DNA of 64,000 nt. Source: Podarcis cretensis. Lineage: Eukaryota. Made by a program: the position numbers and the translations under genes. The notes beneath the pieces are model-generated. The model was not told where the DNA came from. It saw only the letters and a program-made list of their open reading frames with translations, and searched no databases. Positions within the stretch are counted from its first letter, which is position 1. Every line of letters begins with the position of its first letter. Below, one piece after another: positions 1 to 64,000 of the stretch. The DNA is taken from the NCBI GenBank assembly GCA_951804945.1, contig OX638155.1:43586001-43650000 (forward strand), read 5' to 3'.

Positions 1-1294
1 CTAGTTTTGACTAAGGATCCAACTGAATGCATTTCCTGTCAAAAGCTGTGACTCTTAATATGAGATAGGCAAAACCTCCAGACATGCCCCATTTGCCTGC
101 AAGCAAAGTCCTCCCTGGCCCTGAATATGGTGACCAATTAATTCCACAGCAAGGTTGTGCTACAGAACTGTCTGCCTACTTTCAGGCACAGCCAAGAGAT
201 ATGGGGGGTGGGGGGTGGCATCCATTTCCAACTGTGCTGCTCACTCACAGCGCAGCTGGAATTTATACTATAGAGATGTATCTGAGAGAAGACTAGCTCC
301 CCCAGTTCTGTCTCCCTAAACCACGTCCACTGAACCAGCCACAACTGGCCAATCTGAAGTTCATTTTTTGGCGATTTGACGCAGAAGACCCCCAAGTGGC
401 CAATGCTGTTAGTGCCAATGCTGTTAGTGCCACAGCCATGCCAAGCTACAATCACTACCACTGGAAAAAACAGTAAGCCGTCTGTATCAAGGAATCTTGT
501 TCAGTAATTACTGTGGTTCTAGTGCATCTATCTGTAAAAATAAATAAATCTCTAGATGTGGGATTCTGGGGAATATTTAAAGAAATCCAATTACTGCCCC
601 AGTGAAGTTCATAATGGATTCTTCTAAAAAGCAGGAATTGGAAGTCACTGAGCATACCAGAATGAGTTTGCACTATGTTTACCCCCTGTTTCCTGGAAGG
701 TAGAGAGCAATCAGATGAATCAATATTTATAAAAACAAGACAAAAAAATCCTCAGGCTTTTAAAGTTTCTTGGTTGTTTTTTCTGGGTAAAAGAGCATGG
801 AAGGGACTCCTTTATTCTTTCCTTTGTAATGTAATTTAATGTGGCAGATGCTTTTACCCAATGTTGGAGCCACAGCTGGGAATGGTCATGTATGCTTTCT
901 GGACTATATAATGCAAGCCAGTAATCTGTATCTATCAGTCATCAGTCACCTACTTCAAAATCAGTTTCATATGACCTATATAAATACATAAGGGAGCTTC
1001 GACTGTTCCAGTTTCACAAAACTTTCCTGAATTCAATGGAAGCAAATTTTGTGCCCTGTGAGTTGGTGGTACATTTTATTGGCTTCTAAAGCAATCATCC
1101 ACAATGTGTGACCCAGCAAACCCAAAATTATCACCAGGATACATATGATGGCCTAGTAAATGTTTCACTTGCCTTCTAGTAATGGTGGAACAGTGAAATT
1201 GTCAGCACCAGGCAAGCCACACAAGACTGCTGGGCTCCATATGGCTTAGTGGGTCAGACATTGTGCAGGCATGTTCTAAATGCTACAGAAATGT

Positions 1295-1620
1295 GATTAC
1301 CCTTTTTTTGGAAGGAGCTATAAAAGAATATTTGAATCAAAAGGTTTGAGATATACGTAGTCTTGGTTGAAAAATTGACAAATAAAATTGGCTTGGGGGA
1401 CTAAAAAGAGGGATAGATTGGATCAGAATGGTTTGATTTTGTACTGCATGTTAGTAAGAAAATGAATGTTGTAATGCCTCCATCTAATTATACTATTCTG
1501 TAGAACTCATAGCTGTTTATTTTTTTGGTGTCGTGACATTTCTGCTGTACTTTGAAGAGAGTAATTATTGTGTGATTCTTGCCATGCCTGTTAGTTTCTG
1601 CAACAGAGTTTAATTTACGT
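1295..1620 (+). mobile_element. Old L1 3' remnant
   Basis: Fragments read ..EKLTNKI.. and ..SEWFDFVLHV.., resembling squamate L1 ORF2 C-termini, followed by a T-rich 3' UTR; bounds approximate. Confidence 0.4.
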
Positions 1621-2989
1621 TTTAGGTTCAAATTTTATTTATGCCTTAAGGTATGTTTTTTGCCTCTGTTTGGCCCTCAGGACTCTGCCTGGACTACCTC
1701 TCCCTACCCTGCTCTGTGTCGTCTTCTACTGACTTTACCTTGCTGTAATGTATTATTGAACTGTGACAATACCTCTTGCTAGGCTGAATAGAGGATATAG
1801 TCCACAGTATATGGCTCACAGAAGGTTGCCTATGGTGGAATGTGGCTTTCAGGCTGAAATAGGTTCCCTGCTCCAATATAAATCTGTCGCAGGACAAAGA
1901 CGTAAACAATTCTTGTCCTCAATTTCACCACAAAGATAGTAATACTTAAATGATCCCCTGGTGGAGGAAAATGGCTGATCATCGTGTTTCTAAGCAGATG
2001 TCCTTGAAAATAGTGTGCACATTAATACAGGATATTCGTGCAGTTTAAAACTCAGGATCAAAGCAGAAAACACTTCAAAGAAGCCACTAGATATATCCTT
2101 GCAGATACTGGGAGAACAACCTTTCCTAGCCTGATGGCTCACTCAAAGTCCAGGATGATCACTTAATGCTTCCTTAATTATAAGTAACCAATGGCAGCTT
2201 CCTCCTGATAACTAGGCATCTCTGTCTAGCTGCTGGTATATGATTAACATCAGAGTTTGAAGAACATGACATCCCTCTAGCTAAGAAGAAGGCAAAGAAA
2301 TACTACAGAGCCAGATTTCAGTTTCCATTTGGAGAACAGAGAGCTGTGATTTTCCTGTTAGTTCCTTAAAAAGCAGGGTGAGTGGAAGGGCGGTTCAGGG
2401 AATATGATGCAAAACCAGCAGATGTGCTGCTGCTGTATATTTGTTACTAAATGTTATGAAGATATTATAGGTACTTCCAGACAGACACTATTTTCACGCA
2501 AGGTTCAATCACACATTGACAAAATCAGATTGTGCAACTGTAGTTCATTTGGTGCTCCAGCAAAAGAAATCTGCTTCCCCAAAAGATTAGGCATTTTGCA
2601 ATTAAAAAAAAAAAGTTATGAGGGAAGTGTGGGGTAACATCATCTAACGTCCCTGCAAACAAATGAGAATGAACACTTATTAAATAGCCAACGACTATTT
2701 CCCTGGAAACGTATCAGGATGAATCCTCAATAAACAGGTCATCTGGAGGTGCCTTCCAGTGCACTTTCCCACCCCAAGAAAACTATGACTATATATACAT
2801 TACCAGCTTAAAGCACAGTAAGATCTTGGGGGAGGGGTGCATTTCAAGTCACATTTGCATATTGTTATAAACATTGGTAAGGTCTGATGTGTTTCTAAGT
2901 CACCCACTGTCACTCCATGCCAATGGGTGGAGAGCAGGCAGGGATGCAACACTCCCTGGAACTCCTATTCATTAAGTTGTCATTTGTGC

Positions 2990-3435
2990 ATGTGCAAGCA
3001 CTGTGCCTTCAGCTTTCAGTTCAGATTAAAGCTGGTTTGAGGGATAATGCATCAAACAGCAATATTTCTCCAGAAACAACAGGATAGATATAGATTGTGG
3101 CTATACAGTCATACCTCGGGTTGAATGTGCTTCAGGATGAGCGCATTTGAGTTGCACTCCGCGGCAACCCGGAAGTAATGGAGCGCGTTACTTCTGGGTT
3201 TCACCGCTTGAGCATGCGCAGACGTTCAAAATGTCATCACACACATGCGCAGAAGTGGCGAAAAGTGACGCGCATGTGCACAGACGTGCCGTCACTGGTT
3301 ATGTTTGCTTCTAGATGCGAACAGGGCTCTGGAACTGATCCCGTTCGCATCTAGAGGTACCACTGTACATGGCTTCAAAAACCAGTGTTAGGAATGCACT
3401 GGATGCAGAGTAAATGGTAATGACAAAAGCCAGTC
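2990..3435 (+). mobile_element. Old MITE family B, interrupted by Tc1/mariner MITE
   Basis: CAGGATAGATATAGATTGTGGCTA before the insertion and CACTGGATGCAGAGTAAAT after it; bounds approximate. Confidence 0.65.
3106..3365. mobile_element. Tc1/mariner (Tigger-like) MITE
   Basis: TA-flanked, TIRs CAGTCATACCTCGG / TAGAGGTACCACTG; nested in an older MITE. Confidence 0.85.
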
Positions 3436-3486
3436 ATTCCCCATTAGAAATCCTCACTGTTCTTAAGCAGGGAAACACACACCAAT

Positions 3487-3623
3487 ATCATAGGATCATA
3501 GAGTTGGAAGGGATCCCATGGATCATCTAGTCCAACCCCCTGCAATGCAGGAATATGCACCCCTAGGGGATCAAACCCATGACCTTGGCATTATCAGCAC
3601 CACGCTCTAATCAACTGAGCTAT
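3487..3623 (-). mobile_element. tRNA-head/CR1-tail SINE (Squam2/POM-like)
   Basis: Minus strand has a TAGCTCAGTTG..GTGCTGATAA..GGTTTGATCCC head followed by the CR1-type tail CTTCCAACTCTATGATCCTATGAT. Confidence 0.8.
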
Positions 3624-4382
3624 GCAAATATAAACAGTTATCCAAACTCTTGGTGAGAACTGCAGAAACTAATGCCATTTGTAAACACTGCTTACCCCAT
3701 TATACTACCTCAAAACACGCCCCCCCCCCTAATTTACAGCAACTGTGATACTTACTGATGGCCTGCTAAGTTTTGTTGCTTCTGCTTATAAGTCTTCCGG
3801 TATGCTTAGGTAATCCCTTTCAAAATAGATAAGAAATTGGTTCAGTTCAAAATGTGTGACACTGACACATACTGAGTGGGTACAGAGGCCAGGCGAACAA
3901 ATCCAAACACCTTTTATCTTATTCTGTGGTAAGCTGAGGTAAAGTTTTATCTCATTTTAGCCAAGACAAATATTTCTATCCCTAGAGGATCTGAGTTTCA
4001 TCAGTGGAGCAATGTAACATGACAAGCCATGCCTTTCTGGAAATTTGCTTCTTTGCCTAGGGTGCTTTGTGAGGCACACAGCCAAAAAAGACTTCAGCTA
4101 CTCCAGGACTGCACTAATGTATCCAAATGTGCCTGGAGAGTTTTCAAACTCTCATGTAATAGATGTTCAAAACAAAAAACACCCCACACCCCCAAAATGA
4201 GGTGGGGTTTGGTAGGGGAAGGCTATGTAAAGAGAAGTATCTGTGTGCCTTGTTTGTACTCAAGAAACACCAGTTGGGCATAATGGGGGCGGAACTGGGC
4301 AAAACAGGGGTGGGGCAGAACAAGGTAGGGCAGTTTATGCACGTTCCGCCAGGAACGCGACCCCCATGCAAATCAGGGGTTG

Positions 4383-4383
<1 letters not shown>

Positions 4384-4416
<33 letters not shown>

Positions 4417-4426
4417 GTGTGTGTGT
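4384..4426 (+). repeat. (CT)n + (GT)n microsatellite
   Basis: Direct reading. Confidence 0.95.
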
Positions 4427-5249
4427 AACATAATGGCCATTGCTAACTCAAAGGTGCAATAGCAGGGTACCACATACAAAGTAAGGTAAGAAAGAAGCAA
4501 AAGATAATAAGAGGAACATGTGGTAACACACAAATATAAATCAAAACACCCATATTTCTCGAGTTGGTGTAGATGGTGAATGTTGAACAGCTAAGTCTGA
4601 AGCATAATAAATAAAATGCCACCAGATAACGTAAAAGTACTCTGGGTTTTCCATCCTCTTGGAGACACAATTTATGTGTCATTTTTTTCTGTAATAGCAA
4701 AAATCTATAAATTTTTATAACACAAAGACAAATGTAGATTTTTCAAGGTTTTCCATTGTTGGGTGGTTGAAATCCTGGTTGCAGCTAGCCTTCATGTAAA
4801 AAGTTATTTAGAGTGATAGGCAATCATGTTATAAGTCCACATATTCAGTAATGACATCTGTTGGTAAAACAATTTTTATACCATGTGCAGGATGACAGAA
4901 ACACTGCAGGAGTGGAGAGTCTACTTTAGAACTCCCTGAAAAGTTGTATCAATGCTCAGTTTGCATGGCAAGTGGGCCATGCTGGAAGCAGCATAAGAGC
5001 CCAAACATCTACACATATTTATTCTAGATAAGGGATGTCTCTTTAACTGTCCTGGTTTAACTAGCTACATAGTCTTCTGGTATGGTAGAGCCAACCTAGC
5101 TTGTAAAGCATATCTCTGGCAAGATTGATGAGATATAGGGTCCATCTTGGGACTCAGCTGCTCACCATGACAAACCAGATATAGAAGTTCTACTTATCAC
5201 ATCATCACTTTAACTGTAAGGGCAGCTGTTAAAAATGACTTCATTGTAA

Positions 5250-5690
5250 CAACAGAAGAAGAGCCCTGCTGGATCAAACCAAAGGTCCATGCTCTTTCCC
5301 ATAGCGGCCAGCTAGATGTCTCTGGGAAACTCACAAGCAGCACATGAGGGCAATAGCCTGCTCCCACTGCTGCTCTCCAGAAACTGGGACAGAGGGGAAT
5401 CCTGACTGGAACATTTCCATACAGCCATCATGACTAAGAGTCAGTGATAGACTTTATCCTGTTATTGATTTATCTAATCCAGTTTTAAAGCCATCTGAGC
5501 TACTAGTCATCTTCACATTTTGTGGCAGCAAATTCCTTTAAGCTAACCATCTGTTATGTAAAGATTGTTCTGAATCTATGGCCAAGTAATTTCACTGGAA
5601 GAATCTGAGTTCTAGTAGGATGACAGATAGAAAAACTTCTCTGTCCACTTTCTTCACTCCGTGCATAATGTTATAAACTTCATAAACATC
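5250..5690 (-). mobile_element. Old CR1 LINE 3' fragment
   Basis: AGAGCCCTGCTGGATCAAACCAAAGGTCCAT, TCTAATCCAGTTTTAAAGCCATC and TGTGGCAGCAAATTCC, typical of CR1 3' regions; bounds approximate. Confidence 0.65.
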
Positions 5691-6055
5691 CTTTCTCATG
5701 CTATGCTTCTCAGTGCCCAGACCCTAAGGATGAGGTCAAGAAAACATCTCCTGTCTCCACAAAGTCCTCCCTGCCCCCAGTCTCGCCAAACCTCACAAGA
5801 GTAAAGTCATTTAGGAACCAACAGGAAAGGCTGTCTAGCAGCAGAGAATCCATTTATCAGCCAGATCTGAGGTGTGTGGGTGTGTACTGGGGCTCATTTA
5901 ATAAAGGAGCATCAATTTCTGAACTGAGGGAGACCACATTCTAAATCTCTATAACAAAAATGCAAATAAAAGAAAACAGCTCTTTTTGTGTTTTTTACCC
6001 TTATTTGTATGTCACATGGAGCTGCGCCCTTAGCTGCTCACATGGCTGCAGATTT

Positions 6056-6095
<40 letters not shown>
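6056..6095 (+). repeat. (TTAG)10 microsatellite
   Basis: Direct reading. Confidence 0.95.
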
Positions 6096-6097
<2 letters not shown>

Positions 6098-7415
6098 GTT
6101 TGGGTGGAAAGCCTGCCCTTCTGTTGTTACACAATACAAATGGCGGCAGAGATTTTACATAGATTCCTATCTGTTGTTGTTTAAAGTCCTTCTACTATGA
6201 TTTGCTTTCTTTCCCTCTTTCCAGCAGATATCAATGACAATTTAATGTCAATTTCCAGAAGGGTAATAGTGTCAGGTTCTCTGTCTTTTGGAACTCAGAG
6301 ATGATGTTGACATAGCTATGAGCAAAACACAGTTTTGAAGGTTCAAAGCAGATTCTGCAAAACGAAATCTGATGTAGCCAAATGCCACAAGGAGGAATTA
6401 TTTTAGCACCTTTTTCTTTTTGTTGCTGTTGGCTTTGGGGAAACATTATTGTACTGAGAGACATGGCATGTTACAGTTTGCCTGTAAGCTCTTCTCAAGT
6501 AAGGAATAAGAACTGAACACACAAGTTCCAAACTAAACATGGATTGCTTTCAACATCCATTCTAATGAGTCCTCTTACTTAAAAGCAGACAGTTGATCAC
6601 AAACAATTTAGACAACGCAAGCCTGATTGCTTTTTAGATATGAGGGGGAAGGCAACAGGATTCTCTTCCCTACTGTTATCAAGAAATCAGCATAAGTCAG
6701 TCAATAGAGTTTACAGGGTTTACAGTACATAAAGGATGTGCCTTTGATGATGGCTGAGTGTGCATTCTCAGCATGTTAAGAAAGAAGAAAGATCAGTTCC
6801 CAAAACTGTAATCAGGAATAAATTTTCCTGGAAAATAAGATCTGTAAATCATTGAGGTGGTTTTTTGTGCTCACCTTTTGGTGAACAACAACATGGGATG
6901 GAGTTGTCTCAGTGAATCTAACAATTATTGTGGATTTAAAAAAAAATAACAATTAAAAATATTAATTACATTTATTTATTTTCCACCTTTCTCTAGGGAG
7001 TTCAGGGTAGCTTATGTAGTCTCCCCATTCATTCTCACAACAACCCTGTGAGCTGGGTTAGGTGCATAGGAAGCTGCCTTATCAGACCATTAGTCCACCT
7101 AGCTCAATATTGTCCACAATGACTGGCAGCAATTGTCCATTTTCACAGTTCTTGTGGTTGGAGAGTTCCTGGCATCCTTGAAAAGGCCATGTCCAGGAGG
7201 AAGAGGGTAGAGACAGAGGCTGACCATAGAACCTGTTAAAACCTGCTTTCTGAGAAACTAAGCCCTTGAGTCTAACTGAAGACTGACCTCAAGGGTTTTC
7301 CCCCACTTTGAGGCCCATGTCTATGCTTAATGTTAATTAGTAATGGAGCAGTACATGCTTGTGTGTGACCAATAGTAGTTGTGATCACACATTTTTCACA
7401 TGTAACGATGTATTA

Positions 7416-7780
7416 AAGGTAAAGGTAAAGGTAAAGGTACCCCTGCCCGTACGGGCCAGTCTTGACAGACTCTGGGGTTGTGCGCCCATCTCACTTAAGA
7501 GGCCAGGGGCCAGCGCTGTCCGGAGACACTTCCGGGTCACGTGGCCAGCGTGACAAAGCTGCTCTGGCCAGAGCCAGAGCCAGAGCCGCACACGGAAACG
7601 CCGCTGGTAAGCGGTCCCTATTTATCTGCTTGCACCCGGAGGTGCTTTCGAACTGCTAGGTTGGCAGGCGCTGGGACCGAGCAGCGGGAGCGCACCCCGC
7701 CGCAGGGATTCGAACCGCCGACCTTTCGATCGGCAAGCCCTAGGCGCTGAGGCTTTAACCCACAGCGCCACCTGCGTCCC
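7416..7780 (-). mobile_element. Full-length Sauria SINE
   Basis: tRNA-derived head with B box GGTTCGAATCC, (ACCTTT)n tail, 12-bp TSD AACGATGTATTA (7404-7415, 7781-7792). Confidence 0.95.
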
Positions 7781-9054
7781 AACGATGTATTAGAACCATA
7801 TAAATATTTTCTGTGCACTTCAAGGAGCTGAACAGATTCTTTGGGTGTCAACCTACTCTGTGCCATCTGCTATAGTTGAATAAACAGTTTGAGCTTTCCT
7901 CCTCACTGTGTTCATTGGCTACGTTCACCCCACTCAGCTGAACACTTGTCCACTACAGTACCCTTGGAGCTGCTGTATGTGGAGAAATAAAGGAAAGTCA
8001 CACTGTACACTGGAATCAGAGGCACGATAATGTGAAGAACACAAGATAGTCACGTGTGCTGGGCCTCAGAATAATTAAAAGAGGCTGGAACTTCAGACCT
8101 TTCCCATGCTCCTTCAAATTCTATGATTCTAAGATTCTAAATTGTGTCCTGAAACAACAATTGACAAACAACACCAATTACAAACACATGTCCTGGGACA
8201 GACCAAGCAAAAAGAAATCTGGGGATGACATTTGTTGAGTAATGAACACTGTCACTAATGAAAGGATTGCTGCATCTTCTGTTTTATGCTAATATATTTC
8301 CTAAGCAGAAGAAGCCAATTTTCTCATAGAAGTGGCAAATGGAACCTATTAGGCTCAATAACAGCAAGGAACATTGTGGAACCAAAAGACAGGACAGCTA
8401 GCGTGGGAACAATTTTTGGACCAAACAGATCAAGGCTTTCAAATGCATGCATAGAAAGTGCCTTACACAACAAGGTTTTCTTTCCAACGCAGCACTGCCT
8501 TAGGAGTGTACTAATTAATGCATGTCAGTTCAGAAAACAATGCCCAATAATTTTTTGAGATTTAGAAACGATCTAAGTATGCATTAAGAAATGCTTTGTC
8601 TAAGTTGCCAAAAACTGAATTAGGACAAATTAATGTTGATCACAGGCATTTAGACTTACAAGCTGTAGAACTGTCTAGTGAAGATTATGCGGGAGTTCCT
8701 GTACCTAACATATAGCAGGGAATAGCTCAAGAGCCAGGGCTAGACCTCTGTGATTTGGTTTTTAAACCCTGTTCTATTTCAGAGAGGTAGCAGTGCTAGT
8801 TTGCCACAGTAAACACAGCAAAAGAGACTGGGGTGCCTTAATATTAACAGATTTCTTGTGCAATGAGCTTTTGGAGGCTGGAGCCTTGATAAAGTAGACC
8901 TGGCAAAGCAGTCTCCAGTCTCTTATGGCACAATGAATCTGTTGGCTTTTACGGTACCCCAAGCCTCTTTTGCTCTGTGTTTTCTGCTCTATACAGTTCT
9001 TTAGGGTACAAGAGTCATTTCAACGTGACAGCCATTAACAGCTTAGGTACTGCA

Positions 9055-9232
9055 TTTCCGTGCACTGCTCTGATTTCACCAGAAGCAGCTTAGTCATGCT
9101 GACCACATGACCCAGAAAAACTGTCTGCAGACAAACGTCGGCTCCCTCGACCAGTAAAACGAGATGAGCGCCGCAACCCCAGAGTTGTTTGCAAGTGGAC
9201 TTAACTGTCAGGGGTCCTTTACCTTTACCTTT
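9055..9232 (+). mobile_element. 5'-truncated Sauria SINE
   Basis: GCTTAGTCATGCTGACCACATGACC body with CCTTTACCTTTACCTTT tail; left bound approximate. Confidence 0.85.
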
Positions 9233-11209
9233 GCAGGTTTAGTAGCAATGCCATGAAGGGAGAAGCTTCACTTCTGGAGCGTTTTCTACCTTGCACCTGT
9301 TAAAAGGCAGGCGACTCCCATAAGGAGGGAGGGAGTCTCACAGGGAGAGATGTATTGTGGTCACTGCAGCTTGTACATGCACATCAGTCTTTTGGCATGA
9401 CTGCTCTTGCTTTGGGCTGATAGTTTGTAATAAAGCTATATAATACACACAAGTAATGCATTAGAGTTCCACAAACCATAAATCTTCAAAGCAAGTAATC
9501 CAGGGGGTAAAAGTCTGCCTGCCTCCTCTAAGATGCCTTTTGGCTGCTCAGAGACTGTTTACATTCCATTCACTGTGTCTGTATTTACTTTCCCATATTT
9601 TCAGTTCTCTTTTCTGAATCTTAGCTGAGAGCACTGACAATCCCACACTGCACACACACCCCTGATAAAAGGCAAATACTGCTGATTTCTATTCCTCAAA
9701 AGAGCAGCCGGTGTATGCTAAATCTGAAGTCTTCATTCTTGTTTGCGTTCTTGTTTACATTCCTTTTAGTGAGAAAGATCGCCCCCCCCCAAAAAAAAAG
9801 AAAGACTGTAAAGGTCAACGAGTTCTTTGCATTTCAAGAACAATGTCATCATGCCAGGTGTGGTTGTCTATATTAGAAATGTGTTTGTGTGCTCACACAC
9901 AAAGTGTGTGTGTGTGTGGTACACATACACACTCTATAACTGAAAAATTGGCCCTCTTGGGACAGTTCCCCATATATATCCGGTCCAGAACAGCTGCTTG
10001 TGCTCCTCTCCTAGCCCATCACATTGGACCCATTCACATAGTCATAAAGTCAACACTTTTCAATAGATGAAACCAGGCTCATTTAATGCATGTCTCAGAT
10101 TACAACTCATCACATTCTTGCAGGGAGGGTAAAACTTTGCAAAGTATGCTGAATCCAGGCAATACATTTATAATCTGAGCACATCTTTCTGAACTTACAT
10201 TACACACAAAGTAGGAGTGGCTGAGGGTAAGGAGTGCAGTAATAGCTATCACTTTTTCAAACAGTCCGGTGGACAAAATGTTAAAACTAAACTCAAGGGA
10301 ACACAGGCTAAAGTCCTTTAGTAAGCCCATCTTAGCCATAGTTCTATGTTTTAAAATGTGATCATAATATATATGTGAAGTGGACTCCACACATAAGAAA
10401 TGGACATGGGCCCATATTGTGGCCCCTGTTGCTGTCCTGGGAAGAAATTCAGTGTTGTGTATTTCTGTTGGCCAGACAGAATGATCCTCCATCTCCTCAC
10501 CCTCATGCACTATTATAGGGGTCTGCCCTACAGAGTAGACTTGGGGGAGGTATTGTTATAGGAAAATTTAAGCTCACTTGGATTTGCCAAACAAAGACAC
10601 CAGCCAAGAGTATTGGAGCAAAACAGCAGCCTGTAGGAACTGTTGCAATAGGACTTCCAACTACCATATGGAAGAAGCAGGAAGAAGCCCTGAACAAAGG
10701 ATGGCTCCTTTTTTATATAAGTTTCCCTTTTTACCCACAATACCCTTAGTGAAACATCACACATACATCATATATACATCACAGCTATGTCATAATATGG
10801 GAAGGGTCTTCTGGCAGAAACCTGAGTATCAAGTTTGCCCCCATCCCTCTCTTGATCTCCACCTCACACACATTAAGTAGAACAAAGGCGAGTATGTACA
10901 TGTTCCTGTTCTCACTGTCAAGTTAAGCACACCCCTTTGTCTTGACCAAGATACTAATAAACTGTGGTTGGGTTTACTATTGTTTCTGGAATGGCTACCT
11001 GTCTGGCACTCAGGGGCCAGGATGCCAGCAATTATCATCTAGGCAAGAAGGCTGCTGAGTATGTGGTCTCAGGCTTGGGGGATGGTGGCTGCCCCTGCCC
11101 ACGTCCCAGGCTCCCCCCTTGGTAGCCATTCCTTTCCTGAACAGAACAAAGTTGGAACGGCACAAATCCGATACTGGAGCGATTTTATATGACTTTCTAA
11201 AGTTTTCCC

Positions 11210-11399
11210 TGATGTTGGGAAAGACTGAGGGCACAAGAAGAAGGGGATGACAGAGGATGAGATGGTTGGACAGTGTTCTTGAAGCTACTAACATGAGTCT
11301 GACCAAACTGCGGGAGGGAGTGGAAGACAGGAATGCCTGTCGTGCTCTGGTCCATGGGGTCACAAAGAGTCAGACATGACTAAACAACTAAACAACAAC
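11210..11399 (+). mobile_element. BovB (RTE) LINE 3' fragment
   Basis: Encodes LMLGKTEGTRRRG*QRMRWLDSV; (CAA)n tail; TSD AAAGTTTTCCC (11199-11209, 11400-11410). Confidence 0.92.
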
Positions 11400-11708
11400 A
11401 AAGTTTTCCCATTGAGCCAGCACATAGATTCATTTATCAGTGAATTGTTACATTTGGTAATGTGCAGCGATGGCCCTTTGAATAGAGATAGGAAAAAACT
11501 GTGTGATGAAGTGTTTTGTGGGAACATTTGCAGGAGTGATTGTGCTGATTTTGATAGTCAGGGGGGTGTATGATGTCTGCTGGAGGGGCAAACCTCCCCC
11601 CCCCAACCTTTCCATAAATTCTGGTAACAGTATATGGGGGGGGGGAGAGCCCTGCTGCACTAGTTGGAGCCCTTGTGCACCAGGTTAGTTGAATCCAAGA
11701 CCATGTAT

Positions 11709-11857
11709 TGAGTGTGGATGGCTGAGGAAGGAAAGCCTACACATGCTCAGCGCTCTACATGCATAGGCTATGATCTGGAATACCTGAGTGACTGGGGTTC
11801 CTGAGTACATAAAAGGTTATATGCATGACAGCTTTCCTTCTCAGAATTCCACATTCA
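11709..11857. repeat. Degenerate inverted repeat (probable old MITE core)
   Basis: TGAGTGTGGATGGCTGAGGAAGGAAAGC pairs with GCTTTCCTTCTCAGAATTCCACATTCA. Confidence 0.5.
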
Positions 11858-13511
11858 GCCTGTGGGCATCAGGGAGTGGGAACAGGGAGATATGAATGGC
11901 TCCCTCTGCAGGCATACAACACATGTAGGATGTCTTGATGGTCTTATTTATATTTTGATTATGTCAACCTTTTCTCTAATGTTTGCATTTTATCAATACG
12001 TATCAGTATTTTAGATGGTGCTTTGTAAACTGTTTAGAAGTTTTCTGTTGAGTAACCAGTATACAAATGCTGTTAAATTAAGACAAGTTAATACTGAAAT
12101 TCCTGTAATGTGGCAGCCTCTCTCTATAGCACTATCAATACTTCTGAGGATGACTATGGATATACAGTAATGAGAAATACTGTGTTACTTTATTACATCA
12201 AAAACTTTTTGGGAGATATCTAGGCAAAGCCTGGCTGGAGCTGTGTTGTTGTCAGGAATAATAAGTGGTCCCTATATATCAGGGTATGCAGTGACCTAAA
12301 TCCCTTTTACTATATCAGAATAGTGCCATAGTCTGGCCACAGCTTGTAATCATAATGGGAAAATCCTTCAGCTTTGGTTAGTTATGCCCTAGTCCTCTGA
12401 TTCATTAGTTGTTTACGGCAGGTTGTTAACAGCCCTAAGGATTGGCTTTAATCCCCAGCCAGAGTGTTTAAATACAATACATCATCAACAGGTAATCATT
12501 CACTTTGAAGTCTTTTGCTCCTTCTCCCTCCTCGAGGTGAAACCCAGGACTTTAAAGCACTGCAACAGATTATTTCCATCAAAGCATAAAAATTAATAAC
12601 GCAAATGTCAAGAAGTTAATTTGCTTCCCTTAAACACAAAAGATGGCAAAACCTTTTTCTTCCTTTTGATTTCCACTGCAGCCTTTTAAAGTTTCTGATG
12701 TTGTTTGTAGTGACAGTGTGGGTGTTCCCCCCCTCCCACTTTCTTACTCAAGATGCATGTGTTGAAATTCAGCAATACCTTATGGCACTCATCCCAAGTT
12801 TTTTACTTCATGGAACCATCAATTATATTGTCTTTGATCAGTTCCCACCTTTTTATTCCAACGCTCAGACCATGATGTCCCTTTTTATCTCATGAGCTAT
12901 TTGTAGTACTGGTTCTACCATAATCTTTTTCTTTTATTTTTTAAAGTGATGGTTCAATCATAGAAGAACAAAACATATTTGGTTTTTAAAAGTTGGATTT
13001 TATTTTAACTCTGTTACAGATATATCAGATTTCATTAAAATTAATTATATTAATCACAAGCAGAAATAGTACAATACTGTACTTTAAATAACTAATGTCA
13101 TATAACTTAAAGTATATGTTTAATAAAGCAAATCTAAAGTTAAAATCCTATACATTCTTCCCTTTGGAGTAAGCTGTATTGAACTCATTGGACTAATTTC
13201 TGAGTAATCATGCATAGGATTGTGTTGTTATGAAACAAGTAACTGAAACTACTATAAATACATAATAAAACTCTCCAAATTACCGTACATTTCTTTTCAG
13301 GTTTATGTAAGTAAATGGTGTAGAACTGATTGTTTTTGCAGTGTGTGTGTGTGGGGGGGGGGGAAATCTCTTCAGTGCATTAGGATGAACAAGATAATTT
13401 CCTCCAAAAGTGAGAGTCATTTTTTCTCTCTTTAGCTCAATATAAAATTTATGAAAATGTTAAATATCCTCAGCATGATCCATATTTTCAGGGACAAAAA
13501 CAGTATTCCAA

Positions 13512-13536
13512 TATATATATATATATATATATATAT
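13512..13536 (+). repeat. (AT)n microsatellite
   Basis: Direct reading. Confidence 0.95.
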
Positions 13537-13986
13537 GATTTTTTTTCTCAGAACTGGGTTTCCTTTGAAAACAGTTGATTTGTTACTGTGGCATACCCCA
13601 TAACTTCTAGACCTGAGTAGTTAACCAGAACAACTCATCAAGCTTCACCACTAAATCCACCATAAAATGCACTGGCATGAATCCAGTGATCTACTTTAGG
13701 TGGGTTCAATGGCCTGGGCATGTACAGTGGGACTTTCCACCCACCCACTTTGAACAATAAGCACAATTCCATTTGCTGCTGTTTCCTGGGGCTTACTTTG
13801 AAGTTGTTTTTTAATTAGCTTTTGTTGTATCTATTGTATGTGTTTTTTATGCTGCACGATTTCTCTGCTGCTTTGAAGACTTCAGTAGAGAAATGGCTAA
13901 TAATTACCAAAAACTGTTTTTGCAAATCCCATCCGTTGCAGAAGTTTGCCATGTGGTATAAGGAACTGCTTGGGCATGTAAACCTA

Positions 13987-14186
13987 GGGCATGTTCACAG
14001 TACAGCTTGCTCCACATCCAGGGTGCTCCCACTGCTAATTGTTGAAGCCTCATCGCACAACATTAGTCACAATCCATACGGATCCTATATTTTCTCGACA
14101 AATACTGCAGTCTTTCCTCAAACCAGTTTCAATCTAGTGAGAAAACTGAATGTGGAATAAGTAGTAATGTGAATGTGAGCATACCC
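13987..14186 (-). mobile_element. Old Harbinger-type MITE, family B
   Basis: TTAGTCACAATCCATA is the reverse complement of the family B core; TIR GGGCATGTTCACA / TGTGAGCATACCC. Confidence 0.65.
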
Positions 14187-14913
14187 TAACATTCATCAGG
14201 CATGCACAGATGAGCACAGATGACAACTTAGCGAATAGAAGTGCCTGGGAGGACAGGTTGCAGATGCAGGAAACTGAAAAGATTATGCACATTGGGTGAA
14301 GACATCCCCATCCACACTCTGATGTTAATAACAATGTGGCTTGAAACACGGGGCGGGGGGGGGGGCGGGAGAGGAATGACCTCATTGCATTTCAAGCCAC
14401 TAATGTGAACATATCCCTAGTTGTGTGGTTCTTTGGCTTTAGTTCACTATAAACTGCTAACTGCAACAACTAATTGGGCTACTTATTTCCCTCAGAGCAA
14501 CAGGATTCTGAAATCACTAGTCAGAAACAATTGCTTCTCACTACAGACCAGTTCACTAAGTATCATAGAGTTGAAGGAAGTCTTGGTGACTATCAAGTCT
14601 GCTTATTGCTGGAAATCCAGGTGGTTGTCTTGTCTCTGCTTGAAGACTTCCACTGAAGGAGAGTCATTCCTGATAGTCTATAGCATGAAAGGGTTGCCAT
14701 GTATCAACGAGCCATTATGTAATTATGACTACAGATAAAGCTTTTTCTCACATCCAATGTCAACTCAAACAAAATAGTGCCAGTGTGGTATAGCAGTGGC
14801 CGTTAGGGAGACCAAGCTTTAAATCCGTCCTCAGCCTCAAAGCTCCTTACTCTGTCAGCCTAACTAGCTCACATAATTGTTTGGGGGTGAAAATTGGGAA
14901 TAAGGGTCATTTA

Positions 14914-14963
14914 CATGGGGTCACGAAGAGTCGGACACGACTAAATGACTAAACAACAACAAC
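14914..14963 (+). mobile_element. Very short BovB 3' tail
   Basis: CATGGGGTCACGAAGAGTCGGACACGACTAAATGACTAAACAACAAC, apparently inserted into an older MIR-like SINE remnant (~14778-15020). Confidence 0.85.
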
Positions 14964-16988
14964 ATTGCCCAAGGTCCTTATTATATATCTACATTATATC
15001 CCAAGGTGGGATATAAATATAACATTTTTTTAAAAAAATGAAAATGATTTACTGTACTCATTTGGCTGAGAGTCATTTGGCTCTGAATATATAAAATCAA
15101 TGTACAAACAGTATAAGTGTAAACTAGCTTAAATTATTTTACATGCTTTCATTACTAAATTTTAATCCCTCACATTTTCCAATCTCTTGTCACACTACTC
15201 TTAAGTGCATATAGAGCTGTTTCTCAGGAGCTTGGCCAAATGACAGACCCATTATTGAATTGCCTGAGGTGTGTCTGTGCATTTTCTTGGCAGAGACCCT
15301 GTTCTTTTAACAGCTGTGTGAAAGTTAGACAACACTGCATATGCCACACTTTCCAAGGCATCTTCCAGTCACTTCCCTTATTGCAAAAATCCCAGTTTTG
15401 GGGTGGGGGAAAACATCTTGTGCAAGAGCTTCAAATCCACTTCAACTGTGAAACCTGAAACTGCTAGAATGTGATTGAATGCCACTCAAAGACAGCACTC
15501 CTAGTCGACTGTGGATCACCTTCTACAATCTGCATGATATTTTTATATTAAGCTGCTGTGCGAAGTTATGTGAGGTAAGAAGCCATTGCTATAGTGATGA
15601 TACCCAATTGTAACTGTCCTTTTTATCTATATAAGTAAATAACAAGTACAAATTCAGCTGGTGTGCATTGGAAACAGGAATGTAGCCAGAGGTTAAAAGT
15701 TGCAACTCTCAAGCACATCTTCATGCTAATTTGAAAAGATGGAAACTATTTTGGAAGGTTAAAGTTAATTTGATAAGATGGAAACTACTTCAGCTCCTTT
15801 TAAAAAAATACAAAAGAAAGTGAAGAAAATAATTTGTATATTCTTAAACTCACACTTGAGTAAGGGCTCATTCTGGGTTTCCTGTTTCCAATCAGTACTT
15901 TCCTTTTGGACCACTCTTGCTCCCATACACTTCCTTTTCCCCTTTGTGCCCTTTGCTATGACCCAGATCATCTGAATGCTTTGAGCTGAAATTCCATCCC
16001 TGCTCCATTTTCCCCACAGGGTTACTCTGCTGTTGCTCTTTTAACTTGGCATATGAACTTAGTTCCAACTATATCCCTTACTTTGTTTATGGGTAATATC
16101 CAAGTAAATCACAGAATAGGTCTGTTGAAATCAGTGGATTGAGAATGGATTAGCTCAAATTCATTGATTTCATTGGGTCTGAGTGAGTGGGCATGACTTT
16201 ATTGGATACAATATCATGTCTGAATTTGACTACACTTTACAGCCACCTACACAATTGACACCCCACAGGGAAACCTCTCTCTGACCTCACTGCAGCCCTG
16301 CCCTGCCCTAGTGTTGTCCAAATAAGATAAAGGAGCAAAAGTGTCAGGAGGGCAACTCCTTTGGGCTAGCCCACCACACTGGCTGGTACTGCATAAGACT
16401 ATGCTACGAGTGTGCAGTAATTTCACTGCTTTTATTTCATGGAATTTCTTCCATGGTAACACAGAGATTTTAGCGGTCAAAAATCCACACCAGCACAAAC
16501 TTCTCAGAAGTTCCAGAAGCAAAGAAAATGGCTTCATAAAAAGATTTAGGACAGAGCCTTTTAATAAAGTTATTGCCACGATTTTATTAAGAGGTAAAAG
16601 GGAAAGACAGGAGTGGAGACCAGAATGAGAACATTGAACATGCCCTCTTGCTGGGAAGATCTACACATCTTTAATAAATGAAAAGCACTTTACTAGAATC
16701 TTTATCTTTGGAAGCAATTATTTTTCAAAGTCACGGGCTTCAGACGCTGCAAAGATGCTGTCTTTTGCTCTCCACCTCTGCAAGTGCTTTAAGATTTAAG
16801 AAACCTGTTGGCTTGAGTTCTAATAAATCCAAACAAATGCTTTGATTTTTTTAATTAAATTTTTACTGCTATCTGCATTTGATATCTCAGCCAAATTGTA
16901 TCCGCTGCAAGAGCAACAAAAAAAGTCACATCAAAGGGGAGCTGCACCTCATGACCTGTAATTATGGGATTTATTGCTCCATGACATA

Positions 16989-17551
16989 CCGTATTTTTCG
17001 CTCTATAACACGCACCCGACCATAACACGCACGTAGTTTTTAGAGGAGGAAAACAAGAAAAAAAATATTCTAAACAAAACAGTGGATGTATGATTTTTGT
17101 GGTTCATGCTGTGGCCACAGAAATGTGATCTTACAGTGAGTTTGGAGTAGCCCAATGCAAAAATCCTGAGGATCCTTTGTAACCACATTTTAAGTGGGGA
17201 GGGAAGGAAAAACACTCAAGGGACAAGGAGCATGCGTGGGGTGGGTGGAGAAGGATGCTGCTAATAATGCAGAAGAGGGGTATAAGGGGAGAAGGCTCCT
17301 CTCCTCTCCCGCTTTGCTCCTTTAAAGAAGCAGGCTCTCTGTCCCTCTCTCCTCCCCACTCAGCGGCTCTTCTCCCGCTTTGCTGTTTCAAAGCGAGCCA
17401 CGGAGAAGGAAGGGGAACCATGGATCCTCTGCTCACGACTGCAGCAGATCCCCCCCCCGCGACCCGTAGGCATTCCCTCCATAACACGCACAGACATTTC
17501 CCCTTACTTTCTAGGAGGAAAAAAGTGAGTGTTATGGTGCAAAAAATACGG
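16989..17551. mobile_element. Tc2/pogo-type MITE
   Basis: TA TSD; TIR CCGTATTTTT / AAAAATACGG; subterminal ATAACACGCAC repeats. Confidence 0.88.
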
Positions 17552-17807
17552 TACACTATAAGATGCACCTGCTGTCTGATAGTCTCTACTATATGACCCA
17601 CGGCTGAAACAAAGGTACTTTTCTGAAGTGGGGTGAGCCGGTACATTTTAAGCAGGCCTTTTCATCCCAAGAAAGTACCGGTAGCTACGTCTGGGAGTCA
17701 TCTACCAAAAAACACTGCTTGTGCTGAGCTAGAAAAAGCCTGTGAAAATGAAGTTGTGATTTGGTAACAAAAATGAAGTCCTGTATAACAGGATAGTGAA
17801 TGTCTCA

Positions 17808-18039
17808 GGTTATGTACACACTTCTGGCTCAAAACACAGCTAGGTTGTTTTTTCCTCCCATTTGGATCAAAGCTAGTTTGTGGGGGGGGGGGGACGCATC
17901 AAAATGCAATATTTCATAAGAAATTACAGGACAGATACAGGATAGATATGGATTGTGACTAATAACATGTATACAATATTAACCAAACCAGCAGCGGAAA
18001 CACATTGGATGCAGAGTAAATAGGAGTGTGTACACGGCC
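17808..18039 (+). mobile_element. Old Harbinger-type MITE, family B
   Basis: TCA TSD; TIR GGTTATGTACACACT / AGTGTGTACACGGCC; core CAGGATAGATATGGATTGTGACTAA...TGGATGCAGAGTAAAT shared with three other loci. Confidence 0.72.
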
Positions 18040-18059
18040 TCAATGTTCTGTCTTTTCAG

Positions 18060-18093
18060 TACTACTACTACTACTACAACTACTACTACTACT
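18060..18093 (+). repeat. (TAC)n microsatellite
   Basis: Direct reading, one interruption. Confidence 0.9.
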
Positions 18094-18416
18094 GCCATTA
18101 CTAACTTGGCTTAAATAAACTCATTTGACAGTCTGTATAGCATAAACGTTATATGCTCTATGACCTTTACATAGGCCTCTCACTTGAACTGCCCAAGTAA
18201 CAGATTTTATTTATTTATTTAAAGTGCTGGCAGTCTGTCTAGTAATAGCAGTGGTAGCCTTGAGAAAGGAACAGTGATAGTTACTTTGAACAAAATAGCT
18301 TTCTCTTAATTGATATTGTTGAAGTTACAGCACAGCAATTTAACAGCTACCGTTATAGTTATTCATACATTAGCAAGGGCAGCTGCTACCATTTGTGTAG
18401 TGCAAGAGTTGAAATA

Positions 18417-18652
18417 CAGTGGTACCTCGGGTTACAGACGCTTCAGGTTACAGATGCTTCAGGTTACAGACTATGCTAACCCAGAAATAGTACCTCGGGT
18501 TAAGACCTTTGCTTCAGGATGAGAACAGAAATTGTGTGGTGGCAGAGCGGCAGGAGGTTCCATTAGCTAAAGTGGTACCTCAGGTTAAGAACAGTTTCAG
18601 GTTAAGAACGGACCTCCAGAACGAATTAAGGTCTTAACCCAAGGTACCACTG
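18417..18652 (+). mobile_element. Tc1/mariner (Tigger-like) MITE, family A
   Basis: TA TSD, TIR CAGTGGTACCTCGGGTTA, internal CTTCAGGTTA repeats. Confidence 0.92.
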
Positions 18653-19548
18653 TACTTGTGCACAGCCATTGCAAATACAGGCCCCATTCACATCAAACAA
18701 CGTGTTCTACACATTGTGAGGAATGCTGAACCAGGTTGGCGGTTGGTTTTGTGCCCTGCCATGAGCAGAATATAGACACGGGGTCCTTGTGTGAACAGGT
18801 CCCATGATGCCAGTATGAGTAAGCAGCTGAGATTCTATTTGCAAGACCTGTGGACATTTTACTCAAAAATAAACTGCTGCTATTAAAAGAGCCACTTAGC
18901 ACATGTACTTTGTTTCTTATCAGTTTGCTCTCTCTCTACAACAAAGACTAGGAAAATATTGGCATGAGTCATTGCTCTTGTAAGATGATGCACATACCCT
19001 CCAAGCAGGACAGTCAACAGCCATATTAAGTGTGGCAATAGTGTGGGCAGTGCAATCTGTGACTGATCTATCAACAATAATCTATAGTACTCACTCACTC
19101 TGTTTCTCTCTCTGTTTCTCCCCCCCCCCTTTTTTTTTAATGGGGTGACTTAAATGTTCTAATAAAATGAAGCAGTGGAATGTTTCCAGATGTCCACAAC
19201 ACTAGCAGGAAGAAAGTGCTCTAAGCCTAATGTTCTACCAACCCAGCATCCTTTCCTTATTAAATCATTCTTCCACTTCAACTTCTGGGGCAGGAGGTTG
19301 TAAAGAAGGAAAAAAGAAAAAGCTCACAAAAGTGTTTTGACAAATCCTTTCAAACCACACCAGGATAACAGTGACAGCAAAAGTCTGCTGACCAAGTTAT
19401 TTAACTATGTGTTTACATCCCATTTATTTCCATGGGGTTTCTTAGTGCCAAGGCTTCTGAGGATGGCAGTTGTTTAACCTAGCAAGGACTGAACTGCTGC
19501 ACATGCAGCTTGCCTCATTTGTTTTAATAAAGGAGCAGCTATACATGC

Positions 19549-19693
19549 CCTGGTTCGCCAGAAGCGGCTTAGTCATGCTGGCCACATGACCTGGAAGCTG
19601 TATGCCGGCTCCCTTGGCCAGTAAAGCAAGATGAGCGCCACAACCTCAGAGTCGTCCGCGACCGGACGTAATGATCAGGAGTCCCTTTACCTT
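19549..19693 (+). mobile_element. 5'-truncated Sauria SINE
   Basis: Same body and tail; TSD TATACATGC (19540-19548, 19694-19702). Confidence 0.88.
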
Positions 19694-19877
19694 TATACAT
19701 GCAAAGGTGATGTATGCATGGAGCTTTTCTCTCAGCTGAAGTGAATAACAGTCTATGTGGGTAGGAGTATATCACAAGCACCTCAAAATTCCCCCGCCAC
19801 CATGACCTAAGTGGATGAGAGCAACTTTCTTCAATTGTCTTACCTTGGAGAAGGCAGAACCAACGGTCAGGGAGGCA

Positions 19878-20053
19878 GGAAGGGCCGTGGCTCAGTGGAA
19901 CAGTATCTGCTTTGGATTTAGATAGTCCCAGGTTCAATCCCTGGCTGGGAAAGACCAGTGGGGGGGGGGCTACTGCCAGTCAGTGTAAACAATGCTGAGC
20001 TACATGGACCTAATGGTCTGACTCAGCATAAAGCAGCTTTCTATGTTCCTATG
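19878..20053 (+). mobile_element. Squam3-like SINE
   Basis: A box GTGGCTCAGTGG, B box GGTTCAATCCC, tail GGTCTGACTCAGCATAAAGCAGCTTTCTATGTTCCTATG. Confidence 0.75.
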
Positions 20054-21140
20054 ATGTTCACTTAGCAAGCGGTAAGTTAGAATCAGAATTGATGAGGCAG
20101 GGAATCCTGGCTGCCATATGTTCTTGGGAGTTGTCTGTACCTATGCAGGCAATACTAAAGTGCTGGATCACAGAAGCTCTTCACCATCTGCATTTGAGCC
20201 CTGGCTGCTGCTTAAGGCTGTGGTTAGGCTATCGCTGTTTTGAAATATTTTTTATGTGCATTTCTACTGCACACGCAGAGCATTTCCCAAGTTCAAGGTA
20301 CCCTGGAAGTCATCCTTCCACTTGTGCATCTCAGTTACTCACTAACAAGCTATGTTCAGTAGTATATTGGCTCTCTTTTTCTCATATTAAAAGCTATTAG
20401 GCCTATGCCTGAACTTTTCCATCAGCATATACAGCACTGTCCACATCTTGGAGTGTATTGAAACAACCTATCACACTTTGATAGGCAAGAGCAAATTTCA
20501 AACTGACATCAAAAGATATTTTGCACTAATTACTGCCTAAATAAAAAAAGCTGGGTTTCTGGACACCAATGCATCACAACTATAGTGGATGATTGATACT
20601 GTCTTGCTAGCTTAAGATCCGTTCAGTATATAAACATATAATTTGTCATTGCTTTATTCTCTGGAAAAAAGCATTTCAAATAAATCTTAGGTAAAGTCAC
20701 CTTGATGCTTGACTCCAGCCTGTGCAAACAGCCCCTGCAGCTCTTTTAAAAGAAAATGGGGGGTGGGGGTGAGGCTCACTTAACTCTCTCAATTCTATAA
20801 TTAGTTCTGCTGGCATTTGCTTTTCACATAAAGCAAGGACCAGGTTATATAGGGTAAAGATTAACTAGATATTGACCAAGGCGTCTCTGATAGAGGTAAA
20901 AGTAAAGCTCTAATGTCCAAGATTAGACATATGTAGGAATGAATGTCTGTATTGACCTTTGAAATGCTTCAGTTCAGAAGCAAAAGTGTTCAAAGAAGAG
21001 ATGGATGAACAGTGGAGGCCTCACGGGTTAAAATAACTAACCGGGAAGGTACATTTCTTTAAGGGTTACTTTGTTGTCACTTAATAATTTGCAAATGCAA
21101 ATGCAACACTCACATTTATTGCAGAAACAGTAAAAATCTG

Positions 21141-21191
21141 TTTCAGATTGGACTAATTTCAAATTGGACTAATTTCAGATTGGACTAATTT
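21141..21191 (+). repeat. 16-bp tandem repeat x3
   Basis: TTTCA(G/A)ATTGGACTAA three times. Confidence 0.9.
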
Positions 21192-21489
21192 AGGTTATTT
21201 TCCATGATGGATTTGAACTAATAAAAATTCTGTCCCATATTTGATTCATTAAAGCTATCTTACAAGTAGTTTTATTATTTTTCAAAACAATGATATCCTT
21301 TTAAGAAATATCTATTCAGAGCAAACATCCCAAGAGGGTTCTCTTTGGAGAAAAAAAGAACATGATTTTTCCTCAATACACTCTGTATAAACATTCCAAT
21401 TCAGTATAAGCTGTAGACTTGCCATTTTTGCTGCTGCTTACCCCAGTTTGTAAACATTTGAAATGATTTTCAAAAAGCTGTTAATTGTG

Positions 21490-21603
21490 GAACCTTAAAG
21501 ACTTAACAAATTTATTATGGCATAAATGTTTGTGGGCTACAATCTACTTCATCAGATACACAAAAGCTTGTGCCACAATATGTTTGTTAGTATTTAAGGT
21601 GCT
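21490..21603. mobile_element. Older Penelope-like palindromic remnant
   Basis: ACCTTAAAGACTTAACAAATTTATTATGGCATAA...TTGTGCCACAATATGTTTGTTAGTATTTAAGGT inverted repeat, with central CTTCATCAG (CTGATGAAG on the minus strand). Confidence 0.55.
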
Positions 21604-21780
21604 GTAAGACTCTTTATTAAAGATTTCAGAAACTTCCCATCTGGATAATACTCTCACCCAGGGGAAGGATTTAAAATGGTAATTAAAATATGGTGTGCTT
21701 TGGAGTTAAATGCATCTTTGTTGCCAAGGTACAATAATAAGAAGATAGGGCAAATTGGGGAAATGAACTATATGTTTAGA

Positions 21781-21925
21781 CAAAAAATTCCTTCCAGTAG
21801 CACTTCTGAAGAAGTGTGGATGCACACGAAAGCTCATACCTAGAACTAACTTAGTTGCTCTTTAAGGTGCTAGTGGAAGGAATTTTTTGTTTTGACTATG
21901 GCAGACCAACACGGCTACCTATCTG
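21781..21925 (+). mobile_element. Penelope-like element terminal fragment with short inverted segment
   Basis: CTGAAGAAGTGTGGATGCACACGAAAGCTCATACC...CAGACCAACACGGCTACCTATCTG; TSD TATATGTTTAGA (21769-21780, 21926-21937). Confidence 0.8.
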
Positions 21926-22309
21926 TATATGTTTAGAGCAAAACTTTCATGGTCTCTTCTGTCCAGAGGAAATTGGGTCAAAAAAGCAGAAACAACTGAA
22001 TGTGGAAAGCTATACTAGAAAGCCAAACATTGATCAGTTTAGTATTTTGCTTTAAAAAAAAATTAATTCAGAGACCCTGTTTGACTAGTTTCCTCTTTTA
22101 TCAATATGTGAAATAAATGTTTAAAGGAAGCACAATGAGTCTATTACAGCCTTTCTAATATAACAGTTTATGATTCTGCAGTTGGCTCCTGTATAAAATG
22201 CAAATTTGCTGTCTATCAAATTACAAGTGCTGCTGTTTGAAGGAGTGAGGAAACTTATATTTGGTCATTGAGATTTCTTTTTTCTCCTTATACAAGGGGC
22301 AGGATATAA

Positions 22310-22463
22310 GAATAACAGAGTCACAGAATTGTAGACTTGGAAAGCACCCTGAAGATCATCTAGTCCAGCCCCCTGTAATGCAGGAATATGCAACTGTCCC
22401 TCAAGGGGATCAAACCTGCAGCCCTGGCATTATCAGCACCATGCTCCAACCAACTGGGCGATC
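22310..22463 (-). mobile_element. tRNA-head/CR1-tail SINE (Squam2/POM-like)
   Basis: Homologous to 3487-3623. Confidence 0.78.
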
Positions 22464-23835
22464 CATTGAAGAACTGTGTCAAGCAGAAACTCCATGGATT
22501 TGGTTGTGAACATCACTGCATTCTCCTCTTAGTGGAAAGCTGAAATTCTATTTCTCAACATACTGTCATTCAGCTGAGGTTTAAGAAAATAGGCTCACGG
22601 GTGTTCTATGATATAAGAGAGATCTGTATGGATGAGAGGCAGGCAGAAACTAAAGAAAGCAGAAGAAAAATTAGGAGTGAGGGCATAGAAACCAAACTTT
22701 TAGAATACTTAATGATAATAATTACATTATTTATTTTACTTGTTGGTTAATGTGAAGACAAAAAGAGTGCAAAGAAAGAAAGAGCTTCATATGGAAGCAA
22801 TCTGAATTTTCAGGGAATAAAAACAAGTAACATCTTTATGTCAAGCATGATTCAGTGCATCATACTGTATTTAATTATAACTGGGATGGTCTGGTAGAGT
22901 ATTAGGCAAGTTGCAAGTTTCTGGCTTTGGCTGCTTAGGTAGATGCTTGTTTCCAAAGCTGCAGGCACAGTGTAAATCACATCAATGACAGATATCCTCC
23001 AATTTTGTATTTATATTTTTTCAGATTATAACATTTACCACATCCATTATACTTTTAAGCCACTCTTTAGGCTAAAAGATTAATTATGTTCTGCATCAAT
23101 ATAGACTGAGCAATAAATACCAAATCATTAAAATGTATATTCTTTTCCACTCAATCCTTATTCTAATTTTTTGTGTGCAGTGCAAAAAACCCAGTGTAAT
23201 AATCCTGGTAGGGATTATCAGATGGGCACACAGGAAAGACAAGCACAGAGATTTGCTGGTTTCCTTGCACCGTACTAGCCAAAAACCTGTTACAATTTCA
23301 TGTGATAAAGTTTTTCAGGGCTTCATGTCTTCTTTGATAGGTAAGTGTCTGTTTGTTGGTATGCCACTTATTATTCAGAAAAGACTGAAACATCAGGAAT
23401 ACTGAACAGGGACATATGTGGATATATCACGAGTCACATTTCTTATCCTCTTTGTCTTGCACTTCCAGCTACAGTTTGTGTGGAGCATCTGCAAAAGAGC
23501 AGTGTGGATCAGCTTTGGGGGGGGGGTCCCCAAAAACTGGCAAAAAAGGGTGGAATCTATTTGATGGGGACAACTGACCTGCACCCAGTTATAGGGATTT
23601 TTTTATATATAGTAAACCTTGAGATGAGTTTAAGAACACTTTCAGAAAAGTGCAAGCTAAACTTAAATATCATTGCATACAAAGAAACGCAGGTGATGAG
23701 TTTTCATGGGGCATCTTGAGTCATACCCACTAAGTTTCATGACATGGGGCTAAAGCAAAAGAGCAATGATGTTTCCACCAGTCCAATATTATTTTAATAA
23801 GTGGGTCACTTACAAGGGATGGTTGATGGCCAAAT

Positions 23836-24015
23836 GAGGAAAGGCAGTAGTTCAGTGGCAGAACATCTACTTTGTATGCAGAAGGTCCCTGACAAATCTC
23901 TGGAATCTCCAGGCTTGGAGAGAAACTTGTCTGAAGTCCTGGAGAGCCAATCAGTGCAGACAGTGTAGATGGGCCAATGGTCTGATTCACTATAAGGCAG
24001 CTTCCTGTCTTCCTA
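23836..24015 (+). mobile_element. Squam3-like SINE
   Basis: Homologous to 19878-20053. Confidence 0.72.
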
Positions 24016-24889
24016 AGTTATAGGTGTTGCTTGCATTGACTGTGGTGTTGAGTTCCAAGGAATGTAATTAAGCAGATGCAACCAATTGCTGTTTCGTTGC
24101 CACATACTGGGATCAAAGTTGGTTGCAACAAAAGGGGCTCCTTCTCTGCTTACCACAATGATGCAACCATTGCTCAGAGCAAATTCACATGTGCAGTCCT
24201 GAGACATGTACTGAGTTCCACCTGAAGCAAGCTGTTGGGTAACCTCTCCTGTGAGTGTAAACATAAGAACCTTAATGGTTTCTGCCATCATTAAGAAACC
24301 ACTTAATCCAGTAGTATGACATGTGGCTAAATCTTAAGGGCTTAAAAATGTTAGTTTTATCTAATAATGCTCTGCAGCTCACCTATGTAACAAGCTCAGG
24401 GCAAAATATATCTTGGTGTGAATGACACTAGAAAAGAATTCACAAGGCAATCACAGATAGTAAAGATGTAGTCATTATGCCAGGAAGTGATCTCACATTC
24501 CAAGAAAAGCAGAGGTTGTAATGCAAATGCAGACTATCTCTGAAATGAATAGAAGCTTTGACTGCCAAGCAAAAATGAAGTTCAAAGCTAGAAAATGGGA
24601 TTGTCTTATCCTTCATAAGTTACTGCCAGAAAACAGAAAAGATACAGCAATTGCCTTCAACAGAATGAAACACACCTGTTGCTTATGAAAATGCAGCCCA
24701 TATGTCGGTCACAATTTTTCTTTCTGTCTTGACTTACAAACAGCAATCAACCAAGCTTTCTTTAATCCTTCCAGTAATGTTGCTGTGTTAAAGTTGCTTC
24801 TGTATAGTTCGCTTGCCAGTTGCTTATTTCAAGCAGAGGCAATAGGAGTGGGTTTAAGTCACAATCCAGAGAACGTTAAGCACAACTAA

Positions 24890-25202
24890 GGGCTTAACCA
24901 CACTTAACTTTTGTCTCGCTCTTTGCAGGCAGGGGTCTGCACTTTAACACTTCATGCCTGTGTTTTGTTTCATTGGGTTTTTTTGCCTCAAGCTTGCTCT
25001 GTGAACACTCGCTCTTTAAAGCTGAATTGGAGCAAACATCAATTCGGGTTTTCTGCATATTGATGTTTGCTCTGATTGAACTCTAAAGAGTGGGTTTTCA
25101 GATGGAAAGCTCTGGAGCAAAAGGGGGGGCACTTGGACATGGAGCTTTAAACTGTGGACAATACCTGGAAAGAGCAGTGGAAAGATAAGTGTGGATAAGC
25201 CC
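24890..25202. mobile_element. PIF/Harbinger-type palindromic MITE
   Basis: TAA TSD on both sides; TIR GGGCTTAACCACACTTA / TAAGTGTGGATAAGCCC; internal hairpin. Confidence 0.85.
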
Positions 25203-26243
25203 TAAATCCCACTGAAGTCAATGGAACCCAAGAATTGCATTGATGACAATGGCATTACTGCCTTCCTAACATTCTCTGGGACACTCTCCACATAAATTCA
25301 GTGTTGTATTTTCTTCCCAAAACATTTTTTTAATTAACACATGAGAATGTTGACGGCTTAGCTATTTATATCTAACAGATTTCTAGTTAGATGAAACAAT
25401 ATTTTTTTCCATAGAATATGACAGAATTCCTTTAAAGCTTGTCAACACACATTGTGCCAGCTATTTTGGTTTAGACCATTTTCCAGCACAATGTTTGGAT
25501 AGCCTTCAGAGATTAAAGTGAATTGCAGTTGTTTTTAGTTTAAAGAGATGGGTGGGGAAATCCTGAGCAAGACTGGTTTCCTGTGGCATATAGTGAGACA
25601 CCTGAAAGATAGCACATAAAACTGAATTGTCTATCAAAAGAAAGAAGTGCTGGCAAAGTCAGTCCAAAATTTTGAACATAAACTTTATTTCCTTAAGGAG
25701 TGGGGAATGTTGGTGGCACGGCTGAACATCAAAATAAAATGATACTTATTCATTTATTTGCAACATTTTTATACTGCTTTTAATCACTGGTTTCAATGAG
25801 ATATTGCATCTGACAGTGGAGCATGCCTCTCCCTTAAAAAGTAGTGGCAACCAGAGCTAAGCTGCCTTCATTTGCTACCCCAAGTATATTCCCATCCTCT
25901 ATTATCTACACATAGGCTATAACTAGACTGGAGCAACTGCCTGGAAAACTTTTGATACATAAGAGATCAAACCCATGGTAGATTAAGGAGGAGACTCAGG
26001 AGATAACAGTGTGGCGAGGTCTCATAAAGAACACCGTAGCCCATTCAATTCAAGAAACATGTTGACAAATAGATAATGATTCAGAAGAAAGTGACAAAGA
26101 TACTAAAGACAAAGGAGACAATTATTTTTTTCATTTAATATGAAAGAAGAAAATCAAGGGGACAGTATGCTGACAATACTAATGATGAGTAGCAGCCATT
26201 GTGTCACTCAAGCACCAGGTTTGTCTTATGTAATCCCAATCTT

Positions 26244-26748
26244 AACCTAGACAGCATCCTAAAAAGCAGAGACATCACCTTGCCAACAAAGGTCCATATA
26301 GTTAAAGCTATGGTTTTCCCAGTAGTGATGTATGGAAGTGAGAGCTGGACCATAAAGAAGGCTCATCGCCAAAGAATTGATGCTTTTGAATTATGGTGCT
26401 GGAGGAGACTCTTGAAAGTCCCACTGCAAGAAGATCAAACCTATCCATTCTTAAGGAAATCAGCCCTGAGTGCTCACTGGAAGGACAAATCGTGAAGCTG
26501 AGGCTCCAATACTTTGGCCACCTCAATAGAAGAGAAGACTCCCTGGAAAAGACCCTGATGTTGGGAAAGATGGAGGGCACAAGGAGAAGGGGACGACAGA
26601 GGATGAGATGGTTGGACAGTGTTCTTGAAGCTACCAGCATGAGCTTGACCAAACTGCAGGAGGCAGTGGAAGACAGGAGTGCCTGATGTGCTCTGGTCCA
26701 TGGGGTCACAAAGAGTCGGACATGACTAAATGACTAAATTACAACAAC
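26244..26748 (+). mobile_element. BovB LINE 3' fragment
   Basis: NLDSILKSRDITLPTKV..VMYGSESWTIKK..IDAFELWCWRRLL; near-perfect TSD AAT(C/T)CCAATCTT. Confidence 0.95.
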
Positions 26749-27097
26749 AATTCCAATCTTTCCCTTTGGTGGGAATTTATGTGTGGGCATACAAGCCCAG
26801 AGAATACCTCTGTTAGGGAGAAGCTCTGCAGAGTCTAGACTGCAGAAAGGGCTGCATCTCCATCCTCAGGAGTCATGCCCATGGCTGATTGGGTTCTCGG
26901 CAATGAAAGACTGAAGGGGTGTAAGATCATGACAATGCTTTGTAGCTTTCTTTGGGCTATTTAATAAAACCTTTAGCCTTTAACCTTCACCCCATTTGGG
27001 TGTTCATTGTGTTCTGGATGTAAGAAAAACCACTGCACCTTTAAAAATACAATTATCATTATAATTAACTGTAGGTTGGGTTGCCCATTCTCTAGAT

Positions 27098-27466
27098 CAG
27101 GTCTCAAGAGACTGTGATCTACTCCCAGTATTAAAAAAAAAAACTGGCAGTGATCTACCAATTGTTATTGAGGATTGACCAGAGTTGACTGAGCTTCTTT
27201 GAAGGGGGAATGACATGATTCGCTCACCTAAAACTCCACTGCTAAAAAACGCACACAGCGCTAAAGCCAATCATCGTATTCCCAATCGCCAAGAGAAAAT
27301 GCCAAACACTGCCCACTTGACGCAAAAGAGGGACAGAGAGAGGGGAGCGGGAGGGTGGAGACATTAATTCCCCAGTTCTTTAAATTCCGTGATCGACCAC
27401 GATCACCAGGGGTGATCGACCACGATCACTACCTGTCGATCGCAGTTGACCGGTTGAACATGTCTG
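27098..27466. mobile_element. hAT non-autonomous element
   Basis: 8-bp TSD CTCTAGAT (27090-27097, 27467-27474), CAG...CTG ends, GATCGACC/GATCTAC subterminal repeats. Confidence 0.78.
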
Positions 27467-27683
27467 CTCTAGATGAATGAACAGACCATGATAGCAGTTT
27501 GTTCTGCCCTCAGAGTTGGAGCGCTCTATGGTTCCTACCTTGTCAATTGTTTAAAATTAGAGATATACCTATCTGCCCATTTTGATTTCATTCATTGCCT
27601 TTCCACATTGGTTTATGATGGTTTATGCTTTTTTAAAATAACCTACATTAACATTTGTATGCATTTTCATGCATACTTCTCCT

Positions 27684-27846
27684 CAGTGGCGTAGTGTGGG
27701 GGGTGCAGGGGGGGCCGGCCGCACCGGGCGCAACATCTGGGGGTTAGGGGGCACAAATCCACGGGTTAGGGGGCGCAAATCCATGGGTTAGGGGGCGCAA
27801 ATTACTTGCCTTGCCCCGGGTGCTGACAACCCACGCTACGCCACTG
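27684..27846. mobile_element. hAT MITE
   Basis: 8-bp TSD CTTCTCCT; 17-bp TIR CAGTGGCGTAG(T/C)GTGGG; three internal GGGTTAGGGGGC repeats. Confidence 0.92.
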
Positions 27847-29058
27847 CTTCTCCTAGATATCTTATATGCAGTTTTGCAGCATAATCAATTTTTTCCAAAC
27901 AATATTCACTAATATACCGTAATGTATTCTGCTCATGCATTTTTCCTGAACGCACAAATTGTTGTATGCATTTTTTGTTGGGGAACTGCAACATAAAACT
28001 CAGATTGCATTTTGGTTTGCATATTGGGTGTGAATTAGGTTTGTTTGTATTAAAATGAAAAACACATGAATTTCTCCCAATTTCTATTTAATACTGGCCA
28101 CAACAATGGTGGTTTTGCTTCTCAGAATGGAATGGAATCAACGTCTCGTTGAAATAAATGGCAGATTTCCCACTACTTTTAATGGTTATGGATCACACCC
28201 AAGTTTTATTTGCTTGCTTGTTCATTTAAGCTCAGCATCCTTATTAAACCCTTGAATTTTTGTTCTCCCTTTTATGGATTAGGTGGCAACCCCGTGTAGA
28301 TTCTTTCTCACGCTGCCTGGGGAGCAAAGCCCTTTTCTGTATATAGATTGTATAGTGGCCCCCATTTCTGTTAAGAACCTTGCACATGACATACAAAGTA
28401 GCCTCTCTGTGATGAAAATAATTGTTCTTGGATAAACAAGGAGATTCTCAGAAAGTCCCAAGGCTATTGGCAGAAGATGCGTTGGCAGCTGTAAGAGAAC
28501 AATTTTATTGTGGTGCAAGGAACTGTAAGAGGAAATGAATCTGGGATTCTCTAAGTCCCAAACGTTATAAGCTTATGCTATATAAAATTGAGGTAAACAT
28601 TCTTTATTGCCATGGCTATGTTATTACAAATCTCATTTGTTTGCATAGGGAGATATGCTGTATTTATTGTTTATTTATGTCCACTGTTTCTTACCATGCC
28701 TTTTCAAACAGGATATTCAGGGGGATTCCCCCCAAAAAAGGATGGAAGACAGAAATGTTTCACTAATTCTATGTGGGGTACAATAAACAGCTCTTCCCAC
28801 AAAAGATAATCTAATTCTCAGTCTCAAAGAATACAGTCTTGAACACCTGGTTAAAGATGTGCTGACTTGGTTTTTTTCCAGTTCAATTTTACTCCTATTA
28901 CTACAGATCGGGTTGGGGTAGGCTCTCATAATTGAGTTCACCAGTGACAAAGGCTGTGCATTGATTGTATACAGAGAAATGGAACTATAGAATATTATTA
29001 ATATATCCCTAAACACCATACATTATTAAACAGTTGAAAAGAGCACAGAATACCTTTT

Positions 29059-29254
29059 ACAGATAGGTAGCCGTGTTGGTCTGCCATAGTCAAAACAAAA
29101 AAAAATTCCTTCCAGTAGCACCTTAAAGACCAACTAAGTTAGTTCTTGGTATGAGCTTTCGTGTGCATGCACACTGTATCTGAAGAAGTGTGCATCTGAA
29201 GAAGTGTGCATGCACACGAAAGCTCATACCAAGAACTAACTTAGTTGGTCTTTA
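29059..29254 (-). mobile_element. Penelope-like element terminal fragment with inverted duplication
   Basis: Same family as 21781-21925; long perfect inverted repeat; TSD AGAATACCTTTT (29047-29058, 29255-29266). Confidence 0.82.
29176..29229 (+). ncRNA. Minimal type-I hammerhead ribozyme motif
   Basis: GTAT-CTGAAGA-A-GTGTGCAT...ATGCACAC-GAAA-GC-TC-ATAC: stem I GTAT/ATAC, CUGANGA box, stem II, GAAA, palindromic AGCU and UC cleavage site. Confidence 0.7.
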
Positions 29255-30067
29255 AGAATACCTTTTGTTAGCTTAGCCACCATGCCATTATGCCATTGTG
29301 AAAGCCACCACTAAAATCAAATAGGCTGGTGGGGAAGCTTTCCAAACAACACAATATTCTGTGGGATAAAAATATTTTGGGGGCTGCTTCCCCTAAAATG
29401 CTTCTGTCTTGTAAGGCCATATTGCTATATAAATGTGACTTTTAAGATTAAATCAAGTGTATTAGGCAGCTGAATCACTGCTTCATTCCATTTTATGGAG
29501 GCTTCTCATGGCAGTAGCGTAATATTAATCAGTCCACAATGCTAACACTTGATATTTGGGGTTATGTACCCAATTTCTTATGTACAATCATGGGCTCCTT
29601 TCAGTTTTTAAGACCCCTAGCCATAATAAAAATTAAAAATGATGACAGTAACAGAAAGAAAATAGGGCACACACAAATCTTGCGCCACTAGAACCAACAA
29701 CTTTTAATGAAAATTTATTAATTTGCTATTATTTAGGGTAAAACTTCCCAAGGAAGCTTACATCAAAAAAGAAAATTAAATCAATACTACAATATTCCCA
29801 AACACACACTCTCTCAATCAGAACCTCATGAATACATCCAGCATTAAAGCATTAAAACAGTAGCAGTGAAAACAATGCAAAGCACCACACACACAAAATA
29901 AAAACAGTCTGAAATAAAAAAGTATTTAAAGTATTGTCTGAAATCCCCCACTCTTGCTTACCCCTGCTGCCACCCCAGACTGTTGAGTGACCATAAAAAT
30001 GTGCCATTTGCTAAGCAACCTGTAAAAAATAACACTAACATCTATGTTTTAAGGAAATACTACGTAC

Positions 30068-30147
30068 CTTTAGTTCAAGCTCAGGCTTGTCTGATGAAAC
30101 AGCTCCAGCATGAAGTCATCAGACTATGGAAATATAGTGTCTGCAAC
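30068..30147 (-). other. Candidate 80-nt non-coding (UTR/lncRNA) exon
   Basis: Minus strand acceptor CTCTCATTTATTTCAG|G and donor AAG|GTACGT; stops in all three frames. Confidence 0.35.
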
Positions 30148-31248
30148 CTGAAATAAATGAGAGTGAGAGGTAAGCACCTAACTGCTATCAATTATAGCAG
30201 CTAATAAAAATTAACCCAGTGAATTCCATTCCAAAGAGAAATAAACACATAAAGCAGTAGTTGACATTTTTTTTTAAATGTATATTTATATTCAGGATCA
30301 CCCATGGAAAAATATGATGCACATATGGTGACTTCGATTTTGACATCTTGCTTTCTTTGGCATTCCTCAGAGTTGTGCTAGACTCATAGAATGAATTGCC
30401 TTAATAAGTCCTATTTCCCCCAACCCCAAGCAAAGAATCAATTGGCCAATTTAAACCTTGACCTATTCCATTTCTATTCTCATCACTCCCTGCTTCTCAG
30501 TTATAAAGTACCCAATGGCTTTATAATCAATCTAATGTATGTGATGACAATGATATTGATTGATTTAATTTGTATACCATCCTTTGTCTGACGATCCCAG
30601 GGTGGTTCATAACAGAAAATCTGAATACAAAATGCACAATAAAACAAACAAACAAATAACCCCCTCCCACAAATAAAACTGCTAGAAAGAACTAGACATA
30701 TGCCATTTATTTATTTAGGAAAATTCTAGTGGATTCAATCCTGGGATAATAACATAATACACAATAAAATCAAATTTATATAAAACCAGTATCACCTTAA
30801 AACAATAACAACAAACAGGTGTGGCAAGGGCAAGGGTGTTTAATGCCACAAATAGACAGTTAACTAAAGGCCTGGATGAATAAATAGTGCCCATAACCCA
30901 TCAATGCCAGCACTTGTTGAACCTTGCAGGTTATTACATATGTTTCTCACATGTTGCCACATAGCGCATGTTTGGCAGATGCAGCACAGTTAATTATGAA
31001 CCCAGGGCTTAAATGCAGTTGGGTTTTCCTTAATTTTATTTATTTATCTGTTCATATAATTAACGCCTGTTTCAGCCCTAAAAAACAGCTTTTTACCTTG
31101 TCACTTAATAGGATCTGATTACATCAAAAGTCATAAGATCCAGTGGTGATGTTTTACTATTTTAGTCTATGGTTTAGACATGCAGCTATCACACTGCTAA
31201 CTAGCATTTCTATCCCAGGTAATAATCCTAACTTCCAGAGGGTAGGAC

Positions 31249-31502
31249 CGGAACAAAAGTTACAAGAAAGGAGATTCTGACTAAACATTAGGAAGAACTT
31301 TCTGATGGTAACAGTTGTACAACAGTAGAACAGCCTCCTTAAGTAGTTGGTGGACTTTCCTTCCTTAGATGTTTTTAAGCGCAGGTTAGATGGCCATCAG
31401 TCATGGATGTTGTAGCTGAGATTCCTGCATTGTTGAGGGTTGAACTAGATGACTCTTGTGGTCTCTTCCAACTCTATGATTCCATAATTCTAAGATTCTA
31501 AG
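31249..31502 (+). mobile_element. CR1 LINE 3' end
   Basis: AGATTCTGACTAAACATTAGGAAGAACTTTCTG...CTTCCAACTCTATGATTCCATAATTCTAAGATTCTAAG octamer tail. Confidence 0.85.
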
Positions 31503-34500
31503 TTCCCCATTTGAACATTATGCCTGAAAAGGAACATGTGCAAGGTTCTTCAAACATCTACTTTTCAATGTTTTTTGTAACTTATAAACCCATCAGGAAT
31601 TTGCACATGGTAGGCATAAGTTAGCTTTTCTCTTCTCCTCTCCCCTGTCAGTAGTGAGCCAATATCATGCCATGTTGAATTAGGAAAAGGGATATTTATG
31701 TTGAAGTCCTCAGATTCAAGCCACAGAACACATTTACTTGTCTTGGGATGCTAAGGAAGAGGAAGAGAAGGGAACCATGTAGGCTGCTCTGAGCTTCTCA
31801 GAGAGAGGGTGGGATTAAAATGTATTAAACAGATGAACAGAATTTCTCCAGATTAGCTACCATTCATCTGTCATGTTTCCTCTTCACACAATCATAATTT
31901 ATGCATTTTGAGATGGGCAGTAATTTGCTACTAATTCTACCGTTATTGTTCCCTAAGAATAGTGATGAGGCTGAGGAGGAATCATTACTTTGCAAAACTC
32001 CATGGTTTAGGGGAGTTTATCAGAACAATAAATATTAGAAGCTAGCCATGTTGCAAATTTGGCATCACTCAGAAATTGACATTTTATATTTTAGTTTTAG
32101 GTTTCAACAGCTTCATGTATAGAACTAATGCATAGGGCAGAGATGAGTGTGTCACATGCAGTTTGAATCACAGGAGGGGTGGCCAGATGCCAACCTCTGC
32201 CCTCCCAATGTCTGAATTTTCAATCTAAGACAAATAATCCATCTGGACATCTTAAAGGGAAGGAAGGTGTATCCTAAGTGCTCTTCTCCAGCCAGTTGAA
32301 ATTAACACTGAAATTGGATAGCTTTAAAGTCACCCGAATTATAAGGGAGGATGTTGAAAGGAATCAGCAAAATGCCTTCAAAACTATTTTTTCCCTCTCT
32401 TGAACGTGGGTCTCAGTTGAGTATGTGAACCTTTCTTTATGCTGAGCTGACATTGGCTCCCAATGACCTCAGATCACAGTAGGTGTTAAGGAGCAGAGGT
32501 TTCTCCGGGAAGTTCAGGGGTGGTAGAAATGTTTTGATTCTGCAGCTGAAGAAAGGCTGCCAGGATCTTGCAAGCAAGCAGCGGAATATTGTATTTGTTT
32601 TTATAGTGTGGTCATTATTTTTCTCACAATGTGGTTCCTGCAATCTTTGAAGTCTTTTGACTCCTTTAGTCTCTGGATAATGGCTGACATGGCTTGTTTG
32701 CTTATTCATGATGCTGTCTCTTTCGGGAGAGGGGTTTTTTTCTTCTTCTGCTGCTGGTGCTATATCCTGTTTTATACAATCCTTAGCCACAGCTAGCAAA
32801 TAACAGCCAGGAAGCCATAAAACACTACTGAAGATCTTCCTTTCAGTTTCTGTAACTCAGTGATGGAAACCATCTGTGATAATTAAATAGAAGTGGACAA
32901 GGTTTTGAAGGTTTCTTGTGATTCGTTTCTGAGGGTCAATAGATACTTTTCCTTCACAGAGATGGCACCATAAAGGCAGGGAGGGGGAATGTATGTGTAC
33001 TGTACTGCCACTTGTGAATTATTATTGTATGAGTCTTTATTTTACTATGAGTTTACAGCCTGAATGTTGCTATCACTGGGGAAAGCCTGAGGAGAACTAA
33101 TTCAACAGTGAGCCTTCTCAGTTATGGGCTGCATTCTCCTCAGAAATCCACTTGGCACTACCTTTTGCTTACTTTTAGCAAACTGAAAACATGTATTTTA
33201 TCATCAGGCTTTTGATGAATAATATTTCTGGACCTGAAAATGTAGTTAATGGATGGTTTTTAACTGATTTAAATTTATTATTGTTTGTATTTATTCTTGT
33301 AACTTTTACCTGAGGTCAATGAAGAAAGGGTGAGATATAAATTATAAAAATAAATAAATACAACTCAGAAAAATGCCTTTTTGTGGCATTCAGCAGCATC
33401 TCTGGTATCTAGTTGTGAAAAACATAAACTTTTCAAACTACATTTCTCTAGAGAGCTATTATTTTATTGTTGGCATGCACGGTTGGCGTAAGAAGACTTG
33501 GCATCTCAACACAACATCACTGAAACAAAGAAAATGAAAGTTGCCAAGATAGAGCAGATCCTGTGGGGACCTAGAATGGCCCATTGCCTGCCTGGTGTGT
33601 CCTCAACTCCTGAATCTCTGTCCAATTTCTCTTTACTTGTGGCAACAGTCACAAAATTCAGTATACAATTATCCTATTGATTCCCAGCCGCTCAACTAAA
33701 GTCCTTAAGCAAAAACATCTTTAACAAATGTCTTAATAGAGCTAAAATCATCTTTAATGATGTGAACCAACAGTTCCTGAAAAAATCCCTAGCATTACCC
33801 AGATTCAAGGATTAAGCATCAAACAAACAGAAACAGTTGCTATGTTGCTATTGTCTTTAATCCTTCTTGAAATGATGGCGTTTGTTTTTCAGATGTTACA
33901 TTATGACAATATTGCCTTCTTAGCAATAAATTACAAAGAAAAGCATTAATTCAATATAATGACTAATATAAGACCCCCAACAAGTGGTTTTTTAAAAATA
34001 AAAAAGCTTGTAATTCATGTTAAAATTTCATCTCAGCATGTGTAGACCACACAATGTGTCAGTGTTTGTTCTTTACATAAAATAAGGACCACCAGGGGAT
34101 TTTAAATTGTGCACTAGTTGTAGAAAAATTACTTCTGCAGCAAATGTAAGGCAGACAGACAGACAGAGATTTTTGGCTGATCCAGTAGTCCATGGACAGG
34201 GACATCACTTAGGCTGCCAGAAAATGAATCTGCTAACTCAATTTTTGTTCTTCAAATCATTCTATGTTTCTCAATATACTGCCCTCTGCTGCACTGATTT
34301 TCCCACTCATTTTCCTCCATAATAGGCCGGCTGATCACTAATACATATATTCTGCTTCCAGACAAACCTAGAGACCCAAACAATTCTCAGGCAATGAATA
34401 AAAGCATCTTAAATACAGTGTTTGGTTTAGCTCCAGAAAATGCACACCATGATATAACATAATAGATGGAGTTTTGGGACGATTTTAACATTATTTCACC

Positions 34501-34812
34501 ACCACCACCAGTTCCCAATATGAAGGCTGCCAAAAGGTACTCACTCATGTCAACATTTCATGTGATGGGTTAAAACCTAAAAGCTTCTTAAGACATGTGC
34601 CACCCATGTGCGTGCATTGTCAGCATGCCAGTGTGGTTGCTGACATCACTGGAAACATACAGTATTGGTGCAAGGACACTGCATACTATAAGCAATCATA
34701 TGACATGAGAGCTTTTCAAAGTTTTATGCCCACTACATAGAGCCAACATGGACTGGTGCTTTTTGACAGCCTCTACAAACCTCTACCCACAAAACTTTTT
34801 ATTCTTGTCTTA

Positions 34813-35174
34813 GTAAAGGTAAAGGTACCCCTGCCCGTGCGGGCCAGTCTTGACAGACTCTGGGGTTGGTGCGCCCATCTCACTCAAGAGGCCGGGGGCC
34901 AGCGCTGTCCGGAGACACTTCCGGGTCACGTGGCCAGCGTGACAAAGCTGCATCTGGCGAGCCAGCGCAGCACACGGAAACGCCGTTTACCTTCCCGCCA
35001 GTAAGCGGTCCCTATTTATCTACTTGCACCCGGGGGTGCTTTCGAACTGCTAGGTTGGCAGGCGCTGGGACCGAGCAGCGGGAGCGCACCCCGCCGCGGG
35101 GATTCGAACCGCCGACCTTCCGATCGGCAAGCCCTAGGCGCTGAGGCTTTTACCCACAGCGCCACCCGCGTCCC
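34813..35174 (-). mobile_element. Full-length Sauria SINE
   Basis: Closely similar to 7416-7780; 12-bp TSD ATTCTTGTCTTA (34801-34812, 35175-35186). Confidence 0.95.
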
Positions 35175-36391
35175 ATTCTTGTCTTAATCATGGTTAAAAG
35201 AAAAGAAGACCTAAGACAACAGTATCCTTTGGGAGCAAAAGCACTTTATAATATGAAGAGGATCATCTGGGGTTCCTATTGTACTGCGTTTTTGCTCCCA
35301 ATGCATCTTTTTACGAACATTAAAAGAGTAATGGAAAGTTTTGTACAATGACTGTAGTAGTGAAACTCTATGTTGAAATCTTGGTAACAGTGGCTTCACA
35401 TACAGGTTTTGTGCTCATTTAAACGGACTCAACTTGTGGCTGATTTGGACAGGCATCAAATTATCTTATTGCTAAACTTGCTGGCCCTCTAGTACCCAAG
35501 TTCTTCTCTCGCCTCTCAAAAGTAACTAAAAACTGATTTAAATTGTAATTTCCAGATCTTTCCAAACAAGTAGACAGCAGCATGAGTTTAACTATAGTAA
35601 TGATTTATTCAGCACATCTCCAAACTGATCACAACCTTAAGGATGTGCTGAGCAAGGAAATAAAGAATTTTGTGTTGGAAATACAATTTTGCTACCAGCT
35701 TGCAATTCAAGCTTTACTCCTCCTGATTTACAGAGGGACAATCCTAGAAAAATATTGTGGAGTGGGCTCCCACAACTACCACTGATGACCACATAGGTCA
35801 CAAAGGTATAAACACATGTATGACCCTCATTCAAATGGGCACTGACTAATCCAGTTTATTTTCTCCAAGACCAGCTCTGATCTCATTCACTTAAATGGGA
35901 ATAGCATATTAGGCAACATTTATAGGCAATGTTCTTCCCCTGTCACTCAGTAAACAATCTTGTACTTGTATACAAATTAAAGAATGCATCCTCTGCCATG
36001 CAATGCGAATGAGCAAGAAAATCCAGTAAGATACCAGAATCATAGAAGAAGAAAAAGAATAAGCACTTATATTTTTGCTCTATTTCCTCTCTAACACCAT
36101 GGCTCTGATAGAAAGACACATAGCCATTGTCCCCTGAAGTCCTTAGGGTTTCTATTTCTTATATAAGCCTGATTCTTGATTGGCAGATGTGTTTGCATAT
36201 ATTACACACACACACATGTGCTCACTTAATGTGAGGGATGGAGTTCATACCACTGGCCTAGTAGTCTGTTATTTTTTCCTGTGGAGACTGCACATATCAC
36301 TCCTCTAACATATGTAATGCCTTGTGGCATAGATATCTCCATACATTTTTGTGGGTAGAAAAAAAAGCCACCAACTCATCCTACTTTTACT

Positions 36392-39170
36392 TTTTTTATA
36401 TAATAATTTTTATTAATTTTCTAATTTTAAAACAAAGCAATAACAACATAGGAACATCATCAGATACAAACAAACACAGAGATATAATTTCTTAACCTCA
36501 TTTTCATAAACCTCCTTTCTCGGACTTCCCCATACCTCACCCTTTTTGCATCCTTATTTTACAGTTTTTCAGCAACCCTTTTTACCAATTAGATTTAAAC
36601 TTATTATCTTTCTCAATTTCCCCTTAAATTATCAAACAGTTTCAGCTGTAATTCTACATCTTCCTTCCCCTTGACATTTTAGCACTCCTCAATTTTGTAA
36701 CAGTTCTTAAGATATACTTTAAACTTCTTCCAATCTTCCTCCACCATCTCTTTCTCTTGGTCACGGATTCTGCCAGTCATTTCTGCCAGTCCCATAAAGT
36801 CAATCACTTTCGTCTGCCATTCTTCCAGTGTGGGTAATTCTTGTGTCTTCCAATACTTTGCTAGAAGAATCCTTGCTGCTGTAGTGGCGTACATAAAAAA
36901 AGTCTTATCCTTCATTGACACCAATTGGCCGACCATGCCCAAGAGAAATGCCTCCGGTTTCTTATGAAAGGTACATTTAAGTACCTTCTTAATATCATTA
37001 AAAATCATTTCCCAAAAGACTTTAATCTTTGGGCAGGTCCACCAAAGGTGAAAGAAGGTGCCTTCAGTCTCATTACATTTCCAACATTTATTATTGGGCA
37101 GATGATAAATCTTCGCAAGCTTGACTGGGGTCATGTACCACCTGTAGATCATTTTCATAATATTTTCTCTTAGGGCATTACATGCCGTAAATTTAATACC
37201 GGTGGTCCATAACTGCTCCCAGTCAGCAAACATAATGTCATGGCCTATGTCCTGTGCCCATTTAATCATAGCTGACTTAACTGTCTCATCTATTGTATTC
37301 CACCTCAGCAGCAAATTATACATTCTTGATAAGTTCTTAGTATTGGGTTCTAACAATTCTGTTTCTAATTTCGATTTCTCCACCTGGAAGCCAATTTTCC
37401 TGTCTTGTTTAAAGGTCTCCATTATTTGATAATAATGGAGCCAATCTCGTACCTTGGACTTCATTTTCTCAAAACTCTGTAATTTGAATTTGCCACTTTC
37501 TTCTTCTAAAATTTCAAAATATTTTGGCCATTTGGATTCCATATTAAGTTTCTTCACCTCCTTAGCCTCCATTGGTGATAACCACCTAGGAGTTTTATTT
37601 TCCAGCAAATCCTTATATCGAATCCAAACATTGTATAATGCTTTCCTAACAATATGGTTTTTGAAACCCTTGTGAACTTTAACCTTGTCATACCATATAT
37701 ATGCATGCCAACCAAACCTATTGTCGAATCCTTCCAAGTCCAGAATGTCTGCATTCTCAAGAAGTAGCCAATCTTTCAACCAGCAAAAAGCTGCCGATTC
37801 ATAGTACAGTCTTAAGTCTGGCAGGGCAAACCCCCCTCTTTCTTTTGCATCAGTAAGTATCTTAAGTTTTATTCTGGGCTTTTTGCCCTGCCAGACAAAT
37901 TTCGATATATCTTTCTGCCACTTCTTGAAACAGTCTAGTTTATCCACAATTTGTAATGTCTGAAACAAAAATAACATTCTAGGCAATACATTCATTTTAA
38001 TCACTGCGATTCGACCTAACAAGGAAAGCTTCAAGTTCGACCATATTTCTAGATCTTTCTTTACCTCTGTCCAACATTTGTCATAATTGTCTTTAAATAA
38101 GTTCACATTCTTAGATGTCATGTTAATCCCCAAATATTTTACTTTCTTTGCCACCATTAACCCAGTTTCATTTTGAAAACTCTCTCTTTCAACATTTGTT
38201 AGATTTTTTTCCAAAACTTTGGTTTTTTGTTTGTTCAGCTTAAATCCTGCCACCTGACCAAAGACTTGGATTAACTCTAAGACTCTTTTTGTACTAGTGT
38301 CTGGCTCTTGTAAAGTCAATACTAAATCATCTGCAAATGCCTTCAATTTATAATGTTTGGCTCCGACCTGAACTCCTTTTACCAGCTGGTCCCCCCTGAT
38401 CATATTCAGCAAAACCTCCAGGACTGATATAAAAAGTAATGGGGATATTGGGCACCCCTGCCGTGTCCCTTTTTCTATAGAAAGTTCATCAGTAACCACA
38501 TTATTTACAATTAACTTTGCCTTTTGTTCAGAATATATTGCACCTATACCATTTTCAAACCTTTGGCCTACCCCCATCCCGTGGAGATTCTTCTTCATAA
38601 AATTCCAAGAAATATTATCAAAGGCTTTCTCCGCGTCCACAAAAATTAAAACTGCTTTTGTGTTGATATTTACAGTCAGCAGTTCCATAAGGTCAATTAT
38701 GTTCCTTACATTGTCTGATAAATGTCTTCCTGGGAGGAAGCCTGCCTGATCCTTGTGAATCTCCTCCACCAATACCTTCTTCAGTCTTTTTGCTAAAATG
38801 TCAGCAAATATTTTGTAATCCACATTAAGTAACGATATGGGGCGGTAGTTCTTGATCTGATTTTTTTCAGTTTCAGTCTTTGGTATAAGTGTAATGAAAG
38901 CTTCTTTCCACGATTCAGGTGCCTTTTCCCCCTCTAATATTTCATTACAAACCTCCTTAAGCGGCTGTATTAACCATTCCTTCAATGCTTTATAGTATCT
39001 GGAGGTTAATCCATCTGGTCCTGGAGATTTCCCTAATTGCATATTTTGAATGGCACCCTCTATTTCTTGATCTGTTATTTTCTCATTTAAAGCCAACATA
39101 TTTTGTTGTGAGATTTTTTGTAATCCATGTTTCTTAAGAAAATCTTCTATATCTCCTTCGTTTTCCGGCC
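36392..39170 (-). mobile_element. 5'-truncated young LINE-1 (L1 clade)
   Basis: Perfect 17-bp TSD CTCATCCTACTTTTACT at 36375-36391 and 39171-39187. AATAAA and a short A-tail on the minus strand. Contains an ORF2 RT. Confidence 0.96.
36679..39099 (-). CDS. L1 ORF2p fragment (reverse transcriptase + C-terminal CCHC); endonuclease lost by 5' truncation
   Basis: Motifs KSPGPDG, YRPISLLNVDYKI, DAEKAFD, GTRQGCPISP, FADD, KYLGI and CWKC..FFHLWWTC. The frame stays open up to the truncation point near 39168. Confidence 0.96.
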   Translation of the reverse strand: MLALNEKITDQEIEGAIQNMQLGKSPGPDGLTSRYYKALKEWLIQPLKEVCNEILEGEKAPESWKEAFITLIPKTETEKNQIKNYRPISLLNVDYKIFADILAKRLKKVLVEEIHKDQAGFLPGRHLSDNVRNIIDLMELLTVNINTKAVLIFVDAEKAFDNISWNFMKKNLHGMGVGQRFENGIGAIYSEQKAKLIVNNVVTDELSIEKGTRQGCPISPLLFISVLEVLLNMIRGDQLVKGVQVGAKHYKLKAFADDLVLTLQEPDTSTKRVLELIQVFGQVAGFKLNKQKTKVLEKNLTNVERESFQNETGLMVAKKVKYLGINMTSKNVNLFKDNYDKCWTEVKKDLEIWSNLKLSLLGRIAVIKMNVLPRMLFLFQTLQIVDKLDCFKKWQKDISKFVWQGKKPRIKLKILTDAKERGGFALPDLRLYYESAAFCWLKDWLLLENADILDLEGFDNRFGWHAYIWYDKVKVHKGFKNHIVRKALYNVWIRYKDLLENKTPRWLSPMEAKEVKKLNMESKWPKYFEILEEESGKFKLQSFEKMKSKVRDWLHYYQIMETFKQDRKIGFQVEKSKLETELLEPNTKNLSRMYNLLLRWNTIDETVKSAMIKWAQDIGHDIMFADWEQLWTTGIKFTACNALRENIMKMIYRWYMTPVKLAKIYHLPNNKCWKCNETEGTFFHLWWTCPKIKVFWEMIFNDIKKVLKCTFHKKPEAFLLGMVGQLVSMKDKTFFMYATTAARILLAKYWKTQELPTLEEWQTKVIDFMGLAEMTGRIRDQEKEMVEEDWKKFKVYLKNCYKIEEC

Positions 39171-39918
39171 CTCATCCTACTTTTACTAACGTGAGCCCAA
39201 TGGATGTCCTGGGCTGCCTCCCACAATTATCTAGTTCAAGTACCTAGTTCTGCCACAACACAATACAGTAGTTCTAGCTGCAGTCTCAGAAAGATTATTT
39301 GGAGGAGGGACAGAATCCAACTGAGGGAGACATGGTGAGGAAAAGACAGTGAAAGTCAGATGAGCTTCTAGCAGTATTCAGGGCCAAGGTTATGTCCTAA
39401 GATATGTGCCCTAACTCAGTATTTGCTAGTCCCATGCCTTCCAGATGTTGCGGAAGGGCACTGGGTTGGTGAAGGGTACCCTAACCCATTTCATCTTAAG
39501 CAGTAGCTATCACATAGGAATTCAGACACAGATGGATAGCTAAGTGCATCCCACACATTTACATGGCTGCTACTGAGTGGGAGATAATTTATGGTGATTA
39601 GTACAAACTGCGAATGGGAATTGTTCTGAGAAAAAATACTTGCTCTTCTTGTGGGCTCTTGCCACTTACGTCAGTGTGGAAAAGATAACATTAATCTGCA
39701 ATGATTTTACTACATACTTTTGCACTTTAAGATTTTGCATTTATTCCCAGAGGGTGCAGAATGTTTGATCTGGGAAACAACTGCAAATTAAAAGGATCAC
39801 TTCTGAATGATTCAATTGGACTTCAAAATCAGATGTTCAATTCAAAGTATACATATTTTACTGCCATAACTTTTTAAAATGAAAGGGAAAAGAAACTGCT
39901 AGAATTCACTTCAGATTA

Positions 39919-40144
39919 CAGTGGTACCTCGGGTTACATACGCTTCAGGTTAGAGACTCTGCTAACCCAGAAATAGTACCTTGGGTTAAGAACTTTGCTT
40001 CAGGATGAGAACAGAAATCATGCTCCGGTGGTGCAGCAGCAGCAGGAGGCCCCATTAGCTAAGGTGGTGCTTCAGGTTAAGAACAGTTTCAGGTTAAGAA
40101 CAGACCTCTGGAACGAATTAAGTACTTAACCCGAAACACCACTG
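39919..40144 (+). mobile_element. Tc1/mariner MITE, family A
   Basis: Homologous to 18417-18652. Confidence 0.9.
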
Positions 40145-41571
40145 TGAGCACTTGATAGCAGCAGATGCTGATGAACAACAGGCCAGAACCAGAATCTATT
40201 ACACAGGAACATAAATGAGCTCCAGCAACTCCTGTATAACTGGTGAATATGGGACTCTGGTTTGAAATTGTGGCATAACTAGTCAGAACAAAAGAATGTT
40301 AATATGCTGAATGCTGTCGGTCTTTGCCATCTAAGTCATCAGGAACTACATTGTGATAAATACCCTGAAACAAGGATAGAAAATGTATTGTTCTGAATCT
40401 TAGATATGTAGGATGCAGTTTGCTCAAGCCCTGCATGCTTACAATGATGATATCGCCCATCAGTACTAAATACAAATTGCACACCAAGCAAAGCATTTTT
40501 CCTCAATTTAAGAAAACAAGGGAAAATGTGGGTGAAAATAGAATTGCTGTTGCAGTGTATGAGTCCCATTAATTACCCAAATCAACTGCTGTCAAAACGT
40601 GTTGGGTTCCTCCACACACACACACACACATTTGGAGCCTTCTTGGCCTTCATTCAGTCTGTCAACCTACTAGCAATAGAGACACATGAATCCGTCAAAA
40701 CAGCTCAGAGAACTTCTGTATGGACCACTGGTTTTGCCACCGCCGCCCCCCCCCCCCCCGCTCAGCAGTCAGAAGGTTCCTGAGCCTAAAATAACTTGAT
40801 CAAGTATGCCAAGTGTAAGCATTAGAATAGACTTTTAAAATGCGTTCTATAATTTGTATATGATGGGAGCTTACCTATCACTTTAGAAACATTCAGCTTT
40901 CAATAACAGAGTGGGAGTGGCAAAGTAAGAGCACAATAATTCTATTAAGCTTTTGACTTGTCACAATCCCTGCCAACATGCTCTGCAAAGTAATATAATT
41001 ACATTTCATCCTATGGGCCAAAGTGTACTCCAACTAACTGCACAATCCAAACCAAATCTATTCAGAAGTCAGATTGAATTCCCAGGTAAGTGTGGTTAGC
41101 ATTTATTTCAGATTTCAATTCTTTGTACACAACCACCAACCCTTGAACAGAATCTTTCTTCTCTCATGGCACTCCTCAGTTACTATTTTTGATGTTATAG
41201 GCCAGGCAGCAACACAATGTGAAGAGGCCAGTATTTTCAGAATAATCATGAGGCAGAATATCAATGCCTAAAATGATGTTTATTTACCTGCTCACTGTTA
41301 ACATTACTTGATTAGATATTTATAGGGTCTGGCCTGGCAGTCCCCCCCCCCCACAGAGCTACAATTCCCAGCCTCCTTAACAAACAACAGCTCCCAGGAT
41401 TCTTTGGGGAAAGTCGTGTGCTTTAAATGTGCACTGGATGTGCTTTAAATGCAGGGTGTGGATTTAGGCTGTCATCCAGAATGCTAACAGCAAAATCTGC
41501 ATTGCCACAGCTCTTGGGATCACAGTAACATAACAAACTGCTCTACACTGATTCAGACCAGGGATCCATCT

Positions 41572-41815
41572 TGTTATGTATTGAAGTTCTCAGCCTGGCC
41601 ACCAGGGGTACTGTGTATATAGTTTTCACTCAGGTCCACGTCAGTTACTTTAGGCGGGAAACCCTGGGTTGTTGTTGCTACAATGTTGATAGCCGGCTGC
41701 CTATAAAAGCAGGCCGGCTGAGCTATTTGCTGCTCAGTGCTGTTCCAGCTTACAAATAAAGAGCTGCTTTGGAAGAATCGCTGTGTCGTCTGATATGTTC
41801 ACCCACAACTTAACA
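41572..41815 (+). repeat. 5' LTR
   Basis: TG...CA ends, TATAAAA and AATAAA; 5 differences from the 3' LTR. Confidence 0.95.
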
Positions 41816-41816
41816 C

Positions 41817-41834
41817 TGGCGACGAGGATGGGAT
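41817..41834 (+). other. Primer-binding site complementary to tRNA-Ser(GCT) 3' end
   Basis: TGGCGACGAGGATGGGAT is the reverse complement of ATCCCATCCTCGTCGCCA and lies 1 nt after the 5' LTR. Confidence 0.85.
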
Positions 41835-41995
41835 CGATGGACATCAGAGCACAGCCGACGCGGCCACCCTCTGAGATGAGCTGAATCACGGAGCTGAAAC
41901 ACTGAGCGAAATCATGAAGCAGAACCAATTCAGAGCTGACCGTTCTGGCTAGAGCACTGTGTTCCATCCATTGCCTCCATGTCGCCATCGGAACC

Positions 41996-42558
41996 ATGGC
42001 TTCACTTGTGCCTCTACTACCGTTTGCCCCAGCCTCTGAATCATGGGACTCCTACCTCGCTCAGTTCAACTGCTACCTCCAAGCAAATGAGCTGACAAGA
42101 GGGTCTGTAGAGCAGAAGCAGGGCCTCTTCCTCAGCCTTGTGTCCCTGAGGTGTTCGCAATGGCCCGAGCATTGGTTGCACCTTTAGCAGTCCAGGCAGC
42201 ACTGTAGGACATGATTCAAGAGAAGCTCCGCAACCACTACGCGCCAAAGCCGACCAAGATTGCTGCCCGCCATGTGTTCTACCACCGGAACCAGGCAGAG
42301 GGGGAGTCAATTAACAACTACACCGCCATCCTCTGACAAGCTGCAATGCACTGCGAGTTCCGAGACTTAGACGATGCCCTGATGGAGCAAATCGTCTGCG
42401 GAGTCTGGGACATCCGTCTGCAACGCCATCTCCTCGCCAAGCCAGACCTCACACTGCAGAAAGCCACTGAGGAGGCCATGGCCTCAGAAGCTGCTGAACT
42501 CTCCGCTCAGGAAATCCACAAGGCCAGTAGCCCGTATTTAAAAGACTATGTTCACTGG
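41996..42558 (+). pseudogene. gag: Decayed Mag-type gag (capsid region) fused to last codons of pol
   Basis: FAPASESWDSYLAQFNCYLQAN..., then LRNHYAPKPTKIAARHVFYHRNQAEGESINNY, CEF and IVCG..LQRHLLAKPDLTLQKA. One frameshift and two stops. Ends PYLKDYVH, resembling a pol C-terminus. Confidence 0.85.
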
Positions 42559-42697
42559 ACAAACTGCACGTGTAAAGCTGTATGGTGAATAGGGTCAGTT
42601 AATATGCTTATGTGCCTTACTGAAACCAATAAGGGTATTGCTGTATGTAATGGAACCACTATGATTGTAACTAATGCCTTATCTTGGTGGGGAGGGG

Positions 42698-42941
42698 TGT
42701 TATGTATTGAAGTTCTCAGCCTGGCCACCAGGGGTATTGTGTATATAGTTTTCACTCAGGTCCATGTCAGTTACTTTAGGCGGGAAACCCTGGGTTGTTG
42801 TTGCTACAATGTTGATAGCCGGCTGCCTATAAAAGCAGGCCGGCTGAGCTATTTGCTGTTCAGTGCTGTTCCAGCTTACAAATAAAGAGCTGCTTTGGAA
42901 GAATTGCTGTGTCGTCTGATATGTTCACCCACAATTTAACA
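42698..42941 (+). repeat. 3' LTR
   Basis: Direct repeat of 41572-41815, preceded by the purine tract GGTGGGGAGGGG (42686-42697). Confidence 0.95.
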
Positions 42942-43153
42942 CATCTCATCTCTACTGTTGACACAGACTGGCAGTAGTTCTCCAAGGTTTCAGGAAGGAG
43001 TCTTTCCTGAGTCAACCCAGAGATGCCATGGACTGAGCATGGAATCTGCCTTTGAAGAGTAAAACAAGTGCTGTAACTCAGGTCTATAACCCTTCTTCAT
43101 AAATATTGCAATGCTGCTTGCAGAAAAACTGAAGGGACAGAAAGAGGGAATTG

Positions 43154-43422
43154 TGTTGTTGTTTAGTCGTTTAGTCGTGTCCGACTCTTCGTGACCCCAT
43201 GGACCAGAGCACGCCAGGCACTCCTGTCTTCCACTGCTTCCCGCAGTTTGGTCAAACTCATGCTGGTAGCTTCGAGAACACTGTCCAACCATCTCGTCCT
43301 CTGCCATCCCCTTCTCCTTGTGCCCTCAATCTTTCCCAATATCAGGGTCTTTTCCAGGGAGTCTTCTCTTCTCATGAGGTGGCCAAAGTTTTGGAGCCTC
43401 AGCTTCATGATCTGTCCTTCCA
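43154..43422 (-). mobile_element. BovB LINE 3' fragment
   Basis: MKLRLQNFGHLMRREDSLEKTLILGKIEG; CAA tail. Confidence 0.93.
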
Positions 43423-46400
43423 TTTACATATTTTAAATTTGGCCAAGATGGGTTTTTTAAATAGCTAACAGTTATTAATCATTTAGTAAATAGAAGTAGG
43501 TCTACACTACACATATTACAAAGTACTCCTTGCTGCACAAACTGATCTCAGTTGTATATGCTCACTGCCCCTTGCGGCACAGCAAGTTACTTTTTAAATG
43601 AGATGCATCCGTTTCAGAGCTTTGCACCAATTTTCAGCTGTTTGTTATACCAATCCCAGAGAGAAGTATCACAAATCCATGATAATTTAGGCTATTACAT
43701 GTGCAGTATAAACATAGTGTAAGCAAGTAGGAGCGAGAAACAAAAACGTATAGAAAAATAAATCCTCTGCCGCAGGTATTGTGAGAAGCACGAAAATCAT
43801 ATTACGTTTGGGTGTGAGGAATCAACAGGAAGGAGAATGCACCACCTTGCCATGAGTTTTCCTTTAAAACAAAAATATGACTGTGTTGAGAGGGTTTTGT
43901 TCTTCCTGCTTATTAGAAGTAACCTATACTATGAGCAGAAAATCCACAACATGGGGTGGAGGTATATCCTGTCTGAGCTGGGAAGAAATGAATAAGAAAT
44001 ATGCATTGCCAAGCCATTTAAAATAAAACTTCTAGAGCCTCTTTAAATTGTTACATCTTGAGTAAAGAAAAGTGCTGAATTATGTAAAAGCAGGCAGGGA
44101 GCCAACATCTGGCAACAGTAAAATTGTTTTGGAGGCGAGCAGTTTCCATCCAGCATGGAAACCTGGGTCCACGCAGCACAGGATAACGGATCTATGAAGA
44201 TGTACAAGAGCTCTGGTTGCCAGAAGGATACCCTGGGCTTTGAGTGAAAATTTTTCTGTCATTTGATCTCCTAACACAGCCAGCTGAGATGAGTTATGCT
44301 TCCCCCCACCAGGAACCTCGAAAGAATTGTTCAAACCATACACTCATTCCTGCTGAATTGGAAACAAATGCCACAGCCGCACTGTTGGGCTTTGAAATCA
44401 AATTCACCCCAGCTCTTCCTAAACTTCTGTGAAGGAAACAAAGCTCTTTCCTGTGTGTGCCACTTTAGTCTCCATGGACAGGCCTCCTTTCTGCTGTGCC
44501 CCTCATCTCCTCCGCCACCACTAGCAGATTGCAATCTTTCATTCCAGAAGGCCACATCACAGACTTGCCCCATGTGTTAACTATACTCTGTTTGCCGCCA
44601 TTAGGTCATGCCATTGGGAATGGAGTCTCCTAATTAAGCCCAGAGTATGGGGAACAAGTAGACTCCTCAAGACTGCACTGATCATGCTGCTGCTTCTTAT
44701 TCTGCTGCTTCTCTCCCCTGCAGGAAAGTAAACCTGATTTACTAGCTGCAGTGTTCATGCCAGGGGACTCATACATTCATTGAGCTGCACCTAAGCATTG
44801 GGTACATGAACTATATATGTAGTAGCTATGGGTAATAGCAATGCACCCTCCTTTGAGAGCTTCACTGCTAGAAACCACTGGGTTTCCCAGTATCCATTAG
44901 GATGAATGCGGCATTGCCCCACCAGCCTCAGCCTTCCCCTGCCTGCCTGCCTTCTTACAGCCAGTCTATGGAGTGTGGTGGCTGGGAGTTTCCTCCTTCT
45001 TAGTCTCAGTGTTGTCCTTGTAGAACTCAGCAGGGAGGAGAAAATGCTAAAATTGGATTGCTTTCTCTGTCATTGGCTCTGGCTCCACCTGCTTTGGGTC
45101 TCCCCGCCTTCTTCCCCAGCAGTCCCCTTGGGCACTAAGCCATCAACAAACCACACCAGCACTTGGCAATAGGCTGGCTACAATAACCTTTTATGTGGTG
45201 GAACCCCAATTTTGGAACACGCTTCCCAAGGAGATAGGGTGCTACTATTACACTCTTTCCGCTTTCTGTTCTTATTTGTCCACCCATTTAGGTCCTTTTT
45301 AATCTAGCCTGCTTTTTGTTTACTCCACTCTGGAGTAAGGGATAAAGGATGGCTACGAAATATTTGAAACTCATAAAGCAATCTCTGTCCCAACAAGGGC
45401 CAGTATTACCATTAAGTAGGAGAAAAGGATCTCAGGGAGAGATGGTAAGTTGTTGGGGGGGGGCAGAGCTGTACATCCCACACACCCTGTCCTGCAACTC
45501 CTATGCTAGCCCGGTGCCCCGAAAGGCAGTGGAGGGGGCTGCCCTGTCAGCAGCACTGAAGTAAGATTCAACTGCCATTATGTCTGTGGAGTGGTGAGAC
45601 AGGCATCATCTTGTCTATCTCGGGTAGAACAATATCTTGCACCAGCCACAGTCCCAGCTAAGGGCTATCCCAAGAGTTTGCAAGCTTAAAGCAATAGAGA
45701 AGCAACCTTTGATTGTGTTGCATGTCAGCCCACTATCTGAGAGGTGCAAAATTCCAGGGGTTCCAGGCATTTACCCAGGGTTCAGGTTTCCTTCTGGAAA
45801 TGAGACACAGCCGAGACTGTGGTGTCTTTATGATAATAATGGTTTATATACCCAAATATACAGCCTGAGCCTATGATGGAGGGGTTCACAGCATTAACAC
45901 CCCAAAGGGGTCTTGTTTCTTCCATAGCCACAGACTTAGATTAAAGCAGAAATCAAACTTAGATTAAAGCATCTCAGATGTTAATCTGACTCTCTCCAGC
46001 TTGTTGCTTTACTTCTAGGTCACATCACTGCAACTCGACTATAAACTCTGGTTTCGTTCTTCTAACTAATGGTGTGCTAGGGCAGGGGCCATACCCATTT
46101 GCCATCTCACAGAGCCCATTTCCTTTGTTTTCCTTATTGACCCATCACCCAGGCCTCAACACCTCAACACCGTAAACTAGCTTGGCTTATAGTCGAGTAC
46201 TTGCTGGATCCAGGGGTTAGAAGAATCTCACATTCAGCCAACTTCCTCCCCCACTCTCCCCAAACCCCTCCTAACAATACACAGAGAGAGAGAGAGATAG
46301 AGGAGAGAGAAATTGTCTATTGTAACCAAAGTTCCAACCAAATTTGGCCCTATGGTTCCCGATGTAAAGGAGCTGGTTTTTGTCTATGTTTGGATACAAC

Positions 46401-47374
46401 TGGATGCAGTTGTGAATCAAGATGGTAGACTTAACCTTTCAAAGATTTTAACCACTGATTTCAAAACTGCACTGATATTTTTATTTATTAGAATTCTCAA
46501 GCAATGCCATGTACAAGGTTGCTTCTGTGTGTGCTGTGCAAAGCAGCAGTTGCATGATCTGTTGGGCATTATGGAACAATGGAAAGAAAGAACAATAAAA
46601 TTTCTGTAAGTGAGAATAGAGACATTGTTCCTAGCATGACCATAATACTCATGGTCTCCCATCAACCTAGAGCTGCAGGAGAACAAAGATCTTAGAGTAC
46701 CTCTTCTCAGAAATCAGTATGATGTCTGGCATTATTTACAATTTATTCCAGAGTTCATTTACAAAAAACACAGTTGGTTCCTGTTAAGTCAATAGTGGGA
46801 TAGCTTCACAGACATTTAAATGTAGAAGAATCCTTGCTGACATCTCTACATGAGTCCTTGACTTTCAGTGCCTTTTGGAAAGAAGAAATGGCCAGGAAAC
46901 ATTCAAATGTAGAATATCAAAGCTACTCTATTGTAGGTTAAACATCTGCTGAAAAACTGACTTTGTTATTTAACTTTTATGAAGAAAAACACCCAACGTT
47001 AGTGAATACATTTGTCAATAGGTCTTCTTTCCCAACTGTGCTCTAAATTGTTAGACAGAATTCCACAGTGAATAGGAAGACACACAGGGCTCAGTCTGTG
47101 CAACAACATAAGACTAACCACACAGGTTCTTTCAGAGTTAACAAGCACATAGAATTGCAGATGCTTATCTGAACCATATCCAAACTTTCCAAAGCCCTTA
47201 AGACTGGTAAATTGGGCATGAAATCTCATGAGGCTTTCAAGCAAGATTTCATGGACTTCCTGCTTGCAGCCAAAAGTACAACAATAATGAGAATGGGATA
47301 CATCAGCAATTTGTTTTAATGGTTCTTCTTTGCTTCAGAATGCATTATATTAGCCATATTCCTGTGCATGTAAT

Positions 47375-47680
47375 GCTGAGTCTGGCACAACTGCACTGGC
47401 TATCAGTTAGTTCCCAGGCTCAATTCAAAGTACTGTTTTTGACCTATAAAGCCTTATACAGCTCAGAACCCCAGCACCTCAGGAACCACCTCTCCCCACA
47501 TAAATTAACTTTGACCCTGCAGTCAGCATCTGAAGCCCTTTTGTGTGTGTTCCCTCCACAGGAGCTTTGGAGGGTGACAACATGAAAACAGGCTTTTTCA
47601 ATCATGCCCCTCCCTCTGTTTGTGGAATGTTCTCCCCAGGGAGATATGGTTGGTGCCCCTCTCATCTATCCTTGGGCAAG
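47375..47680 (+). mobile_element. L2 LINE 3' fragment
   Basis: LAQLHWLSVSSQAQFKVLFLTYKAL is the L2 ORF2 C-terminal motif. Confidence 0.8.
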
Positions 47681-47822
47681 ACTTTTATCACAATGGGGTC
47701 ATTCACGTCCGATTGGTCTGTGTCCTTGACACATTAACTTCTGCTCATTCCCAGTCATGGATATTCATTGTGATACCACTGTTTGGCAAATATGTCAGTG
47801 GATTTTGATAGAATGTGTCTAG

Positions 47823-48445
47823 AACATTAAAAAGGACTTTGATAAGCTTGCTGCTCCATACCCAGACTTAGCCATAATTTGGTCTCAGCTGTTGGAAAGG
47901 CGTTGCTGGCGTGCTTGTCCTGACCTGGTAGCTATTAACAGGTAGTGATACGGCACCCTGCCATCAGCTTTGACCAGGAGGTCTTGTTCTGTAGCAACAG
48001 GGTACACCTTTCCAATGCTGGCAATGATATCTGGTTGAATGGTATTACAGAGGGCATCAGGGATTGGTTGCAGGTGTGAGGGTGTTGGTGATGAGCCGTT
48101 TGGGCTCAAGTGGCGGTTAGGCACTGGGTAAAGCAATTGGGTGTGGATCCTGTCCAATGCCCAGACGTGGGATTGGGCCATGCCACGACCCCAGTGGGGA
48201 CTCCTTGGGGTGTCCCTATTTGATGTAAGTTATAGGGATCCCCTAGTGGTGGTTTACCCTTAGTTGGACTCCCTGCAGATGGCAGGAGTCGAGATAATAG
48301 CCTGGCTTCACCCAATGCCTAAGCCAAATCACTCACATCTGTAACCCATAAAGTTGTAGCCTATTTGATCCCATAAACCTAAATACTCGTGTCCGTGTGT
48401 TTATTAATCTCTAGGAAACTGCGAGTCATGGGGCCTTGGCACACA
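47823..48445 (+). mobile_element. Ngaro/DIRS-type retrotransposon 3' fragment with decayed SGNH hydrolase ORF
   Basis: NIKKDFDKLAAPYPDLAIIWSQLLERRCWR.., then a frameshift to VVIRHPAISFDQEVLFCSNRVHLSNAGNDIWLNGITEGIRDWLQV* (decayed DGVHL block), followed by a terminal region containing ATAAAGTTGTAGCC. Confidence 0.68.
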
Positions 48446-49043
48446 AGTCTGCTCACCTTTCTCAGTGGGCAGTGTTGCAGCTAGGCATCCGGGTCCCTGC
48501 TGTGATCTGGCTTAGGGGCAGGGGCATGACGCCCACTTGTGCCAACCCCAGCTGCGTCACCAGCACTGGGCAGAGCCATGCCAAGAATGGCTCTGCTGGC
48601 CAATCATTGCCGGATCTCCCAACCCACCTGCAGATATTCTACTGGCACTTGTGCAAGAGTTCCCAAAAAAGGAGCACTAATACAGTTCTCCTTTCCCACA
48701 TGGTTCTTTGGATCCAAGCCATTATCTTATCACTTGCAAATTGAATAATGATAACATCCAGACAACCATTATCACAAGCTTGACAAATTTGGCATTTATT
48801 TGACTGTCATATATAATTTTGATGCCTATTATTTTTCTAACGTTAACCCTGATGTCTTCCTTATGTAACTGAATTATTCTGTTTATTCCTATCGTCCTAT
48901 ACCATACATACCTAAGACAATGTTTGCTTCTTCATGCCTTCTACATTTCCCTTTCATTGTTTTTGCTGTTGCTCTCCTTGGTTTTGTTCCTACTTAAATA
49001 TGTAATTAAATTTTTTTTTAAGAAAGAAAGAAAAAAGATACTA

Positions 49044-49261
49044 CAGTGGTACCTCTGGTTACGTACTTAATTCGTTCCAGAGGTCCATTCTTAACCTGAA
49101 ACTGTTCTTAACCTGAAGCACCACTTTAGCTAATGGGGCCTCCAGCTGCCGCCATGGTGCGATTTCTGTTCTCATCCTGAAGCAAAGTTCTTAACCCGAG
49201 GTACTATTTCTGGGTTAGCGGAATCTGTAACCTGAAGCGTATGTAACCCGAGGTACCCCTG
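49044..49261 (-). mobile_element. Tc1/mariner MITE, family A (reverse orientation)
   Basis: Reverse complement of 18417-18652; TA flanks. Confidence 0.9.
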
Positions 49262-50958
49262 TATATTAAGGATAATATATTATGATAACCCCAGTGTTTG
49301 TAGTACATGAATAACCAGAATTTAGAAAGATACTTAAGTAATCTGGGAAGACCTCTCAGCAAACACACACATAACTGTATTATTCTCTGGAAATAAAATG
49401 GTAAATGAGCCCTTTTAAAAGCATTCATTTGGGATTATGTCCTTTGTGAGGAAGCTTGTTGGAATAATGCTGCCAATTGCTTATAATTTTATATCAAATC
49501 TTCCTCTGAAAAACAGCCATATGCATCTTTAGATTCGTCTATTCATGGTAAAATTTGTATATGGCTCTTCCTTCTTAAAAATTCATGAAGCAGAGAATGA
49601 AACGGAAGCATACCTACCATATCCATGCATCTTTAGCTTACACAACAAAATAACTATTGATTAAATTGCCTATATTAGGGTCTATATTATGCCCCCACAC
49701 CTAATCCAGGCTGGCCTGGACAATACCCAACTTGGATACACCGTCAAATCAATTCGAGTAAACACTGCATCCCTCTCTGAATCTGGTGCACAGCCCTAAT
49801 ATATATGCCATGTCTAATAAATGAAATGTGGGTGTTTACCTTCTGAATTAGTTCAAATACATATAATTCTAATGGTCTAAACTGAACTGTGCCACTGAGA
49901 GAAATTAATTTAATAGTAAAACATCATCATCCAGTCTGAAAAACAAAAGGGAAATGCAGGCTCCTACAATTCAACTTATTTATTCGTTTAGCATTTTTAT
50001 TTATTTTACTTTTCTGCCAGAAGGAGGCCTTCAAAGTAGCTTACAGACATGAAACCACAATAAAACAGACTTCCGGGTTAGCACCTCCGGCAATGGCGGA
50101 ATTCCTCTGATCGGGAGGAATTTGCTCCGTGGAATTCAGGGTCTGGCCGCCACGGCGAAGGCGGAGACCCATTAAAAATCGCAGGCGGGAGAAGCCTGTG
50201 AACGTGTGATTCGGCCGGCACCTTTTGTGCCTCCCCTACTCGCGGGGAGACCCGGTTTCGGGGATCCAGAGTGGTGTGGGGTGAGCGGCGCAGTGCTTCG
50301 AATTGACTGCTTCTTTCACGGAGTGAAGCTGCATTGCTGTTGCCGGAGAGCGCTGACTTTTTCCTGTGGACAATTTGATTCTAAACAACTACCCATGAGT
50401 AGAACGGAAAATTGGATTTTTAAACGTCTTAATTTGGCACCGAAACGGGGAGGTTTCAAACAGGAAGTCCGTCTTCCCCTTTTGTAAATAGATTGAAGCA
50501 AAGAATTTGCAAGCTAAAGTCCTGGAAAGTCCTATGTAAAGGATTAAACTTCCATCGGCTAAAATCATTAACCCCCCCCCCTTGGAGGCAGGAGAAGAGG
50601 GGGGAATTTTTGGATCGTGTAAGCCTGCAGGAGAGAGTGAAGAAAGTTGGATTACCACCGCTCTGAACCTGGAAACGGACTGCTAGTAAGACTGACGTTT
50701 TTGGGAAAGTTCATTGACTGTGACAGTTAGTTAAATAAGAGAAATACATTGTTTCCATTGTCTCCTTCTGCGCTTAAAAAGGAGTAAAAGTAGTTGAAAA
50801 TTGAAACTAATCTTACTGCATGAACTGTGCTTAAAAGGATTGATACAAACAGAAATTGTTTCCTCTAGAGGGAGCCTTTGAAATTGTTATAAGAGTTGGG
50901 CTGGTGGAATCTCCAGCTGCAAGAAAAAACCGTGAGATTGACCTTGGATCGCTTGAGA

Positions 50959-51660
50959 ATGTCGACAGAAGAAGCCTTAGTGATTGCATTAGGCAAGATA
51001 AGTGAGTCATTGGAACAGCTCCACAAGAAGACGGATGTGATGAATATTAAAATTGATATTTTGGGACAAAAAGCGACTAATTTGGGACAAAAAGTGAACA
51101 TCTACACAGAAACTATTCAGGAACTGATACAGGAATCTACTTTGACATGCCAAATGGTGGAGAAAGCGAGGGAGAAAGTTGTGGTTGTTGAACCTAAAGT
51201 AATACAAATGGAGAGGGAGAGAGCCCCAGCCTTACAGAGGCAATTTGATGACTACAAGTTGTTGCCCTCTATGATTGAATTCAGAGAAAGTCAGATTGGA
51301 ACCCTGCTTGGACTGGAGAAGGAAAGTTGGATAGATCATCTCATGCAGGGATTTATTGACCTTTGGGATCTGGACTTGGGTCAGGAGGAAATTGGAGTTG
51401 TGGGGACCTTCAGATTTGAAGGGGTTTTGAAACACGTCCTGAAATATCTTTTAGATTTTAGTTTTAATCACGGAGATGTGGATGACATGTCGAGAAGGAA
51501 TAAAAACATTGCTAGGTTGGAGCTCCCCCGAGACCTACTCTTCAGCATCAAAGGAAGGAAATTAACAACAAGATTAGCAGAAGACAAAGTATACGAAGAA
51601 GACTTGCAGAAGGGACCTGGAAAAGAGTTAAGAGCCTCGGATAGAAGATCACCAGGTTGA
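50959..51660 (+). CDS. L1 ORF1p-like coiled-coil protein, 233 aa from first ATG (ORF track starts at TTG 50896)
   Basis: Uninterrupted ORF inside the TSD-bounded element, in the ORF1 position. Heptad-patterned N-terminal half (ALGKISESLEQLHKKTDVMNIKIDILGQKATNLGQKVNIYTETIQEL). The C-terminal half only loosely resembles the ORF1p RRM/CTD. Confidence 0.7.
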   Translation: MSTEEALVIALGKISESLEQLHKKTDVMNIKIDILGQKATNLGQKVNIYTETIQELIQESTLTCQMVEKAREKVVVVEPKVIQMERERAPALQRQFDDYKLLPSMIEFRESQIGTLLGLEKESWIDHLMQGFIDLWDLDLGQEEIGVVGTFRFEGVLKHVLKYLLDFSFNHGDVDDMSRRNKNIARLELPRDLLFSIKGRKLTTRLAEDKVYEEDLQKGPGKELRASDRRSPG

Positions 51661-51785
51661 TGGACTATATGGATTTGACGGAAATGACTGGCAGAATCCG
51701 AGAACAGGGAGAAGAGACGGTGGAAGAAGATTGGAAAAAGTTTAAAGTTTATTTATAGAAATACGGTAAAATTAATGAGTGTTAG
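51660..51785 (+). pseudogene. Remnant of last 41 codons of L1 ORF2
   Basis: MDYMDLTEMTGRIREQGEETVEEDWKKFKVYL*KYGKINEC* versus L1 IDFMGLAEMTGRIRDQEKEMVEEDWKKFKVYLKNCYKIEEC*; 28/41 identical by hand count. Confidence 0.92.
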
Positions 51786-52469
51786 AAAAATGTTGGAATG
51801 AAATTATATGGCTTTAGTAGAAGTGTTATAAGGAGTTAAGCATAAATAAGTATTATAGTATTAATGGAAAATAAGGTTAAAATAAGTTAAGATATTTATA
51901 TGACTGAAAATAGTGAAAGATGGAAAGGAATTGCTGAAACAATTAATAGAAGTGGAATACAAAAAGGGAGGTGAGAGGAAGTCGATGAAACAAGGGAATG
52001 AAAGATAAGGCATTGAAATGGTATGATGCATGTTTTTAAATTGTTTTTGTTCTGTTTTGTTTAGTTTAATGCGTTAATGTTGTGTGGTGCATTGTTTATA
52101 TATTGTATTGTATTGTTTTTTCTTTCTTTTTTCTCCTTTTCTTTTTCTTCTTGTTTGTAAGGTTTAAAAGCAATAAATATTATTTTTTAAAAAAAGAAAC
52201 CACAATAAAACATCACAAAAAATGTTTTAAAACATAGGAAGGGCAAGTTGTCAATAACTCTAATGCAGCAGTCTTTCTCAACTTGGTGTCCTCCAGACTG
52301 CCATGCTGGCTGGGGCACATGGGAGTTGTCGTGTGAGTTCTGAGGGGCATCAAGTTGAGGCAGACCGTAATACAGTGGCAAAACCAATAATAAAGAGCTA
52401 AGCAGAAAAAATCACTCAGGGTAAGGGCTCAGCAAAATACTGTCCGCACAGTGGAGTGCAAAGTCTGCA

Positions 52470-52690
52470 ATGTGGAAGACATATGAGCCTCTAGGGGAAG
52501 GGAGTTCCACAGTCTAAGAGTAGTTGTCTTGAGTCACTGCTAATTGCACCTCTGATGACAGCAGGCACCAAAACAGCTGACAATTTCAACACAGAGGCAG
52601 GTTAGTATTGGAAAGCACAGTCCTTAAAATATCCTGGACTCAAACTACACAGGGCTTTAAAGGTCATAACCAGCACTTTGAATTGAGATT
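52470..52690 (-). mobile_element. L2 LINE fragment
   Basis: Minus strand TCAATTCAAAGTGCTGGTTATGACCTTTAAAGCCCT (QFKVLVMTFKAL). Confidence 0.7.
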
Positions 52691-54081
52691 GAAAGCAAAA
52701 TTCTCTCCACTAAATTAGATCCCTCCCCCCTCAAAGCTTGGCCTTTTGAAATATGCCTGCCTACATAGCATCTGAGCAACAGCTAAAAGCCGTTTTTTAA
52801 AAAATAACCAGCAAGGGTGCAACACTTCTCTACATTAGTCATACGGCAAGGATATCAAGCATGCAGCTTGATACAATGGTAGTGTGTTAGAACATTTAAA
52901 TATCTTTTCTGTTTGGGGGGAATATCTACCAGCAAAAAGCTTAAGACAAGCAGCACTGTGTGCTTTCAGGTTTATCTGCTTCATCTACTACTCTTATTTC
53001 CCCCATATTTTCAGTTCAGTTCAATGTGTGTGGGAGCTTCAGTGTCATTCTCTAAGATTTCATTTCCATCCAATATAGTTGAGTGAGAAGTGAATGTTAC
53101 CGTTGTCCTTTTCAGTAAATTATGCTCACAATATAGGAAGGCATGCTGGTTTCTGTCTTGACAAAACTAAACCAAAATCATTAGAAGCAGATGACTTCAT
53201 TTCAATACTGGGGCACCAGCTATATTAGATGATGCCAAAGGTCTTAACCTTGTGACCTTCAACATAGTGCTGCAAAGCTAACTCAGTTGAACATCTGTGA
53301 TACATTTCCAAAACCATTCAGTTTTGTTTTGTTTTTTGTAAATTATAACCCTTGATTAAACAAGTGCCCTTACCAGTACAATGTATTGAAAATAACAGTG
53401 TCTTTTGAAAAGGAAATATTTACCTTAATTGTCTCAGAAAGTAATATGTCGTGTTTGAATTTTTGCAGTAATTTGACATTTATTATCTTAGATCGATCTC
53501 ACAAAAAAACAATTAATGAAATGATAATCAGTTGGTATATTTACTAGGGGTTAGTGGGCAGTGCTCAGGAGAAATAGAGAGTGCATTACCAATAGCTGGA
53601 CCTATTTCATACAGAAACTGGGATGCTGAAAGATTTGATGTGAGCAGGGTGTTTTTACATGTGTGTCACCCAGGGAAGCTGAAGTAATGAAACCCAAGCA
53701 TAGATAAACTGCCCACAGCAAAACAATTAGCAATTTTTAAAATTTTGATAATGGGATTTACAAACCTACATCTCTACCATTTTGAAATCTTAGCTACTAT
53801 GGCCACTATCCAACAGGTTTTTAATGAATATTCTGGAAGAGTTTGCCTGCAAATTAAGTTCTATTTTATACAGTGTTTTAAGGGAAGTAGTATAAGGCAA
53901 CAAATGGAACCTGTAATTAAACACTGCAGTGGAACATTATCTCCAGATGTGGTCCTGTTCAGAGCTCTGGCCAATTTTGAGCAGGAGCTTTGTAGAACTT
54001 CCCAGAACTCTCTGGAGGAGGGAGAGGTCAGGAGAAGGAAAGAAGAAGAAAGACTCCCAATGCCTTTCCTCCACTGTATTA

Positions 54082-54436
54082 CAGTGGTGCCTCGCAAGAC
54101 GAAATTAATCCGTTCCACGATTTTCTTCGTCTAGCGGTTTTTTCGTCTTGCGAAGCAAGCCCATTGACAGCTTAGCGGATTAGCGCTATTAGCGGTCTAG
54201 CGGCTTTTAGCGATCAGCTGAGAAGCGGCTTATCAGCGGAACAGCTGATAAGCGGCTTAGCGCTTAGGGAAAGGGCGGAAAAAAGCGGGGGGAAAGCGGG
54301 AACTCGCAAGATTTTTTCGTCTTGCGAAGCAACCCCATAGAGAAATTCGTTTAGCGAAGCGCCTCCAAAAACGGAAAACCCTTTCGTCTAGCGGGTTTTT
54401 CGTCTTGCGAGGCGTTCGTCTTGCGGGGCACCACTG
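54082..54436. mobile_element. Young CpG-rich Tc1/mariner MITE
   Basis: TA TSD; TIR CAGTGGTGCCTCGCAAGACGAA / TTCGTCTTGCGGGGCACCACTG; repeated TTCGTCTTGCGA and TTAGCG motifs. Confidence 0.92.
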
Positions 54437-54764
54437 TATATTGTGCTAGAGGACTTGTGCATGTCTGATTAGTCCTCCATGTATGTAGAAAGTGCTAATT
54501 TGTTTTTGGATGGCCCCATTTTGTTTATAAACTGATGAGCACTCAATCACTTGAGTTTGCTATTAGAAGCAATTATATAAAAATGATTTAAATGGAACCA
54601 ATAATGATTTGCATTTGTACTTAACTACTGCATTACTACTGTGAAATGTGGTTCACATAAGATTAATGTACAACAGTGTAAAACAATCACTCAACTGACG
54701 CAAGAACTATTCAGGTTCTTGCCTTTTTACTTACCCATGTAATATTTCTGCACTACTTAAAATG

Positions 54765-55285
54765 TATCAGGGATGTGGCTGAATTGAACACCTGCGAAGA
54801 GCCAGACTCTGGAGATGAAGTACAGAGCCAGTACAGAGGAAGACAGAGTCTGACTCTGGAGACTAGCAGGAGTGGGTTACCCCGGCCCACCTTCATCAGG
54901 AGTTCCCAGACACGGAAAGCTCGCAGACAGAGGGAAGGGAGGAGATAGACGGCCTTGAGGGGGTTGCTATGCAACTAGGAGAAAGGCAGCATTTAGAGGC
55001 TTCTTCTTTTGATAGCGGGGGGGGGGGGTGGGTTTCAACCACCTTCTCCCCGAACTAGAAGAGCTGAAAGGGTTAAAATGCAACAAAAGTGTAAGAAAGG
55101 AAGAACTGGGCTTTGGTGCCCTTCGTGCTGTGACAGGGGCGGAGACTCTGAGTGACCAACTTGTAGCTAATGGTGGCAGGCTCAGAGCTGCTCTCTGGAT
55201 TTAAATTGTAAATAAACGTACATAAAACTGCCAGAGACTCATTAATTTCTTATTGGAGCTTGCTTGCCTGCCTGAGATCATTACA
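54765..55285 (+). mobile_element. Solo LTR (gypsy-like)
   Basis: TATCAGGGA...ATTACA ends (left end probably decayed from TGTCA), AATAAA near the 3' end, 5-bp TSD AAATG (54760-54764, 55286-55290). Confidence 0.7.
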
Positions 55286-55359
55286 AAATGGCCGTTTGCT
55301 TTCACCCAAATACTATGGAATTTTCTAGTAAATAAACAGATACACACACACCACGTTTA

Positions 55360-55584
55360 GGATTGTATTCAGTGGTGTCCCTTGCACAGATGGAAGGGCT
55401 TTTGATCCAGTGGAAGCTTCTGTCAGCAGAACAGGGAGGAAGGCCATTTTTGCCCATTTCCTCTCTCTTCACGCCACCTCCCAACCCTCTGAAGCAAAAT
55501 TTGCTTCCCCTCATTTCTACTAATGGAAACCTCCTCTGAACTAAAGAGCCTTCTGTCCATGAAATACACCATTGGATACAAATC
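55360..55584. mobile_element. Old palindromic MITE
   Basis: Ends GGATTGTATTCAGTGGTGT / ACACCATTGGATACAAATC and internal inverse pair ACAGATGGAAGGGCT / AGCCTTCTGTCC. Confidence 0.55.
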
Positions 55585-56911
55585 TTTCTATGGAAAGCCA
55601 AAAATATTTCTTAATTGTTGAATCATTTAGCAGCCTCCATAATTTCAAGGTGGAGGTGAATGAACTAGATGCACTTCTAGAAGCATCTACATGGAATTTT
55701 TGCCCCAGAAGCTCCTGAAGAATGGTATGGTTTGTTGAAATATTTAATGTATTTTCAGGAGAACTGGATGCTTTGAAATTAGAAGCAAAACAGCACCAGC
55801 TGTAGTAATTTGTGTGGCACGGGGCTGTGTCTCAGCTGAACTGATATGTTAAGTATGGATTCTTTGTGGTAGAAAATTTGGCAAGAGAATGAACAACACT
55901 TACTGTGACTCCCTGCTGGTACTCTTAGAATGTAACAGTTTATTCCTGTTCTGGGTCACATTCATGAGGGGCAAAAAACTTTGACACAAACACCCCTCCA
56001 GATCACTGTGTTGTACATTGCTTGTCTGTCACTGGCTGAGAAATATTCACAAGATATACTTAGCCTGTCAAAATTCGGACACCATATATAGGAAAAGCAA
56101 AAGGAAATCACATTTAATTATAATTAACTCACAACATGCAAACAGTAAATGCTTCTGATTGCTTGGTGCCTTTTTAGTGAAACTGATACATATTAGATCA
56201 TATCCAAAGGACTGATTTATATTCTACCAATGTATTTTATCCTTCAGTTTGCAAGTGGGCAGTCACTTAAACAGTATGCTGGGGATAAACGGATCACTAA
56301 CCGTACAAACAACCTGGACTTGAAGAGGTGCAATCTAGGTTCATGGTAAAGCTGTTAAATGCCCACTTGATCACAGTGTTGGCAAATTTTAAAATAAACA
56401 ATAAATAAAATATCATTCAACCTAAACCTAGTAAACTGCGTTTGGAGAAACTCAAAGATTTAAGTGAGTCATTCCCAAATCAAATTTTAAGGTCATCTTC
56501 CCAAACTGTAGGCATCATTTTCCATACCCAACTTTCTTTGGTCAATCTTTATAGAGCACATACAGTGGCACACACCTCTGAATCATGTAGACTATGTAAA
56601 AAAAGTTATGAGTAGGGATTTGCATTTGGGTAATCAATCAGCACATTCACTATTCATAGCTTGTAATGCAAATAAACTGTTGGTACAAAAATGGTCCCAT
56701 TGCTTAACTTTAAGAAGCATACAGGTGAGATGAGGCTGGTAAAATGAAAGGCCATATTCTGGGTAACCTGGTTTATATCACTATAAAAAATTACACATTG
56801 ACCCAGAGATGAGCCATTTCTTCATGTAAGTCAAAAGACAAATAACAGCCACTGTGTCAAACTTTACAAAACATACTGATATATTTTTCTTTAAGATGAC
56901 TATCCCAAGAA

Positions 56912-57421
56912 TTTCTTCTTCTTCTTTGGCGATCACTTGCACCGGAGTAAAACTGTCTTCCATGAACATGGTCCTAACAGTGAGTCCATAAGTGACTGTG
57001 GAGGCCCATTCTGGATCCACACGTCCTTCCACAGTGGGGACGTAGGTTTCTGGGACAGGGCTGATCATGGTGAAGGTTTGCCAAACGTGCCTTCCCTTTC
57101 GTCCTGAGTTTAAGCATCTTCAAAGTCCATGACACCTTTGGTAAGGGCTGTCCTCCAGCTGGAGCGCTCACAGGTCAATGTTTTTCAGTTGTCGGTGTTT
57201 ATACTACATTTTATAGATTCGCCTTGAGAAAGTCTTTAAACCTCTTTTGTTGACCATCAGCATTACACTTTCCATTTTTAAGTTTGGAATAGAGTAGTTG
57301 CTTTGAAAGTCGATACTCAGGCATCCAGAGAACATGACCAGTCCAACGAAGAATCATTGCTTTGACACTGGTGATTTTTGCTTCTTCTAGTACACGTTTT
57401 GGTTTTGTTTCCCTGCAAATG
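56912..57421 (-). mobile_element. RTE-clade LINE 3' fragment (3' UTR distinct from BovB)
   Basis: LRWTGHVLWMPEYRLSKQLLYSKLKNGK..GQQKRFKD; (GAA)n tail; flanking TCCCAAGAA repeat (56903-56911, 57422-57430). Confidence 0.85.
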
Positions 57422-59615
57422 TCCCAAGAAATAATAGATAGTACAAGACCTGCTTTCAAAATCTGTGATTTTAACATTTGTTGGAGTCACTGCATGTCAT
57501 AATGAAAGAAAGTGCATCTGTCTCGTTTCAATGCAATCATAGACTGATTTTTGTTGCACCATTAATAATTTTTAGTCCTTTGTAACTTCTGGATTTCTAA
57601 TCCTACCATTTGGCCTTTTCCATGACCCAGAAGGTATTGCAAGCCTTCTAAGTATCAGGGTGTTGATGAGTTAAATAGAACCCTTGAAGTCTTCAAACAT
57701 ATCAAGGTGGGATGAAACAGATTTCCCTATATGGATACAACTTTTATTTATATGTTACTTTTCCACACAAGTATTCTCAATGCTCAATGCTGTATGCCGA
57801 GGAAACGTTAGGACACAGAAAAATAAAAGGTAAAAACAGATAGTATTCAAGAACAAATAAGGAACAAGACCACCAACAATCAGCAGTCTAATGCCCTAGC
57901 TTTCAAAGATATGACTTAATAAAAAGCATTTATCTGTTTCTGAAAAGAAACAAGTGAGGTAGACAAGCAGACTTCCCAGGAGATAGCATTAATTCCCACA
58001 GATCCAGGGCCACCACAAAGAAAGCCTTGCTCCTAGAGCTAATCTGGCACATTTAGTGGGAATATGAATCCAAGAAGAAGGTTTACTTTTCCTTCAGCTT
58101 GTCATTCCACTGAGTTCCCTGGCATCAGGATATTTTGTCTGGAAAAAGGTTTGTTTCTCTTCCTCTCCTAGTGTCAATCATCCACCAAAACAACAAAGGC
58201 AGTTTCTGTACCCAAACCAAAATCCAATCTATGGACCTTTCCTACACTGTCAGACAGGTGAATATACTTCCAAATATTATCAGCCCCACAAACTCTGTTG
58301 TGGAAATGGATATAGGCTCTTTCTATTCATTTTTCCCTAACAAGCAACCAGTACTTTCAGAGAAAAGATAATCATGCATAGCAATTTAAATGCTGTTGCA
58401 TGCAAGAAGTCCTGGATCGGGGCCAGTATGTGGTAAACAAATGTGTTTCCTGGCTAAGGAATGGGTCTTCTCTTTCTCCTGCTGAGTAACAGGGCATAAA
58501 ATATATTCATGTTGCTATGGGGCTAACAGACCCACCCTGTGCTGTAGGAATTCCAAAACATACTGTTATCTAACCTCAATATTTTTAATGTGATTAAAGT
58601 TCTCTACATTTGTCTTGTGAAATCCAAGCATAGAAGCAAGAAATATTGGTTGTTCCAACAAGCTATGGCTTATGAAGAACAAATAAGACAAATATTAACT
58701 TGGGGGGGACCTCCCCATTTTAACAATTTTTATTAGCTTAACTTCTGCCTTTTTCCTCCCTTACACAAGAGATACATGGAGATAAAACAAGCACACCTAA
58801 AAAGGCATTTTGGTTCCAGCAAGAACTTCTTCCCTCCTGGAGACTTACCAATGGGATATGCATTTGAACTAATTTTATAAGTTGTCCTTGGCCTGAGAAC
58901 TTGATTGAGTGGACTGGAATTTTAGCATTTGTGATGTTTTTACTGTTTTAGAGGGTAGAGTGGCCATTTTTTTATCCTTTTAATGTACTGCTGCATTACA
59001 CCAAGCCTAGTCTATGTCAAGAGAAGGCTTATAAATTTCACAATACAAATTGTTTCACTTGCACATTCCTCTCCTTCCACTGGAAGAATGCCTTGCAGAA
59101 AGCAGCGATTTGGGACAGGCAGGTCTCAGTTTAGTTCAAAGCAGCTTACAGAGAAAAATCTGAAATGAAACATCATTAAAACACGCATGCCATATCCTCC
59201 AAGTGTCCTGATTTTCCTGGGACAGTCCTGGAATTACAAAAACCATCCTGGCTTCTTATTTGATCCCAGAATGTCCCTGTTTTCCCCATCTCTAAACTTT
59301 TCAGCTGCAAGTTTTTGCATGTGTTTAGGCCACCAATTTGTTGACAGAAAACCCTGGTGCGTGAGAATCTTTTCAAGAGCAAAGCATTCGTGATTCCATA
59401 TCAAGGCATCTGCAGGCATTTTGCAAAACATCTGGCAATGAGCTAACTCTTTGAAGGCCATGAGTAGGCTTGATTGCATGAAAATCAGATCTCTGGTTTC
59501 TGATAGATACCAATAAAGATTTTAAAAAGTTGAAAACTATTTATCTGATCATAATTACAAAGGGAGAAAGTATTGTGATGAGCTCAGGGGTGAGATTAAA
59601 AATCAGTCCCAATTA

Positions 59616-59856
59616 CAGTGGTACCTCGGTTTTCGAGCATCTTGGAAGCCGAACGTTTCGGGTTTTGAATGCCAAAGACCTGGAAGTAATTGCTTCCATT
59701 TTCAAACACACCTCAGAAGTCGAACAGCTTCCGCTGCATGTTTTTCAATTTTATCAATGGAAATTGCAGATGGCCCTTTGCACCTTGGTTTTCAAATGTT
59801 ACAGAAGCCAAACAGGCTACCAGAATGGATTATGTTCAAAAACTGAGGTACCACTG
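59616..59856. mobile_element. Tc1/mariner MITE
   Basis: TA TSD; TIR CAGTGGTACCTCGGTTTT / AAAACTGAGGTACCACTG. Confidence 0.88.
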
Positions 59857-60152
59857 TATCTGCATATTGTCAGTTGAGAAGTAAATCCCACTGAGTTTAA
59901 TGGGATTTTATTTTCAAGCAAGAGTTCAAAAAATTGTTTTCTAAATTTGTATGATATACTGATGCATATGAATATAGTTCAAATTGCAAACATAAGTGTA
60001 TGAGCTGGGATAGGGATTGTATACCATGCATTTTGAAAGAGTTTTTAAAGCTGTTTTTCTTCTGGTCATCTTTTTTCACTACTTATTTTCTGAAGAACCA
60101 CTATCATTTATATCAAGAAAGTGGTTTTTATTCAATTTCTGTTCCTTTAGGT

Positions 60153-60288
60153 CAGGCATGGCCAAACTTGGCCCTCCAGATGTTTTGGGACTATGCTTCC
60201 CATGATCCCTAGCTAACAGGACCAATGGTCAGGAATGATGGGAACTGTAGTTCCAAAACATCTGGAGGGCCGAGTCTGGCCAAGCCTG
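60153..60288. mobile_element. hAT (Charlie-like) MITE
   Basis: 8-bp TSD CTTTAGGT; palindromic body CAGGCATGGCCAAACTTGGCCCTCCAGATGTTTTGG and its inverse. Confidence 0.93.
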
Positions 60289-61543
60289 CTTTAGGTAGAT
60301 TTACCTTCTAGCCCCTTATGCTGCAGAATGGTAGATGATTTCTATGTAAATAAATTTAAAGTGCTGAATAATTTCCGAGTTAAATTGTCATTCAGTGTGT
60401 GCTTCCTTTTAAAAAAAAATTTAAAAAGCAATTCCAGTCAATTTTCTAACCAAGGCAATAGTTTTACTCTTAAAAGAGTCTGTGTTACAGAGATGCAAGA
60501 TCGGTTTCATTATAGGCAGTTCATTAATTCTGAACACCTATGTAATCATTGCCATGCATTAAATTCAATGCATACTTTCACTTTAGCTGAAAGCTATTGA
60601 CAGCATAACTTTGTTGATTCATATACCACTACTGAAGAAGTTTCAATAAATCACAACCAAAACAGAACCTCTTGTAGGGGGTCACCATAGTCAACTTAGC
60701 CATGGGTTAAAGAGCAAAGAGTTGTTGTTGTTGTTTCTACTAAAAAGTTTCAGAGAACTGCAATTGTGTAGAAAGTCTTCCCAATTAAGTAGATAGAAAA
60801 AACACTGCTAGAGATTTTATGGTAATACTGACAAGACAGACCCTGACAAATTACATTGGTTTTAATTGTTATCATTATATTTCTAACCCACCCTATATCA
60901 ACTGTTCTCAGGACAGGTTACAATCAATAAAATGACAACACAATATGAACCATAAAATCACTACAGAACACATATCTCTAAGAATTCTTAGGCTGGAATT
61001 AGATTTACAAGATCCAGAGCCGATGTAGCACTCTCATGGCTTGTTTTCATCTTTGCCTTGCAGTACCTGCAATTTCTGCTGTGAATGCACCTTCCAATTT
61101 TACTTCTGATACATCACATGATCACAGTTTATCAGACAGTTTATGACAGAGAGGTGGAAGGGGAACAGAGATGGAGGAGCTGCCTTTGACACCAGCCATA
61201 CAATCCTCATCACGTCTTGTTCCAAACTTCTTACAGTCCTTTCAAAATGACAGAAATTAATGCTGATTCAGCAGTTCCAAAGCGTGTGTGAGCTGAAACA
61301 AGTGATGCGCACACAAAGACTTGTGCAAGATGAAAATGACCTTATTTTTTTCAGTAGTAGAGGAAGGTTTTGTGACATGTTATCCATACACACAAATGGA
61401 GGTTTTCCTAGGGTAGGGCATGACTGGGGAATCTGTTGTGTCCTTCGGATGTTGTTGGACTACACCTCCCATCTTCCCTCATCTTTGGCCATGCTAGGAC
61501 TGATGAGAATTGGAATCCAACACCTGGAGGACTACATTTTACC

Positions 61544-62012
61544 TGTCAATAGTGTTTCCCAGCCAAAGGAATACACACGGCAGATAGTTAACTCTTTATT
61601 GTCAAAGATAACAACTCTGGATACCTACCCACACCAATCTAGCATCTAGGCAGCTATTCCCAGGTCTGCACTCTATCGAGCAGTTGTAGCAACCACCCTT
61701 CCACCAGTTTATGTACCTTCCATCCCCCCAACAGTCTGCAGGCACGCACCCAAAGACTGCACTGGCATGGCAACTTCCTCTGCTCATCCCTTTTCAATCC
61801 TGGCTCTTCACTTGTCTGACCTGCTTCTTCATCCTCTTCTTCTGACCCATCCTGTGCTCCACCTCCAGCTCTGAAGCTTCCCCTGCCTCTGTCTCTTGCC
61901 TCCTGGCCAGTGCAGTTTCCCACAAATCAATGACACAACCCCCCCCCCCCAGTCATACTCCATCCTCCCTTTCTCCAGTGCACACTTGTCAGCATCCTGC
62001 CAGTCCCTGACA
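61544..62012 (-). mobile_element. Probable old solo LTR
   Basis: Minus strand TGTCAGGGAC...AATAAAG...ATTGACA; TSD degenerate (TTACC/TCATC). Confidence 0.5.
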
Positions 62013-63580
62013 TCATCCATCTTTGTTTTAGAATGGCACATTAAGCACTGAGCCTGGAAAAATAGTTATTCAAGCATTTCCCCACAAAATGTGTTATTTT
62101 AAAATTCATTTCTCATTACAAACGTCCATGGTACTGTACTAGCTTTTATGTAAGTTCTATATATTTAGGCTCATCTCTTGTTTATTTTCTTCCTCATGGT
62201 TGGCTAAGTAAAATTCAGGTGTGTATTTACTATGATTATGTCAAGGAAAATATACATACACAAGTGTGACATCTTCTGGATCACTCTCAAAAATTCCTTT
62301 GGACCTTTGTCATCTTGGCAGAAGCACTTGAGACTGTCCATTTTACAGATGTATGTACAGAACTGAAATCTTTCCATCTGCTTTTCTGTGTGTTTGGCCA
62401 TATAACTTCAGCCAGTGTTTGGATTTCATCACAGGGGGTGCCAATTCCCTGCAGAGTCAGGAGGGGGAAAGTGTGTGAATCATCCTGAAGGATTCCAGAT
62501 GTGATGTTCCCATTACCTGTTCGAGTGTATGCATTCATGCGCATTGCTCACTCCAGAAACAGGGATTGAATCCAACACAGAATTAGGCATGTTTAATTCT
62601 ATGTTGTTGGATTGTAACCAGCATGTGTGTTCTCCCCCCTGCCCCCTGTGCCTTTTTTAATGCATTCCATAGTTTTTTCTCATCCTGCTTGCTACTAGTT
62701 CTTTCCACAGAAACAAACTATGGGCTCCTCTAGGAAACCTGTGTACCGATCATTCATCATGATTTGCCTTCGTAAATCTGTGTGTGACAGTGATGATCTT
62801 AGTAGGTGACCCAATCTATTGGTGTACATGATGAAATCATACCAATGTGTATCAAAATTGTACTGTTTGCCTTTTATGTCCTTTCACCTGTCCATTAGCT
62901 TTTCAGGTAAGGCTATTTGCTGCGTGTTTGTGTGCTCACTTGGTTAAACTTAGGCCAGTTTTTTAATGCCCATTGATTAGGTGACAAGCACCTCCCGTAT
63001 AGAATATTTTCAAGGTGCAGCAGAATTCTGGTCATCAAACCACAAAACAGATTTTCCCCTTTCTTTAGGGGTGATCTTAGGCTAAATCTCATTACAGAAA
63101 ATGCCTTGCCTTTCAAGCACTCTTTGCTAAGAAGCCAGAATTGCTAATGAAACCTGTTTTGTTTCATTGTGCTGTTTTCAATTATAAGAAGATTTGTAGC
63201 TTGTGAGGTGGTTTTGGAGACATTGTAAGGATTCTTTGCCTCGCTATTGCCTCCCTCCCTCATCTTTTTATTTTCACCCTTTTATCTCTATTCTGTTGTA
63301 CCCCATCCCATCACGTCATGCTGCAATGGTTAAATAAACCCCTAATTCTGCCTTTTGTGAAGCTCTAATCCTTTTATTTCATAAATCTTGTTTAATCCAA
63401 AAGGCTTCCTTTCATCTTCTCAATCGTCAGTTGGGTCACTACTGTTGTTTCCTATAAACAAACCCTGCAAATCCTGCATTGACTTGGGAGTTTTAGAAAA
63501 GCTTTCAAGTGTTTCTATATTGTCATTAGATCCTACTCAAACTATCCCAAACTCACTAAATGACATATTGCTGCTCTCTT

Positions 63581-63775
63581 GGACTGTGTCCACATTACCA
63601 GCCAGGTTGTTCTTTTTCTCAATTCAGATTGAAACTAAATCAGTATTTCAGAAGAAATTCCAGGATAGATATGGATTGTGACTAACGTGTGCACACCAGG
63701 TCCCAAAACAGCAGTTTGGGAACTGGATGCAGTTTAGGCACTGGATGCAGAGTAAATAGTAGTTTGTACATAGCT
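63581..63775 (+). mobile_element. Old MITE family B
   Basis: CAGGATAGATATGGATTGTGACTAA...CACTGGATGCAGAGTAAAT; degenerate TIR GACTGTGTCCACA / TTTGTACATAGC. Confidence 0.65.
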
Positions 63776-64000
63776 TCACTCTCATGTTGGCTCTTCAATT
63801 ACATTCACATTTCATCCCAGCTATGCAAGAATCAGAGATACATACACCCACACATACACACAACTCTCTATCCAGACAAGCAAGAGCCAATATAACATTT
63901 CAAGGCCATGCAAAACTACTTGCAGAGTGTGCAGAGCAGGGCTAGTGAGAGGTTTAGCCTGGGAAGAGTCCTGGGAGCCAGGAAGAATACTGGAGGGACA

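Follow-up and report, generated by a model that had tools for sequence, protein, structure and literature searches.

Introduction

The non-autonomous elements described so far as partners of L1 are SINEs, which are RNA-only, SVA-type composites and the HAL1 elements of mammals, which have a whole ORF1p. Spliced or internally deleted L1 insertions of the SpIRE type are sporadic dead-end products.

The mammalian HAL1 ('half-L1') elements are non-autonomous L1 derivatives (Smit 1999; Bao and Jurka 2010, cited in PMC5753468) with several independent origins. Retrotransposition of human L1 depends on the N-terminal region of ORF1p (PMC5940361), and an ORF1-only reporter required functional ORF1p (PMC11260458). 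Truncated ORF1 proteins from defective human L1 loci suppress L1 in trans; those proteins were stop-codon mutants of ordinary L1 copies, and their effect needed the N-terminus (PMC5605252). We found no description of a squamate HAL1 in the research papers searched. Here we analyze a half-L1 insertion in a 64-kb stretch of lizard DNA; this whole stretch is referred to as the window.

Results

Structure of the insertion

The features of the insertion, and of one neighbouring L1 used for comparison, are as follows (coordinates of the window, strand, description and, in brackets, basis).

50051-50067, + strand, 5' target-site duplication (TSD), 17 bp (identical to 52196-52212)
50068-50958, + strand, 5'UTR and presumed internal promoter, 891 nt (CpG profile; start GACTTCCGG)
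50959-51660, + strand, 233-aa ORF, truncated derivative of lacertid L1 ORF1p (ATG 50959, TGA 51658-51660)
50965-51213, + strand, region coding for the predicted coiled-coil helix, residues 3-85 (AlphaFold helix, heptads, heterotrimer interface)
51415-51420, + strand, point between residues 153 and 154 at which 40 aa (120 nt) of the RRM core are deleted in frame (alignment to P0003)
51655-51660, + strand, junction of ORF1 and ORF2 tail, which makes the stop codon (limits of protein and DNA homology)
51660-51758, + strand, C-terminal remnant of L1 ORF2, about 32-33 codons, ending in TAG (aligned translation, frame +2 relative to the ORF)
51759-52188, + strand, 3'UTR, 430 nt, purine-rich and then T-rich (GC skew, sequence)
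52189-52195, + strand, short A-tail of 7 A (sequence)
52196-52212, + strand, 3' target-site duplication (identical to 50051-50067)
about 36100-39160, - strand, 5'-truncated L1, ORF2 reverse transcriptase to C-terminus (RVT_1; for comparison only, outside the element)

We checked the boundaries directly on the sequence. The unit of 2,128 bp (50068-52195, + strand) begins with GACTTCCGG and is flanked on both sides by a perfect 17-bp TSD (17/17 identical), as an earlier sequence-only reading had claimed. The TSD, GAAACCACAATAAAACA, had these two matches only in the window, even when 2 mismatches were allowed (chance expectation 0.04), and two matches were obtained in 0 of 100 shuffles. The insertion target was TTTC/AT, with the nick at its presumed position, which is close to the L1 nick consensus, TTTT/AA. 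Further, an AATAAA signal is present at 52172-52177, and the A-tail follows the 3'UTR directly, so that TSD, poly(A) signal and A-tail are all present, as in an L1-mobilised retroposon produced by target-primed reverse transcription. GC skew was +0.66 to +0.81 at 51700-52099. The 3'UTR and A-tail had both been reported by the earlier reading, which had also seen no endonuclease or reverse transcriptase; we agree on both points. Besides the ORF1 derivative the unit contains no ORF of at least 120 aa, the ORF itself has no Pfam match, and the ORF2 with APE endonuclease and reverse transcriptase that characterizes an autonomous L1 is absent. A BLAST search of the unit against the 64-kb window gave no second copy, only a 130-nt match of the ORF2 tail. 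We conclude that the unit, an L1 derivative with no ORF2, was retrotransposed in one piece, as its TSD and A-tail indicate.

The 5'UTR is of L1 type and carries an ETS-like CTTCCGG motif at its very first bases. Its CpG observed/expected ratio was 0.83-0.97 over the first 350-400 nt or so (50068-50450) and 0.4-0.55 afterwards, while GC content was 47-61% across the CpG-rich windows and 38% in the last of them. We infer a promoter role for the 5'UTR. Its length had been put correctly at about 890 nt; the CpG-rich part, which had been described as the first half, is nearer the first third, because the ratio drops after about 350-400 nt.

At the 3' end of the ORF, homology to P0007, a full-length lacertid ORF1p-like protein, extends up to Pro232 (51652-51654), and DNA homology to the ORF2 tail begins exactly at 51658. 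The TGA stop of the ORF and the ATG of the tail frame share a base (TGATG). That frame runs from ATG 51660 to TAG 51756-51758 (32 codons) and is open for 37 codons from 51645. In translation it can be aligned to the C-terminal end of the L1 ORF2 at 36679-39099 (- strand), to which the DNA is 77% identical over 130 nt (51658-51787). The jump to an ORF2 tail was therefore seen correctly, but the tail had been given 41 codons; this was a small over-count, as the DNA immediately upstream of the 32-33 codons that we found is native ORF1 3' sequence. We also considered whether the last 13 or so residues of the ORF were out-of-frame ORF2 (similarity WK..L). This was ruled out, since P0007 shows native ORF1 up to Pro232. 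The sequence across the junction is CCAG|GTTGATGG. The homologous TGATTGAC of the neighbouring L1 is directly preceded by an AG, but the register is not a clean fit with splicing.

The neighbouring L1 is about 3 kb long (about 36.1-39.16 kb, the 3' limit near 36.1 kb being approximate). It holds an 806-aa open frame at 36679-39099 (- strand) with an RVT_1 match (E 6.6e-38), and the endonuclease part is absent from the fragment. Its homology stops near 39160, which places its truncated 5' end 10.9 kb from the unit, and its 3'UTR could not be aligned to that of the unit. A relative of the helper L1 had been proposed at a distance of 11 kb. There is indeed an L1 at this distance, but judged by its sequence it is a dead, 5'-truncated fragment of a family other than that of the unit.

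The 233-aa ORF is related to lacertid ORF1p

The sequence-only reading had described one uninterrupted ORF of 233 aa, which we confirmed. The reading frame is open for 254-255 codons from stop to stop, a length reached in 0 of 2,000 shuffles (the largest frame was 167), and the probability of its being open, calculated from composition, was about 5e-9. By phmmer, P0001, a full-length lacertid ORF1p-like protein, was 63% identical over ORF residues 1-126 (E 5.7e-30), and P0007 was 55% identical over residues 156-232. A profile comparison by hhalign between the short family described below and full-length lacertid ORF1p gave a probability of 99.2% (E 3.5e-19), with a collinear alignment and one 40-aa gap. 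On the strength of these alignments, the ORF is a derivative of lacertid L1 ORF1p.

The full-length lacertid profile matched the human ORF1p chains 2ldy (RRM-CTD), 2ykp and 2yko over RRM and CTD (E 0.006-0.012). The best PDB matches of an AlphaFold model of full-length lacertid ORF1p were the human LINE-1 ORF1p trimer (E about 4e-8) and the RRM 2w7a. By profile and by model, then, the full-length lacertid relatives are true L1 ORF1p. A Pfam search with the ORF gave only weak coiled-coil noise, with no match to Transposase_22 at E up to 10. Transposase_22 did not match full-length lacertid ORF1p at E up to 1 either, and therefore this HMM is blind to the clade. A phmmer search of PDB with the ORF alone returned only chemoreceptor coiled-coil noise.

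Coverage by word-index protein searches was uneven. The whole ORF retrieved P0001 only, the family profile four proteins and the C-terminal half none. The protein databases searched contained no near-identical protein, and the candidate's own subfamily is absent there; a metagenome scan with a single-protein query gave no relatives. A chimeric origin, with the 5' half from a modern L1 and the 3' half from the short family, was rejected because both halves were similarly closer to full-length ORF1p.

Short relatives carry the same truncations

Compared with full-length ORF1p, the candidate has lost about 50 aa at the N-terminus, 40 aa within the RRM core and about 35 aa at the C-terminus. The C-terminal loss covers everything past '…RRSP', where the join with the ORF2 tail supplies the stop codon. 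We found five database representatives of similar size (P0002, P0010, P0014, P0024 and P0008; 199-215 aa), 23-43% identical to the ORF, or eight sequences once near-identical cluster mates are counted (three of them with P0010). P0008 comes from Podarcis lilfordi, and SRA assemblies are also among the sources. All five representatives show the N-terminal loss, the identical RRM gap and a C-terminal end in …RASDxRSPG. To judge from the protein ends, this common terminus would reflect the same join of ORF1 and ORF2 tail.

In a maximum likelihood tree, 7 short proteins, the candidate among them, were split from 9 full-length proteins with support 100/99. The closest short relatives of the candidate are 40-43% identical to it, and the candidate is nearer to full-length ORF1p (54-63% in parts), so its placement with the short proteins rests on the branch that separates the full-length proteins and on the shared indels. 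Branches of the other short proteins were 0.4-1.0 changes per site, as against 0.14 for the candidate, which could mean weak constraint on the protein itself.

A single L1 might have suffered internal deletions or RNA mis-splicing and inserted this sole copy, its ORF still open since the event was recent. The single copy in the 64-kb window, the databases without a near-identical protein and a CAG|GT at the junction that can be read as splice-like would agree with such a one-off event. Against this, all eight database sequences, which come from other loci and species and are only 23-43% identical, have both the three truncations and the C-terminal end. Further, a ninth sequence, P0005 (174 aa, cut short at its C-terminal end), shares two of the three losses, those of the N-terminus and the RRM, and the tree split is well supported. 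Since diverged relatives have the losses and the end in common and group in the tree, we consider a one-off deletion highly unlikely. As the same three losses are kept, the lineage appears to have arisen once from lacertid L1 and to have diversified deeply with its frame open. The earlier suggestion of a propagating non-autonomous family thus gains support, and the frame kept open through deep divergence fits such a self-propagating lineage.

The relatives sit on many short repeat-like contigs, with near-identical copies on different contigs. Together with the truncations common to the eight database proteins, this would fit an amplified family. One Podarcis relative, P0006, is fused to a TRIM39-like gene model, and others are labelled 'hypothetical proteins'; such units are likely mis-annotated.

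The coiled coil is retained and the RRM is not

Residues 199-238 and 155-158 of full-length ORF1p P0003 are missing from the candidate. According to the control model, the RRM deletion removes beta3, alpha2 and the start to most of the following sheet; NLRI of beta1 is missing as well. In the AlphaFold model of the candidate, pLDDT was 86-97 at residues 1-70 and about 60 by residue 80, and residues 108-233 had no confident fold (pLDDT below 50). The control, full-length lacertid ORF1p, reached 70-90 over RRM and CTD despite an even thinner alignment and matched human ORF1p. The candidate thus has the coiled coil and not the complete architecture of coiled coil, RRM and CTD. The claim that the element brings its own RNA chaperone fares poorly here: the N-terminal region, the RRM core and part of beta1 are lost, and no confident fold is predicted after residue 108 or so. 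A retained coiled coil without a foldable RRM makes the normal chaperone role of ORF1p unlikely.

Heptad a/d positions of the candidate were 87% hydrophobic (25% elsewhere), in a pattern that runs through 11 heptads. Those of the other short proteins were 65% hydrophobic (34% elsewhere), with a peak at register shift 0 only, in line with constraint at the protein level, and the pattern is in register over the first 45 or so residues in all relatives. Conservation within the short family is uneven, and blocks around G.VGTFGF and RDLRASDxRSPG are retained.

These observations bear on a reading in which the family is real and L1-mobilised and the protein is functionless. Selection would then act just on an open, translated frame, or the founders would be young, and the amino acids would drift; an open frame could be favoured through ribosome engagement near nascent ORF2p or through escape from nonsense-mediated decay. 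The very long branches, the 23-43% identity among short proteins, the lost RRM core, N-terminal region and conserved CTD positions and the C-terminal half without a confident fold all agree with drift, as does lineage B, whose coiled coil no longer shows the hydrophobic a/d pattern in its second half. Drift accounts poorly for the in-register heptads (the first 45 or so residues in all relatives, 11 heptads in the candidate), for the two retained blocks and for start and end points that are unchanged across the whole divergence. We give this reading a minor share of the probability.

We modelled a heterotrimer of two P0001 coiled coils and the candidate. The ipSAE was 0.66 (best control, 0.01); when the method was calibrated, 51 of 78 solved complexes and 2 of 108 mismatched pairs attained this mark. 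Across three runs, contacts agreed to at least 89%, partner pLDDT was at least 72, the contacts were in register and the interface comprised residues 3-92. The model supports co-trimerisation of the short protein with the L1 ORF1p coiled coil, in register; the score, which describes a predicted contact rather than binding, may merely reflect resemblance to the solved ORF1p trimer. Dominant-negative action of the short ORF1p is possible on this model.

Such co-assembly would also be expected of an ORF1-derived gene domesticated by the host, or of a dedicated L1 inhibitor (a dominant-negative ORF1p) kept by it. The gene nevertheless belongs to a retroposon that is flanked by TSDs and has its own 5'UTR, an L1 3'UTR and an A-tail. 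Its relatives are scattered over repeat-like contigs in near-identical copies, with no sign of a fixed single-copy locus, and any damping of L1 would come as a by-product of the parasite. We regard a host gene as even less credible than a one-off event.

Discussion

In summary, these results suggest that the unit is probably a recent, complete copy of a lacertid non-autonomous L1 derivative that is old and diversified, has kept its ORF open, and combines a half-L1 design with a crippled ORF1p. An autonomous L1 would have supplied the ORF2 protein that copied it in trans, via target-primed reverse transcription. Given this explanation, the leading candidate for a mechanism, at somewhat less than even chances, is that trimerisation through the coiled coil carries the element's own RNA to the helper particle. 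The short protein would be made from its own RNA and would form trimers by its coiled coil, either with itself or together with the ORF1p of an autonomous L1 expressed alongside it. The trimer would then deliver the element RNA to the helper's particle, where ORF2p could reach it, and the same co-assembly could dampen the helper L1.

A bolder version holds that an old lacertid lineage of L1 parasites dropped the RNA-binding module, that selection keeps essentially the coiled coil, and that the co-trimer, by mimicry, drags the RNA in and poisons the helper. We find this version doubtful. If true, coiled-coil mimicry would set this lineage apart from both SINEs and mammalian HAL1 in the way it parasitises a LINE.

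A squamate ORF1 remnant that stays open through deep divergence despite the loss of its RRM would bear on two questions: what ORF1p, or its coiled coil alone, contributes to the capture of ORF2p in trans, and whether defective ORF1 proteins shape the arms race among coexisting lizard L1 families. The short family offers natural 'deletion mutants' that can be compared in retrotransposition assays.

Like mammalian HAL1, the lizard unit is L1-derived, has a 5'UTR and an ORF1 gene but no ORF2, carries an A-tail after an L1 3' terminus, and would need ORF2p in trans. It differs in coming from lacertid L1 and not from mammalian L1, including the HAL1/L1M lineages in Repbase; in its ORF1, which is incomplete at both ends (N-terminal region, about 35 C-terminal aa) and within the RRM core (40 aa), where HAL1 has a complete ORF1p as its only protein; and in retaining a short coding piece of ORF2. 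All relatives found are lacertid L1 ORF1p or its short derivatives. The origin is therefore independent of mammalian HAL1, in line with the squamate HAL1-like lineage that the sequence-only reading had suggested. A coiled coil kept with the RNA-binding core lost is a design that is not described for mammalian half-L1 elements.

With L1 ORF1p (coiled coil-RRM-CTD; human trimers 2ykp/2yko/2ykq) the lizard ORF shares homology, collinear with lacertid ORF1p, and a heptad-perfect coiled coil that models in register, but it has no foldable RRM. By the standard of human L1 (PMC5940361, PMC11260458) the short protein should be inactive as ORF1p. It resembles the truncated human ORF1 proteins (PMC5605252) in consisting mainly of the ORF1p coiled coil, in coming from a defective L1-type transcript and in that it could mix with functional ORF1p. 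Unlike them, it lacks the N-terminal region, and its truncation appears heritable in a propagating lineage. The unit resembles SpIRE-type insertions in being TSD-flanked and lacking an internal stretch of the L1 RNA, but its deletion pattern is common to deeply diverged relatives.

Structure of the unit and its insertion

We wanted to verify the architecture of the half-L1 unit. We located the following features in the window.

50051-50067 and 52196-52212 (+): target-site duplication (TSD), 17-mer GAAACCACAATAAAACA, exactly two occurrences in the window
50068-52195 (+): unit, 2,128 bp between the TSD copies
50959 (ATG) to 51658-51660 (TGA) (+): ORF, 233 aa
51660 to 51756-51758 (TAG) (+): remnant of the ORF2 C-terminus, 32 codons
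52172-52177 (+): AATAAA, followed by seven A

The sequence-only reading had described a perfect TSD, a 5'UTR, a single 233-aa ORF, an ORF2 tail, a 3'UTR and no endonuclease (EN) or reverse transcriptase (RT), and this layout was confirmed in the sequence. No further match to the TSD 17-mer was found in the window, even with two mismatches allowed (chance expectation 0.04; two matches in no shuffle). First-strand synthesis would have started from a bottom-strand nick at TTTC/AT, not far from the TTTT/AA that the L1 endonuclease prefers. We found no EN or RT coding capacity in the unit. The 5'UTR has a length of 891 nt, and its CpG-rich start is present, though it occupies about a third of the 5'UTR and not half as first described (first ~350-400 nt; CpG observed/expected 0.83-0.97, GC up to 61%). 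The frame of the ORF is open for 254-255 codons, against a longest of 167 among 2,000 shuffles (P ~5e-9, computed from composition). The ORF2 remnant was likewise found, with about 32 codons instead of 41. The 3'UTR (430 nt) is purine-rich and then T-rich, and the reported A-tail exists, being very short at seven A.

ORF1 homology extends as far as Pro232 (51652-51654) and ORF2-tail DNA homology starts at 51658, therefore the join lies at 51655-51660. The join itself supplies the TGA stop of the ORF. At window 51656-51664 this stop overlaps, as TGATG, the ATG which opens the 32-codon ORF2-tail frame, a kind of arrangement used for termination-reinitiation.

Neighbouring L1 and other repeats

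A relative of the likely helper had been proposed 11 kb away from the unit. The element in question is the following.

~36.1-39.16 kb (-): 5'-truncated L1 fragment, 806-aa open frame, RVT_1 E 6.6e-38

The endonuclease part is absent from this fragment. Its match to the unit is limited to 130 nt of the ORF2 tail (77% identity), and the 3'UTRs of the two are not alignable. It belongs to another L1 family and is itself unable to help.

Three copies of a short interspersed repeat, 84-95% identical, occupy window 18443-18654, 39917-40145 and 49042-49263; one of them is 0.8 kb upstream of the unit, and another adjoins the neighbouring L1 at its truncated end. A two-copy repeat (93-96%; window 7474-7792 and 34863-35186) includes GACACTTCCGGGTCACGTGG and has the same CTTCCGG (ETS-like) core as the start of the unit, which may be a coincidence or a common promoter motif. 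We also observed a direct repeat of 245 nt (98% identity, 1,126 nt apart; window 41572-41816 and 42698-42942, +). Inside this pair, the short ORFs 41996-42187 and 42346-42588 have translations resembling retrotransposon Gag fragments; the repeat could be an LTR-element remnant or a local duplication. Another repeat is present in three copies, 90-92% identical, at window 43149-43423 (-), 11207-11405 (+) and 26478-26747 (+). Its 86-aa ORF at 43163-43423 (-) appears to resemble the conserved C-terminal end of a Bov-B/RTE-type LINE ORF2 (…RRRGWQRTRWLD…KSRTRLND). A tRNA-related SINE-like family occupies window 3487-3626, 22321-22465 and 31421-31488, with a weak Rfam tRNA call (30 bits against a gathering threshold of 29) at 3556-3625 (-).

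Origin of the ORF

Used by itself as query, the ORF gave nothing beyond coiled-coil noise in Pfam and in PDB sequence searches. We then ran phmmer exhaustively against 1.8 billion representatives and obtained 16 matches, whose named sources were all lacertid (Podarcis raffonei, P. lilfordi, P. muralis). They included a group of 344-362 aa, namely the proteins P0003, P0009 and P0013 and parts of the mis-joined gene models P0001, P0006 and P0007, and the profile of this group matches human ORF1p chains over RRM and CTD (E 0.006-0.012). The AlphaFold model of P0003, obtained from an alignment of only eight sequences, had a confident coiled coil, RRM (beta1 155-161, alpha1, beta2 192-198, beta3 208-214, alpha2 217-229, beta4 240-243) and CTD. 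Its best PDB matches were the human LINE-1 ORF1p trimer (E ~4e-8) and its RRM, 2w7a. Pfam Transposase_22 did not match full-length lacertid ORF1p either, therefore its silence on the ORF means little. The ORF is collinear with full-length lacertid ORF1p, and the profile of its short relatives matches the full-length profile with 99.2% probability (E 3.5e-19, 204 columns). All comparisons were made between natural sequences.

The chimeric models in public Podarcis annotations join an ORF1 N-terminus to mid-ORF2 (P0001), a TRIM39-like N-terminus to ORF1p (P0006), or pieces of ORF2 tail, ORF1 and ORF2 (P0007). They probably reflect artefacts of annotation, or else additional L1s with internal deletions.

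With full-length lacertid ORF1p as reference, the first residue of the ORF corresponds to an internal Met, and the N-terminal stretch of ~50 aa, basic and rich in Ser, is absent. Four beta1 residues (NLRI of the NLRIRAVPE motif) are missing, as are 40 aa (P0003 199-238) that span beta3 and alpha2 and run into the beginning of the following strand, and the protein ends ~35 aa short. Its AlphaFold model (15-sequence alignment) had one long helix, residues 3-85, with pLDDT of 86-97 for residues 1-70, down to ~60 by residue 80; residues 108-233 had pLDDT <50 and no confident fold. Since P0003, the control, gave a good fold from fewer aligned sequences, we took the RRM fold as truly lost. The models show a predicted coiled coil that was kept and an RRM that was not.

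The ORF probably belongs to a family

The earlier interpretation stands or falls on whether the ORF belongs to a family. Five short representatives of 199-215 aa (P0002, P0010, P0014, P0024 and P0008, the last an annotated protein of P. lilfordi) had only 23-43% identity with it; three cluster mates nearly identical to P0010 lie on other contigs. All five start at, or just after, the internal Met of the ORF, have the 40-aa RRM gap within a residue or two of the same position, and share the aligned end position, …RASDxRSPG. The start and the gap recur in P0005 (174 aa), whose C-end is cut short. A maximum likelihood tree (224 columns) separated seven short from nine full-length sequences with support 100/99. 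The branch of the ORF is short (0.14) and lies beside the full-length group; those of the other short proteins measure 0.4-1.0. One sub-lineage holds the ORF, P0008 and P0005, and the other P0002, P0010, P0014 and P0024, with a further short C-terminal deletion.

Three losses and a C-terminal end common to diverged proteins, together with the tree split, support the claim that this is a family and not a one-off deletion. Full length being ancestral, the simplest interpretation is that the triple truncation arose once, after which the lineage diversified deeply while its frame stayed open. The alternative, that three matching indels and an identical stop arose repeatedly and independently, is far less likely. 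The stop codons of the relatives, to judge by the protein ends, would lie at the same ORF1/ORF2-tail join.

Constraint, co-assembly and mobilisation

Survival of the heptad pattern was used in place of dN/dS as a measure of protein constraint. The coiled coil of the ORF has 11 uninterrupted heptads and is hydrophobic at 87% of a/d positions vs 25% elsewhere. The corresponding values were 73% vs 19% for full-length ORF1p and 65% vs 34% for the other short proteins (sole peak at register shift 0, signal concentrated in the first ~45 residues), a comparison weakened by the tendency of alignment to stack hydrophobic on hydrophobic residues. Conservation among the short proteins was uneven: the block around G.VGTFGF was retained, as was the one around RDLRASDxRSPG at the C-terminus; the latter could alternatively be conserved at the RNA level. 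The retained heptads and this unevenness argue that the protein, or at least its N-terminal coiled coil, is under a degree of selection.

Further, we modelled two P0001 coiled coils (residues 52-190) together with residues 1-125 of the ORF. The heterotrimer reached an ipSAE of 0.66 (best control 0.01); in the calibration of the scoring tool, 51 of the 78 solved complexes attained this mark, as did 2 of the 108 mismatched pairs. Agreement between the runs covered at least 89% of contacts, and partner pLDDT was at least 72. The chains make parallel contacts and keep register at an offset of 51. This supports a predicted capacity to join an ORF1p-type trimer, as distinct from actual binding; resemblance to the solved human trimer may be all that the score captures.

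The unit is TSD-flanked and has no EN or RT, and its ORF descends from ORF1, has lost the RRM and retains the coiled coil. It would be mobilised in trans by ORF2p of an autonomous L1. In the mechanism that we prefer, the coiled-coil protein would, while still nascent, tether the RNA that encodes it to the particle of the helper, acting by itself or in a mixture with helper ORF1p; according to the main rival, translation of the RNA alone matters and not the protein. The short protein is unlikely to act as a standard ORF1p chaperone. Human L1 requires the N-terminal region of ORF1p (PMC5940361), and an ORF1-only reporter depended on functional ORF1p (PMC11260458). Truncated ORF1 fragments are able to interfere with full-length ORF1p (PMC5605252).

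Comparison with HAL1

Mammalian HAL1 ("half-L1") elements encode ORF1p only and have several origins within mammals (PMC5753468). The unit is alike in design. It lies outside those families: it is derived from a lacertid L1, and its ORF1 is incomplete. Full-text searches of the literature turned up no squamate HAL1. What is added here is an ORF1p derivative with three shared truncations, a stop made by the junction and a destroyed RRM.
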